The notes below the pieces were generated by a model. That model was not told where the DNA came from. It did no database searches and saw nothing but the letters and a program-made list of their open reading frames with translations. From contig OZ244048.1 of the NCBI GenBank assembly GCA_965215265.1, positions 1,376,001-1,440,000 of the forward strand: a stretch of 64,000 nt of DNA. The letters run 5' to 3'. The position numbers and the translations under genes are program-made. The stretch comes from Candidatus Poribacteria bacterium. GTDB taxonomy: Bacteria; Poribacteria; WGA-4E; WGA-3G. Each line of letters opens with the position of its first letter. Position 1 is the stretch's first letter. Positions 1 to 64,000 of the stretch are shown here, piece by piece.

Positions 1-700
1 TATCTTTATCTCTTCCGGTGTCTACCCCGTAAGCCCCAAGATGCACTCCGGTAATAACAATTTCCTTGATGCCGCTGTCAGCGAGGCGGCGTGCTTCATC
101 TACGATATCAGCGAGCGGTCGACTAGTCATTCTGCCGCGTACATAAGGGATAATGCAGTAGGTACAGAAGGCGCTGCACCCGTCTTGAACCTTTATTAAT
201 GCCCGCGTCCGTTTTCCGGAATTGCTGATACCGCTGCTAAACCGCGCGTGTTCTCGGACAGCATCATGCTGCACGGGTTTTAGCGATAGAAGGTTCCGTT
301 TTTTCGTATCTTTCAGTTTTGAACGAGAAGAATTTGGTTTCTCTGCTCCCGGTTCAGCGGTATGTAATGCGTCCAGGTAATCCTGAAGTTCAGCTTTTTC
401 ACGGTTGCCGAAGACAAAGGTTACGCCTGGAATCTTTTGAATTGCGGTCCGGTCGCTCTCGGCGTAACAGCCAGTGACAAGCACTTTAGCGTTGGGGTTC
501 TGTCGGAGAGCGCGTCTAATTGCTTGGCGTGCCTTCTGGTCGGCCGTATTGGTTACAGTACAGGTGTTGATGAGATAGAGTTCTGCTGGGTCCGCATCCC
601 CAACTAGACTATATCCGTTTCGGAGGAGTGTCTCCTGCATAGATTGCGTGTCGTATTGGTTCACTTTGCATCCCATCGTGATGAGTTTTACTGTTTTCAT
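1..700 (-). CDS. mtaB: tRNA methylthiotransferase MtaB (radical SAM, MiaB family); 5' part only, runs off the window edge
   Basis: Manual translation from ATG at 700 gives MKTVKLITMGCKVNQYDTQSM, then INTCTVT and KVQDGCSAFCTYCIIP (CxxxCxxC). Lies next to rsmE. Confidence 0.88.
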   Translation of the reverse strand, partial: MKTVKLITMGCKVNQYDTQSMQETLLRNGYSLVGDADPAELYLINTCTVTNTADQKARQAIRRALRQNPNAKVLVTGCYAESDRTAIQKIPGVTFVFGNREKAELQDYLDALHTAEPGAEKPNSSRSKLKDTKKRNLLSLKPVQHDAVREHARFSSGISNSGKRTRALIKVQDGCSAFCTYCIIPYVRGRMTSRPLADIVDEARRLADSGIKEIVITGVHLGAYGVDTGRDKD

Positions 701-707
701 GTTTTCG

Positions 708-868
708 TTTTTGTATATCTCCGTACCATCAACGCTTATGTCGTGATAACGCGTGTGTAAATCTCGTAGGAGGTTATCTAGGTATAGTTTTGTATATTGT
801 AGCATATGAATGAGGTTTGTGCTAAGGTTATCATTACAGCCGGCATTGTCGTGCTGAAATCTACCAAT
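708..868. repeat. Family-1 palindromic intergenic repeat (MITE/REP-like)
   Basis: Contains TTGTATATCTCCGTACCATCAACGCTTATG...GTGTAAATCTCG...GGTTTGTGCTAAGG...GTGCTGAAAT; the same modules recur at about 14 loci. Confidence 0.85.
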
Positions 869-1565
869 ATTCATAAGCGGCCAGGGCGATCCCGGCAATG
901 GCGGCGGTTTCTGCACGCAGTCGGTGCGGTCCAAGTGTGACAGGGATGCATCCGTTTTGAACAGCAGCCGCAATCTCTCGCTCTGCAAATCCACCTTCCG
1001 GACCCACAAAAAGGGCTATAGATTCCACTGCGGGGGCCGTCCGGAAGGCCTCTTTGATGTGCCGCTCCTTTTCATATTCACTGCAGATAAGACAGAGCGA
1101 TTTTTTTTTGAGTTGCCCTAGGCACGTTGGGAACTGTTGCACAGTTAACAATTCCGGCATCCATGGGCGTTTGCACTGTTTCGTTGCGGAGATAATAACG
1201 CGTTTCCAACGTTCATACCGTCTTTGTCCCGGTTTTTTCAACGAACGTTCTGAGTGGATAGGTACAACGTTTGTTACACCGAGCTCGGTAGTTTTTTGTA
1301 GAATTAGTTCCATCTTGTCATTTTTCGGCAGCGCCTGAAAAAGCGTGAAGGTAGGCAGCACCCGTGCGTGAAATTGCTTGCTTACCAGATGTGCCTTTTC
1401 TGGGCTGAGTATTTTCGCGAGGTAGATAGTGCCTTCCCCATCAATAATTCTGATTGTATCGCCGGCGGTTATACGCAGCACATTGTGCAGATGGTGCTGC
1501 TCCGTTTCTGGAATCGTGGCAATGTCGCCGCGCAACTGTGAAGGCGGAACATAGAAGGTGTGCAT
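861..1565 (-). CDS. rsmE: 16S rRNA m3U1498 methyltransferase
   Basis: HHLHNVLR, KMELILQKTTELGV, VGPEGGF and LGPHRLRAETA motifs. Confidence 0.95.
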   Translation of the reverse strand: MHTFYVPPSQLRGDIATIPETEQHHLHNVLRITAGDTIRIIDGEGTIYLAKILSPEKAHLVSKQFHARVLPTFTLFQALPKNDKMELILQKTTELGVTNVVPIHSERSLKKPGQRRYERWKRVIISATKQCKRPWMPELLTVQQFPTCLGQLKKKSLCLICSEYEKERHIKEAFRTAPAVESIALFVGPEGGFAEREIAAAVQNGCIPVTLGPHRLRAETAAIAGIALAAYEYW

Positions 1566-1661
1566 CGTTTTCTAAGCCGTTTTCGTCTACTATCCTATGA
1601 GCGGGTTTTGCGTAAGACCTTTTGTTTATATCCTTCGCTGCTGTCTCATCAGTCGTGCCTA

Positions 1662-2333
1662 TCACGATAAGCGTCGCAATTTTTCGATCACGTTTTCGGG
1701 TGCTGCGCTACCAAAGATAGCCGTTCCAGCGACTAGGATGGTTGCTCCGGAGTGTATAGCAAGTGGCGCGACTTCCGGGGTTATGCCGCCATCTACGGAG
1801 AGTTCAATAGATAAATCAAGCGCCTGAATCATTCGCGTGAGGGCAGAGATTTTTTCAAGTGCAGTGGGTTGAAATTTTTGTCCGCCCTGCCCCGGCTCAA
1901 CGCTCATCGTTAAAACTAAATCAACCTCAGGAAGGTAAGGTGTGACAGTCTCCACAGGTGTTTTCGGTGACAGTGCCAACCCGGCTCGGATATTCCGTGC
2001 TTTAATCGCTCGGATGGTTTGCATCGGTTCATCAACACTTTCAATGTGAAAGGTAATGAAATCGGCACCTGCGTCTACAAGAGCATCAACATAACGGAGG
2101 GGCTGGTTGACCATAATGTGGACATCAAAGGGCACATCAGTCAATTGTCTGAGTGCAGCGATAGTGAGTGGGCTGATGGCGAAATTCGGCACGAACTCCC
2201 CGTCCATGACATCTAGATGAAGTAGATCTGCACCTGCGTGGACGATGCGCTGTACTTCCTCTCCGAAGCGAGTGAAATCTGCCGCTAAAAGAGAAGGGGC
2301 AATTTTAACTGTTGTATATCTTGGTACCATCAT
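1662..2333 (-). CDS. rpe: Ribulose-phosphate 3-epimerase
   Basis: IAPSLLAADF, HLDVMDGEFVPN, MSVEPGQGGQKF and VDGGI motifs. Confidence 0.97.
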   Translation of the reverse strand: MMVPRYTTVKIAPSLLAADFTRFGEEVQRIVHAGADLLHLDVMDGEFVPNFAISPLTIAALRQLTDVPFDVHIMVNQPLRYVDALVDAGADFITFHIESVDEPMQTIRAIKARNIRAGLALSPKTPVETVTPYLPEVDLVLTMSVEPGQGGQKFQPTALEKISALTRMIQALDLSIELSVDGGITPEVAPLAIHSGATILVAGTAIFGSAAPENVIEKLRRLS

Positions 2334-2336
2334 CGC

Positions 2337-2880
2337 TTTTTCGTATATCTCCGTACCATAAAGGTTTATGTTTTGTAAATTACTGTATAAATCTCGCCAG
2401 AGCCTCCTGATGTATTGAATCTAAACATCGGAAACCTTCCGACGAGATTTGTAAAGGGTTTAAGATTGCAGCAGCCTTTATGGGGCTCCTGTAGACGAAA
2501 GAATCTCCGTACCATCATCGCTTATGTACTGATAACTCGTGTGTAAATCTCGTTTTCTTGTATACAGGAGCCCAATACTGATTGATGTTTTGATAACCCT
2601 TGCATAAATCTTGTCGCCTGCCCACCCAAATCCTTTGATGTATAGATTCATAGCATCGGAAGGCTCTGGCGAGAGCAGAATTGTCCCCGCAAGCGGGGTG
2701 AATTCTTTACACAGGACTTAACATTGCAGCAGCCTTGTATCGGGCTGAAATGTACGAAAGAACGAGATTTGTGCTAAAGTGTTCATTCAATATGTTAATG
2801 TTGTGCTGAAATATACGAAAGAACGAAATTTGTGCTAAAGCGTTCATTCAATATGTTAATGTTGTGCTGCACTATACTAA
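2337..2880. repeat. Cluster of family-1 repeat modules (complete units and half-units)
   Basis: Multiple AAATCTCG/CGAGATTT inverted pairs, TTCGTATATCTCCGTACC and GCTGAAATATACGAAA termini, and a 60-bp tandem duplication at about 2757-2876. Confidence 0.85.
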
Positions 2881-2881
2881 A

Positions 2882-3859
2882 TTATCGATAGTGCTGTTCG
2901 GGCAATTTGTTTCCATTTTCGTAGGTAATGACCCGGACCTGGCCAAAGACGCGCAAAGCTTGTTTTTCCAAATCGATCACCGTTCCGGGTGCGTAATACC
3001 CATCAACCACAGTACGCTCGCCGGAGTCATCCTTGACAACAATTTTGACATGGTGGGAGACATTCCCCTGTTCGCTAACGGCATGTTTGAACGGTAGGAG
3101 TCTTCCGGTAATATCGATTTCATCTCGTACCCCGCTCACCTCAAGGACTATCAAGTCCCCACTCTGAATATGCACTCCATCTGCAGGTTTGTGTGTAATA
3201 ATGTCGCCGGACGGGATTTTTGGATGCGGGCTGTACTGAATTTCAACATTGAGTCCTGCGGCTTCAAGATCTGGTAGTACCTGATGGATAGATTGGTTCC
3301 GCAAGTCGGGTACCTGAATGTATTGCATCACCTTGCCGAGGCTCACCAATAGATTGACAGTGCTGCCTCTTGGTTGGCCTCCTCCCTCGGGTGGGGTTTG
3401 CGCGATAACGATATCCGGTGGATAATTGAGCGAATGAACGTACGCGATGCGATTTGGCAAAAATCTTGCGGCTGCGAGTGTCTCACGTGCTGCATCTACT
3501 GACTTACCGATTACAGAAGGCACAGGTTCCAACTCAGCGCCGATGCTCACCGTGAGTTCAACAGTCTGATGCGATTTGATTCTAAAGTGCGCGGGTGGTT
3601 TTTGTGAGACGATTTGACCTTTCTTGGCTTCACTGCTAGCCTCCCGGACCGGGTCTGCCACCTTAAGTCCTACCTCATCAAGATGCCGTATCGCCTCAAA
3701 GTAGGATTTGCCGGTAACGTTTGGTACGAAGACCTCCTCTGTGCGGACCCAATGTGGTATAACGACGAAAACCACCAACACTCCGACGATAGCAATAAGA
3801 ATGAGGCAGTAAAGAGAAACCTTGATTATAGCAAATAACGTATTGTTAAGGCTTTTCAT
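2882..3859 (-). CDS. Membrane-anchored protein with three PASTA domains and no kinase domain
   Basis: N-terminal TM helix followed by VPNVTGKS, VPSVIGKS and VPDLRNQS PASTA starts. Likely ATG at 3859, since the upstream ORF extension is repeat-derived. Confidence 0.85.
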   Translation of the reverse strand: MKSLNNTLFAIIKVSLYCLILIAIVGVLVVFVVIPHWVRTEEVFVPNVTGKSYFEAIRHLDEVGLKVADPVREASSEAKKGQIVSQKPPAHFRIKSHQTVELTVSIGAELEPVPSVIGKSVDAARETLAAARFLPNRIAYVHSLNYPPDIVIAQTPPEGGGQPRGSTVNLLVSLGKVMQYIQVPDLRNQSIHQVLPDLEAAGLNVEIQYSPHPKIPSGDIITHKPADGVHIQSGDLIVLEVSGVRDEIDITGRLLPFKHAVSEQGNVSHHVKIVVKDDSGERTVVDGYYAPGTVIDLEKQALRVFGQVRVITYENGNKLPEQHYR

Positions 3860-4283
3860 ATTTTTATATATCTCCGTACCGTCAAAGGTTATGCATTTGC
3901 TGGTTCGTGTGTAAATCTCGTTTTTTCGTATATCTTGGTAAAAAATTGGCCCTGCTTGCAGGGTGAATTCTTGTCCATCAACGCTACTTGCCAACTGCTA
4001 TTTACAAACCTTTACAAAACTCGCCAGAGCCGCTTTATGCTACGCCTAAGGAATCTCCGACGAGATTTTCACGGAAATTAACATAACATAGAGCCGTATC
4101 GGGCTTAACTATACAAAAACGTCAAAACACCAGACGGCTCAGACGAGAAAGGAATTGTCCCTGCAAGCAGGGATGAATTCTTCTACAAAACATAGAGCGT
4201 CATTGGGTGCCTGTAGACGAAAAAGCGAGATTTGTGCTTGCGTGTTCATTAAATCCATCGGTGACGTGCTGCCGTAGACGAAA
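3860..4283. repeat. Family-1 repeat cluster overlapping the fmt 3' end
   Basis: Same modules as above, plus small CCCTGC-AA/TT-GCAGGG hairpins. Confidence 0.8.
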
Positions 4284-5204
4284 GCCTGTTTGCAGTTGAT
4301 AACCGTTAATAAAATCGCGTGCATCCATAGCTTTTTTAGTGGCTGGTTGAAGTAGCAAAAGTTGAAGTGTGCCGTTCCCTGTTGCTATGAGCAGTTCTTG
4401 TTCAGTGCCAATGTGGAGCGTTCCTGGCGGCAGACCTAATGGCTGGGGTTTCGGCAGACAGCGTAGAATCTTCACCCGCAAATTCTGTGGAAAAAAGGTA
4501 TAAGCGCCGGGCCAAATGATGGTGCCGCGCACAAGATTGTGAATCTCCGTTGCCGCCTGCTGCCAGTTAATACGGCCACTCTCTTTTGTCAAACGTGGTG
4601 CGTATGTTGCAGCGGCGTGGTTCTGTGGAGATGCCGGAGGTGGCCGGTCGCTTGGCATTTTACGAAGCAGGCGTACCAATTGCTTAGCACCCAGGGCCGC
4701 TAAGGTATGCGTCAGCGTTGCAGCAGTCTCCTGGCTCCGAATCGGGATGTGCTCTTGGTAGATAATATCGCCAGTATCCTCACCGGCATCCAATAACATC
4801 AAAGTGATGCCGGTCTCCGTTTCGCCGTTAATCAACGTCCATTGAATGGGAGCAGCGCCTCGATATTTCGGCAGGAGTGATGGATGCAAGTTAATGGTGC
4901 CACACGGTGGAATATCCAACACTACCTGCGGAAGGAGTTGACCGAAGGCTGCAACGACGATGTTATCTGGTGCCAACCGTTCCAAGGTTTTGACAAAATC
5001 GGTGCGTCTCACCTTATCAGGTTGATAAACCGGCAGATTATGTCGCGCGGCCTCCACTTTCACGGGCGGCGGTGTGATTCGCTTTCCGCGGCCGCTGGGC
5101 CTGTCGGGTTGTGTGACAACTCCAATAAGTTCAAATTTGTGAGCAATGAGTGCTTGCAATGATGGTATAGCGAATTCACTGGTGCCCATAAATAGAATTT
5201 TCAT
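4200..5204 (-). CDS. fmt: Methionyl-tRNA formyltransferase
   Basis: MKILFMGTSEFA, VVTQPDRPSGRG and INLHPSLLPKYRGAAPIQW motifs; C-terminal tail is repeat-derived. Confidence 0.97.
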   Translation of the reverse strand: MKILFMGTSEFAIPSLQALIAHKFELIGVVTQPDRPSGRGKRITPPPVKVEAARHNLPVYQPDKVRRTDFVKTLERLAPDNIVVAAFGQLLPQVVLDIPPCGTINLHPSLLPKYRGAAPIQWTLINGETETGITLMLLDAGEDTGDIIYQEHIPIRSQETAATLTHTLAALGAKQLVRLLRKMPSDRPPPASPQNHAAATYAPRLTKESGRINWQQAATEIHNLVRGTIIWPGAYTFFPQNLRVKILRCLPKPQPLGLPPGTLHIGTEQELLIATGNGTLQLLLLQPATKKAMDARDFINGYQLQTGFRLRQHVTDGFNEHASTNLAFSSTGTQ

Positions 5205-5229
5205 ATAGTGCAGCCCCCTAACGCCTGAT

Positions 5230-5892
5230 CTAAAATCGGATTTGAATGAGCTGGAGGGTTAGACCGCCCAGCGGTTCGCTTCTAGACGTGTTCACTGTGT
5301 GCCTTAGACGGTTTTGTAAGGCTGGATAAAATCCGGTGTTTATTGAAGTTGCACGCGGATACGGCGAATGCCCATCCAGCAGGCGAGCGACGACACCTTC
5401 TGTTGGTTCTTCGTCTTCAATTGGAGGCGGTGGTTCCGGCTTTTGAATACGTGGTGTTGCAGTATCTACCGAGCGTGTGCGCCACCAATCCCATACGCCG
5501 ATGAAAATTGACAACGAAACGGCACCGATGCCAATAATACGATAATCCTGCGGTGTTAACTCTGGCGCGAATTGCTTTTCACTATACATTTTTATCCCGC
5601 GCACCGCGACGTAACTGTGAATCGAGGTAAACGGAAGGGCGCTTAAGGTGATAATCTCAAACCGGCGTAGTGCATTCTCCTGATATCCTTCGACAGGAGC
5701 CGGTGCTTGCTCCTCTGGAGGCATCGGCCGTTTTTGCGCGCTTGTATACGACACGAACCCAAAAATAAAAGCGGCGCTAAGTATGAATACCTGCTTTTTG
5801 TATACTGCAGCACAGCAACGCCTGATGTTTTGATAAAACTGTGTGAAATCTCGTCGCCCGCCTACCCAAATCCTCTCTCTGTTTAGATTCAT
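5230..5892 (-). CDS. Hypothetical exported/membrane protein; start uncertain because it lies in repeat DNA
   Basis: Signal-peptide-like KKQVFILSAAFIFGFVSYTSA, a TM segment and a Pro-rich linker; co-oriented with the operon. Confidence 0.6.
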   Translation of the reverse strand: MNLNRERIWVGGRRDFTQFYQNIRRCCAAVYKKQVFILSAAFIFGFVSYTSAQKRPMPPEEQAPAPVEGYQENALRRFEIITLSALPFTSIHSYVAVRGIKMYSEKQFAPELTPQDYRIIGIGAVSLSIFIGVWDWWRTRSVDTATPRIQKPEPPPPIEDEEPTEGVVARLLDGHSPYPRATSINTGFYPALQNRLRHTVNTSRSEPLGGLTLQLIQIRF

Positions 5893-6381
5893 TTTTTTGT
5901 ATATTTCAGTACCATCGGTGCTTAGGTTGTGTAAAATCAGATGTAAATCTCGCCAGAGCCTGCTTATGTTTATATCCATTTTTTATATCTCTCCGTACCA
6001 TCAACGCTTATGTTTTGATGGTGCGTTTTTTCGTATCTCTCCGTACCTAAAAAGTTTTTATTGTGTTAAATCCGATATAAATCTCGTCTTTTTGTATACT
6101 AGAGCCCTACAACGGCTGATGTATTGTCAATAACTGTGTAAATCTCGTTTTTTTTGTATGCAGGTGCCCGATGCCAGTTGCTGCAATTTAAATCTTGTGT
6201 ACATCTCGTCGCCCGCCCACCCAAATCCTTCTATGCTATGATTCGTAACATAAGCAGGCTCTGACGAGGTTTGTAAAGCATTTATCAAAACATCAGGCTT
6301 GATTGGGCTCCTGTAGACGAAAAGGCTCCTGTATACAAAAGAACATAACAACCGCCTTTGTTGTGCTGCACTATACGAAAT
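5795..6381. repeat. Family-1 repeat cluster
   Basis: Tandem left half-units (TTGTATA...AAATCTCG) ending in GTGCTGCACTATACGAAA. Confidence 0.85.
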
Positions 6382-6862
6382 TCCGGTTACGGAGTAGGTA
6401 AAGGACCAGCATACCTGCTCCGATACAGACAGAAACGTCAGCAAAGTTAAAGGTTGGCCAAAACAGTCTGCGGCTTTCTATGCCGAACTGCAGAAAATCA
6501 ATGACTTCTCCGATGCGTATCCGGTCGATGAAATTTCCAACCGCGCCGCCAAGTAGAAAGCCGAGGGCAATTTGCATCCAACGGCTCTGCCGAAATTGGA
6601 TTGAATATACCAGAATGAATCCTAAAGCAACAAGGGTGATCAAGATGAGCAAGGAGCGTTGCCCGGCTAATACCCCAAAAGCCGCGCCACTGTTCTTATC
6701 ATGGCGAAGATTGAAGAAACCGGGGATAACCGGTATAACTTCAGTGATATACGTAATGTGTTTTTCAACAAGCCACTTGCTCAGCCAATCTACGACGAAT
6801 ACCGGAATCGCTATTCCTATAAGCGTGAGTGAAACTTTCCAATTTTTCGTATTTTTTAGCAC
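6371..6862 (-). CDS. lspA: Lipoprotein signal peptidase II
   Basis: DWLSKW, NSGAAFG, GGAVGNFIDR, VIDF and PTFNFAD motifs. Confidence 0.97.
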   Translation of the reverse strand: MLKNTKNWKVSLTLIGIAIPVFVVDWLSKWLVEKHITYITEVIPVIPGFFNLRHDKNSGAAFGVLAGQRSLLILITLVALGFILVYSIQFRQSRWMQIALGFLLGGAVGNFIDRIRIGEVIDFLQFGIESRRLFWPTFNFADVSVCIGAGMLVLYLLRNRNFV

Positions 6863-6863
6863 G

Positions 6864-7090
6864 TTTTCGTATATCTCCGTTTTCTTGCATCTTTCAGCCC
6901 CATCAAGGGTTATATTTTTGATAATCCTTTACAAATCTCGTCGGAGGTTTTCGTATATCTCCGTACCGTCAACGCTTATGTCATGAATACTCGTGTGTTG
7001 GCAGGATAGGTATTCTTTTTCACTCCTTTTAGGAGTGAAAAGATTACGAAGTTGAGGGTGGCGAGATTTGTGCTAAGGTTATCATAAAAT
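6864..7090. repeat. Family-1 repeat with a nested family-2 module
   Basis: TTCGTATATCTCCGT termini, TGGCAGGATAGGTATTCTT, and hairpin CTTTTCACTCCT-TTT-AGGAGTGAAAAG. Confidence 0.8.
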
Positions 7091-7093
7091 CAA

Positions 7094-9787
7094 TCAGTGT
7101 TGTGCTTCCGTAGACGAAGCTTTGAGAGATTCCCATTCCGCTTTGGCGTTTTCTGCAGCAGTTGCTAGACATCCCCAGTTTGTCTGAAAGATGCTGTCTG
7201 GCAGGCTTGCAGCTGCTGGGACAACAATCAACTCGGCGGCATCTTCCAAAGCGCCATTTTTAGTGAGAGATTCAGAGAGCTGCTTATAAAACCGTTCAGC
7301 CAAGAAAGGTGTCAACGGTGCGAAACGTTGAAGCAGCAAAGTTCCTATTATGGATAGCGTCCGTCGTGCTGCATAGGAGGTTTCATGACTGCCCATAGGG
7401 ACGAATTGAAGATAAAACCGGAGATCTATGTCACAGAAATCAAAAAGCAGTTCCCACATTTTGTGAAAATTCCGATTCCGATAGGCTGCTTCTACCTCTT
7501 TCAAACGTGCCTTCGTTGCATCCAGGGCGAGTTCATCACGCTGGTTCTGCCCTATCTCGTCCGGTACGTTTGGTGCTTCGAATTCAGAAGTCTCCCCTGC
7601 CTTGTCTGTATCCTGACAAAGTGTGGAAACCTGCTCTAATAACTGCTGCAACCGTTCATATTTGGACCAGTACTTTTTGGCAAGCGTCCCAAGTTGCCTG
7701 CGTGTTACGTTCGGTGCAATTGCCAGGAGCCGACAGACATCAGCAGGATATTGTGCAATAAACGCATCTTGAATTTCAAAAGAGCGCTCTTTTTTTCCGT
7801 CTAAAATTGGCAGTGCTTGGAGGATAAGCTGCTTAAAGGGTTGGCTCTCTTTAATCGGTCGACTTCGGCTCAGTGCTGCGGAGATAACACTCACCTCCGA
7901 CAACCATTTTGAAAGGCCGGCTTGCGGGCCGAATATGACGCTAACAGGTCCCCCCAGGGGTTTCTTAAAATCGGAATTGTGAATCACCTGAAGCAGATTG
8001 CCGAAATGCGTATCAATCAATGTGGCTTCCTTCCGGAATTCCTTTGAATTGCACTTGGGACAGAAGGTATCGGTCGGTAAGAGTTCTTCTACACTCAAGC
8101 GAAACCAATATTCAGGCCCGCGGCGGATAGAGTTCCGGATAGCCAATAGTATATTTTTATTCGTAAGGGGTTCATCACACCCATCACAGAACAAAATAGG
8201 CAGCGGCATGCCCCACTGCTGCTGCGCGGAAACCTGCAAGTCAGTGAAATTGGCTGTGGTTTTTTGGACATCGACGAGAGCCTCTGGATGCGTGGGACAG
8301 TAATTCTCCCAATATTCTGGTGCGTTAATAAGTTCCGCTGTTGGCTGATTCTCGGATAGTGAGAAGACCCATTTTGAACAGGGGCGAAAAACGGCTAGCG
8401 TCTGGCACCGCTGGCAGTGGAGCCTCGGTCCTTCCGGAGCTGAGCTCTCATTATTAGTACCTGGACGAAATTTTAAGAGATAGCCGAACTGCTCTAACTC
8501 AGGAACGATAAATTTTTCAGCATCATACAGATTCAATCCACAGAGCGTGTCGCCTTCTTCGGTGAACTTGCCGGTCTCATCAAAAACAGACGTAGAACTT
8601 CTTTTTAAGAGCTGCGCAATATAGTAACTTAACGGGTTGTGCGCAGCATTTAGATGAATAACCCCGGCAAATCGTTCGTTTTGATGCGCATCGCCGCCAT
8701 ACCGATTCTCTTTCAGCATCCGGGCTGCTTCCTCGACGACGTTTTCGGGAATTGGAATAATCTTTAAAATTTTTGATGTAAAAAGTGGATGGGATACCGT
8801 GCATTTTGTGAGTTCAGAACTGCGTAGTTGCCTTAAGACTTCAAGAGTCTGGCCGGTTTTCGCCAAATGGTTTTGAAAAATCTGCAGCTGCGGTTCGGCA
8901 AAAAGCAGGTATTCACTTTCAAACCGAGTGAGGTAATAGGTAGCATTTTCACTAATTCCGAGTTCTGTCGTGCCTGCTATTTCCCAAATATGAGCGAACT
9001 CAAGACAAAAGAAGACATCGATGCCAAATTCCTCGAAACCGGTGCTGAAAGGAAATTTCACAAACGCAGGCAATGTGTCTGTTACACGATGTTCAGTTTT
9101 GCCAGTCTCAAGCGGTGCAGAGCACTTGGGACACCAAGCGCCAAGATGTGGCAGGTCTTGTAAATAGTGATACTCACGGAGCCGGCTGAGCAGTGGAATC
9201 AACTTTGACTCCTGCCGTGCGTCATGGTTTTTCAGTGCCAACTCCCAAGCTGCAAAACAGCCGAGTTGTTTTAATTTTTCTTGATTCGCTTCTAATTGCT
9301 TTATATAGAGTGTGTAGCACTGCTTCCGGAAGCGAAACATATCCAGCGGCGATTTAGAATTGGCTGCAGCTTCCGTTGCGATTTTATCTTCAATATAGGC
9401 AGGATATTTCTCCCAAGCAGGTATATATATCACTTCGCGTGCTTGCAGCATTTCTGCCTTAAGGAATATGTCTTGACAAATTTTTCTACAAAGCGTCCGG
9501 TGGTTGAGTGCATGAGTGGGAGCCGGCATTTCTCGAATAACATAAGTGACCGTATCGTTCTCTTGCGGGGTCTCATCAACTGGCGGTGTGTGTGCGGCAA
9601 TATCTACTGATGGGGAGGCTTTAGCACGTAGCACCGTCACCGATTGCAAAGGGTAAACTCCGGCGTTATCCCAGAGATTTAAAATTGATTTTTCTTCATG
9701 TCGACTGAGATATTCTGCAGACCTCGATGGAATTTTAGCGTTCCCGTTTTTACGTTGTACACTTTTGGTAGAAGCTCTTTTTTTCAT
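7094..9787 (-). CDS. Isoleucyl-tRNA synthetase-like protein, catalytically degenerate (no HIGH or KMSKS)
   Basis: Colinear with IleRS (WCPKCSAPLE, CTVSHPLF, QQQWGMPLPILFC, CPKCNSKEFRKEATLIDTHF, YPADVCRL, FAPLTPFLAE) and immediately upstream of lspA. Confidence 0.8.
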   Translation of the reverse strand: MKKRASTKSVQRKNGNAKIPSRSAEYLSRHEEKSILNLWDNAGVYPLQSVTVLRAKASPSVDIAAHTPPVDETPQENDTVTYVIREMPAPTHALNHRTLCRKICQDIFLKAEMLQAREVIYIPAWEKYPAYIEDKIATEAAANSKSPLDMFRFRKQCYTLYIKQLEANQEKLKQLGCFAAWELALKNHDARQESKLIPLLSRLREYHYLQDLPHLGAWCPKCSAPLETGKTEHRVTDTLPAFVKFPFSTGFEEFGIDVFFCLEFAHIWEIAGTTELGISENATYYLTRFESEYLLFAEPQLQIFQNHLAKTGQTLEVLRQLRSSELTKCTVSHPLFTSKILKIIPIPENVVEEAARMLKENRYGGDAHQNERFAGVIHLNAAHNPLSYYIAQLLKRSSTSVFDETGKFTEEGDTLCGLNLYDAEKFIVPELEQFGYLLKFRPGTNNESSAPEGPRLHCQRCQTLAVFRPCSKWVFSLSENQPTAELINAPEYWENYCPTHPEALVDVQKTTANFTDLQVSAQQQWGMPLPILFCDGCDEPLTNKNILLAIRNSIRRGPEYWFRLSVEELLPTDTFCPKCNSKEFRKEATLIDTHFGNLLQVIHNSDFKKPLGGPVSVIFGPQAGLSKWLSEVSVISAALSRSRPIKESQPFKQLILQALPILDGKKERSFEIQDAFIAQYPADVCRLLAIAPNVTRRQLGTLAKKYWSKYERLQQLLEQVSTLCQDTDKAGETSEFEAPNVPDEIGQNQRDELALDATKARLKEVEAAYRNRNFHKMWELLFDFCDIDLRFYLQFVPMGSHETSYAARRTLSIIGTLLLQRFAPLTPFLAERFYKQLSESLTKNGALEDAAELIVVPAAASLPDSIFQTNWGCLATAAENAKAEWESLKASSTEAQH

Positions 9788-9813
9788 ACACCTATTATCC
9801 TTAGATTTATCCG

Positions 9814-10065
9814 CTAAAGCATTCTTATCAAAAGGGATAGCAGCATTATGAGTATCCAGGGTGAAAAGTCAATCCCAAGATTCCGGGACACCGGGTCAAG
9901 CGCACGACGAATAGGATTTAGAACAGGATCCACGATAGAATTCGTCAAGGAATAAATTTGCCTGACAGTGGCGTTCCGAGTACCGAAGACAAAGTACGAA
10001 AGAATAACATTGGCCAAAACAACAAAAATATAAATTTCGAGTAGGTGTTTAAGTATATTAGCGAT
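9814..10065 (-). CDS. yggT: YggT family membrane protein; start codon unclear
   Basis: IYIFVVLANVILSYF...LTNSIVDPVLNPIRR...GIDFSPWI; lies in the yggS-proC-yggT cluster. Confidence 0.8.
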   Translation of the reverse strand: MANILKHLLEIYIFVVLANVILSYFVFGTRNATVRQIYSLTNSIVDPVLNPIRRALDPVSRNLGIDFSPWILIMLLSLLIRML

Positions 10066-10424
10066 TTTTTTGTATCCTTCAGTGCCATCAACGCTTATGA
10101 TTTTGATGGCTCGTGTATAAATCTCGTTTTTTTGTATATCTCCGTACCATCAACGTCTCTGTTTTGATGAGTCGTGTGTTGGCAGGATAGGTATCTTTCT
10201 CTGTCCATGAGAGAAGATAACCTTTTACCTGCCAATCTATAGATAAATCTCGCCAGAGCCTACTTAGGCATAGTCTTTTGAAGTCAAAGCATCAGAAGGC
10301 TCCGACGAGATTTGTAAAGTTATTAACATTGCAGCAGCCTTGTATCGGGCTCCTGTAGACGAAAGAACGAGATTTGTAAATGTTTTATCAAAACAAACGC
10401 TCTTATTGTGCTGCACTATACGAA
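10066..10424. repeat. Family-1 and family-2 repeat cluster
   Basis: Same modules as at the other loci. Confidence 0.85.
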
Positions 10425-11234
10425 TTATGTATTGCCAAGTTGTTTTGAACGTTCTGTAGCGGCAAGGATAGCTTCCGTAACGGTGGCACGTAATCGCCCT
10501 TTTTCGAGTGCATGGAGTCCAGCTGCGGTTGTTCCGCCGGGTGTCGTCACACGATTTTTAAGAACGGCTGGATGTTCATCCAGTTGGTCTAGCATCTGTG
10601 CGGTTCCTAAGACTGTATATGTTGCTAACTGTTGTGCAGCATTCCGGGGTAATCCGACCTGTACACCGGCATCTGCTAAAGCCTCTATAAAGAGTGCGAC
10701 GTAGGCGGGTCCGCTGCCGCTGACACCAGTTACAGCGTTGAGATGTTGTTCATCCATAACTAAAGTAGTGCCACAAGCGTTGAAGAGTTCCAAGGTTATC
10801 TGAATATGAGTTTCATCTGTGCAACTGCCTTTTGCGAGTACAGATACAGCGGAACGTGCGGCTGCGGCGATGTTCGGCATAACGCGAACGATAGGGGGCG
10901 TTGCTTCAAAGTAAGATTCAAGCGTTGCAGTTGAAACGCCAGCAGCGATACTAATTACCCATTGCGGTGATAAAAGGTTTTTCGCTACCTGAGGCAGAAT
11001 GTGTGGCACTGCTCCGGGCGGTACTGCACAGAGAATCGCGTCTGTGTTTTCGAGGAGTTCGGCGATATTTGATACGGCTTTCACATTCTGCTCCTCGACA
11101 AGTTGCGCGACAAGATTCTTATCAATATCCGTAACCCAAATCTGATTTTCAGGGAGCAGGGTGCCGGCGACATTTCTCACGATAACGCCGCCCATTTTTC
11201 CGATACCGATGACTCCCAATTTAAAGTTGTTCAT
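10425..11234 (-). CDS. proC: Pyrroline-5-carboxylate reductase
   Basis: IGIGKMG, ISIAAGV, RVMPN, VSGSGPAY and VTTPGGTT motifs. Confidence 0.97.
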   Translation of the reverse strand: MNNFKLGVIGIGKMGGVIVRNVAGTLLPENQIWVTDIDKNLVAQLVEEQNVKAVSNIAELLENTDAILCAVPPGAVPHILPQVAKNLLSPQWVISIAAGVSTATLESYFEATPPIVRVMPNIAAAARSAVSVLAKGSCTDETHIQITLELFNACGTTLVMDEQHLNAVTGVSGSGPAYVALFIEALADAGVQVGLPRNAAQQLATYTVLGTAQMLDQLDEHPAVLKNRVTTPGGTTAAGLHALEKGRLRATVTEAILAATERSKQLGNT

Positions 11235-11241
11235 CTTTTTG

Positions 11242-11741
11242 TTTTTTTGTATATCTCCGTACCATCAACGCTTATGCTTTTGCTAACTCGTGTGTAAATC
11301 TCGTCGGAGATTCCTTAGGTTATGTCTTTAAAAATCTAAACATCAGAACCCTCCCAGTGGGTGGCAGGTGGCGGGGTTCGGTTATCTTTTCACTCCTTGC
11401 AGGAGTGAAAAAGAACCTATAGGTGGCAGGTAAAAGGTAATCTTATCTCTCCTGAAAGGAGAGATAAAGAATACCTATCCTGCCATACCTTATCCCCGCC
11501 ATCTATAGATAAAAGGTAATCTTCTCTCATGGACAGAGAAAGAATACCTATCCTGCCACTGGCGAGATTTGTAAAGTTATTAACATTGCAGCAGCCTTGT
11601 ATCGGGCTGAAATATACGAAAGAACGAGATTTTCACAGATTTTTACAAAACATAGAGCGTCATTGGGCACCTATAGGCGAAAGAACGAGATTTGTGCTAA
11701 GGTTTTCATTAAATCCGTCTTTGTTCTGCTGCACTATACTA
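11242..11741. repeat. Family-1 unit containing three nested family-2 hairpin modules
   Basis: GTGGCAGGTAAAAGGTAATCTT-hairpin-AAGAATACCTATCCTGCCA modules lie between the AAATCTCG and CGAGATTT arms. Confidence 0.85.
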
Positions 11742-12488
11742 AAGAAAGATTGCCCGTCCGATTCTTACTAAGTTGGCGCCCTCTTCAATCGCTATTTCAA
11801 AGTCGTTTGTCATTCCCATAGAGAGGTATCGCATGATAACGTCAGGAAATTGCTGTGCTTCTATCTTCTCGGCGACGGTTCTCAACAAAGCGAAAGCCTT
11901 GCGATTTGTCGCTGGCGGAGCGTCTAACTGTCCGATTGTCATCAACCCAAGGATGCGCACGGCTGGATATCCTAAAGATTGTTCAATAAACCGGGGTACA
12001 TCTGCTGCATGTACACCATATTTACTTGCCTCACCGGTAGTATTTACCTGAATTAAAACATCTGTCTGCTGCCGGGGCGCTTCGGACCGACGTGCTATTT
12101 CTGCGAAAAGGCGCACACTGTCCACTGAATGAATCAGCGAAAACATCTGGAGTGCGGTTTTCACCTTATTGCGCTGTAAATGTCCGATAAGGTGCCAACG
12201 ACACGTTTTATCACCGACTGCATGGTACTTCTGTTGTGCTTCCTGCACCCGGTTTTCACCGATATTGGCAACCCCTGCAGCGATGGCTGTCTCGATCTCC
12301 ATGACGGAACGTCCTTTGGTGACTGCGACGAGCGCTATCGTATCAGGTGAGCGGCCGCTTCGTTCCGCGGCAGCTGCCAATCGTTCGTTCACTCTGGAAA
12401 GGTTTTCCGCAATTTTTTTTGCGTGCTCCGTGCAAGAAACCGGTTGTGTTGCTAAAATAGAATTGTTCGTATCTCTTAGTACCATCAA
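11739..12488 (-). CDS. yggS: PLP homeostasis protein YggS
   Basis: LVAVTK, GENRVQEA, WHLIGHLQRNK, LSMGMTNDF and VRIGRAIF motifs; exact start uncertain because it overlaps a repeat. Confidence 0.95.
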   Translation of the reverse strand: MMVLRDTNNSILATQPVSCTEHAKKIAENLSRVNERLAAAAERSGRSPDTIALVAVTKGRSVMEIETAIAAGVANIGENRVQEAQQKYHAVGDKTCRWHLIGHLQRNKVKTALQMFSLIHSVDSVRLFAEIARRSEAPRQQTDVLIQVNTTGEASKYGVHAADVPRFIEQSLGYPAVRILGLMTIGQLDAPPATNRKAFALLRTVAEKIEAQQFPDVIMRYLSMGMTNDFEIAIEEGANLVRIGRAIFL

Positions 12489-12615
12489 GATTATGTATTG
12501 TTAATAACTGTATAAATCTCGTAGTAGGTTCCTTAGGTATACCTAAACGGCTCAGACGAGGTTTGTGCTAAGGTTTACATCACATCAGGCGGTGGCGTGC
12601 TGCCATAGACGAAAA
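12466..12615. repeat. Family-1 repeat unit
   Basis: TTCGTATCTCTTAGTACCATCAAG...AAATCTCG...CGAGGTTT...GTGCTGCCATAGACGAAA. Confidence 0.8.
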
Positions 12616-12675
12616 ATTGGCGTCTCCTGTCCTCAGGGCACCCACCTTTCATCTATCACCTATTCTCCGTGGTGT

Positions 12676-13002
12676 CTATGCATTATCCTCGCTTGAAGGC
12701 TCAGTTGTTTCTGATGTCCACAACGTTTTTTGGATGTCATCTGGCGTTTGCTCATTGATAAGCCTTTGGCTGTTGAACGAAAACAGGATACCGATAACTG
12801 CCATGAGTACTGCCAAGCTAACGATACCTATGCCGACTGTCAGGGTATGTGTAGCTTCCGTGTAGATCTGTGTAACTTGAACTGCAGTTGTTGGTTCTGA
12901 TAAGGTTTTCTGATATTTTGCAGGATAGATGCCGCCCAGAACAATGAAAATGAGTCCTATGATACCTATAACTATTGAAAGAATTAGAAATAGAAACCTC
13001 AT
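12676..13002 (-). CDS. Hypothetical two-TM membrane protein
   Basis: Two hydrophobic helices; GAGG upstream. Confidence 0.6.
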   Translation of the reverse strand: MRFLFLILSIVIGIIGLIFIVLGGIYPAKYQKTLSEPTTAVQVTQIYTEATHTLTVGIGIVSLAVLMAVIGILFSFNSQRLINEQTPDDIQKTLWTSETTEPSSEDNA

Positions 13003-13078
13003 TTCATCGGGGCCTCACTGCCGAAAATTAAAAACATTAATTTAATGATACCACATTTATGAAGAGAATGCAAAAATT

Positions 13079-13915
13079 TTATGGTTTTTTGGTTTGGAGC
13101 ATAATAAAGGAGACCATTCGGCCAGTTTGTCCGGTTGATGCGCGATGTGAATAAAACATTTCTGTGCAACAAGCAGTACAAAATGGCGAGACGGAAATTG
13201 TCGACGGTGGCACCCCATACGCCACCAATTGGAGGATGTTAGCAGTTTGCAGACTTAGATGTGTCCCCTTCCGCACAGTTTTCCCAAAGTGTGCCTCAAA
13301 CTGAAAGAGGAGCTCTGGACTTACGGTATAGCAACACTTCTGGATAGATGGACCTAAATGGATGAGACAATGGTCGGCGGCAGTCCCGAGCTGTGCTTTC
13401 ATACGCGATATGACGTTTTGTACGATACGTCCTAAAGTGCCGCGCCAACCTGCATGCACAATACCAATAGCAGGCGTGACTGTATCTAAGATGAAGATAG
13501 GTACGCAATCTGCAGTAAAAATTCCTAACCCAAGCCTGTGCCGTGCTGTAATGAGGGCATCCGCCGCTTGGATGTCATCGCTTACCAGTTCTCCACTGAA
13601 ACATCCAAAGGGCAAATACGAATCGCCGGGAATATCCTCTGGTGCCCCACACAATTTTTCAGTTGATAAAGGTTCTACATCTACATTAATAACACAGTTA
13701 CTATGAATTTGATGGCAGTAAACAAACGGTGCGAATCCGGTCCGCCGCAAAAAAACGTGCCGGTTGCTCGCGACAGCGTCCGGCTCATCACCTACGTGCG
13801 ACGCGAGATTCAGTGACGTATAAGGTGAGCGGCTGGTTCCTCCGTGGCGTAGGCTTATCCCTGCTTTCACGAGTCCTGTAGACTCAAGTTGATAAATCGG
13901 GTGAAAAATTTCCAT
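13079..13915 (-). CDS. pgeF: Polyphenol oxidase / purine nucleoside phosphorylase YfiH (PgeF) family
   Basis: SLNLASHVGD, HQIHS, ADALIT, TADCVPI, HAGWRG and GPSI motifs. Confidence 0.93.
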   Translation of the reverse strand: MEIFHPIYQLESTGLVKAGISLRHGGTSRSPYTSLNLASHVGDEPDAVASNRHVFLRRTGFAPFVYCHQIHSNCVINVDVEPLSTEKLCGAPEDIPGDSYLPFGCFSGELVSDDIQAADALITARHRLGLGIFTADCVPIFILDTVTPAIGIVHAGWRGTLGRIVQNVISRMKAQLGTAADHCLIHLGPSIQKCCYTVSPELLFQFEAHFGKTVRKGTHLSLQTANILQLVAYGVPPSTISVSPFCTACCTEMFYSHRASTGQTGRMVSFIMLQTKKP

Positions 13916-13937
13916 GAATCTTTTTCCGTCTAACAGG

Positions 13938-14264
13938 TCAAGATTTGTAATCTTCCCGGGGTGGACTAAAAATATCTAACGCAGCAGCAGGCTCGTTAAA
14001 CGTTCTTGCACTGTGCTTTGCATTGGAAGGAATTAGGTAGGCATCCCCTTGTTTGAGTATCTGACTCTCTCCATCAATGGACAACTCAAATGTTCCTTCC
14101 AGCACCATGCCCATCTGTTCATGATAGTGGCTATGTTCCGCCACCACACTGTTGGGTTGAAGATTGACGAAGGACATCATCAACTTCTCGCCGTGAAGGG
14201 TACGAATGGTAGCACCATCAAAAACAGGTTTTTCGGGCTGCTCATCAATCTTATAAAAAGGCAT
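13938..14264 (-). CDS. Cupin domain protein
   Basis: HSHYHEQ...IPSNAKH cupin motif and DIFSPPREDY. Confidence 0.9.
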   Translation of the reverse strand: MPFYKIDEQPEKPVFDGATIRTLHGEKLMMSFVNLQPNSVVAEHSHYHEQMGMVLEGTFELSIDGESQILKQGDAYLIPSNAKHSARTFNEPAAALDIFSPPREDYKS

Positions 14265-14858
14265 AAGTTCTCATCCACTCCTTTGAATCTATGCGCGAAC
14301 CTCGCCGCAATCCGATGTTATGTGCCTATATGCTAATTTCTTTAACCGAAAAATGATGCGAGAATTAGGCGTAACGGTTATAGAGCGCTCTGCCCCTGAT
14401 CCCATCGTTAAAATGATAACAGATTTCAGGAAAAGAGTCAACCCCAAAATATCAACCGATTTAGCTGGATGGCTTGTCGGCAATGTGTCAGACGTGACGA
14501 AAATCACGGCATATCGCAGGCATAGGTGAGAAACGTTGTTGAACTTGTGGTGCCGATTGGAAGCACGAGGTTCATTCATAATCTGTGTGCGATGTTTGGT
14601 GTTGGGTGTCTGAATCAGGATTTGCAGGATTTCCGGATGGGCAGCTGATGCGGAGATTTGCGGGATGGAAATCTCAGGGGTGCTCGGGTGTGGTTAGGAA
14701 ACCACACCTACGAGAAGGGGAGCCGATAAGCATCTCTATTGCAAAGGGTCTCCGGGGAAAAGCAATTGGGTGGTTCACGCGATGTGGTGTCAAGGTGGAT
14801 GGCATTTTAAATCGTTGCGATAGGCCACAGTGCCTCATTATTTCGTTAATATCCGCTT

Positions 14859-15614
14859 TCATGGAAAGGGGATATCCGGAGAAGGCGGTTGCACGTAAAG
14901 TACTCTCCTGCAGCTTGAACAGTGAACGAATTTCTCGTATTTTTGTGCGTCCTTGACTGTTTGCGGCTGGATTGCGATGCGGCAGCTGCCACAGATGGCC
15001 TCCGTCTCTGTAACAAGCCCCAAGGCAACAAAATCAGTTTTCTGCAGGTCAACCCATCTATGGTATTGGTTACTAAAACGTTCCTCTATTTTGGGTAGAA
15101 ATTCTCTGCGCTCCTTCAATTTTTGGGTTAATTGTGCTTCTATTGTCTTCCGTTCTGCTTCGAGGCTGGCTTTTTTCTGTTCATTTTCCTTATGAATTCG
15201 GTTTGCTTCAGCCTCAAGTTTGTCTAATGCAGCTTTAAGCCGGTCGCTATCTTCCATTGCTTCTAAAATTAGGTCTTCAGCTTCTGCATCTTTCAGGTTT
15301 AGGAAGTCAATTTGGTTTTCCAAAGCACGATACGCTTCGTTTGATTTGACTTCGCGCTGCTCTGTCCTATATTTTTCCCGTTGCTGGGCGTTCATTTCGA
15401 TTTCAGCGTTCTTGGAACGCTGCACTTTCTCTGATTCTGCGAGTTCTGCAGAGGTTACTGCGATGTCCTTTTTATATTTAGCGGCAGCAGTCTCTAACTC
15501 TTGAATGTAGGGTGGAATCTCTTGGAGGCGTTTGTGGATTGACAACAGTTCCCTGTCGCGTTCTTGGAGTTGATAGAGCAGGGCTAGTTGTTGCCGTAGA
15601 GATGGGTTCGCCAT
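14859..15614 (-). CDS. Coiled-coil protein with C4 zinc ribbon (DUF164/CT398-like)
   Basis: Long coiled coil followed by CGSC...CSSCRRVLY. Confidence 0.88.
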   Translation of the reverse strand: MANPSLRQQLALLYQLQERDRELLSIHKRLQEIPPYIQELETAAAKYKKDIAVTSAELAESEKVQRSKNAEIEMNAQQREKYRTEQREVKSNEAYRALENQIDFLNLKDAEAEDLILEAMEDSDRLKAALDKLEAEANRIHKENEQKKASLEAERKTIEAQLTQKLKERREFLPKIEERFSNQYHRWVDLQKTDFVALGLVTETEAICGSCRIAIQPQTVKDAQKYEKFVHCSSCRRVLYVQPPSPDIPFP

Positions 15615-16435
15615 TATATTTCAGTCTCCTTTTCGACAAGATAAGCGAAGAAAATGCCGAGTTGATATAGCACAAAGAGCGGTAGCGCCATCAAAAGCAT
15701 TGAGCCAGGATCTGCTGGCGTTAATAGTGCTGACATGACACAGATGCCTAACAGTGCGTAACGCTGCTTTTCCCGGAAGCCTCGGGAATCAATAATGCCA
15801 ATCCGGGCGAGAAATGCCATCACAATTGGTAACTCAAAAGCAATGCCGAACCCCAGAATCAGCCGAGTGACAAAGGTCACGTATTTTTCCAAATCCCACC
15901 GGTTAGGTAACTCTGGCAGCAGCTGCGCTGAGAATTGCAACACCACTGGCGTAACGATGAAGTACGCGAAAACGGCACCAAAAATAAAGAAGATTACAAT
16001 AATGATAAAAAGCGGGATGCCGAATTTGCGTTCTTGTTGGTTCAGCGCTGGAAACACAAAAGCCCATACCTGATAGAGGATTATCGGCAAAGCGAGAACG
16101 ATGCCAGTCGTAATGCCGAGCCTCAAGTAAGCCATTATCCCTTCAAGCGGTCCTACCTTAAACAGTTCAGCGTCGATATCTGATGTCCCAGCGCGTAAAG
16201 AGAGCGCGAAGAACCCCATTATTGATGCCTCTGTCCCCACTATTGCCTCAATGGTTGTAGCCAGCAGATTGTTAATCGAAGTTTTGAGCGGAAACAGAAT
16301 GACCTTTTCAATGGGTTTACTAAAAGAGAGACTCAGAACCGTGAAAACACCGATTGCGCTGGCTGACACAATAATGCGCCTGCGCAGCTCCTCAAGGTGC
16401 TCCCAAAAAGTCATTGCTACATCGTCTGGTGCCAT
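15614..16435 (-). CDS. tatC: Twin-arginine translocase TatC
   Basis: MTFWEHLEELRRRI, YQVWAFVFPAL, FELP and LTPADP motifs. Confidence 0.97.
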   Translation of the reverse strand: MAPDDVAMTFWEHLEELRRRIIVSASAIGVFTVLSLSFSKPIEKVILFPLKTSINNLLATTIEAIVGTEASIMGFFALSLRAGTSDIDAELFKVGPLEGIMAYLRLGITTGIVLALPIILYQVWAFVFPALNQQERKFGIPLFIIIVIFFIFGAVFAYFIVTPVVLQFSAQLLPELPNRWDLEKYVTFVTRLILGFGIAFELPIVMAFLARIGIIDSRGFREKQRYALLGICVMSALLTPADPGSMLLMALPLFVLYQLGIFFAYLVEKETEI

Positions 16436-16449
16436 AGTCTCCTTGCTAG

Positions 16450-16677
16450 TTACGAGGATTCGGGCGGTTTCGTCCGTCTCGAAACTGTTTCTGTGTTAGA
16501 ATTCTTCTCGGGTTCATTGGCTGCCCGTGTCAATTCATCTTGGAGCTCGCTGCCGGCGCTCTTAAATTCTCGAATTGCCTTCCCTAAAGAACGTCCCATT
16601 TCCGGTAGTTTTTTCGGGCCAAAGATTACGAGTGCAATTGCCAGGATAATAAGAATCTCCATTCCGCCTAACCCCAT
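16450..16677 (-). CDS. tatA: Twin-arginine translocase TatA
   Basis: MGLGGMEILIILAIALVIFGPKKLPEMGRSLGKAIREFK; AGGAGG RBS. Confidence 0.95.
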   Translation of the reverse strand: MGLGGMEILIILAIALVIFGPKKLPEMGRSLGKAIREFKSAGSELQDELTRAANEPEKNSNTETVSRRTKPPESS

Positions 16678-17003
16678 CTTCTTGATTCCTCCTTTGGTGA
16701 ATAGTGTCGTCGATAATAGACTAGTCTTGTTACCTAAGGTGCAACAGTCAGACAAGCCCCCAACGTGACCTAAATCATTATACCACATAGTTATCCACTT
16801 CGCAACTAAAAATCCGAAAAAAGGTTGAACTGATTTGCCTAAAGTGGTATGATATATCGCGATGCTTGGATTTTTCTTACAGTTGGAGCCTGTTTATATG
16901 GTGCTTTAAAGCAGTAACGACGTGTGGCGTTCGATTTCCTCAGTGACTTTTTGAAAGGTCTACGTGCTATTTCTAAATCAAAGTCCGTATGTCAGCTGAT
17001 ACC

Positions 17004-18194
17004 TTAGCGGCGCGGGAAAAACGTATCAATACCGGCATCAATATCCTCAATAGGATGGCCGTATTGTTGTTGGTAACTGTCGTGAATTTCACGTTCTGTT
17101 TGAGTGAGTTCTGTCAACGGGAAAGTGAGGGTTTCTCGAGAACGTTTGCTTGATTCGCCCATCGCAATGTTCATCTCTTGGTCTTGCCTACCGCGCATTG
17201 CGCCGTACTCCGGTTGCATGTCATGAAGAACGGCTGTAGCGATGCTGAGCAATTCATCGGCTACAGCAATCTGCCCCTCGGAAAGAGGATAGTGCTTGAG
17301 CGGGTTTTCCCATATTACTGTCTGGTGGGGGAGTTCTAAGGTAATTTTCTCCAGTACAGTCACACCGTCCACATCAATTGTCGTACGTTGGGGCTGGTAA
17401 GCGATGCCTTTTGCCCCGGACTCCAGTGCATCCGTAGGTGTTACATAGATGTCTTCACCTGCGATGGTACCTTTGCTCCCATCAATCTGGGAGATGCCAG
17501 TTTGCCCCCTGCCTAAGGAACGGGCGTGTATAACGTTAGAATAGACCATCAGTGCTGTTGCACAATTATCAAATTCAATGAACCCGAGGCTCCAATTTTC
17601 CTGGGTGTGATGCCGTTTCATCCGGTCGATAATCGGAATGACTGAGCTGGTCTGCGTGATGCCAAGTATGGACATCGGTTCGCCCCCGGCACGAAGCCTC
17701 AGCATGCTCATGCCATGATAACCGCCTTCATAAAAAATCCGGTAGATGCGGGCGACCTCGCCAATGACATCTGCAGCAATAACCGCTGAGAGGAAGCGTT
17801 CACGTGGTGCGCGGTAGTAATTCTCTGCGACTTCCAACTTGACGTTATTCGTGTTAGCACGCGCAATCATTAAATCAGTCGTCGGTAACGTCACAGCGAT
17901 GGGCGTTTCACACAGAATATGAACACCGGCATCAGCCATGAAGCATGCAATCGCATGATGTGCAACACCCGGAACAGTTATATCAACGACATCAAGTTCT
18001 TCATGTGCCACCAGGTCCCGGACGTGCGTGTAAGGTGTTGCACCGTATTGATTCGCGTAACGAACGGCTGTCTCTTCATCTATGTCGCAAATCGCGACCA
18101 GGTTGTAGACATCTTTGAGTTTTGCAATAACCGGCAGATGTGCACCACCGCCGCGCCGTCCTGCACCAATCAAAGCAATATTGAGTTTCGACAT
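17004..18194 (-). CDS. Gfo/Idh/MocA family oxidoreductase
   Basis: IALIGAGRRG Rossmann motif, HILCETP and AENY; GGAGG upstream of ATG 18194. Confidence 0.9.
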   Translation of the reverse strand: MSKLNIALIGAGRRGGGAHLPVIAKLKDVYNLVAICDIDEETAVRYANQYGATPYTHVRDLVAHEELDVVDITVPGVAHHAIACFMADAGVHILCETPIAVTLPTTDLMIARANTNNVKLEVAENYYRAPRERFLSAVIAADVIGEVARIYRIFYEGGYHGMSMLRLRAGGEPMSILGITQTSSVIPIIDRMKRHHTQENWSLGFIEFDNCATALMVYSNVIHARSLGRGQTGISQIDGSKGTIAGEDIYVTPTDALESGAKGIAYQPQRTTIDVDGVTVLEKITLELPHQTVIWENPLKHYPLSEGQIAVADELLSIATAVLHDMQPEYGAMRGRQDQEMNIAMGESSKRSRETLTFPLTELTQTEREIHDSYQQQYGHPIEDIDAGIDTFFPRR

Positions 18195-18450
18195 AAAAGG
18201 CCTCCTAATCCATGGAACACACCGTTTGATGAAGTTAGAAAAAATAGGCGACATCTACTCATCCAGATAACGTGTTTTACTGCAACCCGATGTGAAGCGG
18301 TATTTAACATATATAGGATACAGCGCGACACGTGTTTTTAAAATAGCAGCTGCGCTATAAACTGTCAATAAAATTTTTTGTACTCACTTACCCCCATTTT
18401 TTTCTGAGAGTCGTCTGTGTGTGATATTGTTACGGTTGTCTGTGAGAAAA

Positions 18451-18580
18451 GTGGCAGGATAGGTATTCTTTGTCTGTCCTGAAGGACAGTGGCGAGATAG
18501 GTATCTCGCCACCCATTGGGATAACCTTTTACCTGCCACCCACTGGGCAGCCTGGATTGGGCACCTGTAGACAAACAAAA
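18451..18580. repeat. Family-2 repeat plus a family-1 right end
   Basis: GTGGCAGGATAGGTATTCTT...ATAACCTTTTACCTGCCACCCACTGGG. Confidence 0.75.
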
Positions 18581-18597
18581 AATCCGTGAGAAAGGGC

Positions 18598-18626
18598 TTG
18601 ACAATTCGGCAAAAATTTTCTATACT
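18598..18626 (+). promoter_or_regulatory. sigma70-type promoter of the toxin-antitoxin/MTase locus
   Basis: TTGACA-17 bp-TATACT. Confidence 0.6.
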
Positions 18627-18689
18627 TGAGATATGCAAAGTCGCACCAGCGAGATACTCGTCTATACTACGCCAAGCGGACTTAGTCCT

Positions 18690-18976
18690 TATTGGCAATG
18701 ATACACGCGGATTAAAGATGAAAAGGTGAAGATAAATATCTCTCATAGAATTGGACTTTACGAGCAGGTAACTTTGGCGATTTCAAGCAACTGAGCGCGG
18801 TTTTATATGAATGGAGAATCTACTACGTCCCTGGATACCGGGTTTATTTCGGCGTGTTTCGAACCACAGTTATTCTGCTTTGTGGCGGAACTAAACGCAC
18901 ACAACAGCAAGACATTGCCAGAACACAAAACTATTGGAACGACTTCTTAGAACACAGGAAAGAACAAGGAGAATGA
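18690..18976 (+). pseudogene. RelE/HigB-type addiction-module toxin, frameshifted
   Basis: Manual translation gives DEKVKINISHRI, then a frame change to LRAGNFGDFKQL..LYEWRIYYVPGYRVYFG..VILLCGGTKRTQQQDIARTQNYW. Confidence 0.75.
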
Positions 18977-19365
18977 ATACCAAAACCAAGCTTCAGAAGT
19001 GCACAGTGCCTTTCAATCCCCCTCTTCTTAAAGAGCTTGCTGAACCGGGGTTTGCCAAAGGTTATCTGGAAGCTGCATGAGCCGATTTTGACAAGGATGG
19101 GAACATTGAAAGACTATTGCACGCCATAAAAGAGGTAGCAGAAGCAAAAGGCGGAATTGCTTTCCTTGCTGCATGGACACAACTCAGTTATCAGAATCTT
19201 GCTTATCTTCTTCGTGTCAAACATCCATCGCAATTAGATAAAAGGTTAGATATTCTCTCAGGGGTAAAGGATTACTTCCGCACACATCCGGCTGAGGAAA
19301 TGCGTTCTGTGGCACATGAAAAATCTGGAGATTCGGAGGAACACGATGAAAATCAGCCCTGTTAA
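18973..19365 (+). pseudogene. Addiction-module antitoxin (HTH) with internal TGA at 19078-19080
   Basis: ELAEPGFAKGYLEAA*ADFDKDGNIERLLHAIKEVAEAKGGIAFLA; AGGAG RBS; follows the toxin remnant. Confidence 0.75.
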
Positions 19366-21090
19366 AGGGAGAGCGATGCTGCACTGGGTGGGCAAACGCC
19401 CTCTCGAGACGGTGAGCAACTATCCCGCACAATTGGTGGAAACTTATAACGTTGAAAACCCGGAGAAAGAGCCGCTATATGATAGATTTTTGGAGGGGCC
19501 GAACCTCCTCTTTCACGGGGATAACAAGGAGATCCTCTCCACCTTACTTGTCAACGGTTTCCGTGGCAAGGTAGATCTCATCTACATCGACCCGCCCTTT
19601 GCTAGTGGTGCAGACTACGTTCGAAAGGTAAAACTCCGCGGCATTCCGGGAACCTCGATGGGTGAAGGTGCTGGGAACCCAGGTGGGAGTAGGGGGGGGG
19701 TAAACCTGCTTCTTTAACAGGCGAAGGCCCCTCCATTATTGAACAGACACAATACACCGACATCTGGGCGAATGATAACTATCTCCAATTCATGTTTGAA
19801 CGCCTGATCTTGATGCGAGAGCTGCTGAGTGAAAAAGGGAGCATCTACCTGCACTGCGACTGGCATAAGAGCCATCATCTCCGTATGCTCCTCGATGAAG
19901 TGTTCGGCGAACAGAACTTCGTCAATGAGATTGTCTGGTGGTATAAAGACCCGTCCGGTGACACTTCTCGCAGTTTTAAGCGGAAGCATGATACCATTTT
20001 CTTTTACGCGAAAACGCGACATTATGTTTTCAATAGAGATGCAGTACGGATGCCATATTCGGAGGGTACCCTTAAACAAGCTGAAGCAGGTGTTGTATCC
20101 TTCGGAAAAGTAGTTAAAGTAAATCCACTCGGTAAGGCACCTGATGATGTGTTTGAAATCCCAATTATCAATTCACAAGCAAAAGAGCGAACTGATTATC
20201 GGACACAAAAACCTGAAGTTCTAATAGAACGTATCATCAAAGCGTCAAGCAACGAAGATTCCATTGTGCTGGATTGCTTCGTGGGAAGCGGCACCACCGC
20301 AGTCGTCGCTGAAAAACTCCGCAGACGCTGGATTGCCGCAGATCTGAACAGAGGGGCCATACAGACGACAATGAAACGCATCCAGACAACTATTGACGAA
20401 CACCGCGGCATCGCTCACTATCGCATCAATAACTATCACTTTAGCGAACAACAGGAACTCCGCAGGCTCCTCATCGAAAAGTATGGTGTCGAAACGGACA
20501 AGAAAGACCGCTTCTTTGACGGCACCGTAGACGGAACCCTCGTCAAAATCGTTGAGTTGACGAAACCGCTCACCCGATTAGATATTCAACTTATCAAAGA
20601 CGAACTGCAGCACCGCCCTGATGAGACGCGCTCGGTAACGGTGCTATGCAACGGCAGCGAGCTGGGAATACAAACCGAACTTGACGCAGAAAACAAGCAT
20701 CACCCGATTAATCAACTCATCGTGCGGGACATCCAACGCGACGGTGTCACCACCTTCGCCCCTGCTGAAGCAGAAGTTGACTTCAAAAGAGACAGGCAAC
20801 ACGTCACCATCACCCTCGTAGATTATATCAGTCCGAGCCTCTTAGGGCGTTTGGAGATAGCCCGCACCCTCTTTGACGAACAAATAGATGATTTCCGTGC
20901 GCAGATTGATTGCGTGCTGATAGATACGGACTACAACGGCACGCATTTCAGAATCGTTGCGAGTGATGTGCCGGAGAAGCAGAGCGAATTTATCAAAGGC
21001 CAATACACGGTAGTGCTGCCGCGCCGTGATGCCCGTGTTGCCGTCAAGATTATTGATATGCTGGGTGAGGAAACCGTGGTAACCGAATAA
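19346..21090 (+). pseudogene. Beta-class (type III Mod-like) DNA methyltransferase frameshifted at a G9 tract; possibly phase-variable
   Basis: LIYIDPPF in the 5' ORF; GSIYLHCDWH, TQKPE and LDCFVGSGTT in the 3' ORF; the frames join if G9 at 19692-19700 becomes G10. Confidence 0.85.
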
Positions 21091-21094
21091 ATAG

Positions 21095-21275
21095 TTCGTA
21101 TCTCTCCGTACCGTCAACGCTTATGTCGTGAGTCCTCGTGTGTAAATCTCGTCAGAGGGTTCGGATGTTTAGATTCATAACCTAAGCAGGCTCCGACGAT
21201 ATTTGTGCTAAGGTTTACATCACATCAGGCGGTGGTGGGCTGAAATAGACGAATATTTAGATTCAATACATCGAC
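21095..21275. repeat. Family-1 repeat unit
   Basis: TTCGTATCTCTCCGTACCGTCAACG...AAATCTCGTC...GGGCTGAAATAGACGAA. Confidence 0.85.
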
Positions 21276-21484
21276 TCTTGAAAACGGGTTATCATAGATG
21301 TTGGATTTACCCATTTCGGGGCTTTTCTCATGCTTTTCCAAACAAAAACCTTTCACGACAAACCTTCAAAAAAAATGGGGTAAGTGACAATTTTTTGTAG
21401 GATTGAGTCCGATGATGCTTGCTGCTATAGTAAATACTAGGTAAATCTTACTAGAGGTTCCTGAGGCGGCAACACTATTTTATT

Positions 21485-22264
21485 ATGTTCGCTATTATTT
21501 TGAAAGAACTCCGTTCATATACACATACGCGCAAATACCGCCGAGTACATTTCATGATTCTATGCGTGTTGGTGCTTCTGCTGTTTGCTGCCATCCTTGA
21601 ATTCTACGCGCACAGTCGAACTGGTACTACCATTGATGTAGGAAAACAGACATATACCGTTTTCATTATAGCTCTCTTCATTGCCAATTTCTTAGTCCCC
21701 AGGCACGCAGTGGAATCACTACACGCAGAGCAATATAGTCGACATTTATTCCGAAGCGCCGAAAATTCGAGCGCGAACGGTCTATTGATTCGGTTAACCC
21801 CTATCACAGATGGAAAAATCTTGGCAGGAAAGTTGAGTGCGGTTGTCGTTTGGACATTGTGGGGGATATGGCTAGCGATGCCGTTGTTAGCACTTTCAAG
21901 TTACATCGGTGGGTTCGCACTTGTGCAATTGCTGAAATGTGGCACGGTGTTAGTCGTCAGTTGCATTTTCTTCGCAATCATCGGGACGGCTTTCGCCTTA
22001 TGGCAAGCCTCTGCTCCTGCAAAAGGATACAGTTACCTTGTTATCCTATTGGTGACTTTCCTACCACTGATTCCGTTTGCAAGTTTTGAGTTGAGTGCAA
22101 TGTTAGAAGTGATAAGCCCACTCTGTACACTGTTCTCCGTGCTTCATTCGGGGCCAACACAGTTGTGGATATGGCATGTTGCTTTGTTGGCTGTGTTATC
22201 CAGTCTCATTTTTCTAATATGCGTGAGGCGATTGGGTCGGAATTCCATGAACCCGTTTGCTTAG
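21485..22264 (+). CDS. ABC-2 type permease-like membrane protein
   Basis: MFAIILKELR start, LTPITDGKILAGKL and about six TM helices. Confidence 0.7.
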   Translation: MFAIILKELRSYTHTRKYRRVHFMILCVLVLLLFAAILEFYAHSRTGTTIDVGKQTYTVFIIALFIANFLVPRHAVESLHAEQYSRHLFRSAENSSANGLLIRLTPITDGKILAGKLSAVVVWTLWGIWLAMPLLALSSYIGGFALVQLLKCGTVLVVSCIFFAIIGTAFALWQASAPAKGYSYLVILLVTFLPLIPFASFELSAMLEVISPLCTLFSVLHSGPTQLWIWHVALLAVLSSLIFLICVRRLGRNSMNPFA

Positions 22265-22361
22265 GGCCCTCCGTTTGTTAGTTTAAAAGTCGTGCTTGAA
22301 TAAACCCGCCAAATCATGTATAATCTAAAATTAGACTCCTTTTTATTTCTCCAGAAAACCT

Positions 22362-24299
22362 ATGCCAAATCCAGCACTGTCTAGAGAATATACGCAGCCT
22401 CAAGAGACACACCCCGGTGTGACATTTCGCTCGATTCTGCTCGGCATCCTTCTCATTGCGCCTAATACCTATTTTATTATGGCAAATCATCTCCGTTACT
22501 GGAGTACGTTGCCGACGACGATGTCCCTTATTTACAACGTCGTGGTAACACTGACCGTATTGACGGTTCTCAATTTCCTAATAAAAAAGTTAGTGCCTCG
22601 TTTCGCGCTGCGGCAAGGTGAGCTGCTGACTATCTACGTCATCCTCTCGATTTCTTCAGCCATTGCAGGGCACGACATGATGCAAACCGTCGTGCCAGTT
22701 ATTCCCAACGGATTTTGGTTTTCGACCCCGGAGAATGAGTGGCAACAACTCTTCTGGCGTTACCTCCCGAATTGGATGACGCTGAGTGAACTCTCTGTTT
22801 TACAAGATTTTTATGATGGCGATACAACCTTTTACACGAAAAGGTACCTCGCCGCGTGGTGGGAACCGATATTGTGGTGGACCGTGTTTTTGTCCGTGTT
22901 GATGTGGGTGATGATCTGTATAGATTTGCTTCTGCGGAAGCAGTGGATAGAGCGCGAACGTTTAACCTACCCGATCGTCCGGCTGCCGATAGAATTGACG
23001 TACTCTGACGGGAGACTTTTTAAAACGAGAATGCTCTGGGTGGGTTTTGCAATTGCAGGCGGCATCGATTTGCTCAACGGCATCCACGCCTTTTTCCCGA
23101 CATTTCCTGAAATCCCCGTTCGCAAAGCGGATCTGGGTCTCTACTTCAACGAAAAGCCGTGGGACGCAATAGGGTGGACACCTGTCTATATTCTCTCATT
23201 CGGTGTCGGCTTGGCATTCTTAATGCCGTTGGAGATGTCGTTCTCACTCTGGTTTTTCTATCTTTTTTGGAAAGGCGAACGTGTATTAGGGAGAGCGATG
23301 GGGTTACAAGTTTTACCGGGCTTCCCTTATGACGGACCGCAAGGTGTCGGTGCGTATCTGGCCATTGCGTGTTTTGCCCTCTATGGCGGACGGAAGCACT
23401 TTTACGGCATCATCAAAAACATAAGCGGGAAAAAGCGGCACCTCCCGGAAGAGCTGCAGGATACCACAAATTACCGTTGGCCAATCGTAGGGTTAATCGG
23501 TGGCGTGCTTTTCCTCTTCATCTTTTCACACCGTGGCGGTATGGCACTCTGGATGATAGTGCTGTATTTTCTAATCTATTATCTGCTCGCGTTGGGCATC
23601 ACGCGTGTCCGTGCGGAAGTCGGACCGCCAACGCACGAAATGTTTGTTGCCAATCCCCGGCAATTCATCATTGACATGCTCGGCTCACGCCCTATTTCAC
23701 CGCCGAGTTTGACGATGATGTCGCTTTATTTCGCCTTTAACCGGGGCTACCGTGCGCATCCGATGCCACATACATTGGAAGGGTTTAAACTCGTAGATGT
23801 CGCCACCATGAGAGTCGGACGCATGGTAATCGCCATGATGTGTGCGATCTTTTTCGGTATCTTGGCATCATTTTGGGCGTACCTTGTTGTCTCCTATAAT
23901 ATCGGCGCGAATCCTGGATTGGGAAGTGGCGGCTATAACCTGCTCCGTTCGTGGCTCTATTATCCAACGGAAACGAACATACCGGCTGTCACATTTATGG
24001 GCGTTGGATTTCTCTTTACCGGACTGCTATGGTGGCTGCGTACCCGTTTTCCGATGTTTCCTTTTCATCCAACAGGATATGCTGTGGCAAGCAGTATGTG
24101 GACTTTTGGATGGCTCTGGTTCTCAGTATTGATAAGCTGGGGTATCAAGAACCTCATTTTGAGATTCGGAGGCATCCGGCTGTATCATCGCGTGCTACCG
24201 CTCTTTTTGGGGTTAATTCTGGGACAATTTATTGTGGGTGGGACGTGGGTGCTGATTCGGCTTATCTGGGGCGTATCGGTTTATTCGTTTTACCGTTAG
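22362..24299 (+). CDS. Putative peptide transporter (DUF6785/DUF6784-type)
   Basis: GELLTIY, RKQWIERERLTYPI, PFHPTGYA and PLFLGLILG; polytopic membrane protein. Confidence 0.78.
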   Translation: MPNPALSREYTQPQETHPGVTFRSILLGILLIAPNTYFIMANHLRYWSTLPTTMSLIYNVVVTLTVLTVLNFLIKKLVPRFALRQGELLTIYVILSISSAIAGHDMMQTVVPVIPNGFWFSTPENEWQQLFWRYLPNWMTLSELSVLQDFYDGDTTFYTKRYLAAWWEPILWWTVFLSVLMWVMICIDLLLRKQWIERERLTYPIVRLPIELTYSDGRLFKTRMLWVGFAIAGGIDLLNGIHAFFPTFPEIPVRKADLGLYFNEKPWDAIGWTPVYILSFGVGLAFLMPLEMSFSLWFFYLFWKGERVLGRAMGLQVLPGFPYDGPQGVGAYLAIACFALYGGRKHFYGIIKNISGKKRHLPEELQDTTNYRWPIVGLIGGVLFLFIFSHRGGMALWMIVLYFLIYYLLALGITRVRAEVGPPTHEMFVANPRQFIIDMLGSRPISPPSLTMMSLYFAFNRGYRAHPMPHTLEGFKLVDVATMRVGRMVIAMMCAIFFGILASFWAYLVVSYNIGANPGLGSGGYNLLRSWLYYPTETNIPAVTFMGVGFLFTGLLWWLRTRFPMFPFHPTGYAVASSMWTFGWLWFSVLISWGIKNLILRFGGIRLYHRVLPLFLGLILGQFIVGGTWVLIRLIWGVSVYSFYR

Positions 24300-24390
24300 T
24301 GTCCATAGTCGCTTAGAATCAGGGCCGGCGAATTTATTATTTATCCGATGGACAAAGAAGCTTGTCCGAATCCGTGACAGAAAAGCTCTA

Positions 24391-25197
24391 CTACAAATAC
24401 CCGGCGAACAGATCTCGCACGCGTATCTTATCGGCCTCGTCCCCGAACCCTAAGCTAAACCAGCCATCATAACCACGACGGTTTAACTGCGTGAACAACT
24501 GCACAAAGTCAATCGTTCCTTCACCGGGGACAAGGTGGACTTCGTAATCGCCCGTGTTATCGTTAAGACGCACCTGCCCAATGTTCTCGACACCGAACGC
24601 CTCCAAAAACCCTAACCACCCTTCTGGGACCAAATGCCCATGCGCCACATTGAACGCCCATTTGAGGTAGGGCGAGTCAATTGCATCAAAAAACCAGCGC
24701 GTTTCATCTATATTATGCGGGATGTAGTGCATTTCTGAGCGTTCAGGTTCACGGTTGTGGTTTTCAAAGAAGATAACTACGTCTGCGCGTTCTGCCTCCT
24801 CGACTAACTTCTGGATGCGCTGAAGCGCCGCAGTGCGCCGTTGCTCAACATCACCAAAATGGTATCCACCGTGCCCAATAAGCCATCCGCATCCCAACCG
24901 CTTCGCAAGTTTTAAATTCGCTTGGAGATAACTATCGACTGCTTCAGACAAAATTGGGACGTATTCCGCATTGTTAATCGCTGAAGAAGGATGAATGCCG
25001 ATAGAAATTGTATGCGTTTCACACAACCGTCGCACGGTGTGAACGCGCTGTGCATCAAATGACTCAATATCATTGGGTGGAACATCAGTTTGAAAATCGA
25101 TATATTGAAACCCATTTTCTGCTGCCCACTGGATAGAAACTTCAATTGGTTGCTGCTTGGGTGCATCAAAGCCGAATCGTTTTTTTTTCTCTTTCAT
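24391..25197 (-). CDS. Sugar phosphate isomerase/epimerase (xylose isomerase-like TIM barrel)
   Basis: FENHN, FNVAH, LNDNTG..EVHLVPGEGTIDF motifs. Confidence 0.85.
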   Translation of the reverse strand: MKEKKKRFGFDAPKQQPIEVSIQWAAENGFQYIDFQTDVPPNDIESFDAQRVHTVRRLCETHTISIGIHPSSAINNAEYVPILSEAVDSYLQANLKLAKRLGCGWLIGHGGYHFGDVEQRRTAALQRIQKLVEEAERADVVIFFENHNREPERSEMHYIPHNIDETRWFFDAIDSPYLKWAFNVAHGHLVPEGWLGFLEAFGVENIGQVRLNDNTGDYEVHLVPGEGTIDFVQLFTQLNRRGYDGWFSLGFGDEADKIRVRDLFAGYL

Positions 25198-25347
25198 ACG
25201 GTTTTCCCTAACTACGTTTTGGCATGCGAGGTAATTTTTACGTTATAGTGAAAGTGCCTATGTTCTGTTTTTTTGAGTTATTCTCCAAACAGGCATCCAT
25301 CGCGAGAGACGATATCGTTCATGAGAAACCTGCGCTCTCATGTTATG

Positions 25348-26724
25348 TTACAAGAGTTGGTGTTCCCACCAGGCGAGGTAATCCGCATCGTTTATATCTG
25401 GTGAAAGCCCCCGTTTTTCCATGCCGTCTCTGAAACTTTCTGCCATGTGCTCATCCCAATAGTTGGTAATGTCGGGCGGTTCTGGTATCTCGCCCATATC
25501 CGCCGTGGCTTGTATCCAATTATCTAACTGACTGCTCAACTCATTTCGCACAGGTTCATAACGTTCATCATCGGCGAGGTTGTTAACTTCATAAACATCT
25601 GCGTCAAGGTCGTACAATTCTTCAGCAGGCCGAGTGGGTTTTAGGAACAGCTGTTGGGCTGGGGATAACAGCCCTTTTGCGGCTAACACCTGCATCAACG
25701 TCCAGACCGGATACTGCTGTTTTTTGTATCCATTGAATTGCATATAGGGTTGTTCCGGATGATAGTTACGAATATATTTATAGCGATGTGTCCGGATGCA
25801 CCGGATCCGGTCGTCGGTGCCGTCACACCGGTCACGCGCAGCAAAAACGGCATTCCGCCGCGTTGCATCTGCGCCAAGGAAAGTTTGGCCGTGCATATAG
25901 TCAGGAATATCTATTTCAGCGAGTGCCAACGTTGTTGGCGCGAAATCTACGCCGCTGATGAGTTCATCTCGGACAGTTCCTGCGTCAAACTGCCCTGGCC
26001 ATCGGACAATCAGCGGAATGTGAATCCCCCCGTCGTATAGGAACTGTTTGCAACGGACATGTGCGCGGCCATGGTCACTCATGAAAAAGATGATGGTATT
26101 TTCAGCAAGTCCTTCTTCATCTAGGCGGTTGAGAATCTGTCCTACTTTGCGATCTAAGATCTGAATGCTCTCAAGGTAGAGAGCCCAATCTTTCCGGGTG
26201 AGCGGATGGTCGGGATAATAGGACGGCAGGTGCACATCATCCGGTGCAATTGGACGTTCCGGATCCGGTTTAAAGACCCGGTGTGTATCCGGAATATTAA
26301 TTTGCGCGTAAAAAGGTTGTCCGGCTGCTCGTTCGCTCCAATCTATTCCATCAAAAGGTTGTTCACGTTTAAAGTTAAAATCTGTCTTCCCGAGGCGGTG
26401 GTACGGCGGTCCTGGGCTATTGCACGTAAAATAGCCGGCTTCTCGGAAACAATCGGTGATGAGTTTCATATCAGCCTGCAACGGTTTATCGCGATTGCTC
26501 CGATGATTGTGTGCATCAAAATGTGTTTGGTAGGTACCCGTGATTAAAGCGGAGCGGCTCGGTGAACAGACTGGACATGTAACGAAAGCATTCGTCCAGC
26601 GAATGCCTTCTGAGGCAAGCCGGTCAATATTCGGCGTTTGCACAGCTGAAGTCCCGTAACAGCCAAGATCGGGCGAAAGATCTTCGCCATAAATCCAGAG
26701 TACATTTGGTTGTGTTGTGGGCAT
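25348..26724 (-). CDS. Sulfatase
   Basis: PNVLWI..ED, CSPSRSALITG formylglycine motif, SDHG and EELYDL. Confidence 0.95.
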   Translation of the reverse strand: MPTTQPNVLWIYGEDLSPDLGCYGTSAVQTPNIDRLASEGIRWTNAFVTCPVCSPSRSALITGTYQTHFDAHNHRSNRDKPLQADMKLITDCFREAGYFTCNSPGPPYHRLGKTDFNFKREQPFDGIDWSERAAGQPFYAQINIPDTHRVFKPDPERPIAPDDVHLPSYYPDHPLTRKDWALYLESIQILDRKVGQILNRLDEEGLAENTIIFFMSDHGRAHVRCKQFLYDGGIHIPLIVRWPGQFDAGTVRDELISGVDFAPTTLALAEIDIPDYMHGQTFLGADATRRNAVFAARDRCDGTDDRIRCIRTHRYKYIRNYHPEQPYMQFNGYKKQQYPVWTLMQVLAAKGLLSPAQQLFLKPTRPAEELYDLDADVYEVNNLADDERYEPVRNELSSQLDNWIQATADMGEIPEPPDITNYWDEHMAESFRDGMEKRGLSPDINDADYLAWWEHQLL

Positions 26725-26903
26725 AATTCCTCCTTTTAACGTGCTTTTATGAAAGCAAAGCTGATTCCATCATCGCGAGCGCTGCAGTAGTCACCGATTG
26801 GTACGTTCTAATTCTATTTCAATGTGCTAATGTGCTCTAGGCGTTGCCAGTTGTTTGACATCGGTCACGTAAAAGGTGCAAGTAACGTCTGATAACCCCA
26901 AGC

Positions 26904-27788
26904 CTAGATTCCTCCATTAAGAGCGCCCACGACGTACCGAGCTCGGAAAAGTGTCTGGCGTAGGGGTGGCATTTCCGAAAGCAGCTTCGGATGCGGCTGG
27001 TAAACGTTCGCGAAACCGCTATCGACAGGACTGTATAGACTAAAAATCGCAAGCCTATCATTTTGAGTATTTGTCCATGTGGTAGCACTATGTGTGAGTG
27101 CCTCTGTAAAAAAGAGCAGTGAACCGGCGGCACACCCGTAGGTGCTCCATATATCTGAATGCGGATGCTGAATCTCACCGGGTGCGGTGTAGACAGATTT
27201 ATGACTTCCTGTCACCAATAGGGTGCCGCCTTGCCCCTTTTTCACTTCATTCAACTCCCACACAATCCGTGTGTGCGGACTGTAACCTTTGCCGGGAAAC
27301 GCGTTATAGTAATGCACATCCCCCGGAAAACGAAGTAACCCGTTCCCGTTATGAGGTCCAAAATTTCCCATACCGGGCGCACGATAAAACAGTGTTGTGC
27401 TCTCCACAGAAAATCCGTAGCATTCCGGGCTAGTCACAGAGGGATGTGCGGTAAATTCGTTAAGGAGCGAGACGACAAGCGGATGATCTATTAATTTTTG
27501 AAGCGGCCCGCCAACCGTGCTCCGTTCGTGTTCCGGAATTGAGTCTGGTTGATGGTGCAGGCGTGATGCAAAGTCTTGCATTTCAGCCAATTCACTCCCT
27601 GTGAGTACCTCTGGAACCAGAAACCACCCATGTGTATCAAAAGCGTATTTCTGTTCGGAAGTCAACTCCGGAACCGCTATTCCGTCGGCATTAGATGTCG
27701 GAAATTGGCACTCCGTTGCATGCAAGACGGTGCTCAACGAAGGCTGAAGTTTATTCGGTATCTGTTTTTCCATTTCTTGTTCTCCCAC
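26904..27788 (-). CDS. Phytanoyl-CoA dioxygenase (PhyH) family Fe/2OG enzyme
   Basis: QKYAFDTHGW, GGTLLVTGSHKS, FTEALTH and W...R motifs. Confidence 0.85.
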   Translation of the reverse strand: MGEQEMEKQIPNKLQPSLSTVLHATECQFPTSNADGIAVPELTSEQKYAFDTHGWFLVPEVLTGSELAEMQDFASRLHHQPDSIPEHERSTVGGPLQKLIDHPLVVSLLNEFTAHPSVTSPECYGFSVESTTLFYRAPGMGNFGPHNGNGLLRFPGDVHYYNAFPGKGYSPHTRIVWELNEVKKGQGGTLLVTGSHKSVYTAPGEIQHPHSDIWSTYGCAAGSLLFFTEALTHSATTWTNTQNDRLAIFSLYSPVDSGFANVYQPHPKLLSEMPPLRQTLFRARYVVGALNGGI

Positions 27789-27825
27789 TCTGATTTTACG
27801 AGATGCCCGGCAACGTTTGCTGAGG

Positions 27826-28761
27826 TTAGTTCTCTATTGGATATGCAGAGGTGCGATTTCCAAAATCCCCGTTAACAACATTACCACCGGCGTAGACTGC
27901 GCGAAAGAGCGTCTGCCGTTTTGGTGGCATGGCTTCCAAAAGTTGTGGATGTGGTAACCAATTTGACCAGCGGCTCGCCACGGTGTTGTACAGATTAGAG
28001 ATGCGTACCCGAGCAACATTATCCGGCTGAGTGCTTAGCTTGATATTTGTCATGGATTCTGTGAAAAGGATAAGCGAACCGGGTGGACATGTATAAGTCT
28101 CCCACAGAGATGAATTTGGATTTTGAATTGCATCAGGGAGTGGATACGCGGCTTTGTGACTGCCCGAGATAAACCGAATGCTGTTTGTTGCAGCGTCGAC
28201 CTCTGTCAATTCCCAAATAGCGCGCGTTAAGCCACTCCAGCCTCGCCCGGGCACGCAGCGGTAGAGGTGCGAATCTCCGGGTAACCGAAACAACCCACTC
28301 CCTTTGTGCTGTGGAGGCACGACTTCACCGGAATCCATAACCAATTCTGATTCTTCGAGCCGAAAACCGTAGCAATCCTCACTTGCAGCCGGTGGATATG
28401 CCAGAAATTCGTTCAGAAACCCGACCACAACCGGATGGTCAGCCAGTATCTGCAACGGACCTCCAAGCGTGCAGCGTTGGGGCTGCGGCATGCTATCTGG
28501 TTCAAAGCGGAGACGTTCACAGAACGTTAGCATTTCCGTACATTCTGTATCCGATAAAACGCCGGGAATCGCGACCCAGCCATTACGGTCGAAATTGTAT
28601 TTCTGCTTCTGTGTCGGGATAATGACCGGTGCCCCATCGGCGTTGGTTTTCGTCAACTCCTCAGGTTCAATCTCAACAGCACTTCCCAGATTTTTATTCA
28701 CAATAAACGGTTTAGTTGTCGCAAGTTCTTTGTAACCCATAAGGATGCTCCCTCCGTGCAA
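27826..28761 (-). CDS. PhyH family paralogue; distal His apparently lost
   Basis: Colinear with its neighbour (QKYNFDRNGW, ISGSHKA) but FTESMTN replaces FTEALTH. Confidence 0.8.
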   Translation of the reverse strand: MHGGSILMGYKELATTKPFIVNKNLGSAVEIEPEELTKTNADGAPVIIPTQKQKYNFDRNGWVAIPGVLSDTECTEMLTFCERLRFEPDSMPQPQRCTLGGPLQILADHPVVVGFLNEFLAYPPAASEDCYGFRLEESELVMDSGEVVPPQHKGSGLFRLPGDSHLYRCVPGRGWSGLTRAIWELTEVDAATNSIRFISGSHKAAYPLPDAIQNPNSSLWETYTCPPGSLILFTESMTNIKLSTQPDNVARVRISNLYNTVASRWSNWLPHPQLLEAMPPKRQTLFRAVYAGGNVVNGDFGNRTSAYPIEN

Positions 28762-28842
28762 TGTTCACCTAGAAAGTATACCGCGAAGCCCAAAAATTGT
28801 CAAATCGTAACTAAGCCAACGGGAACGTTGCCTTCGTCCGGC

Positions 28843-29659
28843 TCAAGGCCAAGGAAAAAACGGTACGGGTACATTCGTCACCCAACTGATAACTGTCCAC
28901 ACCAATGCCATGCTAAACTCACCGAAAACCAAGCCTAAAAAGAAAGGACGAAACCGCTGATACTGTCGTATGCCGCTGTAACGCACCAGTGGCACTTTTA
29001 TGCTCCATGCAATGAGGACAAGAAACCAAAACACGATAAGCGTCCACGAAGCGGATAAGGCGTAACCAAGGGGATGCAGGGGCCACCACCAATATAACAT
29101 TCGTAAGGCAAACAGACTCACCGTAACCAGGGTGCCAATGCCGAAATCAAAATCAAACTGAGGATGAAACCCCAGACTGCTGTCCGGTAACGGAGGATCT
29201 CCCCAGAGTCATCAATTTTGCCAGAGGTGAACGCATCACGAAAGACACGGCGGAAGTGCGGCAAACCGAAGACTGAAAAGCATCTGAGTGGGAAGTAATT
29301 AGAAAAATCCTACTGCAGCGAAGGAGAGAAAAATCGGTGTATACGTAACCGCGTTGAACGGGCAATCGGTGAGATATTGATTGAGAAGATTTCGTATATT
29401 TCAGCCCCATCAACGCCTAGGTAATCATAACTCGTGTGTAAATCTCGTCGGAGCCGTTCGATGTATTGATTCTGAAGAAAAACAGACCAATAACTGCTGG
29501 CGGCAGTTGTAAAAAACCGATTTGAATGTAAGTCAGTACCAATTCTGCATAGGAGACAATACAACAGATGGCAATAACGAAACAGATACCTAGTAGTAGG
29601 AAACGCCATGATAGCCGATCTTGAGTTGTGTTAAGCACTATCCGCAGTCCTTTATTCAA
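28843..29659 (-). pseudogene. Internally deleted DUF6785/DUF6784 transporter remnant
   Basis: N-terminal piece (SWRFLLLG..YAELV..LQLPPAVIG) and C-terminal piece (WWPLHPLGYA..RPFFLGLVFGEF) are only about 300 bp apart, with a repeat half-unit at the break. Confidence 0.75.
29390..29470. repeat. Family-1 left half-unit inside the transporter pseudogene
   Basis: TTTCGTATATTTCAGCCCCATCAACG...GTGTAAATCTCGTCGGAG. Confidence 0.85.
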
Positions 29660-29842
29660 TTTTCTGTTTGAAAAAATATGTACCGACGCTAAAAAACTTG
29701 TAAACTGCCAGAAAAAAGTAGCGAAAAGGTAAAAATTTTCACGTTTTTTGAAACCTTTTCTTATGTATAGACGTTATATATAGATAGAAGTTATATATAA
29801 ATAAAATAATTAAGTGTAATTTGATTACCAGAAAGGCTAGAT

Positions 29843-29950
29843 TTGTATATCTTTGTACCATCACCGCTTATGTATTGTTTAATCGTGTGTAAATCTCGTC
29901 GGAGCCGCCCGGTGTTTAGATTCATAGCAATAGTGCTGAACAAATACCGC
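29843..29950. repeat. Family-1 repeat unit (shortened)
   Basis: TTGTATATCTTTGTACCATCACCGCTTATG...AAATCTCGTCGGAG...GTGCTGAA. Confidence 0.75.
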
Positions 29951-30019
29951 AAATCCTTCGTAATCGTGAACGAGACGAACTACGTCGATGCAAAGTTTCC
30001 GTTTAGGGAGAATGAGCCA

Positions 30020-30280
30020 ATGCTGCGATATAATACCAAAAATCCGCTTGCCGAACTCCCCGTGCAAACTCAGCGATTATACAGCGCGTTAGAAGTTTTT
30101 AGATGCACATATTCTTCTCATGAAAAGCCAACATGGTTCCGGGCCCCGAAACGAGACGTGCTTCTGAAAAAAATCGGGTTTTCCGCAAACGATATTGATA
30201 TCGGCATTAAAGAATTGATTCAATCGAATCTGTTGCAAATCCAAAAACAGCAGAATATTGACTGGTACCGACTCAAATAA
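30020..30280 (+). CDS. Small hypothetical protein, possibly winged-helix; start uncertain
   Basis: LLKKIGFSANDIDIGIKELIQSNLLQI..WYRL resembles a wHTH; abuts maf. Confidence 0.45.
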   Translation: MLRYNTKNPLAELPVQTQRLYSALEVFRCTYSSHEKPTWFRAPKRDVLLKKIGFSANDIDIGIKELIQSNLLQIQKQQNIDWYRLK

Positions 30281-30281
30281 C

Positions 30282-30878
30282 ATGGCACCGTTAGAGGAAA
30301 TGCGAGCGTGCGGAGACAGCACTCTCCGGCTTGTGTTAGCATCGGCATCTCCACGTCGCGCCGAACTGTTGTCGCAGATTGGCTTAACCTTTGAAGTCTG
30401 TCCGAGTCATGTCGAAGAACCGTTGCAGAGCAGGGAGGCGGTAGAGGTAACGCAAAACCTTGCCTTACTGAAAGCAAGGACTGTCGCGCAGTATTTCACC
30501 GAGGCGGTTATTATCGGCGCGGATACATTGGTTTCATTAGATGGAGAACTACTCGGTAAGCCTGCTGATGCAGTACACGCCAAACAGATGCTGCACGAAC
30601 TGAGTGGTGCATCCCACGAAGTTGTGACAGGAATTGCTTTAATTCAGGCAAAAACAGCCAAGGAAATCGTCTGGGCAGAGACAACAACGGTTTACTTTCG
30701 AGAGTTGTCCGATGCTGAGATTGCTGCCTATATCAGCAGCGGAGAAGGGTTGGATAAAGCTGGTGCATACGGCATTCAAGGACGAGGGGCAGCGTTCGTT
30801 AAACGGATTGTGGGATGCTATTTCAACGTCGTTGGATTGCCTCTGGCCAGTTTAGTTGAACAACTTCGGAAATTTTAA
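30282..30878 (+). CDS. maf: Maf family nucleoside triphosphate pyrophosphatase
   Basis: LVLASASPRRAELL, IGADT, LGKP, DKAGAYGIQG and NVVGLP; start uncertain. Confidence 0.95.
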   Translation: MAPLEEMRACGDSTLRLVLASASPRRAELLSQIGLTFEVCPSHVEEPLQSREAVEVTQNLALLKARTVAQYFTEAVIIGADTLVSLDGELLGKPADAVHAKQMLHELSGASHEVVTGIALIQAKTAKEIVWAETTTVYFRELSDAEIAAYISSGEGLDKAGAYGIQGRGAAFVKRIVGCYFNVVGLPLASLVEQLRKF

Positions 30879-30943
30879 AGCGCAGCTGGCTGTTTTGTGC
30901 AGGTACCTGAGGCGACGCACTTGCGTGCTTATTGGAATCTTAG

Positions 30944-31621
30944 ATGCCGCCATATAAAACCTATATTCCCATCCAAGGCTACACTGACATTATCAACCCC
31001 GGCGAGCTCGGCATCACACAACTGCACTTCGGCATATTAAACCTTGCCCCGAAAACAACCTTTTTCGACCATTCTGATGATACTGAAGTTGCGTTAATTG
31101 CCTTGAGCGGTTCCGCCACCCTATTAGTTGGGCACAACGGTAACAAAGCAAACGGAATTTTAGGTGAACGTCCGGATGTCTTTGACGGCGAAGCGTGTGT
31201 AGCATTTATACCTTACTACACAACGTACGAACTCATCACGAGTGGGACGGGTAGTGAAATCGCAGTTTGCAAAACACCCTCTGATTCTGAAGCTGTAGCG
31301 GCGATACTAGGCCCCGGAGAAATACTCGATGAAACCGACTCTCATCTCAGAATTCGCGAATTTCAGACAGAAGAAGTTTCGAATAAGTTGCAACACTCAG
31401 AAGCAGTCTGTCTCTACAAATTCTGGCAAGAAGAAGGCAGTGCTGTCGTATGGATGGAGAGTGCCGCCGCCGAGGCCAAGCCCATCGTCTTACATCACAA
31501 CAATGTACTCGCCGTTCCAGCTGGCACTCGTTTTAGTTTACCTGACTCTGAAGTCACATGGCCGCGTCGTCATGCCATCCATAGTCGCAGCTACACTTTA
31601 TGCATTGAACACACCGGTTAA
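30944..31621 (+). CDS. IolB (5-deoxy-glucuronate isomerase)-like protein, diverged
   Basis: N-terminal half resembles IolB (FGILNL, EVALIALSG, GERPDVFDG); C-terminal half is short. Confidence 0.55.
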   Translation: MPPYKTYIPIQGYTDIINPGELGITQLHFGILNLAPKTTFFDHSDDTEVALIALSGSATLLVGHNGNKANGILGERPDVFDGEACVAFIPYYTTYELITSGTGSEIAVCKTPSDSEAVAAILGPGEILDETDSHLRIREFQTEEVSNKLQHSEAVCLYKFWQEEGSAVVWMESAAAEAKPIVLHHNNVLAVPAGTRFSLPDSEVTWPRRHAIHSRSYTLCIEHTG

Positions 31622-31625
31622 TGCC

Positions 31626-31928
31626 TTACTCACCTTCAATTAACTCACCGCCTTTTTTCAAAAAAGCGACAGCGCTCCGGGAAATTTGGACCTTCACCTC
31701 TTGGCTGTTCAATTCTCCGACAGCAATCAGAATGATATTCTTATCATTGCTAATGCCAAGAATTTTGCCATGCAACCCGCCGTTTGTGACGATTTCGTCG
31801 CCTTTTGACAGATTCTCAAGCATATTTTGGTGTTTTTTACGCTTCGCTTGTTCAGGGCGCCATAGCAGAAAGTACATGATAGCAAACAACGCAATGAACG
31901 GAACAAGCATACCGCCTATCTGTTCCAT
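31626..31928 (-). CDS. yajC: Preprotein translocase subunit YajC
   Basis: MYFLLWRPEQ..KGDEIVTNGGLHGKI; follows queA. Confidence 0.95.
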   Translation of the reverse strand: MEQIGGMLVPFIALFAIMYFLLWRPEQAKRKKHQNMLENLSKGDEIVTNGGLHGKILGISNDKNIILIAVGELNSQEVKVQISRSAVAFLKKGGELIEGE

Positions 31929-31950
31929 GAAATGTCTCCTTCTATATTTT

Positions 31951-32979
31951 TTAAAGAATCAGCATGGCATCGCCATAACTGTAGAACCGGTAGTTATGGC
32001 GGAGTGCCTCCGCATAACTCCGTTGAATCAATTCGCAGCTTGCGAAAGCACTTACAAGTAGCAGTAAGGTGGATTTCGGAAGATGAAAGTTGGTAATGAG
32101 GGCATCGACAACACGAAATTGATGGCCGGGGTAGATAAATAAGTCACTATTTCCACGATAAGCATGGACAGCGCCTGTACTCCCAGCAGTTTCAAGTGCA
32201 CGTACGACTGTTGTTCCGACGGCGACGATTTTCTGTCCAGCTTTCTGCGCTGTACGAATCTGTGCTGCCGCGGATGGCGCAAGATGGACATACTCAGCGT
32301 GCATTTTGTGCGCTTTGACATCTTTCACGGTTACAGGTTGAAAGGTGCCAATGCCGACATGTAGTGTCAATGTCACGGTTTCTATTCCTGCTGTTTTCAA
32401 TTTGGTTAACAGCGTGCGTGTGAAATGCAAACCGGCGGTTGGTGCAGCAATTGCCCCTTCAGCCGATGCATAAACGGACTGGTAGCGTTCTACATCTGCA
32501 GATATTGGTGCCCGTTTGATGTACGGTGGGAGCGGCACCTGCCCGACCGTGGCAAGCATCTCAAAGAATTCGCCCGAGTAACGGAGATGTACAGTGCAAA
32601 GTCCGCTTGGCAATTTTTCAAGCACTTCTGCGGTGAGTATTCCGTCCCGGAACGAGGCTCGCGTTCCAATTTTGAGACTTCGCTGCGGTTTTGCAAGCAC
32701 CTCCCAGATATCCTGCTGCTTTTCTCGGACAAGAAGTAATTCTATTTTCCCGCCAGTCTCTACCTTTTTTCCAATGAGCCGTGCTGGAATCACCTTGGTG
32801 TCGTTCAATACAAGTAGAGAGTTAGGCGGCAGAAAGTCTCCAATCTGGGAAAAATGGGTGTGGCAAAACACAGCTGCACGTTTGTCAACAATCATGAGTC
32901 GTGACGCATCTCGATGTTGAAGCGGTGTCTGCGCGATTCTGTCTGCAGGTAAGTGATAATCAAAGTCCGCTAATTTCAT
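31951..32979 (-). CDS. queA: S-adenosylmethionine:tRNA ribosyltransferase-isomerase
   Basis: DFDYHLP, NDTKVIPARL, PLPPYI, AAPTAGLHF, TNFHLPKS and YSYGDAM motifs. Confidence 0.98.
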   Translation of the reverse strand: MKLADFDYHLPADRIAQTPLQHRDASRLMIVDKRAAVFCHTHFSQIGDFLPPNSLLVLNDTKVIPARLIGKKVETGGKIELLLVREKQQDIWEVLAKPQRSLKIGTRASFRDGILTAEVLEKLPSGLCTVHLRYSGEFFEMLATVGQVPLPPYIKRAPISADVERYQSVYASAEGAIAAPTAGLHFTRTLLTKLKTAGIETVTLTLHVGIGTFQPVTVKDVKAHKMHAEYVHLAPSAAAQIRTAQKAGQKIVAVGTTVVRALETAGSTGAVHAYRGNSDLFIYPGHQFRVVDALITNFHLPKSTLLLLVSAFASCELIQRSYAEALRHNYRFYSYGDAMLIL

Positions 32980-33019
32980 ATCTTCTTCACGAAAGAGGCA
33001 TGGGTACGCTGTAGAACCC

Positions 33020-33100
33020 CCGGTAACTGCCCAGTGGGTGGCGAGTAAAAGGTAATCTTGCCATGAGACAAAGAATACCTATCTCGCCACTTGCCACTTG
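33020..33100. repeat. Family-2 repeat module
   Basis: CCCAGTGGGTGGCGAGTAAAAGGTAATCTTG...CAAAGAATACCTATCTCGCCAC. Confidence 0.75.
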
Positions 33101-33119
33101 CCTGCATGAAATGCCAACG

Positions 33120-34145
33120 CTAAAAAAATAAGGATGCCTGAGAACCGGTCGGATATCCGAAGTATTCATAAGCTGCATCCGTAGCGACACGTCCGCCCGG
33201 TGTCAAAGTCAAGAGTCCCTCTTTAATGTAGTATGGCTCATAAACCTCCGATATAGTGCGTTCATCCTCACTGAGAGCGACCGCGAGTGCCTTAAGCCCT
33301 GCCCGTCCGTTAAATTTCTCAATAAGGTTTCGGAAATAGGTGTAGTCTTGGGCATCCAGTCCACGTTCATCGATACCGAAGAATTCCAAAGCTTCTTCTG
33401 CGACATCAAGGGTTAAAATTCCGTTTCCCTTGACTTCGGCATAGTCTCTCACATTGGCAAGTAATTTATTGGCAATGCGCATAGTGCCGCGTGCGCGTCG
33501 GGCTAGGGCGAATTCGGCCTCCGTCTCTATATTAATGCTGAGTTTTGTGCTATTGATGCGAATCGCCTGCTGAATATCTTCTGGTGCATAGTAATCTAGG
33601 TGTATACGAATGCCGAAGCGGTCCCGAAATGGCCCGGCGAGGAGTCCTTCGCGCGTCGTAGCGCCAACTAGCGTAAACCGTGGAATCGAAATTTGCACAA
33701 CATCTGCGGCGGCGCCCTGCCCAATCGCCAGATCTAATTGGTAATCCTCCATAGCTGGATACAACGACTCTTGGACATACCCTTTCATCCTGTGGATTTC
33801 GTCAATAAAGAGGACATCGCCTTTCTCAAGACTTGTCAAGGTTGAGGCCAGGTCGAGTCGTTCCATGACAGGGCCAATAGCCTGCTTAAAGTTACTCTGA
33901 ATTTCATTAGAGATAATCTTCGCAAGTGTTGTCTTCCCGAGTCCCGGTGGACTGACAAGCAGTACATGTTCCAATGCATCGCCGCGTTTTTTGGCAGCCT
34001 CAATGTGGATGCGGAGTTGCTCTTTGGCTTTCTCCTGCCCGATAAATTCGTTCAAGTTTTCGGGACGCAGGCTATATTCAAACCCCTCGTCTTCAACAGT
34101 CAACTCTTGCATATAAGAAGAATCCGATACGTTGTCATTGGCCAT
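33120..34145 (-). CDS. ruvB: Holliday junction helicase RuvB
   Basis: LRPENLNEFIGQ, PPGLGKTT, FIDEIHR and GATTR motifs. Confidence 0.97.
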   Translation of the reverse strand: MANDNVSDSSYMQELTVEDEGFEYSLRPENLNEFIGQEKAKEQLRIHIEAAKKRGDALEHVLLVSPPGLGKTTLAKIISNEIQSNFKQAIGPVMERLDLASTLTSLEKGDVLFIDEIHRMKGYVQESLYPAMEDYQLDLAIGQGAAADVVQISIPRFTLVGATTREGLLAGPFRDRFGIRIHLDYYAPEDIQQAIRINSTKLSINIETEAEFALARRARGTMRIANKLLANVRDYAEVKGNGILTLDVAEEALEFFGIDERGLDAQDYTYFRNLIEKFNGRAGLKALAVALSEDERTISEVYEPYYIKEGLLTLTPGGRVATDAAYEYFGYPTGSQASLFF

Positions 34146-34200
34146 TGTTGCTACCTATCAACCATGGTGTTGCGTAATTCATTATTCATTGGGTCAGGGG

Positions 34201-34797
34201 CTAATTCTGCATATACCGGAGTGCCTGTTTCACCAAATTTTCACGCTGCGTATCCTCTCCAAGCACCTTCTGTGCCTTTTCTACCGCTTGTATTGCATCA
34301 AGTTCGGAGGCACCCAAATTAACCAGGATTTTAATCACCTCGGTATCTGCTGCACTCGAGCTGCCCGGCTCGACTGCGTCCTCAAATTTGACTTTCCCAA
34401 TATTCTTTTTCAATTTATTGATAATGAGCAGTGCTATTTCTTTACTCAGCCGTGGTACGCGCATCAAAGTTGTAGCATCCGCTCGATGGACGGCCCGTTG
34501 AAATTGCGGTGGTGCCAGCTTGACTACGATGTTTTGCGCGAGTGCCGGGCCGACACCTTTCACCGTCAGTGCCATTTCAAATACCTTTAGCGCATCCCGT
34601 GAAGTAAACCCGTAGAGCGTAATCTGATTTTCACGATTTTGGTAATAGTGGGTGTAAAAGGTGACAGGCTCCCCGATAGCCGGTAAATCCTCGGCGGTTT
34701 TAGGGGGTACATCAACAGCGTACCCGATGCCATTTACTTCTACAATAACCTGTTTCGTATCTTTATGTGCAACAATCCCTTTGAGATAAGCAATCAT
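34201..34797 (-). CDS. ruvA: Holliday junction binding protein RuvA
   Basis: MIAYLKG, VNGIGY, LYGF and VKGVGP motifs. Confidence 0.95.
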   Translation of the reverse strand: MIAYLKGIVAHKDTKQVIVEVNGIGYAVDVPPKTAEDLPAIGEPVTFYTHYYQNRENQITLYGFTSRDALKVFEMALTVKGVGPALAQNIVVKLAPPQFQRAVHRADATTLMRVPRLSKEIALLIINKLKKNIGKVKFEDAVEPGSSSAADTEVIKILVNLGASELDAIQAVEKAQKVLGEDTQRENLVKQALRYMQN

Positions 34798-34974
34798 GCT
34801 GTTTATTCTCTCCACTCATCACGATTCTCAGTCCGGTCTTCCCCGGCAGGTTAAGGTGCTTTGTTTCCGATTCGCTTACGAGAGATATAGGTAAGAGAAG
34901 AGGATTTAGTTCTATTTTTAGTGCAACATCTATATTCGGCTGCGCGCTATCCTCATTAGCTGAATCGCAGGCAG

Positions 34975-35472
34975 CTATCGGTATTTTTCTCGGAGTTCAA
35001 GTACTTTGTAGGAACGCGCGTGACAAATGGCTAGTGCTAATGCATCAGCAGCATGATCAGGACGCGGGAGCTGCTTGAGTTTCAGCAGTGTTTGAACCAT
35101 TTTTTGCATCTGTGCTTTCGTCGCCTTTCCGTATCCGACCACGGCCTGTTTAACCTCGGATGGGGTGTATGTTACAACAGTACATCCGGCGTTTGCGGCT
35201 GCTAACTTTACAATTCCCTTGACTTCGCCAACAACGAACGCGCTGCTCACATTTTTGCTGAAGAAAATATCCTCAAGGACGACAATCTGAATGGCAAATA
35301 AGCCAATCAGCCGTGCGACTTCCTCGTAAATCCGCTTCAGACGTATCTCAGTGGCTGTCCGAGCGTTTGTCCTGATGTTACCGTAATCGCGTGCGGTTGC
35401 AACCATGCCACTGGATTCAACCACCCCGTATCCGGTATTCGCAATACCCGGGTCAATCCCAAGAATAATCAA
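34975..35472 (-). CDS. ruvC: Crossover junction endodeoxyribonuclease RuvC
   Basis: ILGIDPG, TGYGVV, YTPSEVKQAVVGYG and DHAADALALAICH motifs. Confidence 0.97.
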   Translation of the reverse strand: MIILGIDPGIANTGYGVVESSGMVATARDYGNIRTNARTATEIRLKRIYEEVARLIGLFAIQIVVLEDIFFSKNVSSAFVVGEVKGIVKLAAANAGCTVVTYTPSEVKQAVVGYGKATKAQMQKMVQTLLKLKQLPRPDHAADALALAICHARSYKVLELREKYR

Positions 35473-35514
35473 CCAAACTCCTTATAGCGAACCGGCCGGT
35501 CTCTCAATTTGCCG

Positions 35515-36261
35515 TTAAGCTGCAGCTTCTAAGAGTTCATCCGGTATATCAAAATTCGCATAGACCTTTTGTACATCATCAAGTTCGTCAAGTGCCTCCA
35601 TCAAGCGGAGCATCCTCTCTGCTTCTTTGCCTTCGAGTTTAACGGTGTTCTGCGGGATCATACTAATTTCAGCGAGTTGGATGTCCGCGTCTGTATTCTG
35701 AACGGCTGTTAAGACACTATCAAACATATCAAACGGTGTCAAGATTTCGATGCTGCTCTCAGATGGGCTTACATGCTCAGCGCCGGCATCTGCGGCAACG
35801 AGGAAGAGCTCGTCTTCATCAATGCTGTCGGTGCTGACAACAATCAGACCAGACTTGTCAAAGCCCCAGGCGACGCTCCCGCGTTCCCCCATTCGCCCGC
35901 CGTGCTTACGGAATGCATGTCGAATAGCAGCGACTGCGCGATTGCGGTTGTCAGTCAAAACCTCAATTATCAGCGCGACACCGCCGGGTCCATATCCTTC
36001 GTAAACAATTTCCTCGAAGGTAGCCCCCTCAAGTTCGCCTGTTCCACGAAGTATCGCTTTCTCGATATTATCGTTTGGGACGTTGCTAGATTTTGCTGTA
36101 GCGATGGCGGTGCGCAGGCGTGGATTCATGTCGACATCGCCCCCGCCAAGCCGTGCTGCAGCTGTTATCTCTTTAATCAACTTTGAGAAGAGTTTACCGC
36201 GTCTAGCATCATTTGCTGCTTTCTTGTGTTTAATCGTAGACCATTTAGAATGTCCTGACAT
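35515..36261 (-). CDS. yebC: YebC/PmpR family protein
   Basis: [29 protein letters not shown] and [10 protein letters not shown] motifs. Confidence 0.97.
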
Positions 36262-36770
36262 CACCTATCTCCTTTCTCATCTCTCGTATAGTGTTTCGTT
36301 CTGATACCTCTTGATTTATCGATGGAGGTATAGTTCGCCAGAGGCTCCTTGGCTACTCCGCAATTAGCCATCTTAGTTTGAGGGCACCAATGTTCAAACG
36401 TTTTTGCTCTGCAGTTTGGACGCACCGCCCAAAATAGGGCAAGACTGAGTACGAATCGTGTTTTTCTAGGGTGCTCGTCGTGATTGCAGAGCTGGACATT
36501 AAAATAATAGTATAGCATAAACTCAAAAACGGTGCAACTAAAATCTGGTGTCCGGTTCCATCAGCCTCTTCCCAATTTCTGTTTTTCTATCTCTGCAGTC
36601 GCATCAAGGGTATCGGTTTTGTAACCTGAAAACAGGTTGCTTTTCCTAATAACTTAACAGAGTATAACATAAAAACATTACCGTGTCAATTTAAAAATTG
36701 GGTTGCATAAATATCAAAAAGTATGCTAAACTTTTGATATCCATCGTTTAAGGAGTCAAATTGCGTTCGA

Positions 36771-37547
36771 ATGTTACCTTTTGTCATCAAGATTGCGGAA
36801 GAGCCAATAGAACGTTTGTACCGTCTCAACATGGAGCATCAACAGATTGATGTTGATGTTCAAATTGTGCTCTACTCGCGGGACATTAACCGTGAGCAGC
36901 TAGCGCGTAGATTACAGTGGCTAAGGTTAAGCCAGCAGATTTTGCAAGAAGCGATTGAGAGTGCGTATGTCGCATTTATAGCGTTTCTTCAAAGTGAGGC
37001 ACAACCGGGGGAATTTCTGCCTTTTGAACTGCTGCAGCAATATCCGAGCCGCCACTACTGCTTAATCCTCTCGGTTGCTCGTGCTCATGAGTTAGGTGAA
37101 ATTTGTCAAAGGCAGCCAAACGGCAGACGCGCTCTGCTCCAATATCGTGGCTATGAGCTCGCCATTAAAGCGAGACGTGGGATTGACGATACAACTGCCT
37201 ACTTAGTTGCTCCTGAGAAGTATACGGTTTTCATCCGGCAGGTGCGCGAGCAAGACACGATTCACGTCTACCGCAGTAGTTTTATGAGTCTCACAGGGAA
37301 TAAACCGCCGTCGCTCCACCTGGATGCAGCGGCAATCATTGAGAGGCTCCAATTGGAATTGCCAGGCGAAACCGGGCGTGCGTTGCCGATAGGGCAGCTG
37401 CTGATGTTTCCATCGACAACAGAAGAGCTCAATTCGAACCGAATTAGGCGATGCCCTGTGTGCGGTGGCCGCGTCAGGATGCTTGGAAAAGACGGACATT
37501 TCTGCTTGGAGTGCGATTGGGACGATCTGCCGGTTCTAACGTTATGA
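36771..37547 (+). CDS. Hypothetical protein with C-terminal zinc ribbon
   Basis: 258-aa ORF with AGGAG upstream and CPVC...CLEC at the C-terminus. Confidence 0.65.
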   Translation: MLPFVIKIAEEPIERLYRLNMEHQQIDVDVQIVLYSRDINREQLARRLQWLRLSQQILQEAIESAYVAFIAFLQSEAQPGEFLPFELLQQYPSRHYCLILSVARAHELGEICQRQPNGRRALLQYRGYELAIKARRGIDDTTAYLVAPEKYTVFIRQVREQDTIHVYRSSFMSLTGNKPPSLHLDAAAIIERLQLELPGETGRALPIGQLLMFPSTTEELNSNRIRRCPVCGGRVRMLGKDGHFCLECDWDDLPVLTL

Positions 37548-37622
37548 CGCATCTCTTACGCACCGGAATTCATGGTGTCTAGAGCCTGAACAGAGCTATG
37601 CGTAAGAAATCAAGTTTCGGCC

Positions 37623-38246
37623 TTAATAAGGAGGCCCTGAAAGCTGCGACTTGACGTAAAAAACGAAAGTTGTATTCACGACTGCTAACAGTGTTCCGAC
37701 AACCGTTTGGAGAAAGGTGTGCCGCTTCCGGTAAATGCGTGCCCACGCAATCAAGGGGACAAGTAAAAAAAGCGAAGCGAAAGCACTATTTACAAGAAAT
37801 ATCAGTACCATAATACAACCCGTCGTGACACTCGTATGAAAACTAATCTTCCACAACGGCGTAATGGCAGAGAAGACGAGAGTATTGACAATATAGGCGA
37901 TTCCTGCCCAAACGAGCTCCCGGCTCGCACCAATCCGATACAGTATAATCGTCCCTGCAATCATACTCACAAGCGTAAAGCAGAGCGGTACGAACCGCTC
38001 TTCTTTCGTGTGCAGATGAACATCACTGACCTTTGAAGTCCAATATAAGACGGCTATTCCCGATATCGGAAGCACCGTCACAAACACCGTCACAATCGTT
38101 AGCCATAGCAGCGCGTCGGTGGGTGTTTCTGCATGTGTTTCGACAACGAACAACGTTGTCGCAATCGGCACAAAAAACGGGCTAAAAATAACTGATGTGC
38201 CCAACGCAATTTGCGAACGAAATCCTGAAGAAGTACTACTCACCAT
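37623..38246 (-). CDS. PAP2-like membrane protein
   Basis: KISFH...WARIYRKRHTFLQTVVG; multiple TM helices. Confidence 0.75.
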   Translation of the reverse strand: MVSSTSSGFRSQIALGTSVIFSPFFVPIATTLFVVETHAETPTDALLWLTIVTVFVTVLPISGIAVLYWTSKVSDVHLHTKEERFVPLCFTLVSMIAGTIILYRIGASRELVWAGIAYIVNTLVFSAITPLWKISFHTSVTTGCIMVLIFLVNSAFASLFLLVPLIAWARIYRKRHTFLQTVVGTLLAVVNTTFVFYVKSQLSGPPY

Positions 38247-38249
38247 CGA

Positions 38250-39260
38250 CTATTTTGACGTTTCGAACGTGTTAAGAAAATTCACCAGATCTGCACCATG
38301 GGTACTGGGATTAACCTGTTTATCAACCTTTAGGATTTTCCCAGCTTTATCGATCACAACGGTTATCCGTTTAATAGAACCGTCGGGGGTCTCTGTTGCG
38401 CCGAAAAGTAACGCGAGATGCCGCCCGGTGTCTACCAAAAGCGGAAAGTTCAGTTGATTTTCTGCAGCAAATTTTTGATGGGATTCTGCATCATTCAAGG
38501 TAATCCCGAATACTTGTGCGTCGTGTGCAGCAAAATGACTCGACTCATCACGGAGCGAGCAAACTTCTGCCGTTCAGCCCCGACCAAAATCACGTGGATA
38601 AAACGCCAAAACCACGTTTTTCTTACCGCGACATGCGCTGAGTTGGTGTGTTTCACCTGCACCGTCGGTTGCGATAAAATCCGGGGCCATTGCCCCAACT
38701 TCGACCTGCGGTAAGGTCTTTTTCAACAGTGCAACCACATCTTTACCGTGTGTCTTCACGTTGACCTCTCGATCGATTGCGCGGATATATCCAGCCTTAT
38801 CAATGATGAAGGTGCTCCGTTTGGAGGCGTTAAAGCCTTCAATGATACCACTATACACCGTGCTCACTTTAAACTCTGTATCTGCAAGCAGTGAAAATTT
38901 ATAGTCTTGTGCGTCACAGAATTTCTGATGTGAGTCGACGGAGTCAACACTCACCCCCAAAAGCACGGTTCCTGTCGCTTCGAGCTCGCTCAAATTATCC
39001 CGGAGCGAGTTAAGCTCGGCTGTTCAGCCGCCGGTAAAATCTTTGGGGTAAAATGCGAGAACGACGTTTTTCTTTCCTAAGTAATCGCTCAGGCTGCGTT
39101 CAACGCCTTTCTCGTCTTTCAAGCTAAAATCGGGGGCAACCATACCTATCTGTAATTCACTCGGTTTTTCCATCTGATCCTCCGCTAAAACTGTTGGAAT
39201 CAAAAGGGCTGTCACGAGTAAAACAACCCAAACACGTAAATGTAATAGAATTTTAAACAT
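38250..39260 (-). CDS. Tandem BCP/PrxQ peroxiredoxin selenoprotein (336 aa, UGA-Sec at 39024-39026 and 38574-38576) with N-terminal signal peptide
   Basis: Three listed ORFs share one frame; FYPKDFTGG*TAEL and FYPRDFGRG*TAEVC put TGA exactly at the peroxidatic Cys; a hairpin follows each TGA. Confidence 0.88.
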
Positions 39261-39513
39261 CGGGTTATTCCTTTAATATTAAATGACGTTCATGCATATT
39301 GCACACGAAACCAGACCTCAGCAAACACGACTGCTCCATTAAACAGAACAGGTTCCTATTTATTGTCAGCGCAAAACATCACAGAATATCAATCTAGTTC
39401 ATGTGGAACCATTAATTAGTTAATACAATTATAGTCTACTTTTCTGAAAGTGTCAACCAAAATCGCATCTGTCAACTTACCCCCATTTTTTTCAAGGTTT
39501 GGCGTGAAAGGCT

Positions 39514-39715
39514 TTTCGTCTATTTCAGCCCCATCAAGGTTTATGTTTTGTGAGTTATTGTGTAAATCTCGTCAGAGCAATTCGATGTTTAGAATTCTAA
39601 AGATCGAATGGCTCTGGTGAGGTTTGTAAAGATTTTAGAAAAACAGACTGCTTTAATGAACGCCTTAGCACAAATCTCGCCAGAGATTTACGTTGTTATG
39701 ATTCAATACATCTAA
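39514..39715. repeat. Family-1 repeat cluster
   Basis: TTTCGTCTATTTCAGCCCCATCAAGG...AAATCTCGTCAGAG...CTCTGGTGAGGTTT. Confidence 0.8.
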
Positions 39716-39716
39716 G

Positions 39717-40015
39717 TCAGGCAAAAAAAAAGTTTGCCAAAAAGTGTTATTTTCTGATAGAATGTTTTCGTTGATTTTTTATTTCGGAAAAAAAGTTGAC
39801 AAACAAACGTTCGTTATGCGATAATGCAAAACAACTTTTGAGTGATGCAAAAAAAAGTTTGACAAAAAGTGTTGTTTTCGGCTAAAATGTGTTCGTCTCT
39901 TTTTTATTTCGAAAAAAAAGAGTTGACAAAAAAATGTTCATTGTGCGATAATGCAAAACAACTTTTGAGTCAGGCAAAAAAAAGTTTGCCAAAAAACGTT
40001 GTTTTCGGCTAAACT
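39717..40015 (+). promoter_or_regulatory. Tandem array of five sigma70-like promoters (about 63-bp period, about 126-bp higher-order repeat)
   Basis: TTGCCA/TTGACA at 39734, 39796, 39859, 39923 and 39986; each is preceded by an A-tract and followed 18 bp later by TAGAAT, GATAAT, TAAAAT, GATAAT or TAAACT. Confidence 0.7.
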
Positions 40016-40029
40016 GAAAGATACGAATT

Positions 40030-40187
40030 TTTGTATATCTCGGTACTATACCGGTTTATGTTATCTTAAATCGGATGTAAATCTCGCCAGAGCCATCTTA
40101 TGTTATGAATCAAAACATCGGAAAACTTCGGGCGAGATTTGTAAAAAGAGACTCATTAAATCTGTCGGTGCTGAAATATACGAAAAA
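40030..40187. repeat. Family-1 repeat unit
   Basis: TTTGTATATCTCGGTAC...AAATCTCGCC...GGCGAGATTT...GTGCTGAAATATACGAAAA. Confidence 0.85.
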
Positions 40188-40760
40188 CCTCGAATTCAGA
40201 CAGGGAAAAATTGAACAGATGAAACACCGAGAGTCCGTGTACCCCATAAGCAGAACGAGCTGCCCCGTGGTGCGGGGTTGTAGTTTTGGCACGAACGCGT
40301 GCGTACGCGGTGCTGTCGTGTGTTTTAAGTCCCTGTTAAGACGATTGACCCCCCCCCTTACTTCACATAAATTAACCCTTTTATTAACTCAGGCAGCATC
40401 TACATCTACCTTCGTTGCTGCTTTCTTATGCCTGCACGCCTCCCGTCTCGGACGGTGGGTGCCGTTGCGGGCTTTTTTTCTTGTGCGTGCGGTGTTCAGT
40501 TGCGGAGCCCCCGGGCTTCTGTATGCGGACCTGCCCGCCACGAACCCAGTTGGCTTATGCCAACGGTGCCGGTGTGTCAGTCGCCTCGGCACCCTACCTG
40601 ATAACACAAGTGCACTCACTCCTTAGAAAGAATAGAGAGTTAATTGTTGAAGTGGCGGAATCGAAGGCCGGTAACAAGGCATTAGCTACTGCAAATGAGA
40701 CACTGACAGCTGAAGTGACTGCAGCACCTGTAATGAATGACTAATAAAAGCGTGGCCGTA

Positions 40761-42032
40761 ATGTTTAGAATCTTATTTTTATTGCTGGCTAGTTCGCTGG
40801 CGGTTTGCCTGCTCAGCTGCGGATTTATTGAAGATGATGCTGAAGAAGAGGAGGCTCCCGCCGCGATCGAAAGCGTGACACCTTCCGGTGGTGAGCTTTC
40901 GGAAGATGGAAGCATCATAGTAACCTTTGACACCGATCCGGGCGATGTCAGCACCAGTGAGGGGTCTGTCTTCGGTGTGGGTAGGACTCGGGCCATCTCA
41001 GGTCCTTTTAGCCCCGGTGCGCTGGACTTGCGGCTCAACTGGTCAAATGGTGCAGGCAGCCTGACTTTGATTTACCAGGTCAAAGCAGCAAAAGCCAAGC
41101 CGCCGCCAGAGGGCATGGTGCTCATCCCCGGTGGTGCATTCCAGATGGGCAGCAACGATGCCGATGCCGGGAATGACGAGCAGCCTGTGCACACGGTGCA
41201 TGTGGACGCGTTCTACATGGATAAGCACGAGGTGACAAATCTGGAATACAAGCGGTTTGTGCTGGCGAACCCGCAGTGGCAAAAGACGCGCATCCCACGG
41301 GTGCTCCATAATGGTAATTACCTAAACGATTGGAGCGGTAATAACTATCCAGTGGGTAAGGCGAACCATCCTGTGGTATATGTGTCGTGGTATGGTGCGA
41401 TGGCATATTCCGCGTGGGCAGGTAAGCGTCTTCCGACGGAGGCAGAGTGGGAGAAAGCGGCACGGGGTGGGAAGTCAGGGTTAAAGTATCCGTGGGGGAA
41501 TACAATCTCCTCTGGGCATGCGAACTACGTTAGTAATGTAGGCGGTACAACGGCTGTGGGGAGTTATGCGTCGAACGGGTATGGGCTGTATGATATGACA
41601 GGGAACGTGTGGGAGTGGTGCCTGGATGCGTATGATTCGGATTTCTATTCAGAGTCTCCGTCTCGGAATCCGCTGAGTGACGTGAATACCATATCGAATC
41701 TGGATCTGATTGTAAAAAACTTTATGCATATTAAGTCTTCTCGCGTGTTGCGTGGCGGGAGTTGGTACGTTTTTACACGGCCCCTGCGTGTCGCCAATCG
41801 CCTCTGGAATTCTCCAGCGAGCACGTACAACGACTTCGGGTTCCGGTGCGCGAGGGCTGTCACGCCTCAAATCTTCACTCCTTGTCTCAAAAACACAAGG
41901 CATAGCCGGCGCAAAACCCGTGCGGCCTCTAAATGCCGCTCGCGACTTGGCATCACTATTGGTTGCGTACTGGTGAAGTTTCACCTAGTTTATATCGTTC
42001 ATAAAATTTTCTTCACTAAGTTTACAGTATAA
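40761..42032 (+). CDS. DGR target 1: lipoprotein with Ig-like domain and FGE-sulfatase/C-type lectin domain; stop codon lost (54-aa extension)
   Basis: LLSC lipobox; GMVLIPGGAFQMG, RLPTEAEWEKAARGG, GLYDMTGNVWEW and RVLRGGSW...GFRC motifs; its 3' end aligns to the TR. Confidence 0.9.
   Translation: MFRILFLLLASSLAVCLLSCGFIEDDAEEEEAPAAIESVTPSGGELSEDGSIIVTFDTDPGDVSTSEGSVFGVGRTRAISGPFSPGALDLRLNWSNGAGSLTLIYQVKAAKAKPPPEGMVLIPGGAFQMGSNDADAGNDEQPVHTVHVDAFYMDKHEVTNLEYKRFVLANPQWQKTRIPRVLHNGNYLNDWSGNNYPVGKANHPVVYVSWYGAMAYSAWAGKRLPTEAEWEKAARGGKSGLKYPWGNTISSGHANYVSNVGGTTAVGSYASNGYGLYDMTGNVWEWCLDAYDSDFYSESPSRNPLSDVNTISNLDLIVKNFMHIKSSRVLRGGSWYVFTRPLRVANRLWNSPASTYNDFGFRCARAVTPQIFTPCLKNTRHSRRKTRAASKCRSRLGITIGCVLVKFHLVYIVHKIFFTKFTV
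41742..41855 (+). repeat. DGR variable repeat VR1
   Basis: 114-bp gapless match to the TR; most differences are at TR adenines, plus 7 non-A differences. Confidence 0.85.
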
Positions 42033-42065
42033 CTTAATTAATTTAGAGTATAAAAGGAAAATAAA

Positions 42066-43196
42066 ATGTTTAGAATCTTATTTTTATTGATGGCCACCTC
42101 GCTGGCGGTTGGCCTGCTCAGCTGCGGATTTATTGAAGACGATGCTGAAGAAGAAGAGGCTCCCGCCGCGTTCCAAAGCGCGACACCGTCCGGTGGTGAG
42201 CTTGCGGAAGATGGGAGCATCACAGTAACCTTTGACACCGATCCGGGCGATGTCAGCACCAGTGAGGGGTCTGTTTCCGGTGTGGGTAGGACTCGGAGCA
42301 TCTCAGGTCCTTTTAGCCGCGGTGCGCTGAACTTGCGGCTCAACTGGGCAAATGGTGCAGGCAGCCTGACTTTGACTTACCAGGTCAAAGCGAAAGTAGA
42401 AACCGCAGTTGAGAAGGAGAGAGAGGTGCCTGAAGGAATGGTGCTCATCCCCGGTGGTGCATTCCGGATGGGCAGCAACGATGCCGAGGCCGATAATGAT
42501 GAGCAGCCTGTGCATACGGTGCATGTGGACGCGTTCTACATGGACACGCATGAGGTGACGAATCTGGAATACAAGCGTTTTGTGCTGGCGAACCCCCAAT
42601 GGCAAAAGACGCGTATCCCACGGGCGCTCCATAATGGTAATTACCTAAAACATTGGAGTGGTAATAACTATCCTTCGGGTAAAGCGAACCATCCTGTGAC
42701 GTATGTGTCGTGGTATGGTGCGATGGCGTATGCTGCGTGGGCAGGTAAACGTCTTCCGACGGAGGCGGAGTGGGAGAAAGCGGCGCGGGGTGGGAAGTCA
42801 GGGTTAAAGTATCCGTGGGGGAATACAATCTCCTCTGCGCGTGCGAACTATGGTGGTAATGTAGGGGACACGCGTCCTGTGGGGAGTTATGCGTCGAACG
42901 GGTATGGGCTGTATGACATGGCCGGGAACGTGTGGGAGTGGTGTCTTGATGCGTATGATTCGGATTTCTATTTTAATTCGCCGTCTCGTAATCCGCTGAG
43001 CGACGTGAACACCATATCGAATCTGGATCTGATTGTAAATGACTATACACATGTTAAGTCTCTTCGCGTGTTGCGCGGCGGTGGCTGGTACGATCTTACA
43101 CGCTACCTGCGCGCCGCTAATCGCCTCTGGGATTCACCAACGATCACGAACTTCAACAGCTTCGGGTTCCGGTGTGCGAGGGCTGTTACTCCTTAA
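42066..43196 (+). CDS. DGR target 2: lipoprotein with Ig-like and FGE-sulfatase/C-type lectin domains
   Basis: Close paralogue of target 1 with an LLSC lipobox and a VR at the C-terminus. Confidence 0.93.
   Translation: MFRILFLLMATSLAVGLLSCGFIEDDAEEEEAPAAFQSATPSGGELAEDGSITVTFDTDPGDVSTSEGSVSGVGRTRSISGPFSRGALNLRLNWANGAGSLTLTYQVKAKVETAVEKEREVPEGMVLIPGGAFRMGSNDAEADNDEQPVHTVHVDAFYMDTHEVTNLEYKRFVLANPQWQKTRIPRALHNGNYLKHWSGNNYPSGKANHPVTYVSWYGAMAYAAWAGKRLPTEAEWEKAARGGKSGLKYPWGNTISSARANYGGNVGDTRPVGSYASNGYGLYDMAGNVWEWCLDAYDSDFYFNSPSRNPLSDVNTISNLDLIVNDYTHVKSLRVLRGGGWYDLTRYLRAANRLWDSPTITNFNSFGFRCARAVTP
43065..43181 (+). repeat. DGR variable repeat VR2
   Basis: All substitutions versus the TR (about 19) fall at TR adenines; one extra codon in the AAC run. 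Confidence 0.95.
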
Positions 43197-43217
43197 ATCT
43201 TTACTCCTTTACCCCTT

Positions 43218-43237
43218 CCGATCTGCGTGCAGATCGG
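43218..43237 (+). promoter_or_regulatory. Hairpin/cruciform downstream of VR2 (candidate DGR homing signal)
   Basis: Perfect inverted repeat CCGATCTG-CGTG-CAGATCGG about 20 bp after the stop codon, the position of the known DGR target-recognition hairpin. Confidence 0.7.
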
Positions 43238-43470
43238 GTCGATACAATTTTTTAACTATGAGTTAAAAATCAGTTAGAAATAGGGTAAAATATTAACTAT
43301 ATGTTAATTATCTGCTTATTTTTTGCTTGGTGCGTGCTGTAACCGGTGCGTTTTTGTGGCAAGTCCCGAATTTTATCCGGCTCGGTTTTTTTTTCGGGGT
43401 GTATCCGTGGCTGTACCGATATTAGGTTTAGCAATTCGGGTGGCCGGTGTGAGAATGTGGATTGGGTAGC

Positions 43471-43818
43471 ATGCCAACATCTACGACTACGATGAAAGCG
43501 GTTCCGAAATTATACGATGTGGTAATGTGGCTATTAGGCTGTGTGGAGAAATTCCCGCGTTCTCATAAGTTTACGCTGGGTGACAGAGTGGTGACTCTTG
43601 CGCTGGATATATTGGAGTTGCTGATAGAAGCGACCTATACGCGGAATAGGCTTCCGCTGCTGCGTCAAGCGAACGTGCAGCTGGAGAAACTCCGTTATCT
43701 GATTCGGTTGTGCCACGACTTCAAACTGATTTCAACGAAGCAGTACAACTATATTTCGGGTGAAATCAACGAAGTAGGGCAGCGAATCGGCGGGTGGATT
43801 AAGAGTCAATCTGCCTGA
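43471..43818 (+). CDS. avd: DGR accessory variability determinant Avd (four-helix bundle)
   Basis: KLYDVVMWL..VEKFPRSHKFTLGDR...LEKLRYLIRL...EVGQRIGGWIK; directly upstream of the RT. Confidence 0.93.
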   Translation: MPTSTTTMKAVPKLYDVVMWLLGCVEKFPRSHKFTLGDRVVTLALDILELLIEATYTRNRLPLLRQANVQLEKLRYLIRLCHDFKLISTKQYNYISGEINEVGQRIGGWIKSQSA

Positions 43819-43885
43819 GGCTGAAAAATCCTTGTTTTCCCTGCTGGTTCTCTTTATGAGAGGCATCTTATAGTTCAAGTTGACG

Positions 43886-44944
43886 ATGAAAACGTATAAT
43901 AGGCTGTTTGAACAGATCTGCTCGTTTGAGAATCTGCTAGTCGCTGCGCGTAAAGCGCAGCGTGGGAAGCGTTTTCAAGACGAAGTGGCGCGTTTCAACT
44001 TTCACTTGGAGCGTGAGCTATACCGCTTGCAGGCGGAGCTGCAGACGCAAAGCTATGAGCCGGGTGGCTATCATGAGTTTCATATCTACGAGCCGAAGTT
44101 GCGTAAGATTAGCGCAGCGCCTTATCGTGACAGGGTTGTCCATCACGCGTTGTGCAACGTTGTAGAGCCGCTTTTCGACCGGACGTTCATTTTTGATTCC
44201 TACGCGTGTCGGAAAGGGAAGGGTACGCATAAAGCCGTGGACCGGTTTACAGGATTCAGCCGCAAGACTGAGTATGTGCTGAAGTGTGACATTAGAAAGT
44301 ATTTTCCGTCAATCGACCACGAGATTCTGAAGACGCTGTTTCGCCGGAAGATTCGGGATGTAAAAACCTTGTGGTTGATGGATGTGATTGTTGATAGTAG
44401 TAACCGTCAGGAAAATGTGATAGGCTACTTTGACGGGGATACGCTATTGACACCGCTGTGGCGGCGGCGCGGCATTCCGATCGGGAATCTGACGAGTCAG
44501 TTTTTCGCGAATATCTATCTGAACGGTTTTGACCATTTTGTGAAAGAGCAGCTACAGTGTCGCTACTACATCCGTTATGTGGACGATTTCGTGGTGCTTG
44601 ACAGGGACAAGTCGCGGCTGCATGAAGTCAAAGTGGAGATGGTCTCCTACTTGGCGCGGCTGCGGCTGCAGTTACACCCGCACAAGTGCCAGGTTTTTCC
44701 GGTGAAAAGCGGCACGGATTTTTTGGGGTATCAGGTGTTCCCGACACATCGTAGGCTCCGGGCATCCTCTGTGACGCGTGCACGGCGGCGTTTGCGGCGG
44801 CTGCAAAGGGATTACCGCGTAGGTAAGATTTCACAAGAGCAGGTGACTCATTCGGTGCAAAGTTGGCTTGGCCATATTCAGCATGCGGACACGTATGGAC
44901 TGCGTCGGGCAATCTTTTCGGATATCCGTTTTCAGCGTTCATGA
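43886..44944 (+). CDS. DGR reverse transcriptase
   Basis: [48 protein letters not shown] (DGR-type SQ), YIRYVDDF and DFLGY motifs. Confidence 0.96.
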
Positions 44945-45031
44945 AGTGAAGCGTCAAAGCGTTTCAGAGTTTAAAAAGCGTGTCGCTTCTCAGCACGAGC
45001 TGGAGAAGCCCACGGGGTCTCAAGCCGAGCA

Positions 45032-45148
45032 TCTCGCGTGTTGCGCGGCGGTAGCTGGAACAATAATACACGAAACCTGCGCGCCGCTAATCGCAACAGG
45101 AATACACCAACGAACACGAACAACAACAACGGGTTCCGGTGTGCGAAG
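45032..45148 (+). ncRNA. DGR template repeat (TR)
   Basis: AAC/AAT-rich copy of both VRs: CGCGTGTTGCGCGGCGGTAGCTGGAACAATAAT...AACAACAACAACGGGTTCCGGTGTGCG. Confidence 0.95.
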
Positions 45149-45270
45149 ACCCTTTCCGAGAGGTTAGCATCTTTCGGGGTTGCCAGAGTTGGTGTGCCTC
45201 CGAGGTAGGTGAGTCACATCAAGTGTGCATCGCTAAAGAGTCCAAGGCTTGATACCTGTGTTCATCTCTC

Positions 45271-45350
45271 TGTGAGATGTGCCAAAGATAAAACCCGGGG
45301 TGTGATGGTGAGTAGGCAGTGTGCCGAATGTTATCACACCTCTTTCTCTT
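45271..45350 (+). repeat. 80-bp hairpin element, copy 1 (downstream of the TR)
   Basis: GGTGTGATGGTG-AGTAGGCAGTGTGCCGAA-TGTTATCACACC; near-identical copies at 46711 and 48183. Confidence 0.85.
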
Positions 45351-45465
45351 TTTTCTCTGCCTGATTTCTCTTTGCTTGACAATGATTCCCTGATGTGTTA
45401 TTATAAAGACAGAGTCGTTTTGAGAAGGGAAGCCCTTGACAACTGATACGTTTTAGGAGTATAAT

Positions 45466-46590
45466 ATGCAGAAAGGGGACATCCACGACTTTTTGTCCGA
45501 GATGTCTGTTTCGAACTTTTCCGATCGGAGCATACGCCGCTTATTAGAAAACAAGGAAAACGTCCGGGGCTTGCTAGAAATCGTTGCGGCAGAACTCGCC
45601 GCGTTGATTGATTTTGCGCATCTGGTTCCAATGAATAGGAGCCTGCTGCCCGCCACTCTTCGAGAACAAGAGGCAGACATTGTGTATCGGGTGCCCTTCA
45701 AAAGTGATGGTGATGAGGGTGCGGCAGAGCTGCTCATCTATCTGCTGATTGAACATCAATCGACGGTGGATGCGACGATGGGATTTCGTGTGCTTTTCTA
45801 CATGATGCTGATTTGGGACGCAGAGCGGCGGCGGTGGGCGGCCGAGACGGTGCCGAGAAGAGAGCGTGTATTGCCGCCGATTCTGCCTGTGGTGTTTTAC
45901 ACGGGGGAGCGGCGGTGGGAGAAGCCTCTGACACTTGAGGCGCTGATGAATCTGCCCGCCGCACTCTCTAGATTCGTTCCGAGATTTGACATCCTGTTTC
46001 TGAATCTGACAGGCACAGACAAGGCGACGCTGACAGAGGCGGCGCATCCATTCGGGTGGCTGATGAGAGTGCTGCAACAAGGAGATTCGGACAAAGCGTC
46101 TATAAGCCGGGCGTTACGAGAGACTTTGACGCAGTTGGCGACACTTGATGCGGCGGATTCAGGGCAGCGGCGGGAAGCGATAATGTATCTGGTATCGCTG
46201 ATTGTGCATCGGCGCCCAAAGGAAGAACAAGAAGAGTTGATAGAGTTGATAGACCGGCATACGAGTGATATGGAGGTAGCACCGATGGCAGAGACAATGG
46301 CCGAATTCCTCTTCGAACGAGGCATAGCACAAGGGATGGAACGAGGCATAGCACAAGGGATTGAACGAGGCATTGAACGAGGCATAGAACGAGGGAGAGA
46401 ACAAGGGGCGTGCCAGAATGCTATCAAAAATATAACCGCCGTCCTCAATGCGCGATTCCCTCATTGTGACATACACACTGCCACGCAGAAACTCGAAACG
46501 CTTTCTAACCTTGAACACCTCGAGCACCTGCTGCTGACAGCCGTCAAAGCCGATAGCTTTCAAGCATTCCTACAGGCATTAGAACTATAG
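45466..46590 (+). CDS. Rpn family recombination-promoting nuclease / Transposase_31-like (PD-(D/E)XK), copy 1
   Basis: EADIVYRV, LLIEHQST, LPPILPVVFYTG and a C-terminal (ERGI)n coil. Confidence 0.9.
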   Translation: MQKGDIHDFLSEMSVSNFSDRSIRRLLENKENVRGLLEIVAAELAALIDFAHLVPMNRSLLPATLREQEADIVYRVPFKSDGDEGAAELLIYLLIEHQSTVDATMGFRVLFYMMLIWDAERRRWAAETVPRRERVLPPILPVVFYTGERRWEKPLTLEALMNLPAALSRFVPRFDILFLNLTGTDKATLTEAAHPFGWLMRVLQQGDSDKASISRALRETLTQLATLDAADSGQRREAIMYLVSLIVHRRPKEEQEELIELIDRHTSDMEVAPMAETMAEFLFERGIAQGMERGIAQGIERGIERGIERGREQGACQNAIKNITAVLNARFPHCDIHTATQKLETLSNLEHLEHLLLTAVKADSFQAFLQALEL

Positions 46591-46710
46591 AAACGCACGC
46601 GCCGAACGCCCTGGCCGGCACCGGGCTGCTCTTGTCGGGGTGTCAGGTAGGAACCCTACCGTTATTATACCCTCTGACAAGCGGAGCATGGTAGGTTGCG
46701 TACTATACCG

Positions 46711-46790
46711 TGTGAGATGAACCAAAGATAAAAGCAGAGGTGTGATGGTGAGTCGGCCGTGTGCCGAATGCTATCACACCTCTTTTTCTT
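46711..46790 (+). repeat. 80-bp hairpin element, copy 2
   Basis: GAGGTGTGATGGTGAGTCGGCCGTGTGCCGAATGCTATCACACCTC. Confidence 0.85.
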
Positions 46791-46925
46791 TCAGGCGATG
46801 CAGATTTCTCTGCCTGATTTGTTTATCTCTGCTTGACAATGATTCACGGATGTGTTATTATAAATAAAAAGTAGGAGTTTTGAGAAGGGAAGCACTTGAC
46901 AACTGATACGTTTTAGGAGTATAAT

Positions 46926-48062
46926 ATGCAAAAGGGGGACATCCACGACTTTTTGTCCGAGATGTCTGTTTCGAACTTTTCCGATCGGAGCATACGCCGC
47001 TTATTAGAAAACAAGGAAAACGTCCGGGGCTTGTTAGAAATCGTGTCGGCAGAACTCGCCGCGTTGATTGATTTTGCGCATCTGGTTCCAATGAATAGGA
47101 GCCTGCTGCCCGCCACTCTTCGAGAACAAGAGGCAGACATTGTGTATCGGGTGCCCTTCAAAAGTGATGGTGATGAGGGTGCGGCAGAGCTGCTCATCTA
47201 TCTGCTGATTGAACATCAATCGACGGTGGATGCGACGATGGGATTTCGTGTGCTTTTCTACATGATGCTAATTTGGGACGCAGAGCGGCGGCGGTGGGCG
47301 GCCGAGACGGTGCCGAGAAGAGAGCGTGTATTGCCGCCGATTCTGCCTGTGGTGTTTTACACGGGGGAGCGGCGGTGGGAGAAGCCTCTGACACTTGAGG
47401 CGATGATGAATCTGCCCGCGGCGCTCTCTCGATTCGTTCCGAGATTTGACATCCTGTTTCTGAATCTGACAGGCACAGACAAGGCGACGCTGACAGAGGC
47501 GGCGCATCCGTTCGGGTGGCTGATGAGAGTGCTGCAACAAGGAGATTCGGACAAAGCGTCTATAAGCCGCGCGTTACGAGAGACTTTGACGCAGTTGGCG
47601 GCGCTTGATGCGGCGGATTCTGGGCAGCGTAGGGAAGCGATAATGTATCTGGTATCGCTGATTGTGCATCGGCGCCCAAAGGAAGAACAAGAAGAGTTGA
47701 TAGAGTTGATAGACCGGCATACGCGTGATATGGAGGTAGCACCGATGGCAGAGACAATGGCCGAATTCCTCTTAGAACGAGGCATAGCACAAGGCATGGA
47801 ACGAGGCATAGAACAAGGCATAGAACGAGGCATAGAACGAGGCATAGAACGAGGGCGAGAAGAAGGGATTGAGCGAGGGGCGTGCCAGAATGCTATCAAA
47901 AATATAACCGCCGTCCTCAATGCGCGATTCCCTCATTGTGACATACACACTGCCACGCAGAAACTCGAAACGCTTTCTAACCTTGAACACCTCGAGCACC
48001 TGCTGCTGACAGCCGTCAAAACCGACAGTTTTGAAGCATTTCTACAAGCGTCAGAACTATAG
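46926..48062 (+). CDS. Rpn family nuclease, copy 2 (near-identical tandem duplicate, offset 1460 bp)
   Basis: Nearly identical to copy 1, with one extra 12-bp repeat unit. Confidence 0.9.
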   Translation: MQKGDIHDFLSEMSVSNFSDRSIRRLLENKENVRGLLEIVSAELAALIDFAHLVPMNRSLLPATLREQEADIVYRVPFKSDGDEGAAELLIYLLIEHQSTVDATMGFRVLFYMMLIWDAERRRWAAETVPRRERVLPPILPVVFYTGERRWEKPLTLEAMMNLPAALSRFVPRFDILFLNLTGTDKATLTEAAHPFGWLMRVLQQGDSDKASISRALRETLTQLAALDAADSGQRREAIMYLVSLIVHRRPKEEQEELIELIDRHTRDMEVAPMAETMAEFLLERGIAQGMERGIEQGIERGIERGIERGREEGIERGACQNAIKNITAVLNARFPHCDIHTATQKLETLSNLEHLEHLLLTAVKTDSFEAFLQASEL

Positions 48063-48182
48063 AAATGCATGCACCGAACGCCTTGGCTGGCACCGGGCTG
48101 CTCTTGCCGGGGTGTCAGGTAGGACCCTTACCATCATTATACCCCCTGACAAGCGGAGCATGGTAGGTTGCGTACTATACCG

Positions 48183-48262
48183 TGTGAGATGAACCAAAGA
48201 TAAAAGCAGAGGTGTGATGGTGAGTCGGCCGTGTGCCGAATGCTATCACACCTCTTTCTCTT
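48183..48262 (+). repeat. 80-bp hairpin element, copy 3
   Basis: Essentially identical to copy 2. Confidence 0.85.
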
Positions 48263-48448
48263 TGAGGCGATACCGATTTCTGAGAAATTGCCTCCTGATT
48301 TCCATCCATCTTTGTTGTCAATGTGTCGTGATAAGGGTTTCACAGAAAACAAATCCGCTACCTACACTTGTTGGGGGGACGGAAATATCAACCCGCTTTC
48401 CTATCTTTGTTCTGTATTCAGGCTGCCGCTTCGCACTCGTCCGACATC

Positions 48449-49312
48449 CTAGCCGCGCATAACCCCAGTTTCCTCTAACCAGACTTTCAAGGGAACATCC
48501 ACATCCTTGGGAGAAAAATGACCGTTCGCGTTCGTACCTCCTCCCAGCAGCTGCTGACGAATCGGATCGGCGCGATCAAACATCTCTTCCGGAATCGTCA
48601 TATCGTCTTTACTCCGCAGCCAGCGGTACCCATAGCCGTAAAATAGCCCTTTTCGCGTGATATCAGACTCATTTTCACTCCGCGCATGCCAAATCCGACG
48701 GTCAAAGAATACTGCAGCGCCTGGCTTACAGCACACAGGTATCGCCCCCTCCGGAGGAGAACCATCTACTGGGAGTTCTAAAGTATCCAAGAGATGGCTA
48801 CCGGGAATCATGTACAAATTTCCGCGCCCTGTTTCTGAACAGTCGGAGAGCCAATACACAACCTTTATCGAAAGCCGCGGGCGTGGCGAACTTTCAATCT
48901 CTATATTGACACGACCGCTATCCTGATGCCATCCTAACGGCGCTGGATTACCCCGGGACATCTCAGGGCGCGGCGGCGTGATAATCAGATGGCTATGGTA
49001 GCAGTAAATGTTCCAGCCCAAAGCACCCCACACCTTCGGAAACGTTTTATACCAATCCAAAATGTTGACGAATAGCTGATCTTTCCCGAGAACATTGGGA
49101 TAGAAAAAGTTTTGGGTTTCTGTCAGAGGCTTTTTGGTATACGCATCGTAACCTGCATCAAGATGCGCTTGGTAAATGCTATCAACACGGTTCTCAAGCC
49201 GTTCAACGAGCGCCAGTGGCAGCGCGTTTTCCACAATAAAATATCCTTCTTCGTTCAATCCACGGAGTTGTTCAGCCGTGATTTGATGCTGTAGATGCCG
49301 TTCATCAAGCAT
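48449..49312 (-). CDS. PhyH family dioxygenase
   Basis: WHQD, IPGSH and FDRRIWH motifs. Confidence 0.9.
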   Translation of the reverse strand: MLDERHLQHQITAEQLRGLNEEGYFIVENALPLALVERLENRVDSIYQAHLDAGYDAYTKKPLTETQNFFYPNVLGKDQLFVNILDWYKTFPKVWGALGWNIYCYHSHLIITPPRPEMSRGNPAPLGWHQDSGRVNIEIESSPRPRLSIKVVYWLSDCSETGRGNLYMIPGSHLLDTLELPVDGSPPEGAIPVCCKPGAAVFFDRRIWHARSENESDITRKGLFYGYGYRWLRSKDDMTIPEEMFDRADPIRQQLLGGGTNANGHFSPKDVDVPLKVWLEETGVMRG

Positions 49313-49364
49313 ACTCTACTCCTCCTATTGCATTCAAGACAGTCCAAACTAGTGTGCGTGTCTC

Positions 49365-50318
49365 CTAAGCGGGTAAAGGTCCCTCTATCTCATCTACGAG
49401 GTGAATAGAATGAATGACATCGCGGAGGTCTGTCAGGGGGACTTTCGTATTGTGTATACAATCAATGAAATGGCGGTGCATTGTTAAAACCCCTTCATAG
49501 CTGGCTGAGTCGCGCTGGTCGACACCGTCCACCGCCCATCCGCCCATAACTTTTCTATTGTTGTCCTCATAAATTTCAATCTCTTCCGGAATTTTCAGAT
49601 AACATCCGATTCCGACACCATGTAATTCAGAGCGTAGTACGCGTCCGCCTGAGGCCCGGTTGCCGAAAAGCACCCCCGTAACGTTATTATCAAATCGGAT
49701 GAAGGCGGTGTAGAAATTGCGCTGTTCTGCACTGAACGTGTCGCGATGTGCTGTTACTTCGACGGCTTCCCCGCCTGCCATGTACCGTAGCAAATCAACA
49801 ACATGGCAGACATCGTTCCAAAGGGTAGTCGTAAATTCTCGATTTTGCCCGAGGATCTGCTTGTTAAACGTAGTAACAGCTAATGAAACAGGTCCTTTTT
49901 CTGCAACACGTCGCATCGCTTCGCGCGTCACTGCAGCATAGCGCCGTTGAAAACCGACCATGCAGTATACGTTGTTTGCAATTGCTGCTTCTAAAAGTTG
50001 GTGGGTTTCGTCGCTTGTTGCCCCTGGCGGTTTTTCAATAAAGAGATGTTTTCCGGCATTCAGGCAATCCAACGCCGGCTGCAAAATCCATTTCTCGTTC
50101 ATCACACAGTAAACGATGTCCAAGTCGACCTTATCCAACATCTTACGGTGGTCGGTGAACGTGTGTGGAAATTCATATTTTTGTGCGACCTGGGCTAATT
50201 TAGTTTCGTCAAGTTCACACGCTGCAAACATCTCTACCTCCTCTTCGAGACGGTTGACGTTTGGATAATGGGCACCTTGACTACGCCCACCAGCGCCGAT
50301 AAATCCTGCTTTAAACAT
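49365..50318 (-). CDS. Gfo/Idh/MocA oxidoreductase
   Basis: GFIGAGG, HLFIEKP, VGFQRRY and NDVCHVVD motifs. Confidence 0.92.
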   Translation of the reverse strand: MFKAGFIGAGGRSQGAHYPNVNRLEEEVEMFAACELDETKLAQVAQKYEFPHTFTDHRKMLDKVDLDIVYCVMNEKWILQPALDCLNAGKHLFIEKPPGATSDETHQLLEAAIANNVYCMVGFQRRYAAVTREAMRRVAEKGPVSLAVTTFNKQILGQNREFTTTLWNDVCHVVDLLRYMAGGEAVEVTAHRDTFSAEQRNFYTAFIRFDNNVTGVLFGNRASGGRVLRSELHGVGIGCYLKIPEEIEIYEDNNRKVMGGWAVDGVDQRDSASYEGVLTMHRHFIDCIHNTKVPLTDLRDVIHSIHLVDEIEGPLPA

Positions 50319-50630
50319 AGAGAATTCCCCTTAAAATCTAATTCTTCTTGCATCTTGTATTTGCAGATATTTCGCTACATCTATCCGTACGTTGTTTGCC
50401 AATGCATAAGTTATTTTACTAGGATGCGATGTCCCTGTCAAGAAAATTAATTAACTTTTTTACTTGTCCCCATGCTTCGGACACCAAACAAAGCTGCCTA
50501 CATATTTGTTTGCGAACAGCCGCTCCCGGGCTTTCCGAGATGTTTACCCAAAATCGTTAGGAAAAAACTTGACTTTCTTAACATGTCGTGATATGATATT
50601 AAATCACCTCTGCTGATAGGAAATCAACCT

Positions 50631-52373
50631 ATGAACGACAAAAAAATGAAAATTCTGATTAGCGTGCCTATCTTTTTAGGGCTCTGTTTGGTCTGTATGT
50701 GGCAGGAATCTCGTATTTTTTCTACAGATCCGAACTTGGTCTGGTACAGCACCGTGCCCCCGCTCCTCGCTGTCACCTTAGCAATTCTAACAACACGACT
50801 AATATTGAGTCTCGGTGTGGCAGTAGGCGTGGGCATTATACTGTCGTGGCTTCAACAAGAGACAACGCTCCCCGGTTTTTTTAGTGAGATAGTTTGGTTT
50901 GTTCGCGAAGTGACTGTAACGAATGACGGCATAGATCTGTTCAATTTCTGGGTTATCCTGTTTGTGTGCCTGATCATGTCGGTGATTTCTGTGGTGGTAG
51001 CGTCTGGTGGCATTGAAGGTGTCGTTGCGTGGCTTTCTCAGTATGCGAGGGGCCCCCGTTCTACACAGTTCATCACAACGTTGATGGGCCTGATCATTTT
51101 TATAGGCGATTATTCCAACGCGATGTTGGTTGGTCCTACGATGCGCCCGTTGACCGATCATTATCGGATCAGTCGTGAAAAATTGGCGTATCTCGTAGAC
51201 TCTACCAGTGCGCCGATTGCGGGCCTCGCGTTTGTTAGCACGTGGATAGGCTACGAAGTTGGTCTCTTTAACGATGTTGCTAAATCCATCGGTATAGAAA
51301 AAGATGGATATGCGATGTTCTTTGACGCGCTCGGTTTTCGGTTTTACTGTATCCTCACCATTATTTTCGTTTTGGTGAATGCCATCAGTGGCAGAGATTA
51401 CGGCCTTATGCACAAGGCTGAGGCCCGGGCGCGGAAAACAGGACAAGTCTCTGCGCCGGATGCCCAAGCATTAGGGGACACGCTGAGTTTCAGTCAGGTT
51501 TCGAGTGCGCGCACACATCCGTTGTCAGCTGTTTTACCGCTTCTGACGCTTTTAGGATTGCTGCTGGGAGGATTCTGGATAGATGGCAGTGCTGCCGGGT
51601 CCCTTTTTTCAATCGCTGCATGGCGAGATGCGTTTTTAAAAGCGAGTAGCGGTGCTATCTTTTCGCTGAATGCCTGGCGTGCCGCACTATCAGATGCGAA
51701 CAACGTCATGGTGCTTGCGCTTGCAGCCGCTAGTGCCTTTGTTGTCGCGATTGTATGTGCGCGTTGTCTTTCAAAATTGCGATTTTCAGACATAGGTGCG
51801 GCTGTGTGGAACGGTGTTAAAGGAAGCCTGCTCCCGTTGAGCATTCTATTGTTGGCGTGGGGGCTAAAAGCCGGTTGTGATAAACTTTTGACCGGGCAAT
51901 TTCTCTCAGCAATACTTGAAGGTATCGTATCTGCACTCTGGTTCCCAATACTTGTGTTCGCCGTCGCTTCGGTTACCTCTTTTGCAACCGGGACGAGCTG
52001 GGGGACTATGGCGATTCTTATCCCGACGGCTATTCCGGTCGCGTTTTCGCTTGATAACGGGACCTACGGCATCACGACGATTATCTGCCTGGGTGCAGTA
52101 CTGGATGGCGCGATCTTCGGCGACCACTGTTCGCCGGTTTCAGATACGACGATTCTGAGTTCGATTGCGAGCAATTGTGATGCCTTACACCATGTAAGGA
52201 CGCAATTGCCTTACAGTCTCACCGTTGCAGCCCTAGCGATAGTGTGTGGCTATCTACCTGCAGCCCTTGGCATTTCATCATTCGTCGGAATTGCCGGTGG
52301 TGCGTTATTAATTCTATTATTATTTTACGGGCTCTCCCGTTTTCGCTACTGGCAGCAATCGAGTGTTTCTTAA
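50631..52373 (+). CDS. Na+/H+ antiporter NhaC family transporter
   Basis: ISREKLAYLVDSTSAP, FATGTSWGT and GAIFGDHCSPVSDTTILSS motifs. Confidence 0.92.
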   Translation: MNDKKMKILISVPIFLGLCLVCMWQESRIFSTDPNLVWYSTVPPLLAVTLAILTTRLILSLGVAVGVGIILSWLQQETTLPGFFSEIVWFVREVTVTNDGIDLFNFWVILFVCLIMSVISVVVASGGIEGVVAWLSQYARGPRSTQFITTLMGLIIFIGDYSNAMLVGPTMRPLTDHYRISREKLAYLVDSTSAPIAGLAFVSTWIGYEVGLFNDVAKSIGIEKDGYAMFFDALGFRFYCILTIIFVLVNAISGRDYGLMHKAEARARKTGQVSAPDAQALGDTLSFSQVSSARTHPLSAVLPLLTLLGLLLGGFWIDGSAAGSLFSIAAWRDAFLKASSGAIFSLNAWRAALSDANNVMVLALAAASAFVVAIVCARCLSKLRFSDIGAAVWNGVKGSLLPLSILLLAWGLKAGCDKLLTGQFLSAILEGIVSALWFPILVFAVASVTSFATGTSWGTMAILIPTAIPVAFSLDNGTYGITTIICLGAVLDGAIFGDHCSPVSDTTILSSIASNCDALHHVRTQLPYSLTVAALAIVCGYLPAALGISSFVGIAGGALLILLLFYGLSRFRYWQQSSVS

Positions 52374-53269
52374 TCTAAATCGGGAAACCGCAAGAACCGT
52401 TTCGCGTTTCCGCCCATAATGCCAGCCAACTCAGATTGGGATAGATTTGGCAAGAGCTGCTGCACAACGGTGGTGAGTTCTCCATATCCTGGATTCTCCA
52501 AAATCCAGGGAAAATCTGTTGCCCACATCAACCGTTTTGCCCCAAAATCAGTCAGTAAGCTCCGGTGCCAGCCTGCTAGGTCGTTATATGGAAAAGCCTC
52601 TTTACTGAATGCGTACTGGCCGGATAGATGTACTGTCACATTCTCAAAACGTGCCAGCCGGTAGGTTGTGTGCATTGCAAGGTTGTACCCTGTGACTTCA
52701 ATCCGTGGTCGTCCTTGCTTATCCCAACTGAATTTCCCTTTCCCGGGGCACATTCCCAGGTGATTCATAACAACCCGTACCTGCGGGAATTCTTGTATAA
52801 GGTAGGGGAGCAGGTGTGCATCAATGGCCCGTGGATAAAGCCAGAGGACATAATCCTGTTGGGCTGCATATTGCCAGATACGATAGGTTTCGAATTCTCG
52901 GAGAGAGATTTTTGCGAAGATATCGCGCGGTCCCCCAATGGTAGAGAGGCGGAACCCAATAACACCGCTGCCATCAGCCAATTCTGCCATGTGTTCCTCT
53001 GGATGCGGGTGCTCTGGCGGGATGAGCCCGATGCCTAAAAATCGTTTTGGATAGGTTTTTAGACAGTGCAGCAAATAGTTATGATGGGCTAAACTGGTGC
53101 CGCCTATTTGAACGAGCACTGCTTGGTCAATCTGGTGTTTTTCCATTTCGCCCAGCAATTTCTCTGCGGATTCCTCGCGTTCTGCCGGGCAAACTGGGGT
53201 CGTCTCACGTGGGAATTCGGCAGATGCCTTGGTAAAGACATGAAGGTGTGCATCAATTCGTGGCATCAT
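52370..53269 (-). CDS. Amidohydrolase_2 family protein
   Basis: IDAHLHVF, NHLG and RLMWATDFP motifs. Confidence 0.88.
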   Translation of the reverse strand: MMPRIDAHLHVFTKASAEFPRETTPVCPAEREESAEKLLGEMEKHQIDQAVLVQIGGTSLAHHNYLLHCLKTYPKRFLGIGLIPPEHPHPEEHMAELADGSGVIGFRLSTIGGPRDIFAKISLREFETYRIWQYAAQQDYVLWLYPRAIDAHLLPYLIQEFPQVRVVMNHLGMCPGKGKFSWDKQGRPRIEVTGYNLAMHTTYRLARFENVTVHLSGQYAFSKEAFPYNDLAGWHRSLLTDFGAKRLMWATDFPWILENPGYGELTTVVQQLLPNLSQSELAGIMGGNAKRFLRFPDLD

Positions 53270-53304
53270 AACACTGCTCCTATTTATCAGCAAGGGTGAT
53301 TTAT

Positions 53305-54018
53305 TTATTCTAAACTGAAAAGCTTCCGGCGGGCTGGGGTTGTGCAATACTCGGAGATTGCCGCAAACTGCTCTGGACTTACCCGGTCCGGCGTTTTCTT
53401 CTCATAAATCAAAATAATCGATTTCCGTGGTATATTCGAGTGGTTATCCATAGAGACGTGCCATCCGTATGAATTGAACATAATTGCGGTACCGGCTTTA
53501 CCGGGAAAAGTTTTATGTCCGGGCATACTCTCTTGATGCAGCGGTCGTGTATAAGGGCCGGCATCCGGTTTATGACTTCCCGGTACATAAGCAAATTCCC
53601 CAGACCGGGGTGCGACATCATTAACATAAATTTGCACCTTAATGTGGAGTGGATTGCGCTGAGGCACGTCTGGATGCCACCCGGTATAACTCACTGGCCA
53701 TGGTGCCACTGTACGAACCTGCGGTCCTAACAAGATAAGTTGATCATCAGTAAATTCCATTAATGCGCCGTAGTAGCTAGGGTAATCAATAATATCTATA
53801 AAAATCGGATCTTTTTCAAGTGGATTGGGAATATCATAAAAAGTCGCAGCCGCTTCGCCGGCCTCAACTCTATCTAACCATTCGGCTTTACAAGTATCCG
53901 CCCAATAGTCAAAAGCCGTCTGGAGCCGTTTTAAATCGTCTCCGTGAATAGCATTTTCAAAGACGAGGTATCCCTCGTCTTCCCAGTGTACCTTTTGCGT
54001 AGGAGTCGGTCGAATCAT
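53305..54018 (-). CDS. PhyH family dioxygenase
   Basis: WHPD, VPGSH and FNSYGWH motifs. Confidence 0.88.
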   Translation of the reverse strand: MIRPTPTQKVHWEDEGYLVFENAIHGDDLKRLQTAFDYWADTCKAEWLDRVEAGEAAATFYDIPNPLEKDPIFIDIIDYPSYYGALMEFTDDQLILLGPQVRTVAPWPVSYTGWHPDVPQRNPLHIKVQIYVNDVAPRSGEFAYVPGSHKPDAGPYTRPLHQESMPGHKTFPGKAGTAIMFNSYGWHVSMDNHSNIPRKSIILIYEKKTPDRVSPEQFAAISEYCTTPARRKLFSLE

Positions 54019-54031
54019 GATAAACCTCCTC

Positions 54032-55075
54032 TTATCTCACTTTACCTCTGCCTGCAATTTGCCAAATCGCCTCAACGTTATCGCCCCTCACAGCCGCCAT
54101 CTCATCGTGAAGGTTGCTTGTCATGCCTTGGTGCAGCGGAATAACAGAGAGGCGTTCCCCCACGCGAAATCGATGCGAAGATTTGCTGACATCCACGTGT
54201 CCATGTTCAACAGACATCCCGTAAATCTTCGCGTTAGGATGTTCAATGATATGTCCATAAGGCATTGGGGGGTAACTGGTAAAAGTCTTTTGCCCTCCAT
54301 CAATGATAATCCGTTCTGCAGTTGGCGTGCTCACCACAGTCACAATGATTCGCAGTGCGCATCGCGATGGGGACAACATGTCCGAATTCCCGATGCGCGT
54401 CATCCCCTCGTAGACGTAAGAGCCGGTTCGTGTTTCCGTGCATCCAATTTGCTTTGATATCGCCTCAGCTCCTGTGCCCCCGCCGCTGATAATATTAACA
54501 GGAATGCCATCGCGCCGCAGCAAGTCGAGCGTCTGCTCAATAAACGGTTTCGCACGCAGGTGACTCGGGTATGTCATGATTCCTCGGAGATCCAGTCCGG
54601 GCAACGCGACAACTTTTCGTGCGAGGGTTTGTGCCGATTGCGGTGAACCGACACCGCAACGGCCGCCCCCGGTGTCCAGCTCTATCAGTAACGGTACAAC
54701 ACAACCTTCCTGACTTGCGGCATGAGATATCCCGGCTGCTGTCTCTTCAGAATCTAGTGCAACGGTAATATCTGCCTGTTTTACCAGGGCTGTCAACCGT
54801 TTTAACTTGGGTGTGCCAATAATATTATAAGGAATCAGGATATCGTCAATGCCGGCACCTACCATAGCCTCTGCTTCGCCAAGTTTTTGGCACGTAATTC
54901 CGTTAGAGCCAGCAGCAAGTTGAAGTTTAGCAATCTCTGGCACCTTATGTGTTTTTGAGTGTACGCGGAGGGCAATCCCGATATCAGTACAGCGTGCTGC
55001 CATACCGCCAATATTACGTTCAAGAACGTCCAAGTCTATAATAAGCGCGGGCGTATCAAGGTCTGCGAGATGCAT
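54032..55075 (-). CDS. PLP-dependent D-threonine aldolase / D-serine dehydratase (DSD1) family
   Basis: LDTPALIID, LRVHSKTHK, RCGV, DGGQK and SVEHG motifs. Confidence 0.9.
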   Translation of the reverse strand: MHLADLDTPALIIDLDVLERNIGGMAARCTDIGIALRVHSKTHKVPEIAKLQLAAGSNGITCQKLGEAEAMVGAGIDDILIPYNIIGTPKLKRLTALVKQADITVALDSEETAAGISHAASQEGCVVPLLIELDTGGGRCGVGSPQSAQTLARKVVALPGLDLRGIMTYPSHLRAKPFIEQTLDLLRRDGIPVNIISGGGTGAEAISKQIGCTETRTGSYVYEGMTRIGNSDMLSPSRCALRIIVTVVSTPTAERIIIDGGQKTFTSYPPMPYGHIIEHPNAKIYGMSVEHGHVDVSKSSHRFRVGERLSVIPLHQGMTSNLHDEMAAVRGDNVEAIWQIAGRGKVR

Positions 55076-55280
55076 CTCTTTTCCCTACAAGGATTTTCCA
55101 TATAGTCTATATTTAGCACACTTTTTTGTCAACGTGCTGAGCAAGTTTTTTCTTGTTTTTGATGTCTGCTGATTTGGAGATAAGTTTGGCCGCCGCCTTT
55201 TTACCAAAACTCTAAACTTGACAAACCAGACCTGTTTGTAGTATCATTAAAAATACCATGTTATAAAAAGGACAGTAAAA

Positions 55281-56567
55281 ATGGAGAACGTTTTTGAAAC
55301 CCTCAAGGAACGCGGTTTCGTAGAACAGTGTACCAATGAAGAGAAGGTAGCGGAGCTGCTATCAGAAAAGCAGCTTAGCTACTACGTAGGTTTCGACCCA
55401 ACCGCCGAGAGTCTCCACGTTGGTAGCCTTGTCCCTATCATGGCAATGGCCCATCTCCAACGTGCAGGACACCAACCGATTGCCATCATCGGTGGGGGTA
55501 CAACCATGATTGGCGACCCGAGCGATAAAACTGAGATGCGCCAATTGATGGCGTTTGAACAGATCGAGGCCAACGGTGCTGCTATTCTAAAACAGTTACA
55601 ACGTTACCTGAAACTCCAACAATCCACAGTCAATAACACCGGCGAAGAAGGATTGTTCATGAATAATGCTGATTGGCTGCTCTCTCTAAATTACATTGAA
55701 TTTCTACGCAACATTGGCAGACACTTCCGTGTCAATGAAATGATTCGCGTAGAAGGCTACCGGCAACGGCTTGAACGCGAGGAAGGGCTCTCCTTCCTTG
55801 AATTTAACTATCAACTCCTCCAGGCTTACGACTTCTTGTATCTTCATAAGAGACATGGATGCGTTCTCCAACTTGGTGGTGACGATCAGTGGAGCAATAT
55901 CCTTGCAGGTGTGGCCCTTGTCCGCCGGATTGCAGGTAAACGGGTACACGCTCTCACCTTCCCACTGCTCACTACAGCCGGCGGTACAAAGATGGGCAAA
56001 ACCGCGGATGGTGCAGTCTGGCTTGACGCGAAACGGACATCACCCTATCAGTTTTATCAATACTGGATTAACACCGACGACCGGGACGTAGAAAGATTCT
56101 TAGCCTATTTCACCTTTCTCCCGATGGACGAGGTGCGACAACTCGGCAGATTGGAACACGCGGCTATTCGTGAAGCAAAAGCTGTACTCGCCTACGAAGC
56201 GACTAAACTTGCACATGGAAAAGCCGAAGCAGCCAATGCACAAGCAGCATCGCACGCTGCTTTTGGGGGGAGCAGCCGGGGCATGGAGCTCACCGGAATA
56301 CCTACTTCTACTATTGCGTCTGAGCAACTCCAAACAGGCATTCCAATCATCGAGTTGTTCCATCAGGTTGGCTTAGCCAATTCACGTAGTGAAGCGCGAC
56401 GTCTCATTCAACAGGGCGGAGCATATATTAACGAGAAGCAGTATCGCGAGATAGATACCGTTATTGATAAAACCCGTCTTGAGAAGAGTGCATTGCTTCT
56501 TCGTGCGGGGAAGAAGCGTTACCATCGCGTTGTTCTTGAAGGAAATGAAACCGATTCGTCTCTCTAA
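55281..56567 (+). CDS. tyrS: Tyrosyl-tRNA synthetase
   Basis: YVGFDPTAESLHVGS, QLGGDDQW, KMGKT and a C-terminal S4 domain; promoter TTGACA-18-TATCAT at about 55218. Confidence 0.98.
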   Translation: MENVFETLKERGFVEQCTNEEKVAELLSEKQLSYYVGFDPTAESLHVGSLVPIMAMAHLQRAGHQPIAIIGGGTTMIGDPSDKTEMRQLMAFEQIEANGAAILKQLQRYLKLQQSTVNNTGEEGLFMNNADWLLSLNYIEFLRNIGRHFRVNEMIRVEGYRQRLEREEGLSFLEFNYQLLQAYDFLYLHKRHGCVLQLGGDDQWSNILAGVALVRRIAGKRVHALTFPLLTTAGGTKMGKTADGAVWLDAKRTSPYQFYQYWINTDDRDVERFLAYFTFLPMDEVRQLGRLEHAAIREAKAVLAYEATKLAHGKAEAANAQAASHAAFGGSSRGMELTGIPTSTIASEQLQTGIPIIELFHQVGLANSRSEARRLIQQGGAYINEKQYREIDTVIDKTRLEKSALLLRAGKKRYHRVVLEGNETDSSL

Positions 56568-56843
56568 TAGGGCAGGAACCGTAAATGTGCTGAACCTGCA
56601 ACGCCTTGTGCTGCGATGACTCGCTATTACCCATAAATAGTACAAGGGTGCAATTCCGCTTGAGAAGAAGCGGATTTAGAGAGTTTTTTCTGTGTACGCA
56701 AACTGTACGCTCCCAACAGCCGCCGGGTCGTCTGGGTTTGAGGTTTTGGGGCTCTGGTGGGCGAAAGCACGTGATGGCTAAACGAAATTTATGGGTAACA
56801 GTCAGTCTGCGATTAAGGGTAAAATTCATAATAGGAAACCGCC

Positions 56844-58379
56844 ATGGGATCAACCGGAACCCCCTTCAAGCGTCTAATCTTTATCCTAATTGATGGTGCA
56901 CCTTACCACATCTTTGAGGAGCTAGTCGAAAACGGAGACCTGCCCAACATCAAAAAATATGTGGTGGCGGCTGGGTGTCTCAAAAAAGCGGTTTCCGTTT
57001 TTCCGTCAACGACTGGCCCCGCCTTTACGCCTTTTTTCATGGGACTGTTTCCTGGTACAGCGAATATCCCGGGCATCCGGTGGCTGTCAAAAAGCGAATT
57101 TCAGAATCCTCATAGGTTCAAACGTCCAGGTGTCTGTAGTTATATGGGGCTTGACGCATTGAGTTTTGAGGCGGACCTGCCATCAGACTTCCCAACCCTG
57201 TTTGACTTTTTCTCACCTGTCAGCAACATTTATAACCCGCTTGCCCGTGGATGTCCGCCAGTAAAAAACTTGACGCGATGGGTAAAACCGGTTGCTTACA
57301 CATACGCGCATTTTTCGCACCGGTGGCGATTCGTAAATCAGATAGCACGCCGTCATCTCTGCGAAGCTGTGGAAGCCGGTGACAACTTTGTGATGTGCCT
57401 TTTTCCAGCCGTGGATACCTTTTCGCATCTCTCGCACACGCAATCGCCACAAGTACTTGAGACCTACCGGGAAATCGATACGACTGTCGGACAGCTCGTA
57501 GCGACATTGCAAAGAGACAAGACGTTTGATGAAACGCTCATTGTGATGACGAGCGACCATGGGATGACAAATACGCATACTCATATTGATGTTGTGCAAT
57601 CTCTCGATAACGCAGGATGGCGATGTTTGCATTACCCGTGCCTCTGGCGGCGCAATGTCAGATGTGCGAGTATGGTGTCGGGCAATGGGATGACGCATCT
57701 CTACTTTAAAAACGAGGCTGTCAGCTTAGGTATAGATATCGAATCCCAAGGCTGGGGTGAACGTATTCCTTTTGAGCACTTTCAGCAAATCGGTATTGTA
57801 GAAACACTCTTAGCACTTGAAGGCTTAGCACTTGTTGCGGGGCAAAGCGAAGACGGAGGCATTATTATTCAAAATCGAGTTGGAAAGGCGAAAATCAGAT
57901 GTCATAAAGCAACAGAGCTAGATGCAAAGTCTCCGCTCTTTTCCTACCGATTTGAACACGCAGATCCGCTCGGGTACGGTACGAATTATGATATGTTATC
58001 CTCACGCGAGCTGCTACAGCACACGTACAATACGCCGTATCCGGATGCTATCGTCCAACTCTGGCAAATCTTCCAGAGTCTTCGTACCGGAGATCTGGTT
58101 TTAAGTGCCGAAAAGGGTTATGACTTACGTGCCCGTTATGAAATCCCGGAGCATCATGCGACACACGGTGCTTTACTTGCCGAGCATCTACACATACCGC
58201 TGGCAATGAACGTGCCAATTGACGAAGAATGCATCCGTTCTGTTGATATTTTCCCAACACTCTTAAACTTGTGCGGACACCATGTTACCCACTTTCCAGT
58301 CCATCGGGCTGGTTCTGCAGATTGTGAAGAACAGTTTTCCTTACTGATCGACAGAATTGATGGTGAAATTGTAAGGTGA
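56844..58379 (+). CDS. Alkaline phosphatase superfamily / type I phosphodiesterase
   Basis: LIFILIDG, VFPSTT, DTFSH, TSDHG and HATHG motifs. Confidence 0.85.
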   Translation: MGSTGTPFKRLIFILIDGAPYHIFEELVENGDLPNIKKYVVAAGCLKKAVSVFPSTTGPAFTPFFMGLFPGTANIPGIRWLSKSEFQNPHRFKRPGVCSYMGLDALSFEADLPSDFPTLFDFFSPVSNIYNPLARGCPPVKNLTRWVKPVAYTYAHFSHRWRFVNQIARRHLCEAVEAGDNFVMCLFPAVDTFSHLSHTQSPQVLETYREIDTTVGQLVATLQRDKTFDETLIVMTSDHGMTNTHTHIDVVQSLDNAGWRCLHYPCLWRRNVRCASMVSGNGMTHLYFKNEAVSLGIDIESQGWGERIPFEHFQQIGIVETLLALEGLALVAGQSEDGGIIIQNRVGKAKIRCHKATELDAKSPLFSYRFEHADPLGYGTNYDMLSSRELLQHTYNTPYPDAIVQLWQIFQSLRTGDLVLSAEKGYDLRARYEIPEHHATHGALLAEHLHIPLAMNVPIDEECIRSVDIFPTLLNLCGHHVTHFPVHRAGSADCEEQFSLLIDRIDGEIVR

Positions 58380-58581
58380 CTATCAAGTTTTCCACAGTAA
58401 CATGAAAAAAGAATTTGACTTTTACCGTAAATTATGGTAATATATAATAAAATGCGTTAGTATTTTTAAACCCTTTATTGTGGATAACGTCTTATATGAC
58501 TAAAGACATGCAACTTAAGTGAAAAAAGGCGAAAGCAGGTGCTATCGTCGTACGAAGCTGTACGAACTGACTGAGAGTTGA

Positions 58582-58746
58582 ATGATGCAAACGATTGAAC
58601 ACAACGCCAACTTTACAGTACAAGCTAGCCGCGTGCCCTTTACTTTGGCTGATTTACGTGGCGGCTATCTGTACACCTGGCCGCTTTTCGCGCTCGGGTT
58701 GTACCTTTATTTTTACGGTGACTGTAGGGTGGCGAAGGTTCGTTAG
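58582..58746 (+). CDS. Putative attenuator leader peptide (54 aa, Leu/Tyr/Phe/Trp-rich)
   Basis: MMQTIEHNANFTVQASRVPFTLADLRGGYLYTWPLFALGLYLYFYGDCRVAKVR, followed by a terminator, upstream of aroF-leuA. Confidence 0.6.
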   Translation: MMQTIEHNANFTVQASRVPFTLADLRGGYLYTWPLFALGLYLYFYGDCRVAKVR

Positions 58747-58795
58747 TCATCAGTTTCTTGATGACAATTTAAGATTTTCATAACGTTTTATCACC

Positions 58796-58832
58796 ACCCA
58801 GCGTCCAAAACCTTTGATGTTGGGTATTTTTT
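58796..58832 (+). terminator. Intrinsic terminator of the putative attenuator
   Basis: ACCCAGCGTC...GATGTTGGGT stem (with G-U pairs) followed by ATTTTTT. Confidence 0.65.
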
Positions 58833-59103
58833 GTTACGGAGTATAGCGATGAATAGCGACTCCTGTAATATGCCCGAATAGAATGAGGGCAAAAAAAATA
58901 AGAACTCATACCAAATGAACGTCATTCGTGTTACTTCCCACGTGTCGGGAGCACACGAGGTATCCTTTCATCTGCTCAGCCGCGGCACGGATATAGGGTA
59001 AAACAAGCACTGAGCCTGAAGCGGCACGTGAAGAGGACGAGTGCCTTAACGTAATTTGATATGACATAGCCCGAGGGTTATTTGTCGGAGGAAGTTCATA
59101 AAG

Positions 59104-60120
59104 ATGGTAATCGTTACCAAAACCGATGCAACACAAGAACAAATTGATGCGGTTGTCCAACGAATCAAGAGTGTCGGCTTGAAAGCACAAGTTTCAACTG
59201 GTGAACAACGCACTGTCATCGGTGTCATAGGGGACAAAACATTGCTTGGTGATATTCCGATAGAGTCGATGTCCGGCGTTGAACGCACAATGCCGATTAC
59301 TGCGCCATTTAAACTGGCCAGCCGCCAATTTAGAGAGGAACCGACGATTATTGCTGTGAACGGCACAAAGATTGGTGGGAGGCAGCTACCTGTCATCGCC
59401 GGACCGTGTGCGGTAGAAAGCACAGAACAGATAGTCACTATTGCCCACCATGTGAAAGAAGCAGGTGCCAGTTTTATCCGTGGCGGCGCTTTTAAACCGC
59501 GTACCGGGCCTTACAGTTTCCAAGGCTACGGGGAGAACGCGCTCGAAATGCTGGCAGAAGCCAAAAACGAGACCGGACTGGGCATCGTTACAGAAGTTAT
59601 GACCCCGCATGAAGTTGATTTGGTTGGGCAGTGTACGGATATTTTTCAACTCGGTACTCGGAACATGACCAATTTCTACCTATTGCGCGAGGTCGGCAAA
59701 GCGGGGAAACCGGTTATCCTCAAACGCGGCATGAGCTCGACGATTGAGGAATGGCTACTTGCTGCAGAGTACATCCTCGCGGAAGGAAACCCGGATGTCA
59801 TCTTGTGTGAACGTGGCATCCGCACCTTTGAAACGCATACACGTAACACACTCGATCTCAACGCTGTCCCAGTTGTTCATGAATTGAGCCACTTACCTAT
59901 CATCGTAGACCCCAGCCATGGAACGGGTATCCGGAGCCTTGTGAGTGATATGACAAAAGCCTCTGTCGCATCGGGTGCAGATGGACTCTTGCTTGAAGTC
60001 CATCATGATCCGGATCATTCTATGACAGGCGACGGTGCACAGTCACTGTTCCCAGAACAGTTTGAGCAGCTCATGAAGGAATTGAAGCCAATTGCGCACG
60101 CCGTTGGACGGGAGATATAA
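59104..60120 (+). CDS. aroF: DAHP synthase type I-beta with N-terminal regulatory domain
   Basis: [31 protein letters not shown] and VDPSH motifs. Confidence 0.96.
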
Positions 60121-60243
60121 ACCGCCGAGGAGAAAGGTTTTTAAATTATTGCTGATTTACAGTGTCGTAGTGCGAGTCTTGAGACTTTGTGCATCCAAGA
60201 CACAATGTCTGGGCACTGGATATCGCGTTTGGAGGAAGACACC

Positions 60244-61797
60244 GTGGACGATTTTCAAACCAACCCCCAAAAGGTCCATATTTTTGATACGACCTTGCGT
60301 GATGCAGAGCAGACACCCGGTGCTGCTCTCGGGATTGAGGAAAAACTAGAGATTGCTAAGCACCTCGCGAAACTAAAAGTCGATGTGATTGAAGCTGGAT
60401 TCCCGATTTCCTCACCTGGTGATTTTGATGCTGTGCAGCGTATCGCAAACGAAGTTGATGGCCCTGAAATTTGTGCGTTATCCCGTGTGGTGGAGAAGGA
60501 CATTACTGCTGCATGGCAAGCAATCCAAGACGCACCGCGTGCACGCATCCATACCTTTGTGGGCACATCACCAATTCACATGGGACGTATCACGCGCACA
60601 ACGCCGGAAGATACACTGCGCATGGCTGTCGATGCTGTTAGATATGCGACGGAGTTGTGTGCCGGACAGCCAAATGCAACCGTTGAATTTTCACCGATGG
60701 ATGCAGGACGTACCGAACCCGCGTTCCTTTACAAAGTGGTTGAGGCCACCATTGGAGCCGGGGCTAATGTCGTCAATATACCGGAAACCGTTGGCTGGAC
60801 GTTACCTGCTGAATTCGGAAACCTCATCGCGGGGATAAAGAAAAACGTCGCGAACATTGAGGAAGCGATTATTAGTGTCCACTGCCATAACGACTTGGGG
60901 CTTGCTGTGGCAAATAGTCTACATGCAATAGAACGGGGCGCACGCCAGGTCGAATGCACGATTAACGGGCTCGGAGAACGTGCTGGAAACACCTCTCTTG
61001 AAGAGATTGTGATGGCCATCCGGACGCGCCGCGACTATTTCAAAGAGTACTATACCGATATTAATACGCAAGAAATAGTGCCTATTAGTCGGCGAGTCAG
61101 CCGAACGATGGGAATCCCCGTGCAACCGAACAAAGCTATCGTCGGGGCAAACGCTTTTGCACACAGTTCCGGTATCCACCAAGACGGAATTATTAAGTCC
61201 CGTGTCACCTTTGAAATCATAGACCCGAAGGAGATCGGCTGGAAAGAGAGCCAACTGATTCTGAGCCCTCGTTCCGGACGTAATGCACTCAAACATCGCC
61301 TGAGTGAACTGGGCTACGAAATACCGCCGGAGCAATTAGACAAAGTTTACGAACGTTTCCTGCAGGTTGCCGATAAGAAGAAGGCGGTGCATGACGCAGA
61401 CCTTGAAGCAATCATGAGCGACGAAATTCGAGCAGTCCCCGCACACTTTGAGCTTGACTACATCCAAGTCGTCAGCGGCACCAAAATCTCACCTACTACC
61501 ACGGTTGGTGTGAAGACAGAAAACGGTGTAGTTGAGAGTGCATCAACCGGCGACGGGCCAGTTGATGCCGCGTTCAAAGCGATCGGGCAGATTGTCAAAT
61601 TCCGACTCAACCTGATTGACTATCAGATCCGGTCTGTCACCGAAGGCGAAGATGCAATCGGGGAGGTAACGCTAAAAGTGCAGGATAACGGGAACCTCAT
61701 CACAGGACACGGGGCAAGTACTGATATCATTGAAGCCAGCGCGAAAGCCTACATTCATGCTGTGAATAAGCTGATTCAACTCCGCTCAGAAGGGTAA
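60244..61797 (+). CDS. leuA: 2-isopropylmalate synthase
   Basis: IFDTTLRDAEQ, HCHNDLG, GERAGN, HSSGIHQDG and GDGPVDA motifs; GTG start after GGAGG. Confidence 0.96.
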   Translation: MDDFQTNPQKVHIFDTTLRDAEQTPGAALGIEEKLEIAKHLAKLKVDVIEAGFPISSPGDFDAVQRIANEVDGPEICALSRVVEKDITAAWQAIQDAPRARIHTFVGTSPIHMGRITRTTPEDTLRMAVDAVRYATELCAGQPNATVEFSPMDAGRTEPAFLYKVVEATIGAGANVVNIPETVGWTLPAEFGNLIAGIKKNVANIEEAIISVHCHNDLGLAVANSLHAIERGARQVECTINGLGERAGNTSLEEIVMAIRTRRDYFKEYYTDINTQEIVPISRRVSRTMGIPVQPNKAIVGANAFAHSSGIHQDGIIKSRVTFEIIDPKEIGWKESQLILSPRSGRNALKHRLSELGYEIPPEQLDKVYERFLQVADKKKAVHDADLEAIMSDEIRAVPAHFELDYIQVVSGTKISPTTTVGVKTENGVVESASTGDGPVDAAFKAIGQIVKFRLNLIDYQIRSVTEGEDAIGEVTLKVQDNGNLITGHGASTDIIEASAKAYIHAVNKLIQLRSEG

Positions 61798-61804
61798 TAT
61801 TCAT

Positions 61805-62000
61805 TTTTTTGTATATCTCCGTACCATCAAAGGTTATGATTTTACAACGCTGCTCCTGTGTAAATCTCGTCGGAGATTCCTTAGGCATAGCATAAAAAGG
61901 CTCCGACGAGATTTGTAAAGGGTTTAACATTGCAGCAGCCTTGTTGCGGGCTCCTGTATATGAAAAAGCAGCAGCCTTGTTGCGGGCTGCACTATACGAA
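61805..62000. repeat. Family-1 repeat unit between convergent leuA and pepA
   Basis: Inner inverted repeat AAATCTCGTCGGAG/CTCCGACGAGATTT with outer TTTGTATA/TATACGAAA. Confidence 0.88.
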
Positions 62001-62045
62001 AGAAATATGTCAGGTTGTACGTAGTGTGATTGAGCAGATGCAGTG

Positions 62046-63536
62046 CTACCAATCCAGTACCAATTGCACCAACAACCGAACGCCGTAACCAGAAGCGCCT
62101 TCAGGAATATACGTAGAGCCCTTCATGCCCCATGCTGTTCCTGCGATATCCAAGTGAACCCAGGGAAAGTCTTCCACGAATTTCTTTAGAAACGCCCCGC
62201 CGGCAATTGTCCCTGCAGTGCCATCGCCGATATTCTGGACATCTGCCACTTTACTTTTAATTCCTTCATCGTAGTCGTCCCAGAGCGGCAATTCCCAGAC
62301 GCGCTCGTGCGTCTTTTGAGCGGCTGCCTTTACTCGATCCATGAGTGCTGGCTCGGTGCCCATGGCTCCTGCGGCAACATGTCCAAGACAGGTAATGACT
62401 GCCCCGGTGAGAGTTGCCAAATCGATAACGCCTTTCGGGTTATACTGGGCGGCCCACCCGAGTGCATCCGCCAAAATGAGGCGACCTTCTGCATCGGTAT
62501 TGAGGATCTCAATGGTTTTACCGCCGTAGGAGGCGACAACGTCCCCCGGTTTAATCGCCTTGCCGCCGGGCATGTTCTCGGTTGTGGGGATGAGCCCGAT
62601 AACGTGCAAATCGGGTTTCAGCTGCCCAATCACCTGCATAGCGCCAAGGACGGCCGCCGCCCCTGACATGTCGTGTTTCATCTCATGCATGTCTTTTCCG
62701 GGCTTGATCGAAATCCCCCCGGTATCAAAGGTAATCCCTTTTCCAACCAGGACAACCGTATCTTGCGCTTCGCCCTCAGGGCGGTGTTCCAAAATGATAA
62801 ACCGTGGCTCCTCAACACTGCCCTGTGCTACTGCTAAGAGTGTGCGGAAACCTTTCTGTTCCAAAGTAGCCTTGTCAAACACCTCACAACGCAGACCGTT
62901 TTCCGAGGCTACAGCAGCTGCCTTTTCAGCGAGTTGCGTTGGTGTAAGGTAATTCCCCGGTTGATTGCTTAAATTTCGTGCGAGCTTTGTCCCATTAGCG
63001 ATGATTTGTCCTCGTTCAACTGCGCGTTCAACCGTGGGTCTGCTCGGTTCACTTTCGGCTACAAAGGTAATTGATTCAAGCGCTTTCTTCTCATCTTCCT
63101 CTTGTGCTGTTTTGTGCAGATCGAACGTATAGAGTGAGAGCAAAACCGCTTCTGTTGCAGCCTGAACCATATTCTCAGGTTCAGGTACTTCGTCCGGAAC
63201 GACAAAGGTAGCGGATTTGAGTCCCATATCCCGTGCGTATTGTGCAGCGTGCCCGGCACCCTGACGCACCTTCTCGACGGTAAGTTCATTGTATGGGCCA
63301 AGGCCAACTAACAAGAGGCGGGGGGCTGCCATGGCACCGCGTGTATAGATGAGACTCGTGCTTTTCATTTTACCTGTGAAGTCGCCAAGTTCAATCAAGT
63401 CGCGAATTCGCCCATTTAATGCTTCATCAGCGATATGAAGATACCCACTATAAAAATCAGGATTTTCTAATACGCCTATGATAACCACATCGGTTTCATT
63501 TTGCCGGAAATCCCCTGTCTTGACTGTAATGTTCAT
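62046..63536 (-). CDS. pepA: Leucyl aminopeptidase (M17)
   Basis: VGKGITFDTGG, MKHDMSG, NTDAEGRL, ATLTGA and HLDIAG motifs. Confidence 0.97.
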   Translation of the reverse strand: MNITVKTGDFRQNETDVVIIGVLENPDFYSGYLHIADEALNGRIRDLIELGDFTGKMKSTSLIYTRGAMAAPRLLLVGLGPYNELTVEKVRQGAGHAAQYARDMGLKSATFVVPDEVPEPENMVQAATEAVLLSLYTFDLHKTAQEEDEKKALESITFVAESEPSRPTVERAVERGQIIANGTKLARNLSNQPGNYLTPTQLAEKAAAVASENGLRCEVFDKATLEQKGFRTLLAVAQGSVEEPRFIILEHRPEGEAQDTVVLVGKGITFDTGGISIKPGKDMHEMKHDMSGAAAVLGAMQVIGQLKPDLHVIGLIPTTENMPGGKAIKPGDVVASYGGKTIEILNTDAEGRLILADALGWAAQYNPKGVIDLATLTGAVITCLGHVAAGAMGTEPALMDRVKAAAQKTHERVWELPLWDDYDEGIKSKVADVQNIGDGTAGTIAGGAFLKKFVEDFPWVHLDIAGTAWGMKGSTYIPEGASGYGVRLLVQLVLDW

Positions 63537-63560
63537 AAACTCTCCTTTGCAATTTCTACG

Positions 63561-63887
63561 TTACGATGCCCGTCGCATACCGGTTAAAACGACCAGAGGC
63601 TCGGTACTCGTCACAGTAATAGAGTGGTAGGTATTGGCTGGAACATCAATCCGATCCCCAGCTTCGCCGGTGCCGTTCTCATCGCCAACCTTCACATCTG
63701 CGGTTCCAGATAGAATACAGACGACTTCATCGCGGCTATGAATATAATCTAGATACGCACGGCCAGGCTGCCCGCTCCATTTGTAGGCATCAAACCCCTC
63801 AGATTGCAGCTGGTTCGAGAGCGTCGCTTGCAGGGCGCTATCGCCGGCATCCTTGTTCTGTTCCAACCAACGTGATTTCCAATTCAT
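63561..63887 (-). CDS. Cupin domain protein
   Basis: HSRDEVVCILSG...GDRIDVPANTYH; AGGAG upstream of ATG 63887. Confidence 0.8.
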   Translation of the reverse strand: MNWKSRWLEQNKDAGDSALQATLSNQLQSEGFDAYKWSGQPGRAYLDYIHSRDEVVCILSGTADVKVGDENGTGEAGDRIDVPANTYHSITVTSTEPLVVLTGMRRAS

Positions 63888-64000
63888 AGTATCTCCTTTA
63901 TTTTTTCTGTAGAGAATGGAGTTTGGGCTATCAGTCTCTAAGGTTTTATAGCAAATAACCAGTTTCATCTCCTTTTTTGAGAGCGCCTGTGCGGAGAAAT

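Follow-up and report, generated by a model that had tools for sequence, protein, structure and literature searches.

Synthetase paralogues that have been freed from tRNA charging, such as HisZ and LeuRS-I, give a rare view of how essential enzymes gain roles. HisZ is a HisRS paralogue that lacks adenylation and works outside translation, with an active synthetase alongside, as described in the available part of a review (PMC9437257). It is a class II protein that has lost domains, with HisG as its partner (regulation of ATP phosphoribosyltransferase) and His as its ligand. Within class Ia, second copies whose aminoacylation is nil or barely present have been described as LeuRS-I in Sulfolobaceae and LeuRS2 in Halobacteria, with CP1 and the C-terminal domain altered in both, and the same partial text states that LeuRS-I binds tRNA-Leu and forms leucyl-adenylate (PMC9437257). 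Another example is SbzA, an IleRS homologue of SB-203208 biosynthesis that has been recruited beyond translational charging; in the portion of the source at hand, SbzA is 37.6% identical to T. thermophilus IleRS (1JZQ), has slightly modified HIGH and KMSKS motifs, charges tRNA weakly and is encoded in a biosynthetic cluster (PMC6331615).

In Bacillaceae, ileS1 and ileS2 occur in one genome, where ileS2 is of the mupirocin-resistant kind, both IleRS are active and ileS1 appears to be mandatory; the available text of that study calls this coexistence unique to Bacillaceae, bar one mupirocin producer (10.1101/2022.02.09.479832). A GVHH-type signature has been linked to mupirocin hyper-resistance in the accessible part of a second study (10.1101/2023.01.31.526100).

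Here we describe a pseudo-IleRS1 of 897 aa encoded in the window, the whole stretch of 64,000 nucleotides of Candidatus Poribacteria DNA that was analysed; this protein and its orthologues in Poribacteria are together called the relic. Like HisZ, the relic is a bacterial synthetase paralogue kept beside an active synthetase, and to judge from its motifs it is probably inactive, although it differs from HisZ in being a full-length protein of class Ia. It resembles LeuRS-I and LeuRS2 as an extra class Ia copy kept beside a working enzyme, and it differs from LeuRS-I in having no ATP-binding signatures; therefore, adenylate formation is not expected. As in Bacillaceae, the genome holds descendants of both ileS1 and ileS2, but in Poribacteria IleRS2 would be the sole active enzyme and the ileS1 descendant appears to be dead. 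No description of the relic was found in the literature.

An intact gene at the ancestral ileS position

The gene (7094..9787, minus strand), assigned from the ORF list, Pfam, NCBIfam, PDB matches, AF2 and Foldseek, is an intact ORF with an ATG start, zero internal stops and its stop codon at 7094-7096. The product passes the Pfam gathering thresholds of the class I tRNA ligase superfamily (PF00133 and PF08264), scoring 46.6 bits for tRNA-synt_1 (cut-off 22.7) and 34.8 bits for Anticodon_1 at aa 754-842 (cut-off 25.1), and it matches the NCBIfam ileS model TIGR00392 with an E value of 3.4e-42 and 144.6 bits, which does not reach the equivalog cut-off of 621.4. In a PDB sequence search, IleRS1 chains were the best matches (8c9f, E 1.5e-22; 1ffy, E 1e-17) and IleRS2 chains were much weaker (8c9d, E 7e-6), and identity to solved IleRS is only 15-17%. 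The AF2 model has a pLDDT of 79.4 and a pTM of 0.79, and its top Foldseek match is IleRS1 8c9e (E 5.7e-33), the top seven all being IleRS1. In a tree of 156 rows rooted on IleRS2, the relics form a single all-degenerate clade of 29 rows within the IleRS1 side; the tree was built with FastTree only, without bootstrap; it came with a warning of long branches, and mutual attraction of degenerate rows is possible. Sequence, structure and tree all place the window protein with IleRS type 1 as opposed to IleRS2.

The architecture is likewise that of IleRS1 (E. coli IleS, P. megaterium 8c9e, S. aureus 1ffy), where a Rossmann fold is split by CP1 and followed by a helical domain of the anticodon-binding type. 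The former Rossmann fold N half (aa 81-205, boundaries approximate; 9173..9547, minus strand) is followed by CP1, the editing-domain homologue (aa 206-450; 8438..9172, minus strand), then by the CP1 return, CP2/CP3 and the Rossmann C half (aa 451-660; 7808..8437, minus strand), and finally by a helical homologue of the anticodon-binding domain (aa 746-845; 7253..7552, minus strand), which holds the Anticodon_1 match. At the N-terminus lies a polybasic tail (aa 1-30, net charge +8; 9698..9787, minus strand), modelled as disordered with a pLDDT below 50 at residues 1-23.

Directly downstream of the relic is lspA, encoding lipoprotein signal peptidase II (6371..6862, minus strand; Peptidase_A8, 138 bits), and the two are parted by a spacer of 231 nt (6863..7093) that is full of dispersed short repeat copies of families D1-D5, D7, D9 and D11. 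Upstream, 26 nt from the relic start, is a yggT-family gene (9814..10017, minus strand; Pfam YGGT, 48.9 bits), and the conserved block continues, as supported by synteny, with proC for pyrroline-5-carboxylate reductase (10425..11234, minus strand; P5CR_dimer, 139.5 bits) and a gene for a yggS-like PLP-binding protein (11739..12488, minus strand; Ala_racemase_N, 64.8 bits), where the name YggS is our reading of a 249-aa single-domain protein of the Ala_racemase_N fold. Downstream of lspA, a conserved ORF, orf249 (5230..5979, minus strand), matches no Pfam family and is present in 34 of 35 loci read.

The gene order yggS-proC-yggT-[relic]-lspA was found in 23/23 loci, and in nine of nine loci from other orders and classes the relic lies between proC and lspA as far as the contig extends (one contig shows no proC). 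In all 32 loci lspA adjoins the relic, and in many of these the stop of the one overlaps the start of the other; most other genomes have the pair overlapping or directly abutting, and the repeat-filled spacer is seen only here among the genomes read. In the E. coli locus examined, ileS adjoins lspA, and IleRS1 genes share the relic's chromosomal place upstream of lspA. The relic position, in the order yggS-proC-yggT-ileS-lspA, is the ancestral place of ileS. Its neighbours (yggS, proC, yggT, lspA and fmt) form no biosynthetic cluster; the neighbourhood of lspA, yggT and orf249 is inherited from ordinary ileS loci, and no specific partner is claimed from it. No T-box or other known leader was found between 4000 and 13000, where Rfam gave zero matches at E values up to 0.1. 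The stretch occurs in four listed sequencing runs of one study, none of them an RNA run.

Loss of the catalytic and editing motifs

In alignment with E. coli IleRS, the degenerate segment EMPAPTHALNHRTL (aa 86-99; 9491..9532, minus strand) falls on PPYANG..HIGH, AWEKYPAY (aa 124-131) on GWDCHGLP, LQVSAQQ (aa 517-523) on WCISRQR, and GKKERSFE (aa 664-671; 7775..7798, minus strand) on the KMSKS loop, a remnant that is also shortened by deletion and variable. At the HIGH positions the window protein has NHRT, the relics differ from one another, and HxGH occurs in 0/29 orthologues; in a 20-sequence alignment the sole invariant residues of the aa 86-99 region are E86 and P88. A K-x-S-K-S string is present in none of the 20 orthologues, where the loop is 5-9 residues shorter, and in none of nine from other orders. 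HIGH, KMSKS, GWDCHG and TTTPWT are absent from 29/29 aligned relics, as is canonical WCISRQR, of which close variants are kept in some copies from other orders. The residues of GWDCHG and GxDQxRGWF, which we take to form the amino-acid pocket, are lost as well, and their positions vary among orthologues.

The editing motifs are similarly degenerate: TTTPWT aligns with EFAHIWE and GTGxVHxAPxHGxDD with FAGVIHLNAAHNPLSY in the window protein. The editing Thr residues T241, T242, T243 and T246 are lost in >80% of relics, and the Asp of HGxDD, presumably an editing residue, is lost in copies of the window's family and kept in some other families.

Four CxxC pairs are present: C219/C222 (9122-9133) in CP1 and C458/C461 (8405-8416), C534/C537 (8177-8188) and C576/C579 (8051-8062) in the part that follows. 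In 20 orthologues, six of the eight Cys never vary (C458, C534, C537, C576 and C579 among them), and the remaining two reach a conservation of at least 90%. The region of the E. coli C-terminal zinc domain (880-938) is a gap in 17/20 orthologues and a 4-7-residue tail without Cys in the other three, and E. coli C901, C904, C921 and C924 face gaps in at least 80-90% of the 29 relics. With a canonical reference of 81 IleRS1 rows of 850-1000 aa, out of 98 rows with both HIGH and KMSKS, 130 columns were conserved at 90% or more. Half of them (65) keep the canonical residue in <20% of the 29 relics; retention in at least 80% of the relics is seen for only 28 columns, mostly with W, G or P. Several near-invariant canonical residues at E. 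coli 656-745, which we take to lie in the anticodon-binding domain, are among those lost. Conversely, only eight columns are conserved in the relics and differ from canonical IleRS1; they are mostly hydrophobic or Gly/Pro, and the polar residues conserved in relics only are R191, E252 and R551.

The earlier note on this DNA had described an intact 897-aa frame colinear with IleRS at an ileS-lspA locus, with the four substituted motif strings quoted above, four CxxC motifs kept and the C-terminal zinc finger gone; the frame, the neighbouring gene and the alignments agree with each of these, and the degeneracy of the editing motifs is an addition to them.

Two roles were set aside on these residues. 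Trans-editing was discarded for the window's family, with the Thr-rich motif and the editing Asp lost, and so was a decoy role, where a dead IleRS1 would soak up mupirocin-like inhibitors, given that the relic lacks the residues of the ATP and Ile pockets on which these compounds presumably depend.

A working IleRS2 elsewhere in the genome

The genome is complete in one contig of 4.83 Mb and has one above-cut-off ileS, which lies apart from the relic locus (G000:C1:2010651-2013158) and scores 962.5 bits to TIGR00392. Its product is a canonical IleRS of 1047 aa and the IleRS2 type, which carries KMSKS, TTTPWT, GWDTHG and GVHH, and whose best PDB match is P. megaterium IleRS2 (1034 bits, as opposed to 334-353 bits for IleRS1 chains). 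An above-cut-off ileS was also found in 39/41 relatives and in 5/5 distant members of the phylum; all of these matches lie in frames of 1045-1194 aa, except one cut by the contig end, and none is IleRS1. Two subtypes of IleRS2 were distinguished. Among the tRNA genes of the window genome are one tRNA-Ile(GAU) and three with CAU, and no extra orphan tRNA is evident.

Selection, spread and losses

Over seven computable pairs, with dS >1 in some and one further pair not computable, dN/dS was 0.137-0.251 for the relic, 0.047-0.093 for ileS2 and 0.125-0.157 for proC; by this measure the rate of the relic is 2-3 times that of ileS2. The old Rossmann/CP core is under the strongest purifying selection. 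The Rossmann N half, the most constrained part, has a dN/dS of 0.02-0.16 (five pairs) and a conservation of 0.63 against a protein mean of 0.54, and the segment from the CP1 return to the Rossmann C half has 0.06-0.13; values are 0.09-0.24 in CP1, 0.19-0.43 in the KMSKS-remnant segment and 0.18-0.63 in the anticodon-domain homologue. Across 20 orthologues with 22-64% identity to the window protein, 64 columns are invariant.

The relic was matched in 135/151 sampled Poribacteria genomes and is an open frame of 708-944 aa at the same locus in 32/32 loci read. It was unmatched in genera g7 (0/1), g8 (0/4) and g10 (0/9), and in the one genome read from each of these it has dropped cleanly out of this gene block, with a yggT-lspA gap of 111-547 nt. 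Some lineages can therefore do without the relic. The net charge of the first 30 residues is +4 to +13 in 13/14 orthologues of the same family and -4 to +4 in six that belong to other families of the order. Being limited to one family, the basic tail cannot explain why the relic was retained across the phylum.

Outside the phylum, degenerate IleRS1-like proteins are sporadic. P0150 is a singleton with about 43% identity to ordinary IleRS1. One degenerate protein named by its source as Armatimonadota (P0186) was considered as a second family and rejected; its nearest relatives are near-canonical and no conserved family was seen. A search of genome contigs with a three-row alignment returned six loci. 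Five of them, from Desantisbacteria, Omnitrophota, Gammaproteobacteria, Binataceae and Pirellulaceae, have full-length frames whose class I signatures are canonical or nearly so, and the sixth is cut by a contig end; this search is uninformative on relics outside Poribacteria.

Loss of catalytic residues, an active counterpart in the genome and purifying selection are thus found together in the relic, as in pseudo-enzymes, and the protein would be inactive as a synthetase. The window gene is a pseudo-synthetase under selection, and neither a decaying gene nor a second IleRS. It had been proposed earlier that the ancestral ileS was displaced by another IleRS and that its open frame reflects selection; the IleRS2 gene, the relic at the ancestral position and the dN/dS of its intact orthologues bear this out, the relic is not the only ileS, and its orthologues are neither disrupted nor near a dN/dS of 1.

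Possible functions of the relic

We consider it reasonably probable that the relic is a pseudo-synthetase under selection that does not aminoacylate and acts by binding. Its job beside the second, working enzyme is probably a new one, and our leading guess is a protein that binds or regulates without catalysis. The source would be the resident type-1 IleRS gene of the Poribacteria ancestor, which may have lost aminoacylation and editing when a type-2 IleRS with the GVHH signature took over the charging of tRNA-Ile. Afterwards it would have persisted as a full-length pseudo-enzyme that still folds and whose four CxxC pairs are conserved, and its remodelled core would do the binding, whether in regulation, as a scaffold or to nucleic acid. 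In the window's family, the newly gained polybasic tail may raise the affinity for RNA or other polyanions in an unspecific way. RNA as the ligand is a tentative proposal. The loss of the C-terminal zinc domain and of the residues at E. coli 656-745 would count against tRNA-Ile, and the tRNA-binding role suggested in the earlier note is not directly supported. The eight relic-only columns give little ground for proposing a new specific site.

The HisRS-like domain of GCN2 offers a regulatory comparison for a dead synthetase. By analogy with it and with HisZ, the dead IleRS1 might be a sensor or regulator, whose core binds a metabolite, uncharged tRNA or a protein partner and couples isoleucine or translation status to another process, which we regard as unlikely. 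If true, a regulatory role would be described for the first time in a full-length class Ia pseudo-synthetase, and the relic would exemplify a wider trend of IleRS1 reuse after takeover by a resistant IleRS2.

Also improbable is that the remodelled core has gained catalysis of a new kind, either as an SbzA-like aminoacyl-tRNA-dependent transferase or in other ligase or hydrolase chemistry, which would make the relic an enzyme of new specificity rather than a pseudo-enzyme. Constraint is highest in the old catalytic core, E86 is invariant, polar R191, E252 and R551 are specific to relics, and there is a precedent in SbzA, which transfers Ile from Ile-tRNA to altemicidin according to the available parts of the sources (PMC6331615; reviewed in PMC9437257). 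However, SbzA as described there keeps both motifs in slightly modified form and belongs to a biosynthetic cluster (PMC6331615), whereas the relic has neither near-intact motif and sits in a housekeeping block. The relic has also lost the C-terminal domain and, at E. coli 656-745, residues that canonical IleRS1 keeps near-invariant, and the few relic-specific columns conserved phylum-wide are mostly hydrophobic or Gly/Pro.

Another reading, which we hold to be highly unlikely, is that the protein is idle and that the frame stays open for transcription and translation of lspA and downstream genes (operon polarity, translational coupling) or is in slow decay. The relic stop does overlap or abut the lspA start in most loci, the gene was deleted without neighbour loss in three genera, and its dN/dS is about 2-3 times that of ileS2. 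Coupling, however, requires an open frame and not a particular sequence, whereas the relic has a dN/dS of 0.14-0.25 over its whole length and of 0.02-0.16 in the core, the invariant columns persist at 22-64% identity, the frame is kept in all 32 loci, the fold is predicted with confidence, and in the window genome the repeat-filled spacer already parts the relic from lspA.

That the relic is still an IleRS, or a synthetase for another amino acid, with unrecognisable motifs is extremely unlikely: architecture and fold are full-length, and IleRS2 enzymes tolerate a swapped GXHH signature, but both ATP-binding signatures, the GWDCHG and GxDQxRGWF residues and the KMSKS loop are gone or deleted at positions that vary among orthologues, every genome giving an above-cut-off match has a canonical IleRS2, no orphan tRNA is evident beyond one tRNA-Ile(GAU) and three CAU tRNAs, and, in the accessible part of the same study, IleRS1 became inactive when given GXHH, and natural IleRS1 proteins had not been found to carry a non-canonical signature (10.1101/2023.01.31.526100).

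Implications

A binding pseudo-synthetase of this kind would be the first described case derived from IleRS1, and it is full-length, old (phylum-wide as sampled) and demonstrably selected. The relic contradicts two statements as they stand in the available texts of earlier work, namely that genomic ileS1 and ileS2 occur together only in Bacillaceae (10.1101/2022.02.09.479832) and that no natural IleRS1 has a non-canonical signature (10.1101/2023.01.31.526100). For annotation, a Poribacteria 'class I tRNA ligase family protein' adjoining lspA should not be taken for IleRS. Although the organisms are uncultured, the function of the relic is addressable with recombinant protein. For Poribacteria, the relic documents the end state of a replacement of IleRS1 by IleRS2 through a GVHH-type enzyme.

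A type-1 isoleucyl-tRNA synthetase homologue without signatures

The ORF at window positions 7094-9787 (-) encodes, from an ATG start, an uninterrupted protein of 897 aa, here called the relic, which an earlier note based on sequence alone had described as an intact homologue colinear with isoleucyl-tRNA synthetase (IleRS), a description that database comparison confirms. The Pfam families tRNA-synt_1 (46.6 bits) and Anticodon_1 (34.8 bits) both match above their thresholds, and TIGR00392, the NCBIfam ileS equivalog, aligns with residues 97-840 at 144.6 bits, below its cut-off of 621.4. By sequence, the closest solved relatives are type-1 enzymes (8c9f, E 1.5e-22; 1ffy, E 1e-17), with type-2 chains matching much more weakly (8c9d, E 7e-6; 1ile, E 4.8e-4). 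Structure prediction, which the note had proposed as a check, agrees: an AlphaFold2 model with 20 orthologues as input (mean pLDDT 79.4, pTM 0.79) was matched best by full-length IleRS1 in a Foldseek search of the PDB (8c9e; E 5.7e-33, TM 0.52, 16% identity), where IleRS1 takes the top seven places and IleRS2, ValRS and LeuRS come next. The TM-score is modest, as would be expected for a flexible multi-domain protein, and fine structural claims therefore cannot be built on it.

Alignment of the window protein with E. coli IleS and 19 orthologues extends to the family the degeneration of HIGH, GWDCHGLP, WCISRQR and KMSKS first read from one sequence. In the window protein, PPYANG..HIGH has become MPAPTH-ALNHRT, GWDCHGLP reads AWEKYPAY, WCISRQR reads LQVSAQQ, and the editing motifs TTTPWT and GTGxVHxAPxHGxDD read EFAHIWE and FAGVIHLNAAHNPLSY, respectively. 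The KMSKS loop of the relics is 5-9 residues shorter and holds no KMSKS-like string, and the HIGH and KMSKS positions, besides being changed, differ from orthologue to orthologue, so that no conservation is left there. The C-terminal zinc finger, also reported as absent, is missing throughout, its region (E. coli 880-938) being a gap in 17/20 sequences and a tail of only 4-7 residues, without any of the Cys, in the other three. Four CxxC pairs are kept, as had been stated, with C219, C458, C534, C537, C576 and C579 invariant and C222 and C461 present in at least 90% of orthologues.

As a canonical reference, 81 IleRS1 representatives of 850-1000 aa were drawn from 98 rows with both motifs, giving 130 columns conserved in at least 90%. 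Half of these columns (65) are held by fewer than 20% of 29 relics, and 28, mostly Trp, Gly and Pro, by at least 80%. The losses comprise PPYANG, H65, G67, D96, H98, G99, the Thr-rich editing motif, GxDQxRG, S604-K605-S606 and the four C-terminal Cys, together with R656, N657, R660, S724, K732, D733, Y736 and R745 (E. coli 656-745), a group that we take to lie within the anticodon-binding domain. Only 8 relic-conserved columns differ from canonical IleRS1 (L109, F178, R191, G250, E252, G255, P469, R551).

A canonical IleRS2 elsewhere in the genome

The second, canonical ileS that the displacement proposal called for is present. The window's genome, one contig of 4,833,177 bases, has exactly one ileS above the cut-off, at G000 C1:2010651-2013158 (locus L001:883-4026, - strand), scoring 962.5 bits with TIGR00392. 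Its 1047-aa product is of type 2 (1034 bits to P. megaterium IleRS2 vs 334-353 to IleRS1 chains), carries KMSKS, TTTPWT and GWDTHG, and has GVHH at the place of the class I HxGH, as do all 15 Poribacteria IleRS2 read. According to the available text of one study, this type of swapped signature is tied to mupirocin hyper-resistance in IleRS2 and is not tolerated in IleRS1 (10.1101/2023.01.31.526100). The genome has 48 tRNAs, including one tRNA-Ile(GAU) and three CAU. An ileS above the cut-off was found in 39/41 relatives and 5/5 distant phylum members, each such hit sitting in a long ORF (1045-1194 aa), save one ended by the contig end; the two relatives in which no match reached the 1e-60 limit have draft assemblies of 99% and 86% completeness. 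Canonical IleRS1 was not found in any Poribacteria genome searched.

Poribacteria IleRS2 (relatives' loci L032-L036 among them) fall into two subtypes, both with GVHH. The first has KMSKS, measures about 1045-1118 aa and scores 950-998 bits with TIGR00392; the second, of 1119-1194 aa, has xMHKS and GPITANNPMGVHH, scores 540-560 bits and resembles the Pirellulaceae enzyme of locus L060. Subtype does not track the presence or absence of the relic.

Distribution, locus and origin

Related proteins come from Candidatus Poribacteria under the names "class I tRNA ligase family protein" or "hypothetical protein". With the relic as query, 37/41 relatives gave a match (E <=0.001), some being weak cross-matches to other synthetases; in same-family genomes an orthologue was found in 24/24 (41-64% identity), with open frames of 822-957 aa and no internal stop. 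A profile of 20 relics matched 135/151 genomes drawn across the phylum (E <=1e-40), namely 99/99 in the window's own family (f1), 22/26 in f3 (0/4 in its genus g8), 4/4 in f4, 0/10 in f2, 8/8 in other orders of the class and 1/3 in other classes. Nine of the weak matches in other orders and classes were fetched, and every one is an uninterrupted reading frame (708-931 aa) without HIGH and KMSKS, followed immediately by lspA and preceded, where the contig extends that far, by proC. Within each stretch fetched, the Pfam-named order yggS-proC-yggT-relic-lspA-orf249-fmt is kept in 23/23 loci of the order, and in many of them the relic stop overlaps the lspA start. The relic is cleanly missing from an otherwise present block in one genome each of the genera g10, g7 and g8, with yggT-lspA distances of 179, 111 and 547 nt, respectively.

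Some further features of the locus were observed. The 249-aa ORF without a Pfam family (window 5230-5979 (-)) stands behind lspA in 34/35 loci read across the phylum, including loci without the relic. The YGGT-family ORF (9814-10017 (-)) has only 67 aa, its Pfam match beginning at profile position 13, and its same-genus orthologue has 87 aa; either its start is miscalled or the gene has been shortened beside a repeat-filled gap. The intergenic gaps of the operon (5780-6370, 6863-7093, 10018-10424, 11235-11738) are all filled with short dispersed repeats, among them a unit of 39 nt present here in 8 copies; with up to 4 mismatches allowed, a 26-nt repeat core has 284 occurrences in the genome and 11 in the window. 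In contrast to the repeat-filled gap here, the relic and lspA overlap or directly abut each other in most of the other genomes. Window positions 40001-48000 have a GC of 0.49-0.52 and a strongly positive GC skew (0.09-0.17), above the rest of the window.

Against 1.84 billion representatives, the profile retrieved the relic family first, then distant degenerate sequences, then canonical IleRS1. In a FastTree phylogeny of 156 rows (full-length matches of at least 700 aa among the 150 best, E. coli IleS and 11 orthologues, with four Poribacteria IleRS2 as outgroup), the relics group in a single clade inside the IleRS1 side, and both motifs are missing from all of its 29 rows. Since it was built without bootstrapping and with a warning for long branches and skewed composition, the tree does not establish the exact sister group, and the grouping of degenerate rows may partly reflect mutual attraction. 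Relics of other Poribacteria orders and classes show degenerate motifs of the same kind as the outer members of the clade. Independently of the tree, the conserved position beside lspA, as in E. coli, argues for the relic being the resident ileS1 rather than an imported gene.

Outside the Poribacteria clade there are further IleRS1-like proteins in which HIGH, KMSKS or both are missing (P0186, P0170, P0237, P0157, P0142, P0162, P0175, P0153, P0211, P0179). P0186, with the source name Armatimonadota, has near-canonical nearest relatives, and the length of P0153, P0211 and P0179 (1266-1469 aa) suggests fusions.

Selection

The view that the open frame reflects selection is borne out by the intact orthologues and by dN/dS (Nei-Gojobori, eight genome pairs), which for the relic lies far from 1, at 0.137-0.251 in seven pairs (one being saturated), compared with 0.047-0.093 for ileS2, 0.125-0.157 for proC, 0.057-0.161 for lspA and 0.12-0.42 for yggT, the ratios being rough for the several pairs in which dS approaches or exceeds 1. 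In the pair with least saturation (dS 0.39), the relic stands at 0.176 and ileS2 at 0.067. By region, in five pairs and with approximate boundaries taken from the alignment and model, dN/dS is 0.02-0.16 in the Rossmann N half, 0.06-0.13 in CP2/CP3 and the Rossmann C half, 0.09-0.24 in CP1, 0.19-0.43 in the KMSKS/SC region, 0.18-0.63 in the anticodon-domain homologue and 0.20-0.44 at the N terminus (1-80). Constraint is therefore tightest on the old catalytic core even though its catalytic residues are gone, and column conservation agrees. Together with the distribution, these values indicate selection on the protein sequence itself, beyond an open frame.

Possible roles of the relic

Given the motif loss, the canonical IleRS2 and the selection data, neither adenylation of isoleucine nor editing is to be expected of the relic, and charging is done by another enzyme. 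The relic probably works without catalysis, in binding, in regulation or as a scaffold, as far as its sequence can tell. Within this reading, RNA is a possible ligand, held here only tentatively. A Lys/Arg-rich N-terminal tail, which the model of the window protein shows as disordered, is present in 13/14 same-family orthologues (net +4 to +13 over the first 30 residues) and absent in other families, and the whole-protein pI of same-family orthologues is 5.7-8.7 vs 4.8-5.4 for IleRS2. For the window's family, the tail is a positive hint, being of a kind that would favour unspecific contact with RNA or other polyanions. Specific recognition of tRNA-Ile is disfavoured by the missing C-terminal domain and by the loss of the near-invariant canonical residues at E. 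coli 656-745.

A new enzyme activity, which ranks second because the relic-specific columns are so few, is unlikely, such columns offering little for a new catalytic site. That the frame is retained purely through operon polarity, or that the relic is a functionless passenger, would fit a gene embedded in its operon by the lspA overlap and, as the three clean losses show, dispensable in some lineages; selection acting on the protein sequence makes pure polarity unlikely, and a passenger is judged quite improbable. An ordinary pseudogene is excluded by the motif, distribution and selection evidence. That the relic is a cryptic synthetase is hardly credible.

Relation to known systems

Synthetase paralogues that no longer charge tRNA are already known as a kind. 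The available text of one source describes HisZ, which regulates HisG and is without adenylation activity, LeuRS-I of Sulfolobaceae, which binds tRNA-Leu and makes the adenylate without aminoacylation, and the IleRS homologue SbzA, which moves Ile from Ile-tRNA (PMC9437257). SbzA retains a slightly modified HIGH and KMSKS and is encoded in a biosynthetic cluster, as far as the accessible report describes it (PMC6331615), so that the relic, unlike it, is not of the SbzA type. In the literature as available, no published IleRS1-derived protein without signatures and no account of Poribacteria synthetase paralogues was found, and supplementary trees and tables of IleRS phylogeny papers could hold some of the former; "Poribacteria", "paralog" and "truncated" do not occur in the main text of a 2026 paper that deals with how the IleRS C terminus evolved (PMC13752280).

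The earlier reading thus holds overall, in its observation and in every testable part of its interpretation. Judged from sequence data, the relic is a pseudo-synthetase, old, phylum-wide as sampled and under selection. In the portions available, one study confines the genomic coexistence of ileS1 and ileS2 to Bacillaceae, besides a mupirocin producer (10.1101/2022.02.09.479832), and another states that non-canonical signatures had not been found in any natural IleRS1 (10.1101/2023.01.31.526100). The second is contradicted only insofar as the relic is a signature-less, presumably inactive descendant, and the Bacillaceae-only coexistence of genomic ileS types is contradicted by the relic family.

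Follow-up and report, generated by a model that had tools for sequence, protein, structure and literature searches.

An intact DGR in a Poribacteria chromosome and a dispersed family of lectin-fold genes that bear its template signature

The 64,000-nt stretch of Candidatus Poribacteria bacterium DNA analysed here (the window) holds a real, intact DGR in the order target-hairpin-avd-RT-TR. With a probability of roughly 80%, we read it as a single working DGR that writes VR2 and remote genes in trans, and whose retired target copies have been kept and fused. Across the chromosome, some 33 related domains appear to owe their binding tips to this one cassette as the single source.

The DGR cassette and its lineage

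All of the features described here lie on the forward strand. Two tandem genes, target1 (40761..42032, with an alternative ATG at 40737) and target2 (42066..43196), both encode a lipoprotein-like signal, an Ig-like domain (a beta-sandwich in target2) and an FGE-type CLec domain, and target1 extends into a 55-residue read-through tail. VR1 (41741..41853) lies inside target1 and VR2 (43064..43179) inside target2. Downstream are a perfect inverted repeat (43218..43237; 8-bp stem, 4-nt loop) located 38 nt 3′ of VR2, avd (43462..43818), RT (43880..44944) and TR (45034..45146). These coordinates, together with the family matches, agree with the gene order given in a preliminary description of this DNA. 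Ahead of target1, an upstream block (39724..40760) carries three promoter-like repeats and is homologous to DNA upstream of about 10 remote target loci.

In profile searches, avd matches NF033474 (120 bits against a cut-off of 80), and RT is a 354-aa open frame that matches RVT_1 (84 bits), with YVDD at residue 233. The sole RT and the sole avd of the 4.83 Mb genome are those of the DGR. TR starts 90 nt after the RT stop codon, and its 113 nt include 35 adenines and 12 AAC/AAT codons; residues can vary at 18 codons, giving about 10^17.6 peptide variants. The segment spanning avd, RT and TR (43310-45300) is identical in the contigs of two runs, both of which may be the source sample, and thus there is no extra AAC in TR there.

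The locus had been described as chromosomal with no phage genes nearby, and this holds for the 29 of 53 long window ORFs searched between 21.5 and 64 kb, among which there are no phage structural, terminase or integrase families. PHROGs matched these 29 ORFs with no families other than RuvC, Rpn, TyrRS, DAHP synthase and unnamed ones, which does not indicate a prophage-borne DGR. A Pfam scan of 11 window ORFs found no kinase, STAND or MoxR systems.

The order avd-RT-TR corresponds to architecture B2, as defined in the excerpted text of PMC5758913. The idea that a TR downstream of RT is unusual was ruled out: 52 of the 58 loci with a called TR have it, from 80 metagenome loci listed for the RT lineage (22 of the 80 are without a TR call), and it is published both for B2 and, in the excerpted text of PMC4143802, for Trichodesmium. 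The 80 loci listed include no RT closely related to that of the DGR, the best being 65% identical. The RT of the DGR is 55-60% identical to cyanobacterial RTs, so that a placement in clade 5 of Roux et al. is likely.

VR2 carries only adenine substitutions

VR2 differs from TR by 18 substitutions, every one of them opposite a TR adenine, with none at the 78 non-A positions (P = 1.3e-11). The preliminary description had stated that VR2 departs from TR at adenines only; this is correct for all 18 substitutions, and the five codon changes that it quoted are all found in the alignment, but it overlooked an in-frame 3-nt insertion within the AAC run. The computed alignments likewise bear out the adenine bias on which that description relied, since the VR2 mismatches are all at A and those of VR1 are strongly biased toward A, and the VR2-TR alignment supports an adenine-specific retrohoming signature on an exported lectin-fold protein.

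VR2 and TR share a G/C-rich constant block (43163-43179), after which their tails diverge; the tail after the VR2 block, which ends in the stop codon (block and tail together, 43163..43196), is termed IMH-like here by analogy with the excerpted text of PMC5758913. We take target2 to be the current in-cassette target. A search for target2 alleles found none (a protein cluster of one), and none of the contig pieces listed for the sequencing runs covers VR2, with 1145 more pieces outside the listing.

A chromosome-wide family of targets

The preliminary description had proposed a search of the genome for additional remote VRs. A whole-genome scan finds 45 TR-like sites besides TR itself, 33 of which have at most 12 non-A differences; these 33 lectin-fold domains, at 17 loci, bear the signature. 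We point out that the cut at 12 was picked after viewing the list, and that it leaves out 12 sites (one with 14 differences and eleven with 19-29). Within the AAC/AAT codons of the 33 sites, changes are found in 507 of 780 cases at positions 1-2, against 11 of 392 at position 3. As a control, paralog pairs that differ at codon positions 1-2 also differ at position 3 in 42% of cases when the codon lies in the domain body, as opposed to 6% in the VR (30 sites).

Four sites have no non-A difference to TR, namely VR2 and three remote sites 0.38-2.7 Mb away at genome positions 1795833, 4150365 and 4795104, and the hairpin is identical at all four. The 600 nt upstream of the four best-matching sites are 78-89% identical and lie on separate branches; the paralog tree is unreliable because the paralogs are mosaic. 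In this assembly, two of the four best-matching VRs contain a frameshift. A comparison of the gene at genome position 4795104 with its allele P0010 reveals 1 difference in the 450 residues before the VR and 10 in the first 27 residues of the VR, one P0010 residue in the VR being beyond the reach of adenine changes. Alleles were looked up in a protein collection that lacked 4 of 9 and 6 of 10 of the proteins sought; P0129, considered as an allele, proved to be an unrelated fragment. Two VR-like fragments in the contigs of the sequencing runs are absent from the genome.

The N-termini of the targets consist for the most part of export signals or of dockerin, cohesin, PA14 or Ig domains, and several retired copies are inner domains of proteins with two or three lectin domains. 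A clean 3′-to-5′ polarity of old versus new template states was looked for among the sites and not found.

These data bear on two alternatives to a DGR that is at work in trans. In the first, the cassette is intact yet no longer active and all of the VRs are historical. Related Poribacteria have the same cassette, intact or decaying, and two of these genomes (G002 and G006) have lost RT and kept their targets, which indicates that DGR decay is common. In the present genome, however, RT, avd, TR and the conserved stretch 3′ of TR are all intact, no drift is seen at the non-A positions of four VRs, and conspecific alleles differ specifically in a VR; we therefore consider lost activity unlikely. 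In the second, only the in-cassette gene was ever retrohomed, and the remote VRs are snapshots left by duplication or gene conversion, which differ from one another since VR2 kept changing. In keeping with this, the remote targets and VR2 have about 209 nt of 3′ flank in common, as well as upstream DNA, and the paralog alleles are mosaic. Against it, the flanks of the three remote sites have 23-29 differences from that of VR2 over 145 nt although their VRs are free of non-A differences, their domain bodies share no more than 78-81% identity with target2, and the remote gene compared above is hypervariable between alleles in its VR alone. The three remote 3′ flanks are mutually close (2-9 substitutions in 145 nt). 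Copying of this kind is less probable still as the origin of the remote VRs.

target1 is a retired target

The preliminary description held that both of the tandem genes are diversified. VR1 differs from TR by 19 A and 7 non-A differences, and the bias toward A is strong (19 of 35 A positions versus 7 of 78 non-A positions, p = 4e-7). One could thus suppose that both genes are live and that the non-A differences of VR1 come from non-canonical mutagenesis, as the excerpted text of PMC5758913 reads a target with seven non-A differences. In VR1, however, these differences fall at all of seven shared-state sites and at no others, with the same letters as in many paralogs. The seven sites hold 100 of the 174 non-A differences, and two of the seven states are found in all three related TRs.

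Moreover, no downstream hairpin of the VR2 kind is found 3′ of VR1, and the stop codon is lost (CAA at 41868-41870 versus TAA in the paralogs), which adds the 55 residues. Three target1 alleles, all with the read-through tail, have 22-23 residue differences upstream and 0 of 37 in VR1; the latter is not significantly lower than background (p = 0.15) and shows only that there is no excess. The contigs of three runs, two of which may be the source sample, cover most or all of VR1 with no difference inside it. On these grounds, namely the seven non-A differences, the absent hairpin, the lost stop codon and the VR1 identity across alleles, we regard target1 as a retired target. Continued diversification of both genes is largely refuted and very improbable. 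VR1 would carry an older template haplotype.

Hairpin, RNA and repeats

The hairpin at 43218-43237 has a z-score of -2.85, and none of the VR2 kind is present after TR. Hairpins of 7-10 bp also occur at three sites with 8 non-A differences, while there is no long perfect stem at a G004 site with 1 non-A difference or at a G006 site with 0. The association of a hairpin with few non-A differences gives a Fisher p of 0.07, not significant, when dichotomised and a p of 0.006 in a rank test, in which the paralogs are non-independent. The hairpin thus appears neither sufficient nor clearly necessary for target status.

A single-copy non-coding stretch 3′ of TR (45175..45275), conserved in four Poribacteria DGR loci, is probably the priming part of the DGR RNA. 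It folds no better than shuffles (z = -0.5 and -1.2), and covariation is seen for only 1 of its 50 consensus pairs among four close sequences. It is followed by a conserved long hairpin and T-rich run (45297..45356), the probable terminator of the DGR RNA. This terminator-like repeat occurs 23 times in the genome, next to remote targets and Rpn genes. One copy lies 3′ of each of two tandem Rpn/YhgA-like genes (45466-46590 and 46926-48062), a pair that is associated with the core DGR and not part of it. Two sub-threshold miRNA matches returned by Rfam in the 39-49 kb region are read as chance.

Domains of the target proteins

PF03781, the FGE-type domain, is matched in both targets, and in a PDB sequence comparison target2 matches TvpA (2y3c, E = 7e-11); the FGE-type C-lectin domain attributed earlier to both proteins is thereby confirmed. 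The leader of target2 is hydrophobic and, read by eye, contains LLSC with Cys20. Leucine at -2 lies off the usual lipobox consensus, and the lipobox reported in the preliminary description stands to this extent only. The Ig-like stalk is supported by an AlphaFold model of residues 11-90 (pLDDT about 80-92), which matches CopC, Ig and S-layer domains (Z 8-9, rmsd 2-4 Å); the stalk sequence has no match in Pfam, Atlas or PDB. A single-sequence fold prediction reaches a pLDDT of 31, and the CLec half of the aligned model remains under 50-70. Given this low confidence, the C-terminal CLec assignment rests on sequence and Foldseek matches add nothing further to it. On that basis, the VR sits at the C-terminus of a CLec-fold target.

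In formylglycine-generating enzymes, the cysteine pair after the RGGS motif is catalytic. That the targets are such enzymes, serving the group's many sulfatases with the repeat being incidental, is hardly credible: their best PDB sequence matches are FGEs and public records call relatives FGE-family proteins, but the CxxxxC segment of 6muj with its two cysteines aligns to the variable region, target2 has no cysteine there, and a conserved active site cannot be reconciled with the adenine signature. This points to variable binding proteins, rather than sulfatase-activating enzymes, as part of the expansion of FGE-like genes in this Poribacteria group.

Proposed mechanism and function

In the working DGR that we favour, RT-Avd would copy an RNA made of TR and the conserved stretch behind it, with errors opposite adenines, as is established for DGRs. 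The cDNA would then replace VRs that end in the IMH-like tail, as their signature indicates, possibly with the help of the downstream hairpin. The current targets would be VR2 and at least three distant genes written in trans; the sequence signature at all four, and the allelic hypervariation at one remote gene, support this. Target genes would have been copied around the chromosome with the upstream block and the 3′ end, and would have exchanged sequence among copies. Once a copy has lost its hairpin or its stop codon, it would no longer be rewritten and would keep the variant written by an older TR, target1 being an example, and several retired copies would have gone on to become the inner domains of multi-lectin proteins.

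The products are probably for the most part exported, non-catalytic binding modules. Their use is somewhat more probably than otherwise that of adhering to or recognising the surfaces of a host or of microbes; phage evasion or sensing is a tentative second possibility. More speculatively, the one template may act as a genome-wide repertoire writer that mutates several exported lectin genes at once, the useful variants being fixed when the hairpin or stop codon is lost and then joined into multivalent, dockerin-tagged proteins. A probable sponge symbiont would thus hold a heritable, antibody-like bank of binders with which to recognise the host, neighbours or phages; the 33 sites would also be a datable record of successive templates.

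Comparison with known systems

Since every mechanistic feature has a precedent, the cassette by itself is ordinary. Precedents for remote, retired and triple-domain targets exist in Trichodesmium and Treponema, and it is the scale and the phylum that look new relative to the excerpted literature. A literature search for DGR and Poribacteria gave one unrelated paper and, among the top 20 results listed, no report naming the phylum, although supplements may hold entries. The 33 sites served by one RT and one TR exceed the excerpted single-template sets, namely 12 in Trichodesmium and 7 remote ones in Treponema; supplements may hold larger sets. They offer a natural series in which to study why some genes stay targets and others are retired.

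According to excerpts of PMC4143802 and PMC8867640, Trichodesmium erythraeum IMS101 also has TR downstream of RT and FGE-type C-terminal targets, one of them with a caspase domain. Its one TR serves 12 VR genes, of which some are considered retired on account of silent changes; a later count gives 18 TR/VR loci for two DGRs (PMC8867640, excerpted). In contrast, about 33 domains per one intact RT are found here, and the N-termini are mostly the export and binding modules listed above, not kinases. Treponema denticola TvpA, as excerpted from PMC4891356, represents FGE-type CLec lipoprotein targets, some of them remote, in a system with leftover VRs from another TR and with targets that outlast the core in some strains. 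It differs in that its accessory gene is HRDC and its non-adjacent targets number up to seven (PMC5758913, excerpted), where the present locus has avd in the order avd-RT-TR.

The B2, CLec1/FGE-sulfatase class of Wu et al. (PMC5758913, excerpted) shares the avd-RT-TR order, 3-nt indels beside AAC, an inverted repeat after IMH and remote targets more than 100 kb away, and one of its targets has three FGE domains in tandem. The present system departs from the excerpted description in scale and host phylum alone; more multi-target cases could appear in the supplements. Cyanobacterial and other clade 5 cellular DGRs (PMC7517822 and PMC10907252, excerpted) also have dispersed CLec paralogs, domain grafting and transposase-like neighbours; the targets described there are mostly cytosolic and lie beside kinases, STAND and MoxR, whereas most of those found here look exported. 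Finally, going by the excerpted text of PMC5758913 and the reference list of PMC4891356, Bordetella phage BPP-1 and Legionella LdtA, a variable surface lipoprotein, resemble the present system in avd, IMH and a G/C-rich inverted repeat, and BPP-1 differs in being a phage element with TR before RT and one target.

Cassette anatomy and RNA

The placing of ORFs and repeats in the preliminary description was confirmed in the window. All on the forward strand, the cassette comprises target1 (40761..42032, with variable repeat VR1 at 41741..41853), target2 (42066..43196, with VR2 at 43064..43179), avd (43462..43818; score above the NCBIfam cut-off), the reverse transcriptase (RT) gene (43880..44944) and the template repeat (TR, 45034..45146). 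The RT has an open frame and is the sole one in the 4.83-Mb single-contig genome. VR2 had been said to differ from the TR only at adenines. In a gapped alignment to the 113-nt TR, all 18 substitutions do fall at TR adenines (P = 1.3e-11 for all of them hitting the TR's 35 adenines by chance), but VR2 also carries an in-frame 3-nt insertion in an AAC run; indels next to AAC are known from PMC5758913. VR2 is followed, after 38 nt, by a perfect 8-bp hairpin. The cassette is presumably transcribed and VR2 presumably active at present, and the hairpin would have a role.

TR placement downstream of RT is ordinary. Among the best 80 RT relatives, a TR was called in 58, namely: 52 downstream of RT, 1 also downstream, though another RT hit caused it to be mislabelled, 3 upstream of avd and 2 between avd and RT. 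Architecture B2 and Trichodesmium have this same arrangement. The ~170 nt of non-coding DNA 3′ of the TR, which end in a long hairpin and a T-run, are kept in four related loci, and the DGR RNA probably has its 3′ part and its terminator here.

The terminator-like hairpin (45297-45356) is itself repeated, with 23 copies in the genome (this and 22 others) but only 1-4 in G004, G006 and G024, three related genomes. A copy lies within 400 nt of 10/17 target loci (random expectation 0.4%), and other copies flank Rpn genes. Remote loci resemble a cassette from which avd-RT-TR, normally separating the VR2 flank from this repeat, has been taken out. Upstream, at 39724-40047, three ~126-nt repeats carry four near-consensus sigma-70-type promoter matches and are reused upstream of many targets.

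A genome-wide family of targets under one template

The search for further remote VRs that had been proposed revealed 45 TR-like sites besides the TR. The family was counted at ≤12 non-A differences (mismatches at TR positions other than adenine), giving 33 sites at 17 loci; 12 of the 45 were set aside. Across the 33 sites, positions 1-2 of AAC/AAT codons are changed in 507/780 cases and position 3 in 11/392. Where the first two positions of a codon differ, the third differs in 42% of cases in the domain body vs. 6% in the VR. Six sites have ≤1 non-A difference and four have none, namely VR2 and those at genome positions 1795833, 4150365 and 4795104. The hairpin is identical at these four, while their bodies are only 78-89% identical. 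Two results speak against the hairpin as a simple switch for target status: perfect hairpins persist at some old sites, and a dichotomised test gave p 0.07.

Hypervariation is seen between alleles at remote gene 4795104: compared with an allele in another assembly, 1/450 residues differ upstream of the VR and, within it, 10 of the initial 27. That allele is in frame and the source assembly's copy is out of frame. For the paralog at 762416, differences between the alleles are also in excess in the VR (p 4e-5), with 8/326 residues differing upstream. In the literature as far as consulted, gene order, remote targets, retired VRs, indels and triple-domain targets all have precedents, and no match was found there for the family size under one template or for the phylum.

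VR frameshifts occur at best matches (in genome order, 5 nt at 4150365 and net +2 nt at 4795104; 1 nt in G006, L102:5955-6064). The frameshifting deletions align opposite TR adenines, with gap placement biased by the scoring used; the cause is either slippage of the RT or consensus error where columns are heterogeneous. P0131, an allele of genome 3732661 from another assembly, ends right at the VR start, and thus broken VR alleles occur elsewhere too.

Target1 is a retired target

VR1 departs from the TR at 19 adenines and at 7 non-A positions. Its seven non-A positions take 100/174 non-A differences among the 33 paralogous sites, and VR1 carries all seven states of this shared haplotype and no other non-A difference. 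Two of the states are present in the TRs of G004, G006 and G024, and are therefore probably ancestral. The target1 stop codon has become CAA and no hairpin follows VR1. Two other target1 alleles show 22-23 residue differences upstream and 0/37 in the VR (not significantly under background, p 0.15), in contrast to the allele pair of 4795104, and keep the read-through tail. The proposal that both tandem targets are diversified therefore holds only historically, given the non-A haplotype, the lost stop and hairpin, and the unchanged alleles.

Target proteins

Both targets consist of a hydrophobic leader up to LLSC, an acidic linker, a beta-sandwich and an FGE-type lectin (CLec) domain (PF03781). 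The beta-sandwich is predicted with confidence and resembles CopC, Ig and S-layer domains (Z from 9.1 down to 7.5). Because the variable region occupies the place of the cysteine segment of true FGE, the targets are predicted to be binding modules like TvpA, not enzymes. Their sequences suggest lipidation and surface display; export and a ligand are likewise presumed.

Eight internal or read-through sites lie within proteins of two or three lectin domains, and N-terminal partner domains include dockerin, cohesin, PA14, caspase-like and C39. At least two FGE-type domains are present in 57/127 proteins (P0011-P0127), so that relatives commonly have multi-lectin forms. L084:5694-8591 and other multi-domain targets have leaders with two or three 13-residue units, giving several possible start codons, and one inner VR contains a 33-nt internal duplication.

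PA14-like genes without a CLec domain (genome 2998956-2999672 and 4393984-4394841) have the same 3′ end with the hairpin behind and only a VR scrap; they appear to be target cassettes that have lost their lectin domain or had it swapped. Five remote targets are directly preceded by duplicates (L084:5000-5605, L085:2537-3142, L088:5329-5934, L089:2372-2977 and L092:4666-5271) of a gene for a 202-aa exported protein whose C-terminal domain is FlgD-Ig/T9SS-like; such genes also precede targets in G004, G006 and G024, with none in the window. At L083:1043-13761 (genome 994000-1006800), seven CLec genes that lack a leader form an array with dynamin-like GTPase genes and a TPR gene in between; unlike the exported targets, this array may serve a cytosolic, defence-type use.

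Related genomes

RT is present in 3/61 genomes searched, the source genome included. The closest (83%) is in G004, an uncultured Poribacteria of the same family. A VR-end pattern matched 32 times in the source genome, 28 in G004, 11 in G002, 7 in G007, 6 in G006, once in each of four genomes and not at all in 52, including congener G001. Built from the source genome's own sites, the pattern missed G024 despite its intact cassette, and thus understates other genomes. The pattern of the source genome recurs in G004, with 23 of 26 sites examined having ≤14 non-A differences and 2 having ≤1. There are two independent cases of decay: G006 (L102:6192-6660) has kept target, hairpin, cut avd and TR with RT deleted, and G002 (L111:5392-5760) only target, hairpin and intact avd, RT and TR being gone. 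Three genomes that lack the element have 10, 19 and 24 FGE-family matches vs. 40 in G002 and 43 in G004, these being related and not independent genomes.

Host and neighbourhood

A sponge habitat is suggested by the phylum (PMC3909097). The cassette is flanked by housekeeping genes and two Rpn genes; consistent with the earlier remark that phage genes are absent nearby, no phage module was found in the 29/53 window ORFs scanned.

Rpn/YhgA-like ORFs number 34 genome-wide, including window 45466-48062, and one lies within 2.5 kb of 7/17 target loci (random expectation 3.9%). The closest Rpn/YhgA-like subfamily, found in tandem units bounded by repeats, may help target copies in their presumed dispersal or only ride along. 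At 38250-39260, a peroxiredoxin-like (AhpC/TSA) gene is seen as several short ORFs, together with an 89-nt repeat, and is possibly split or recoded.
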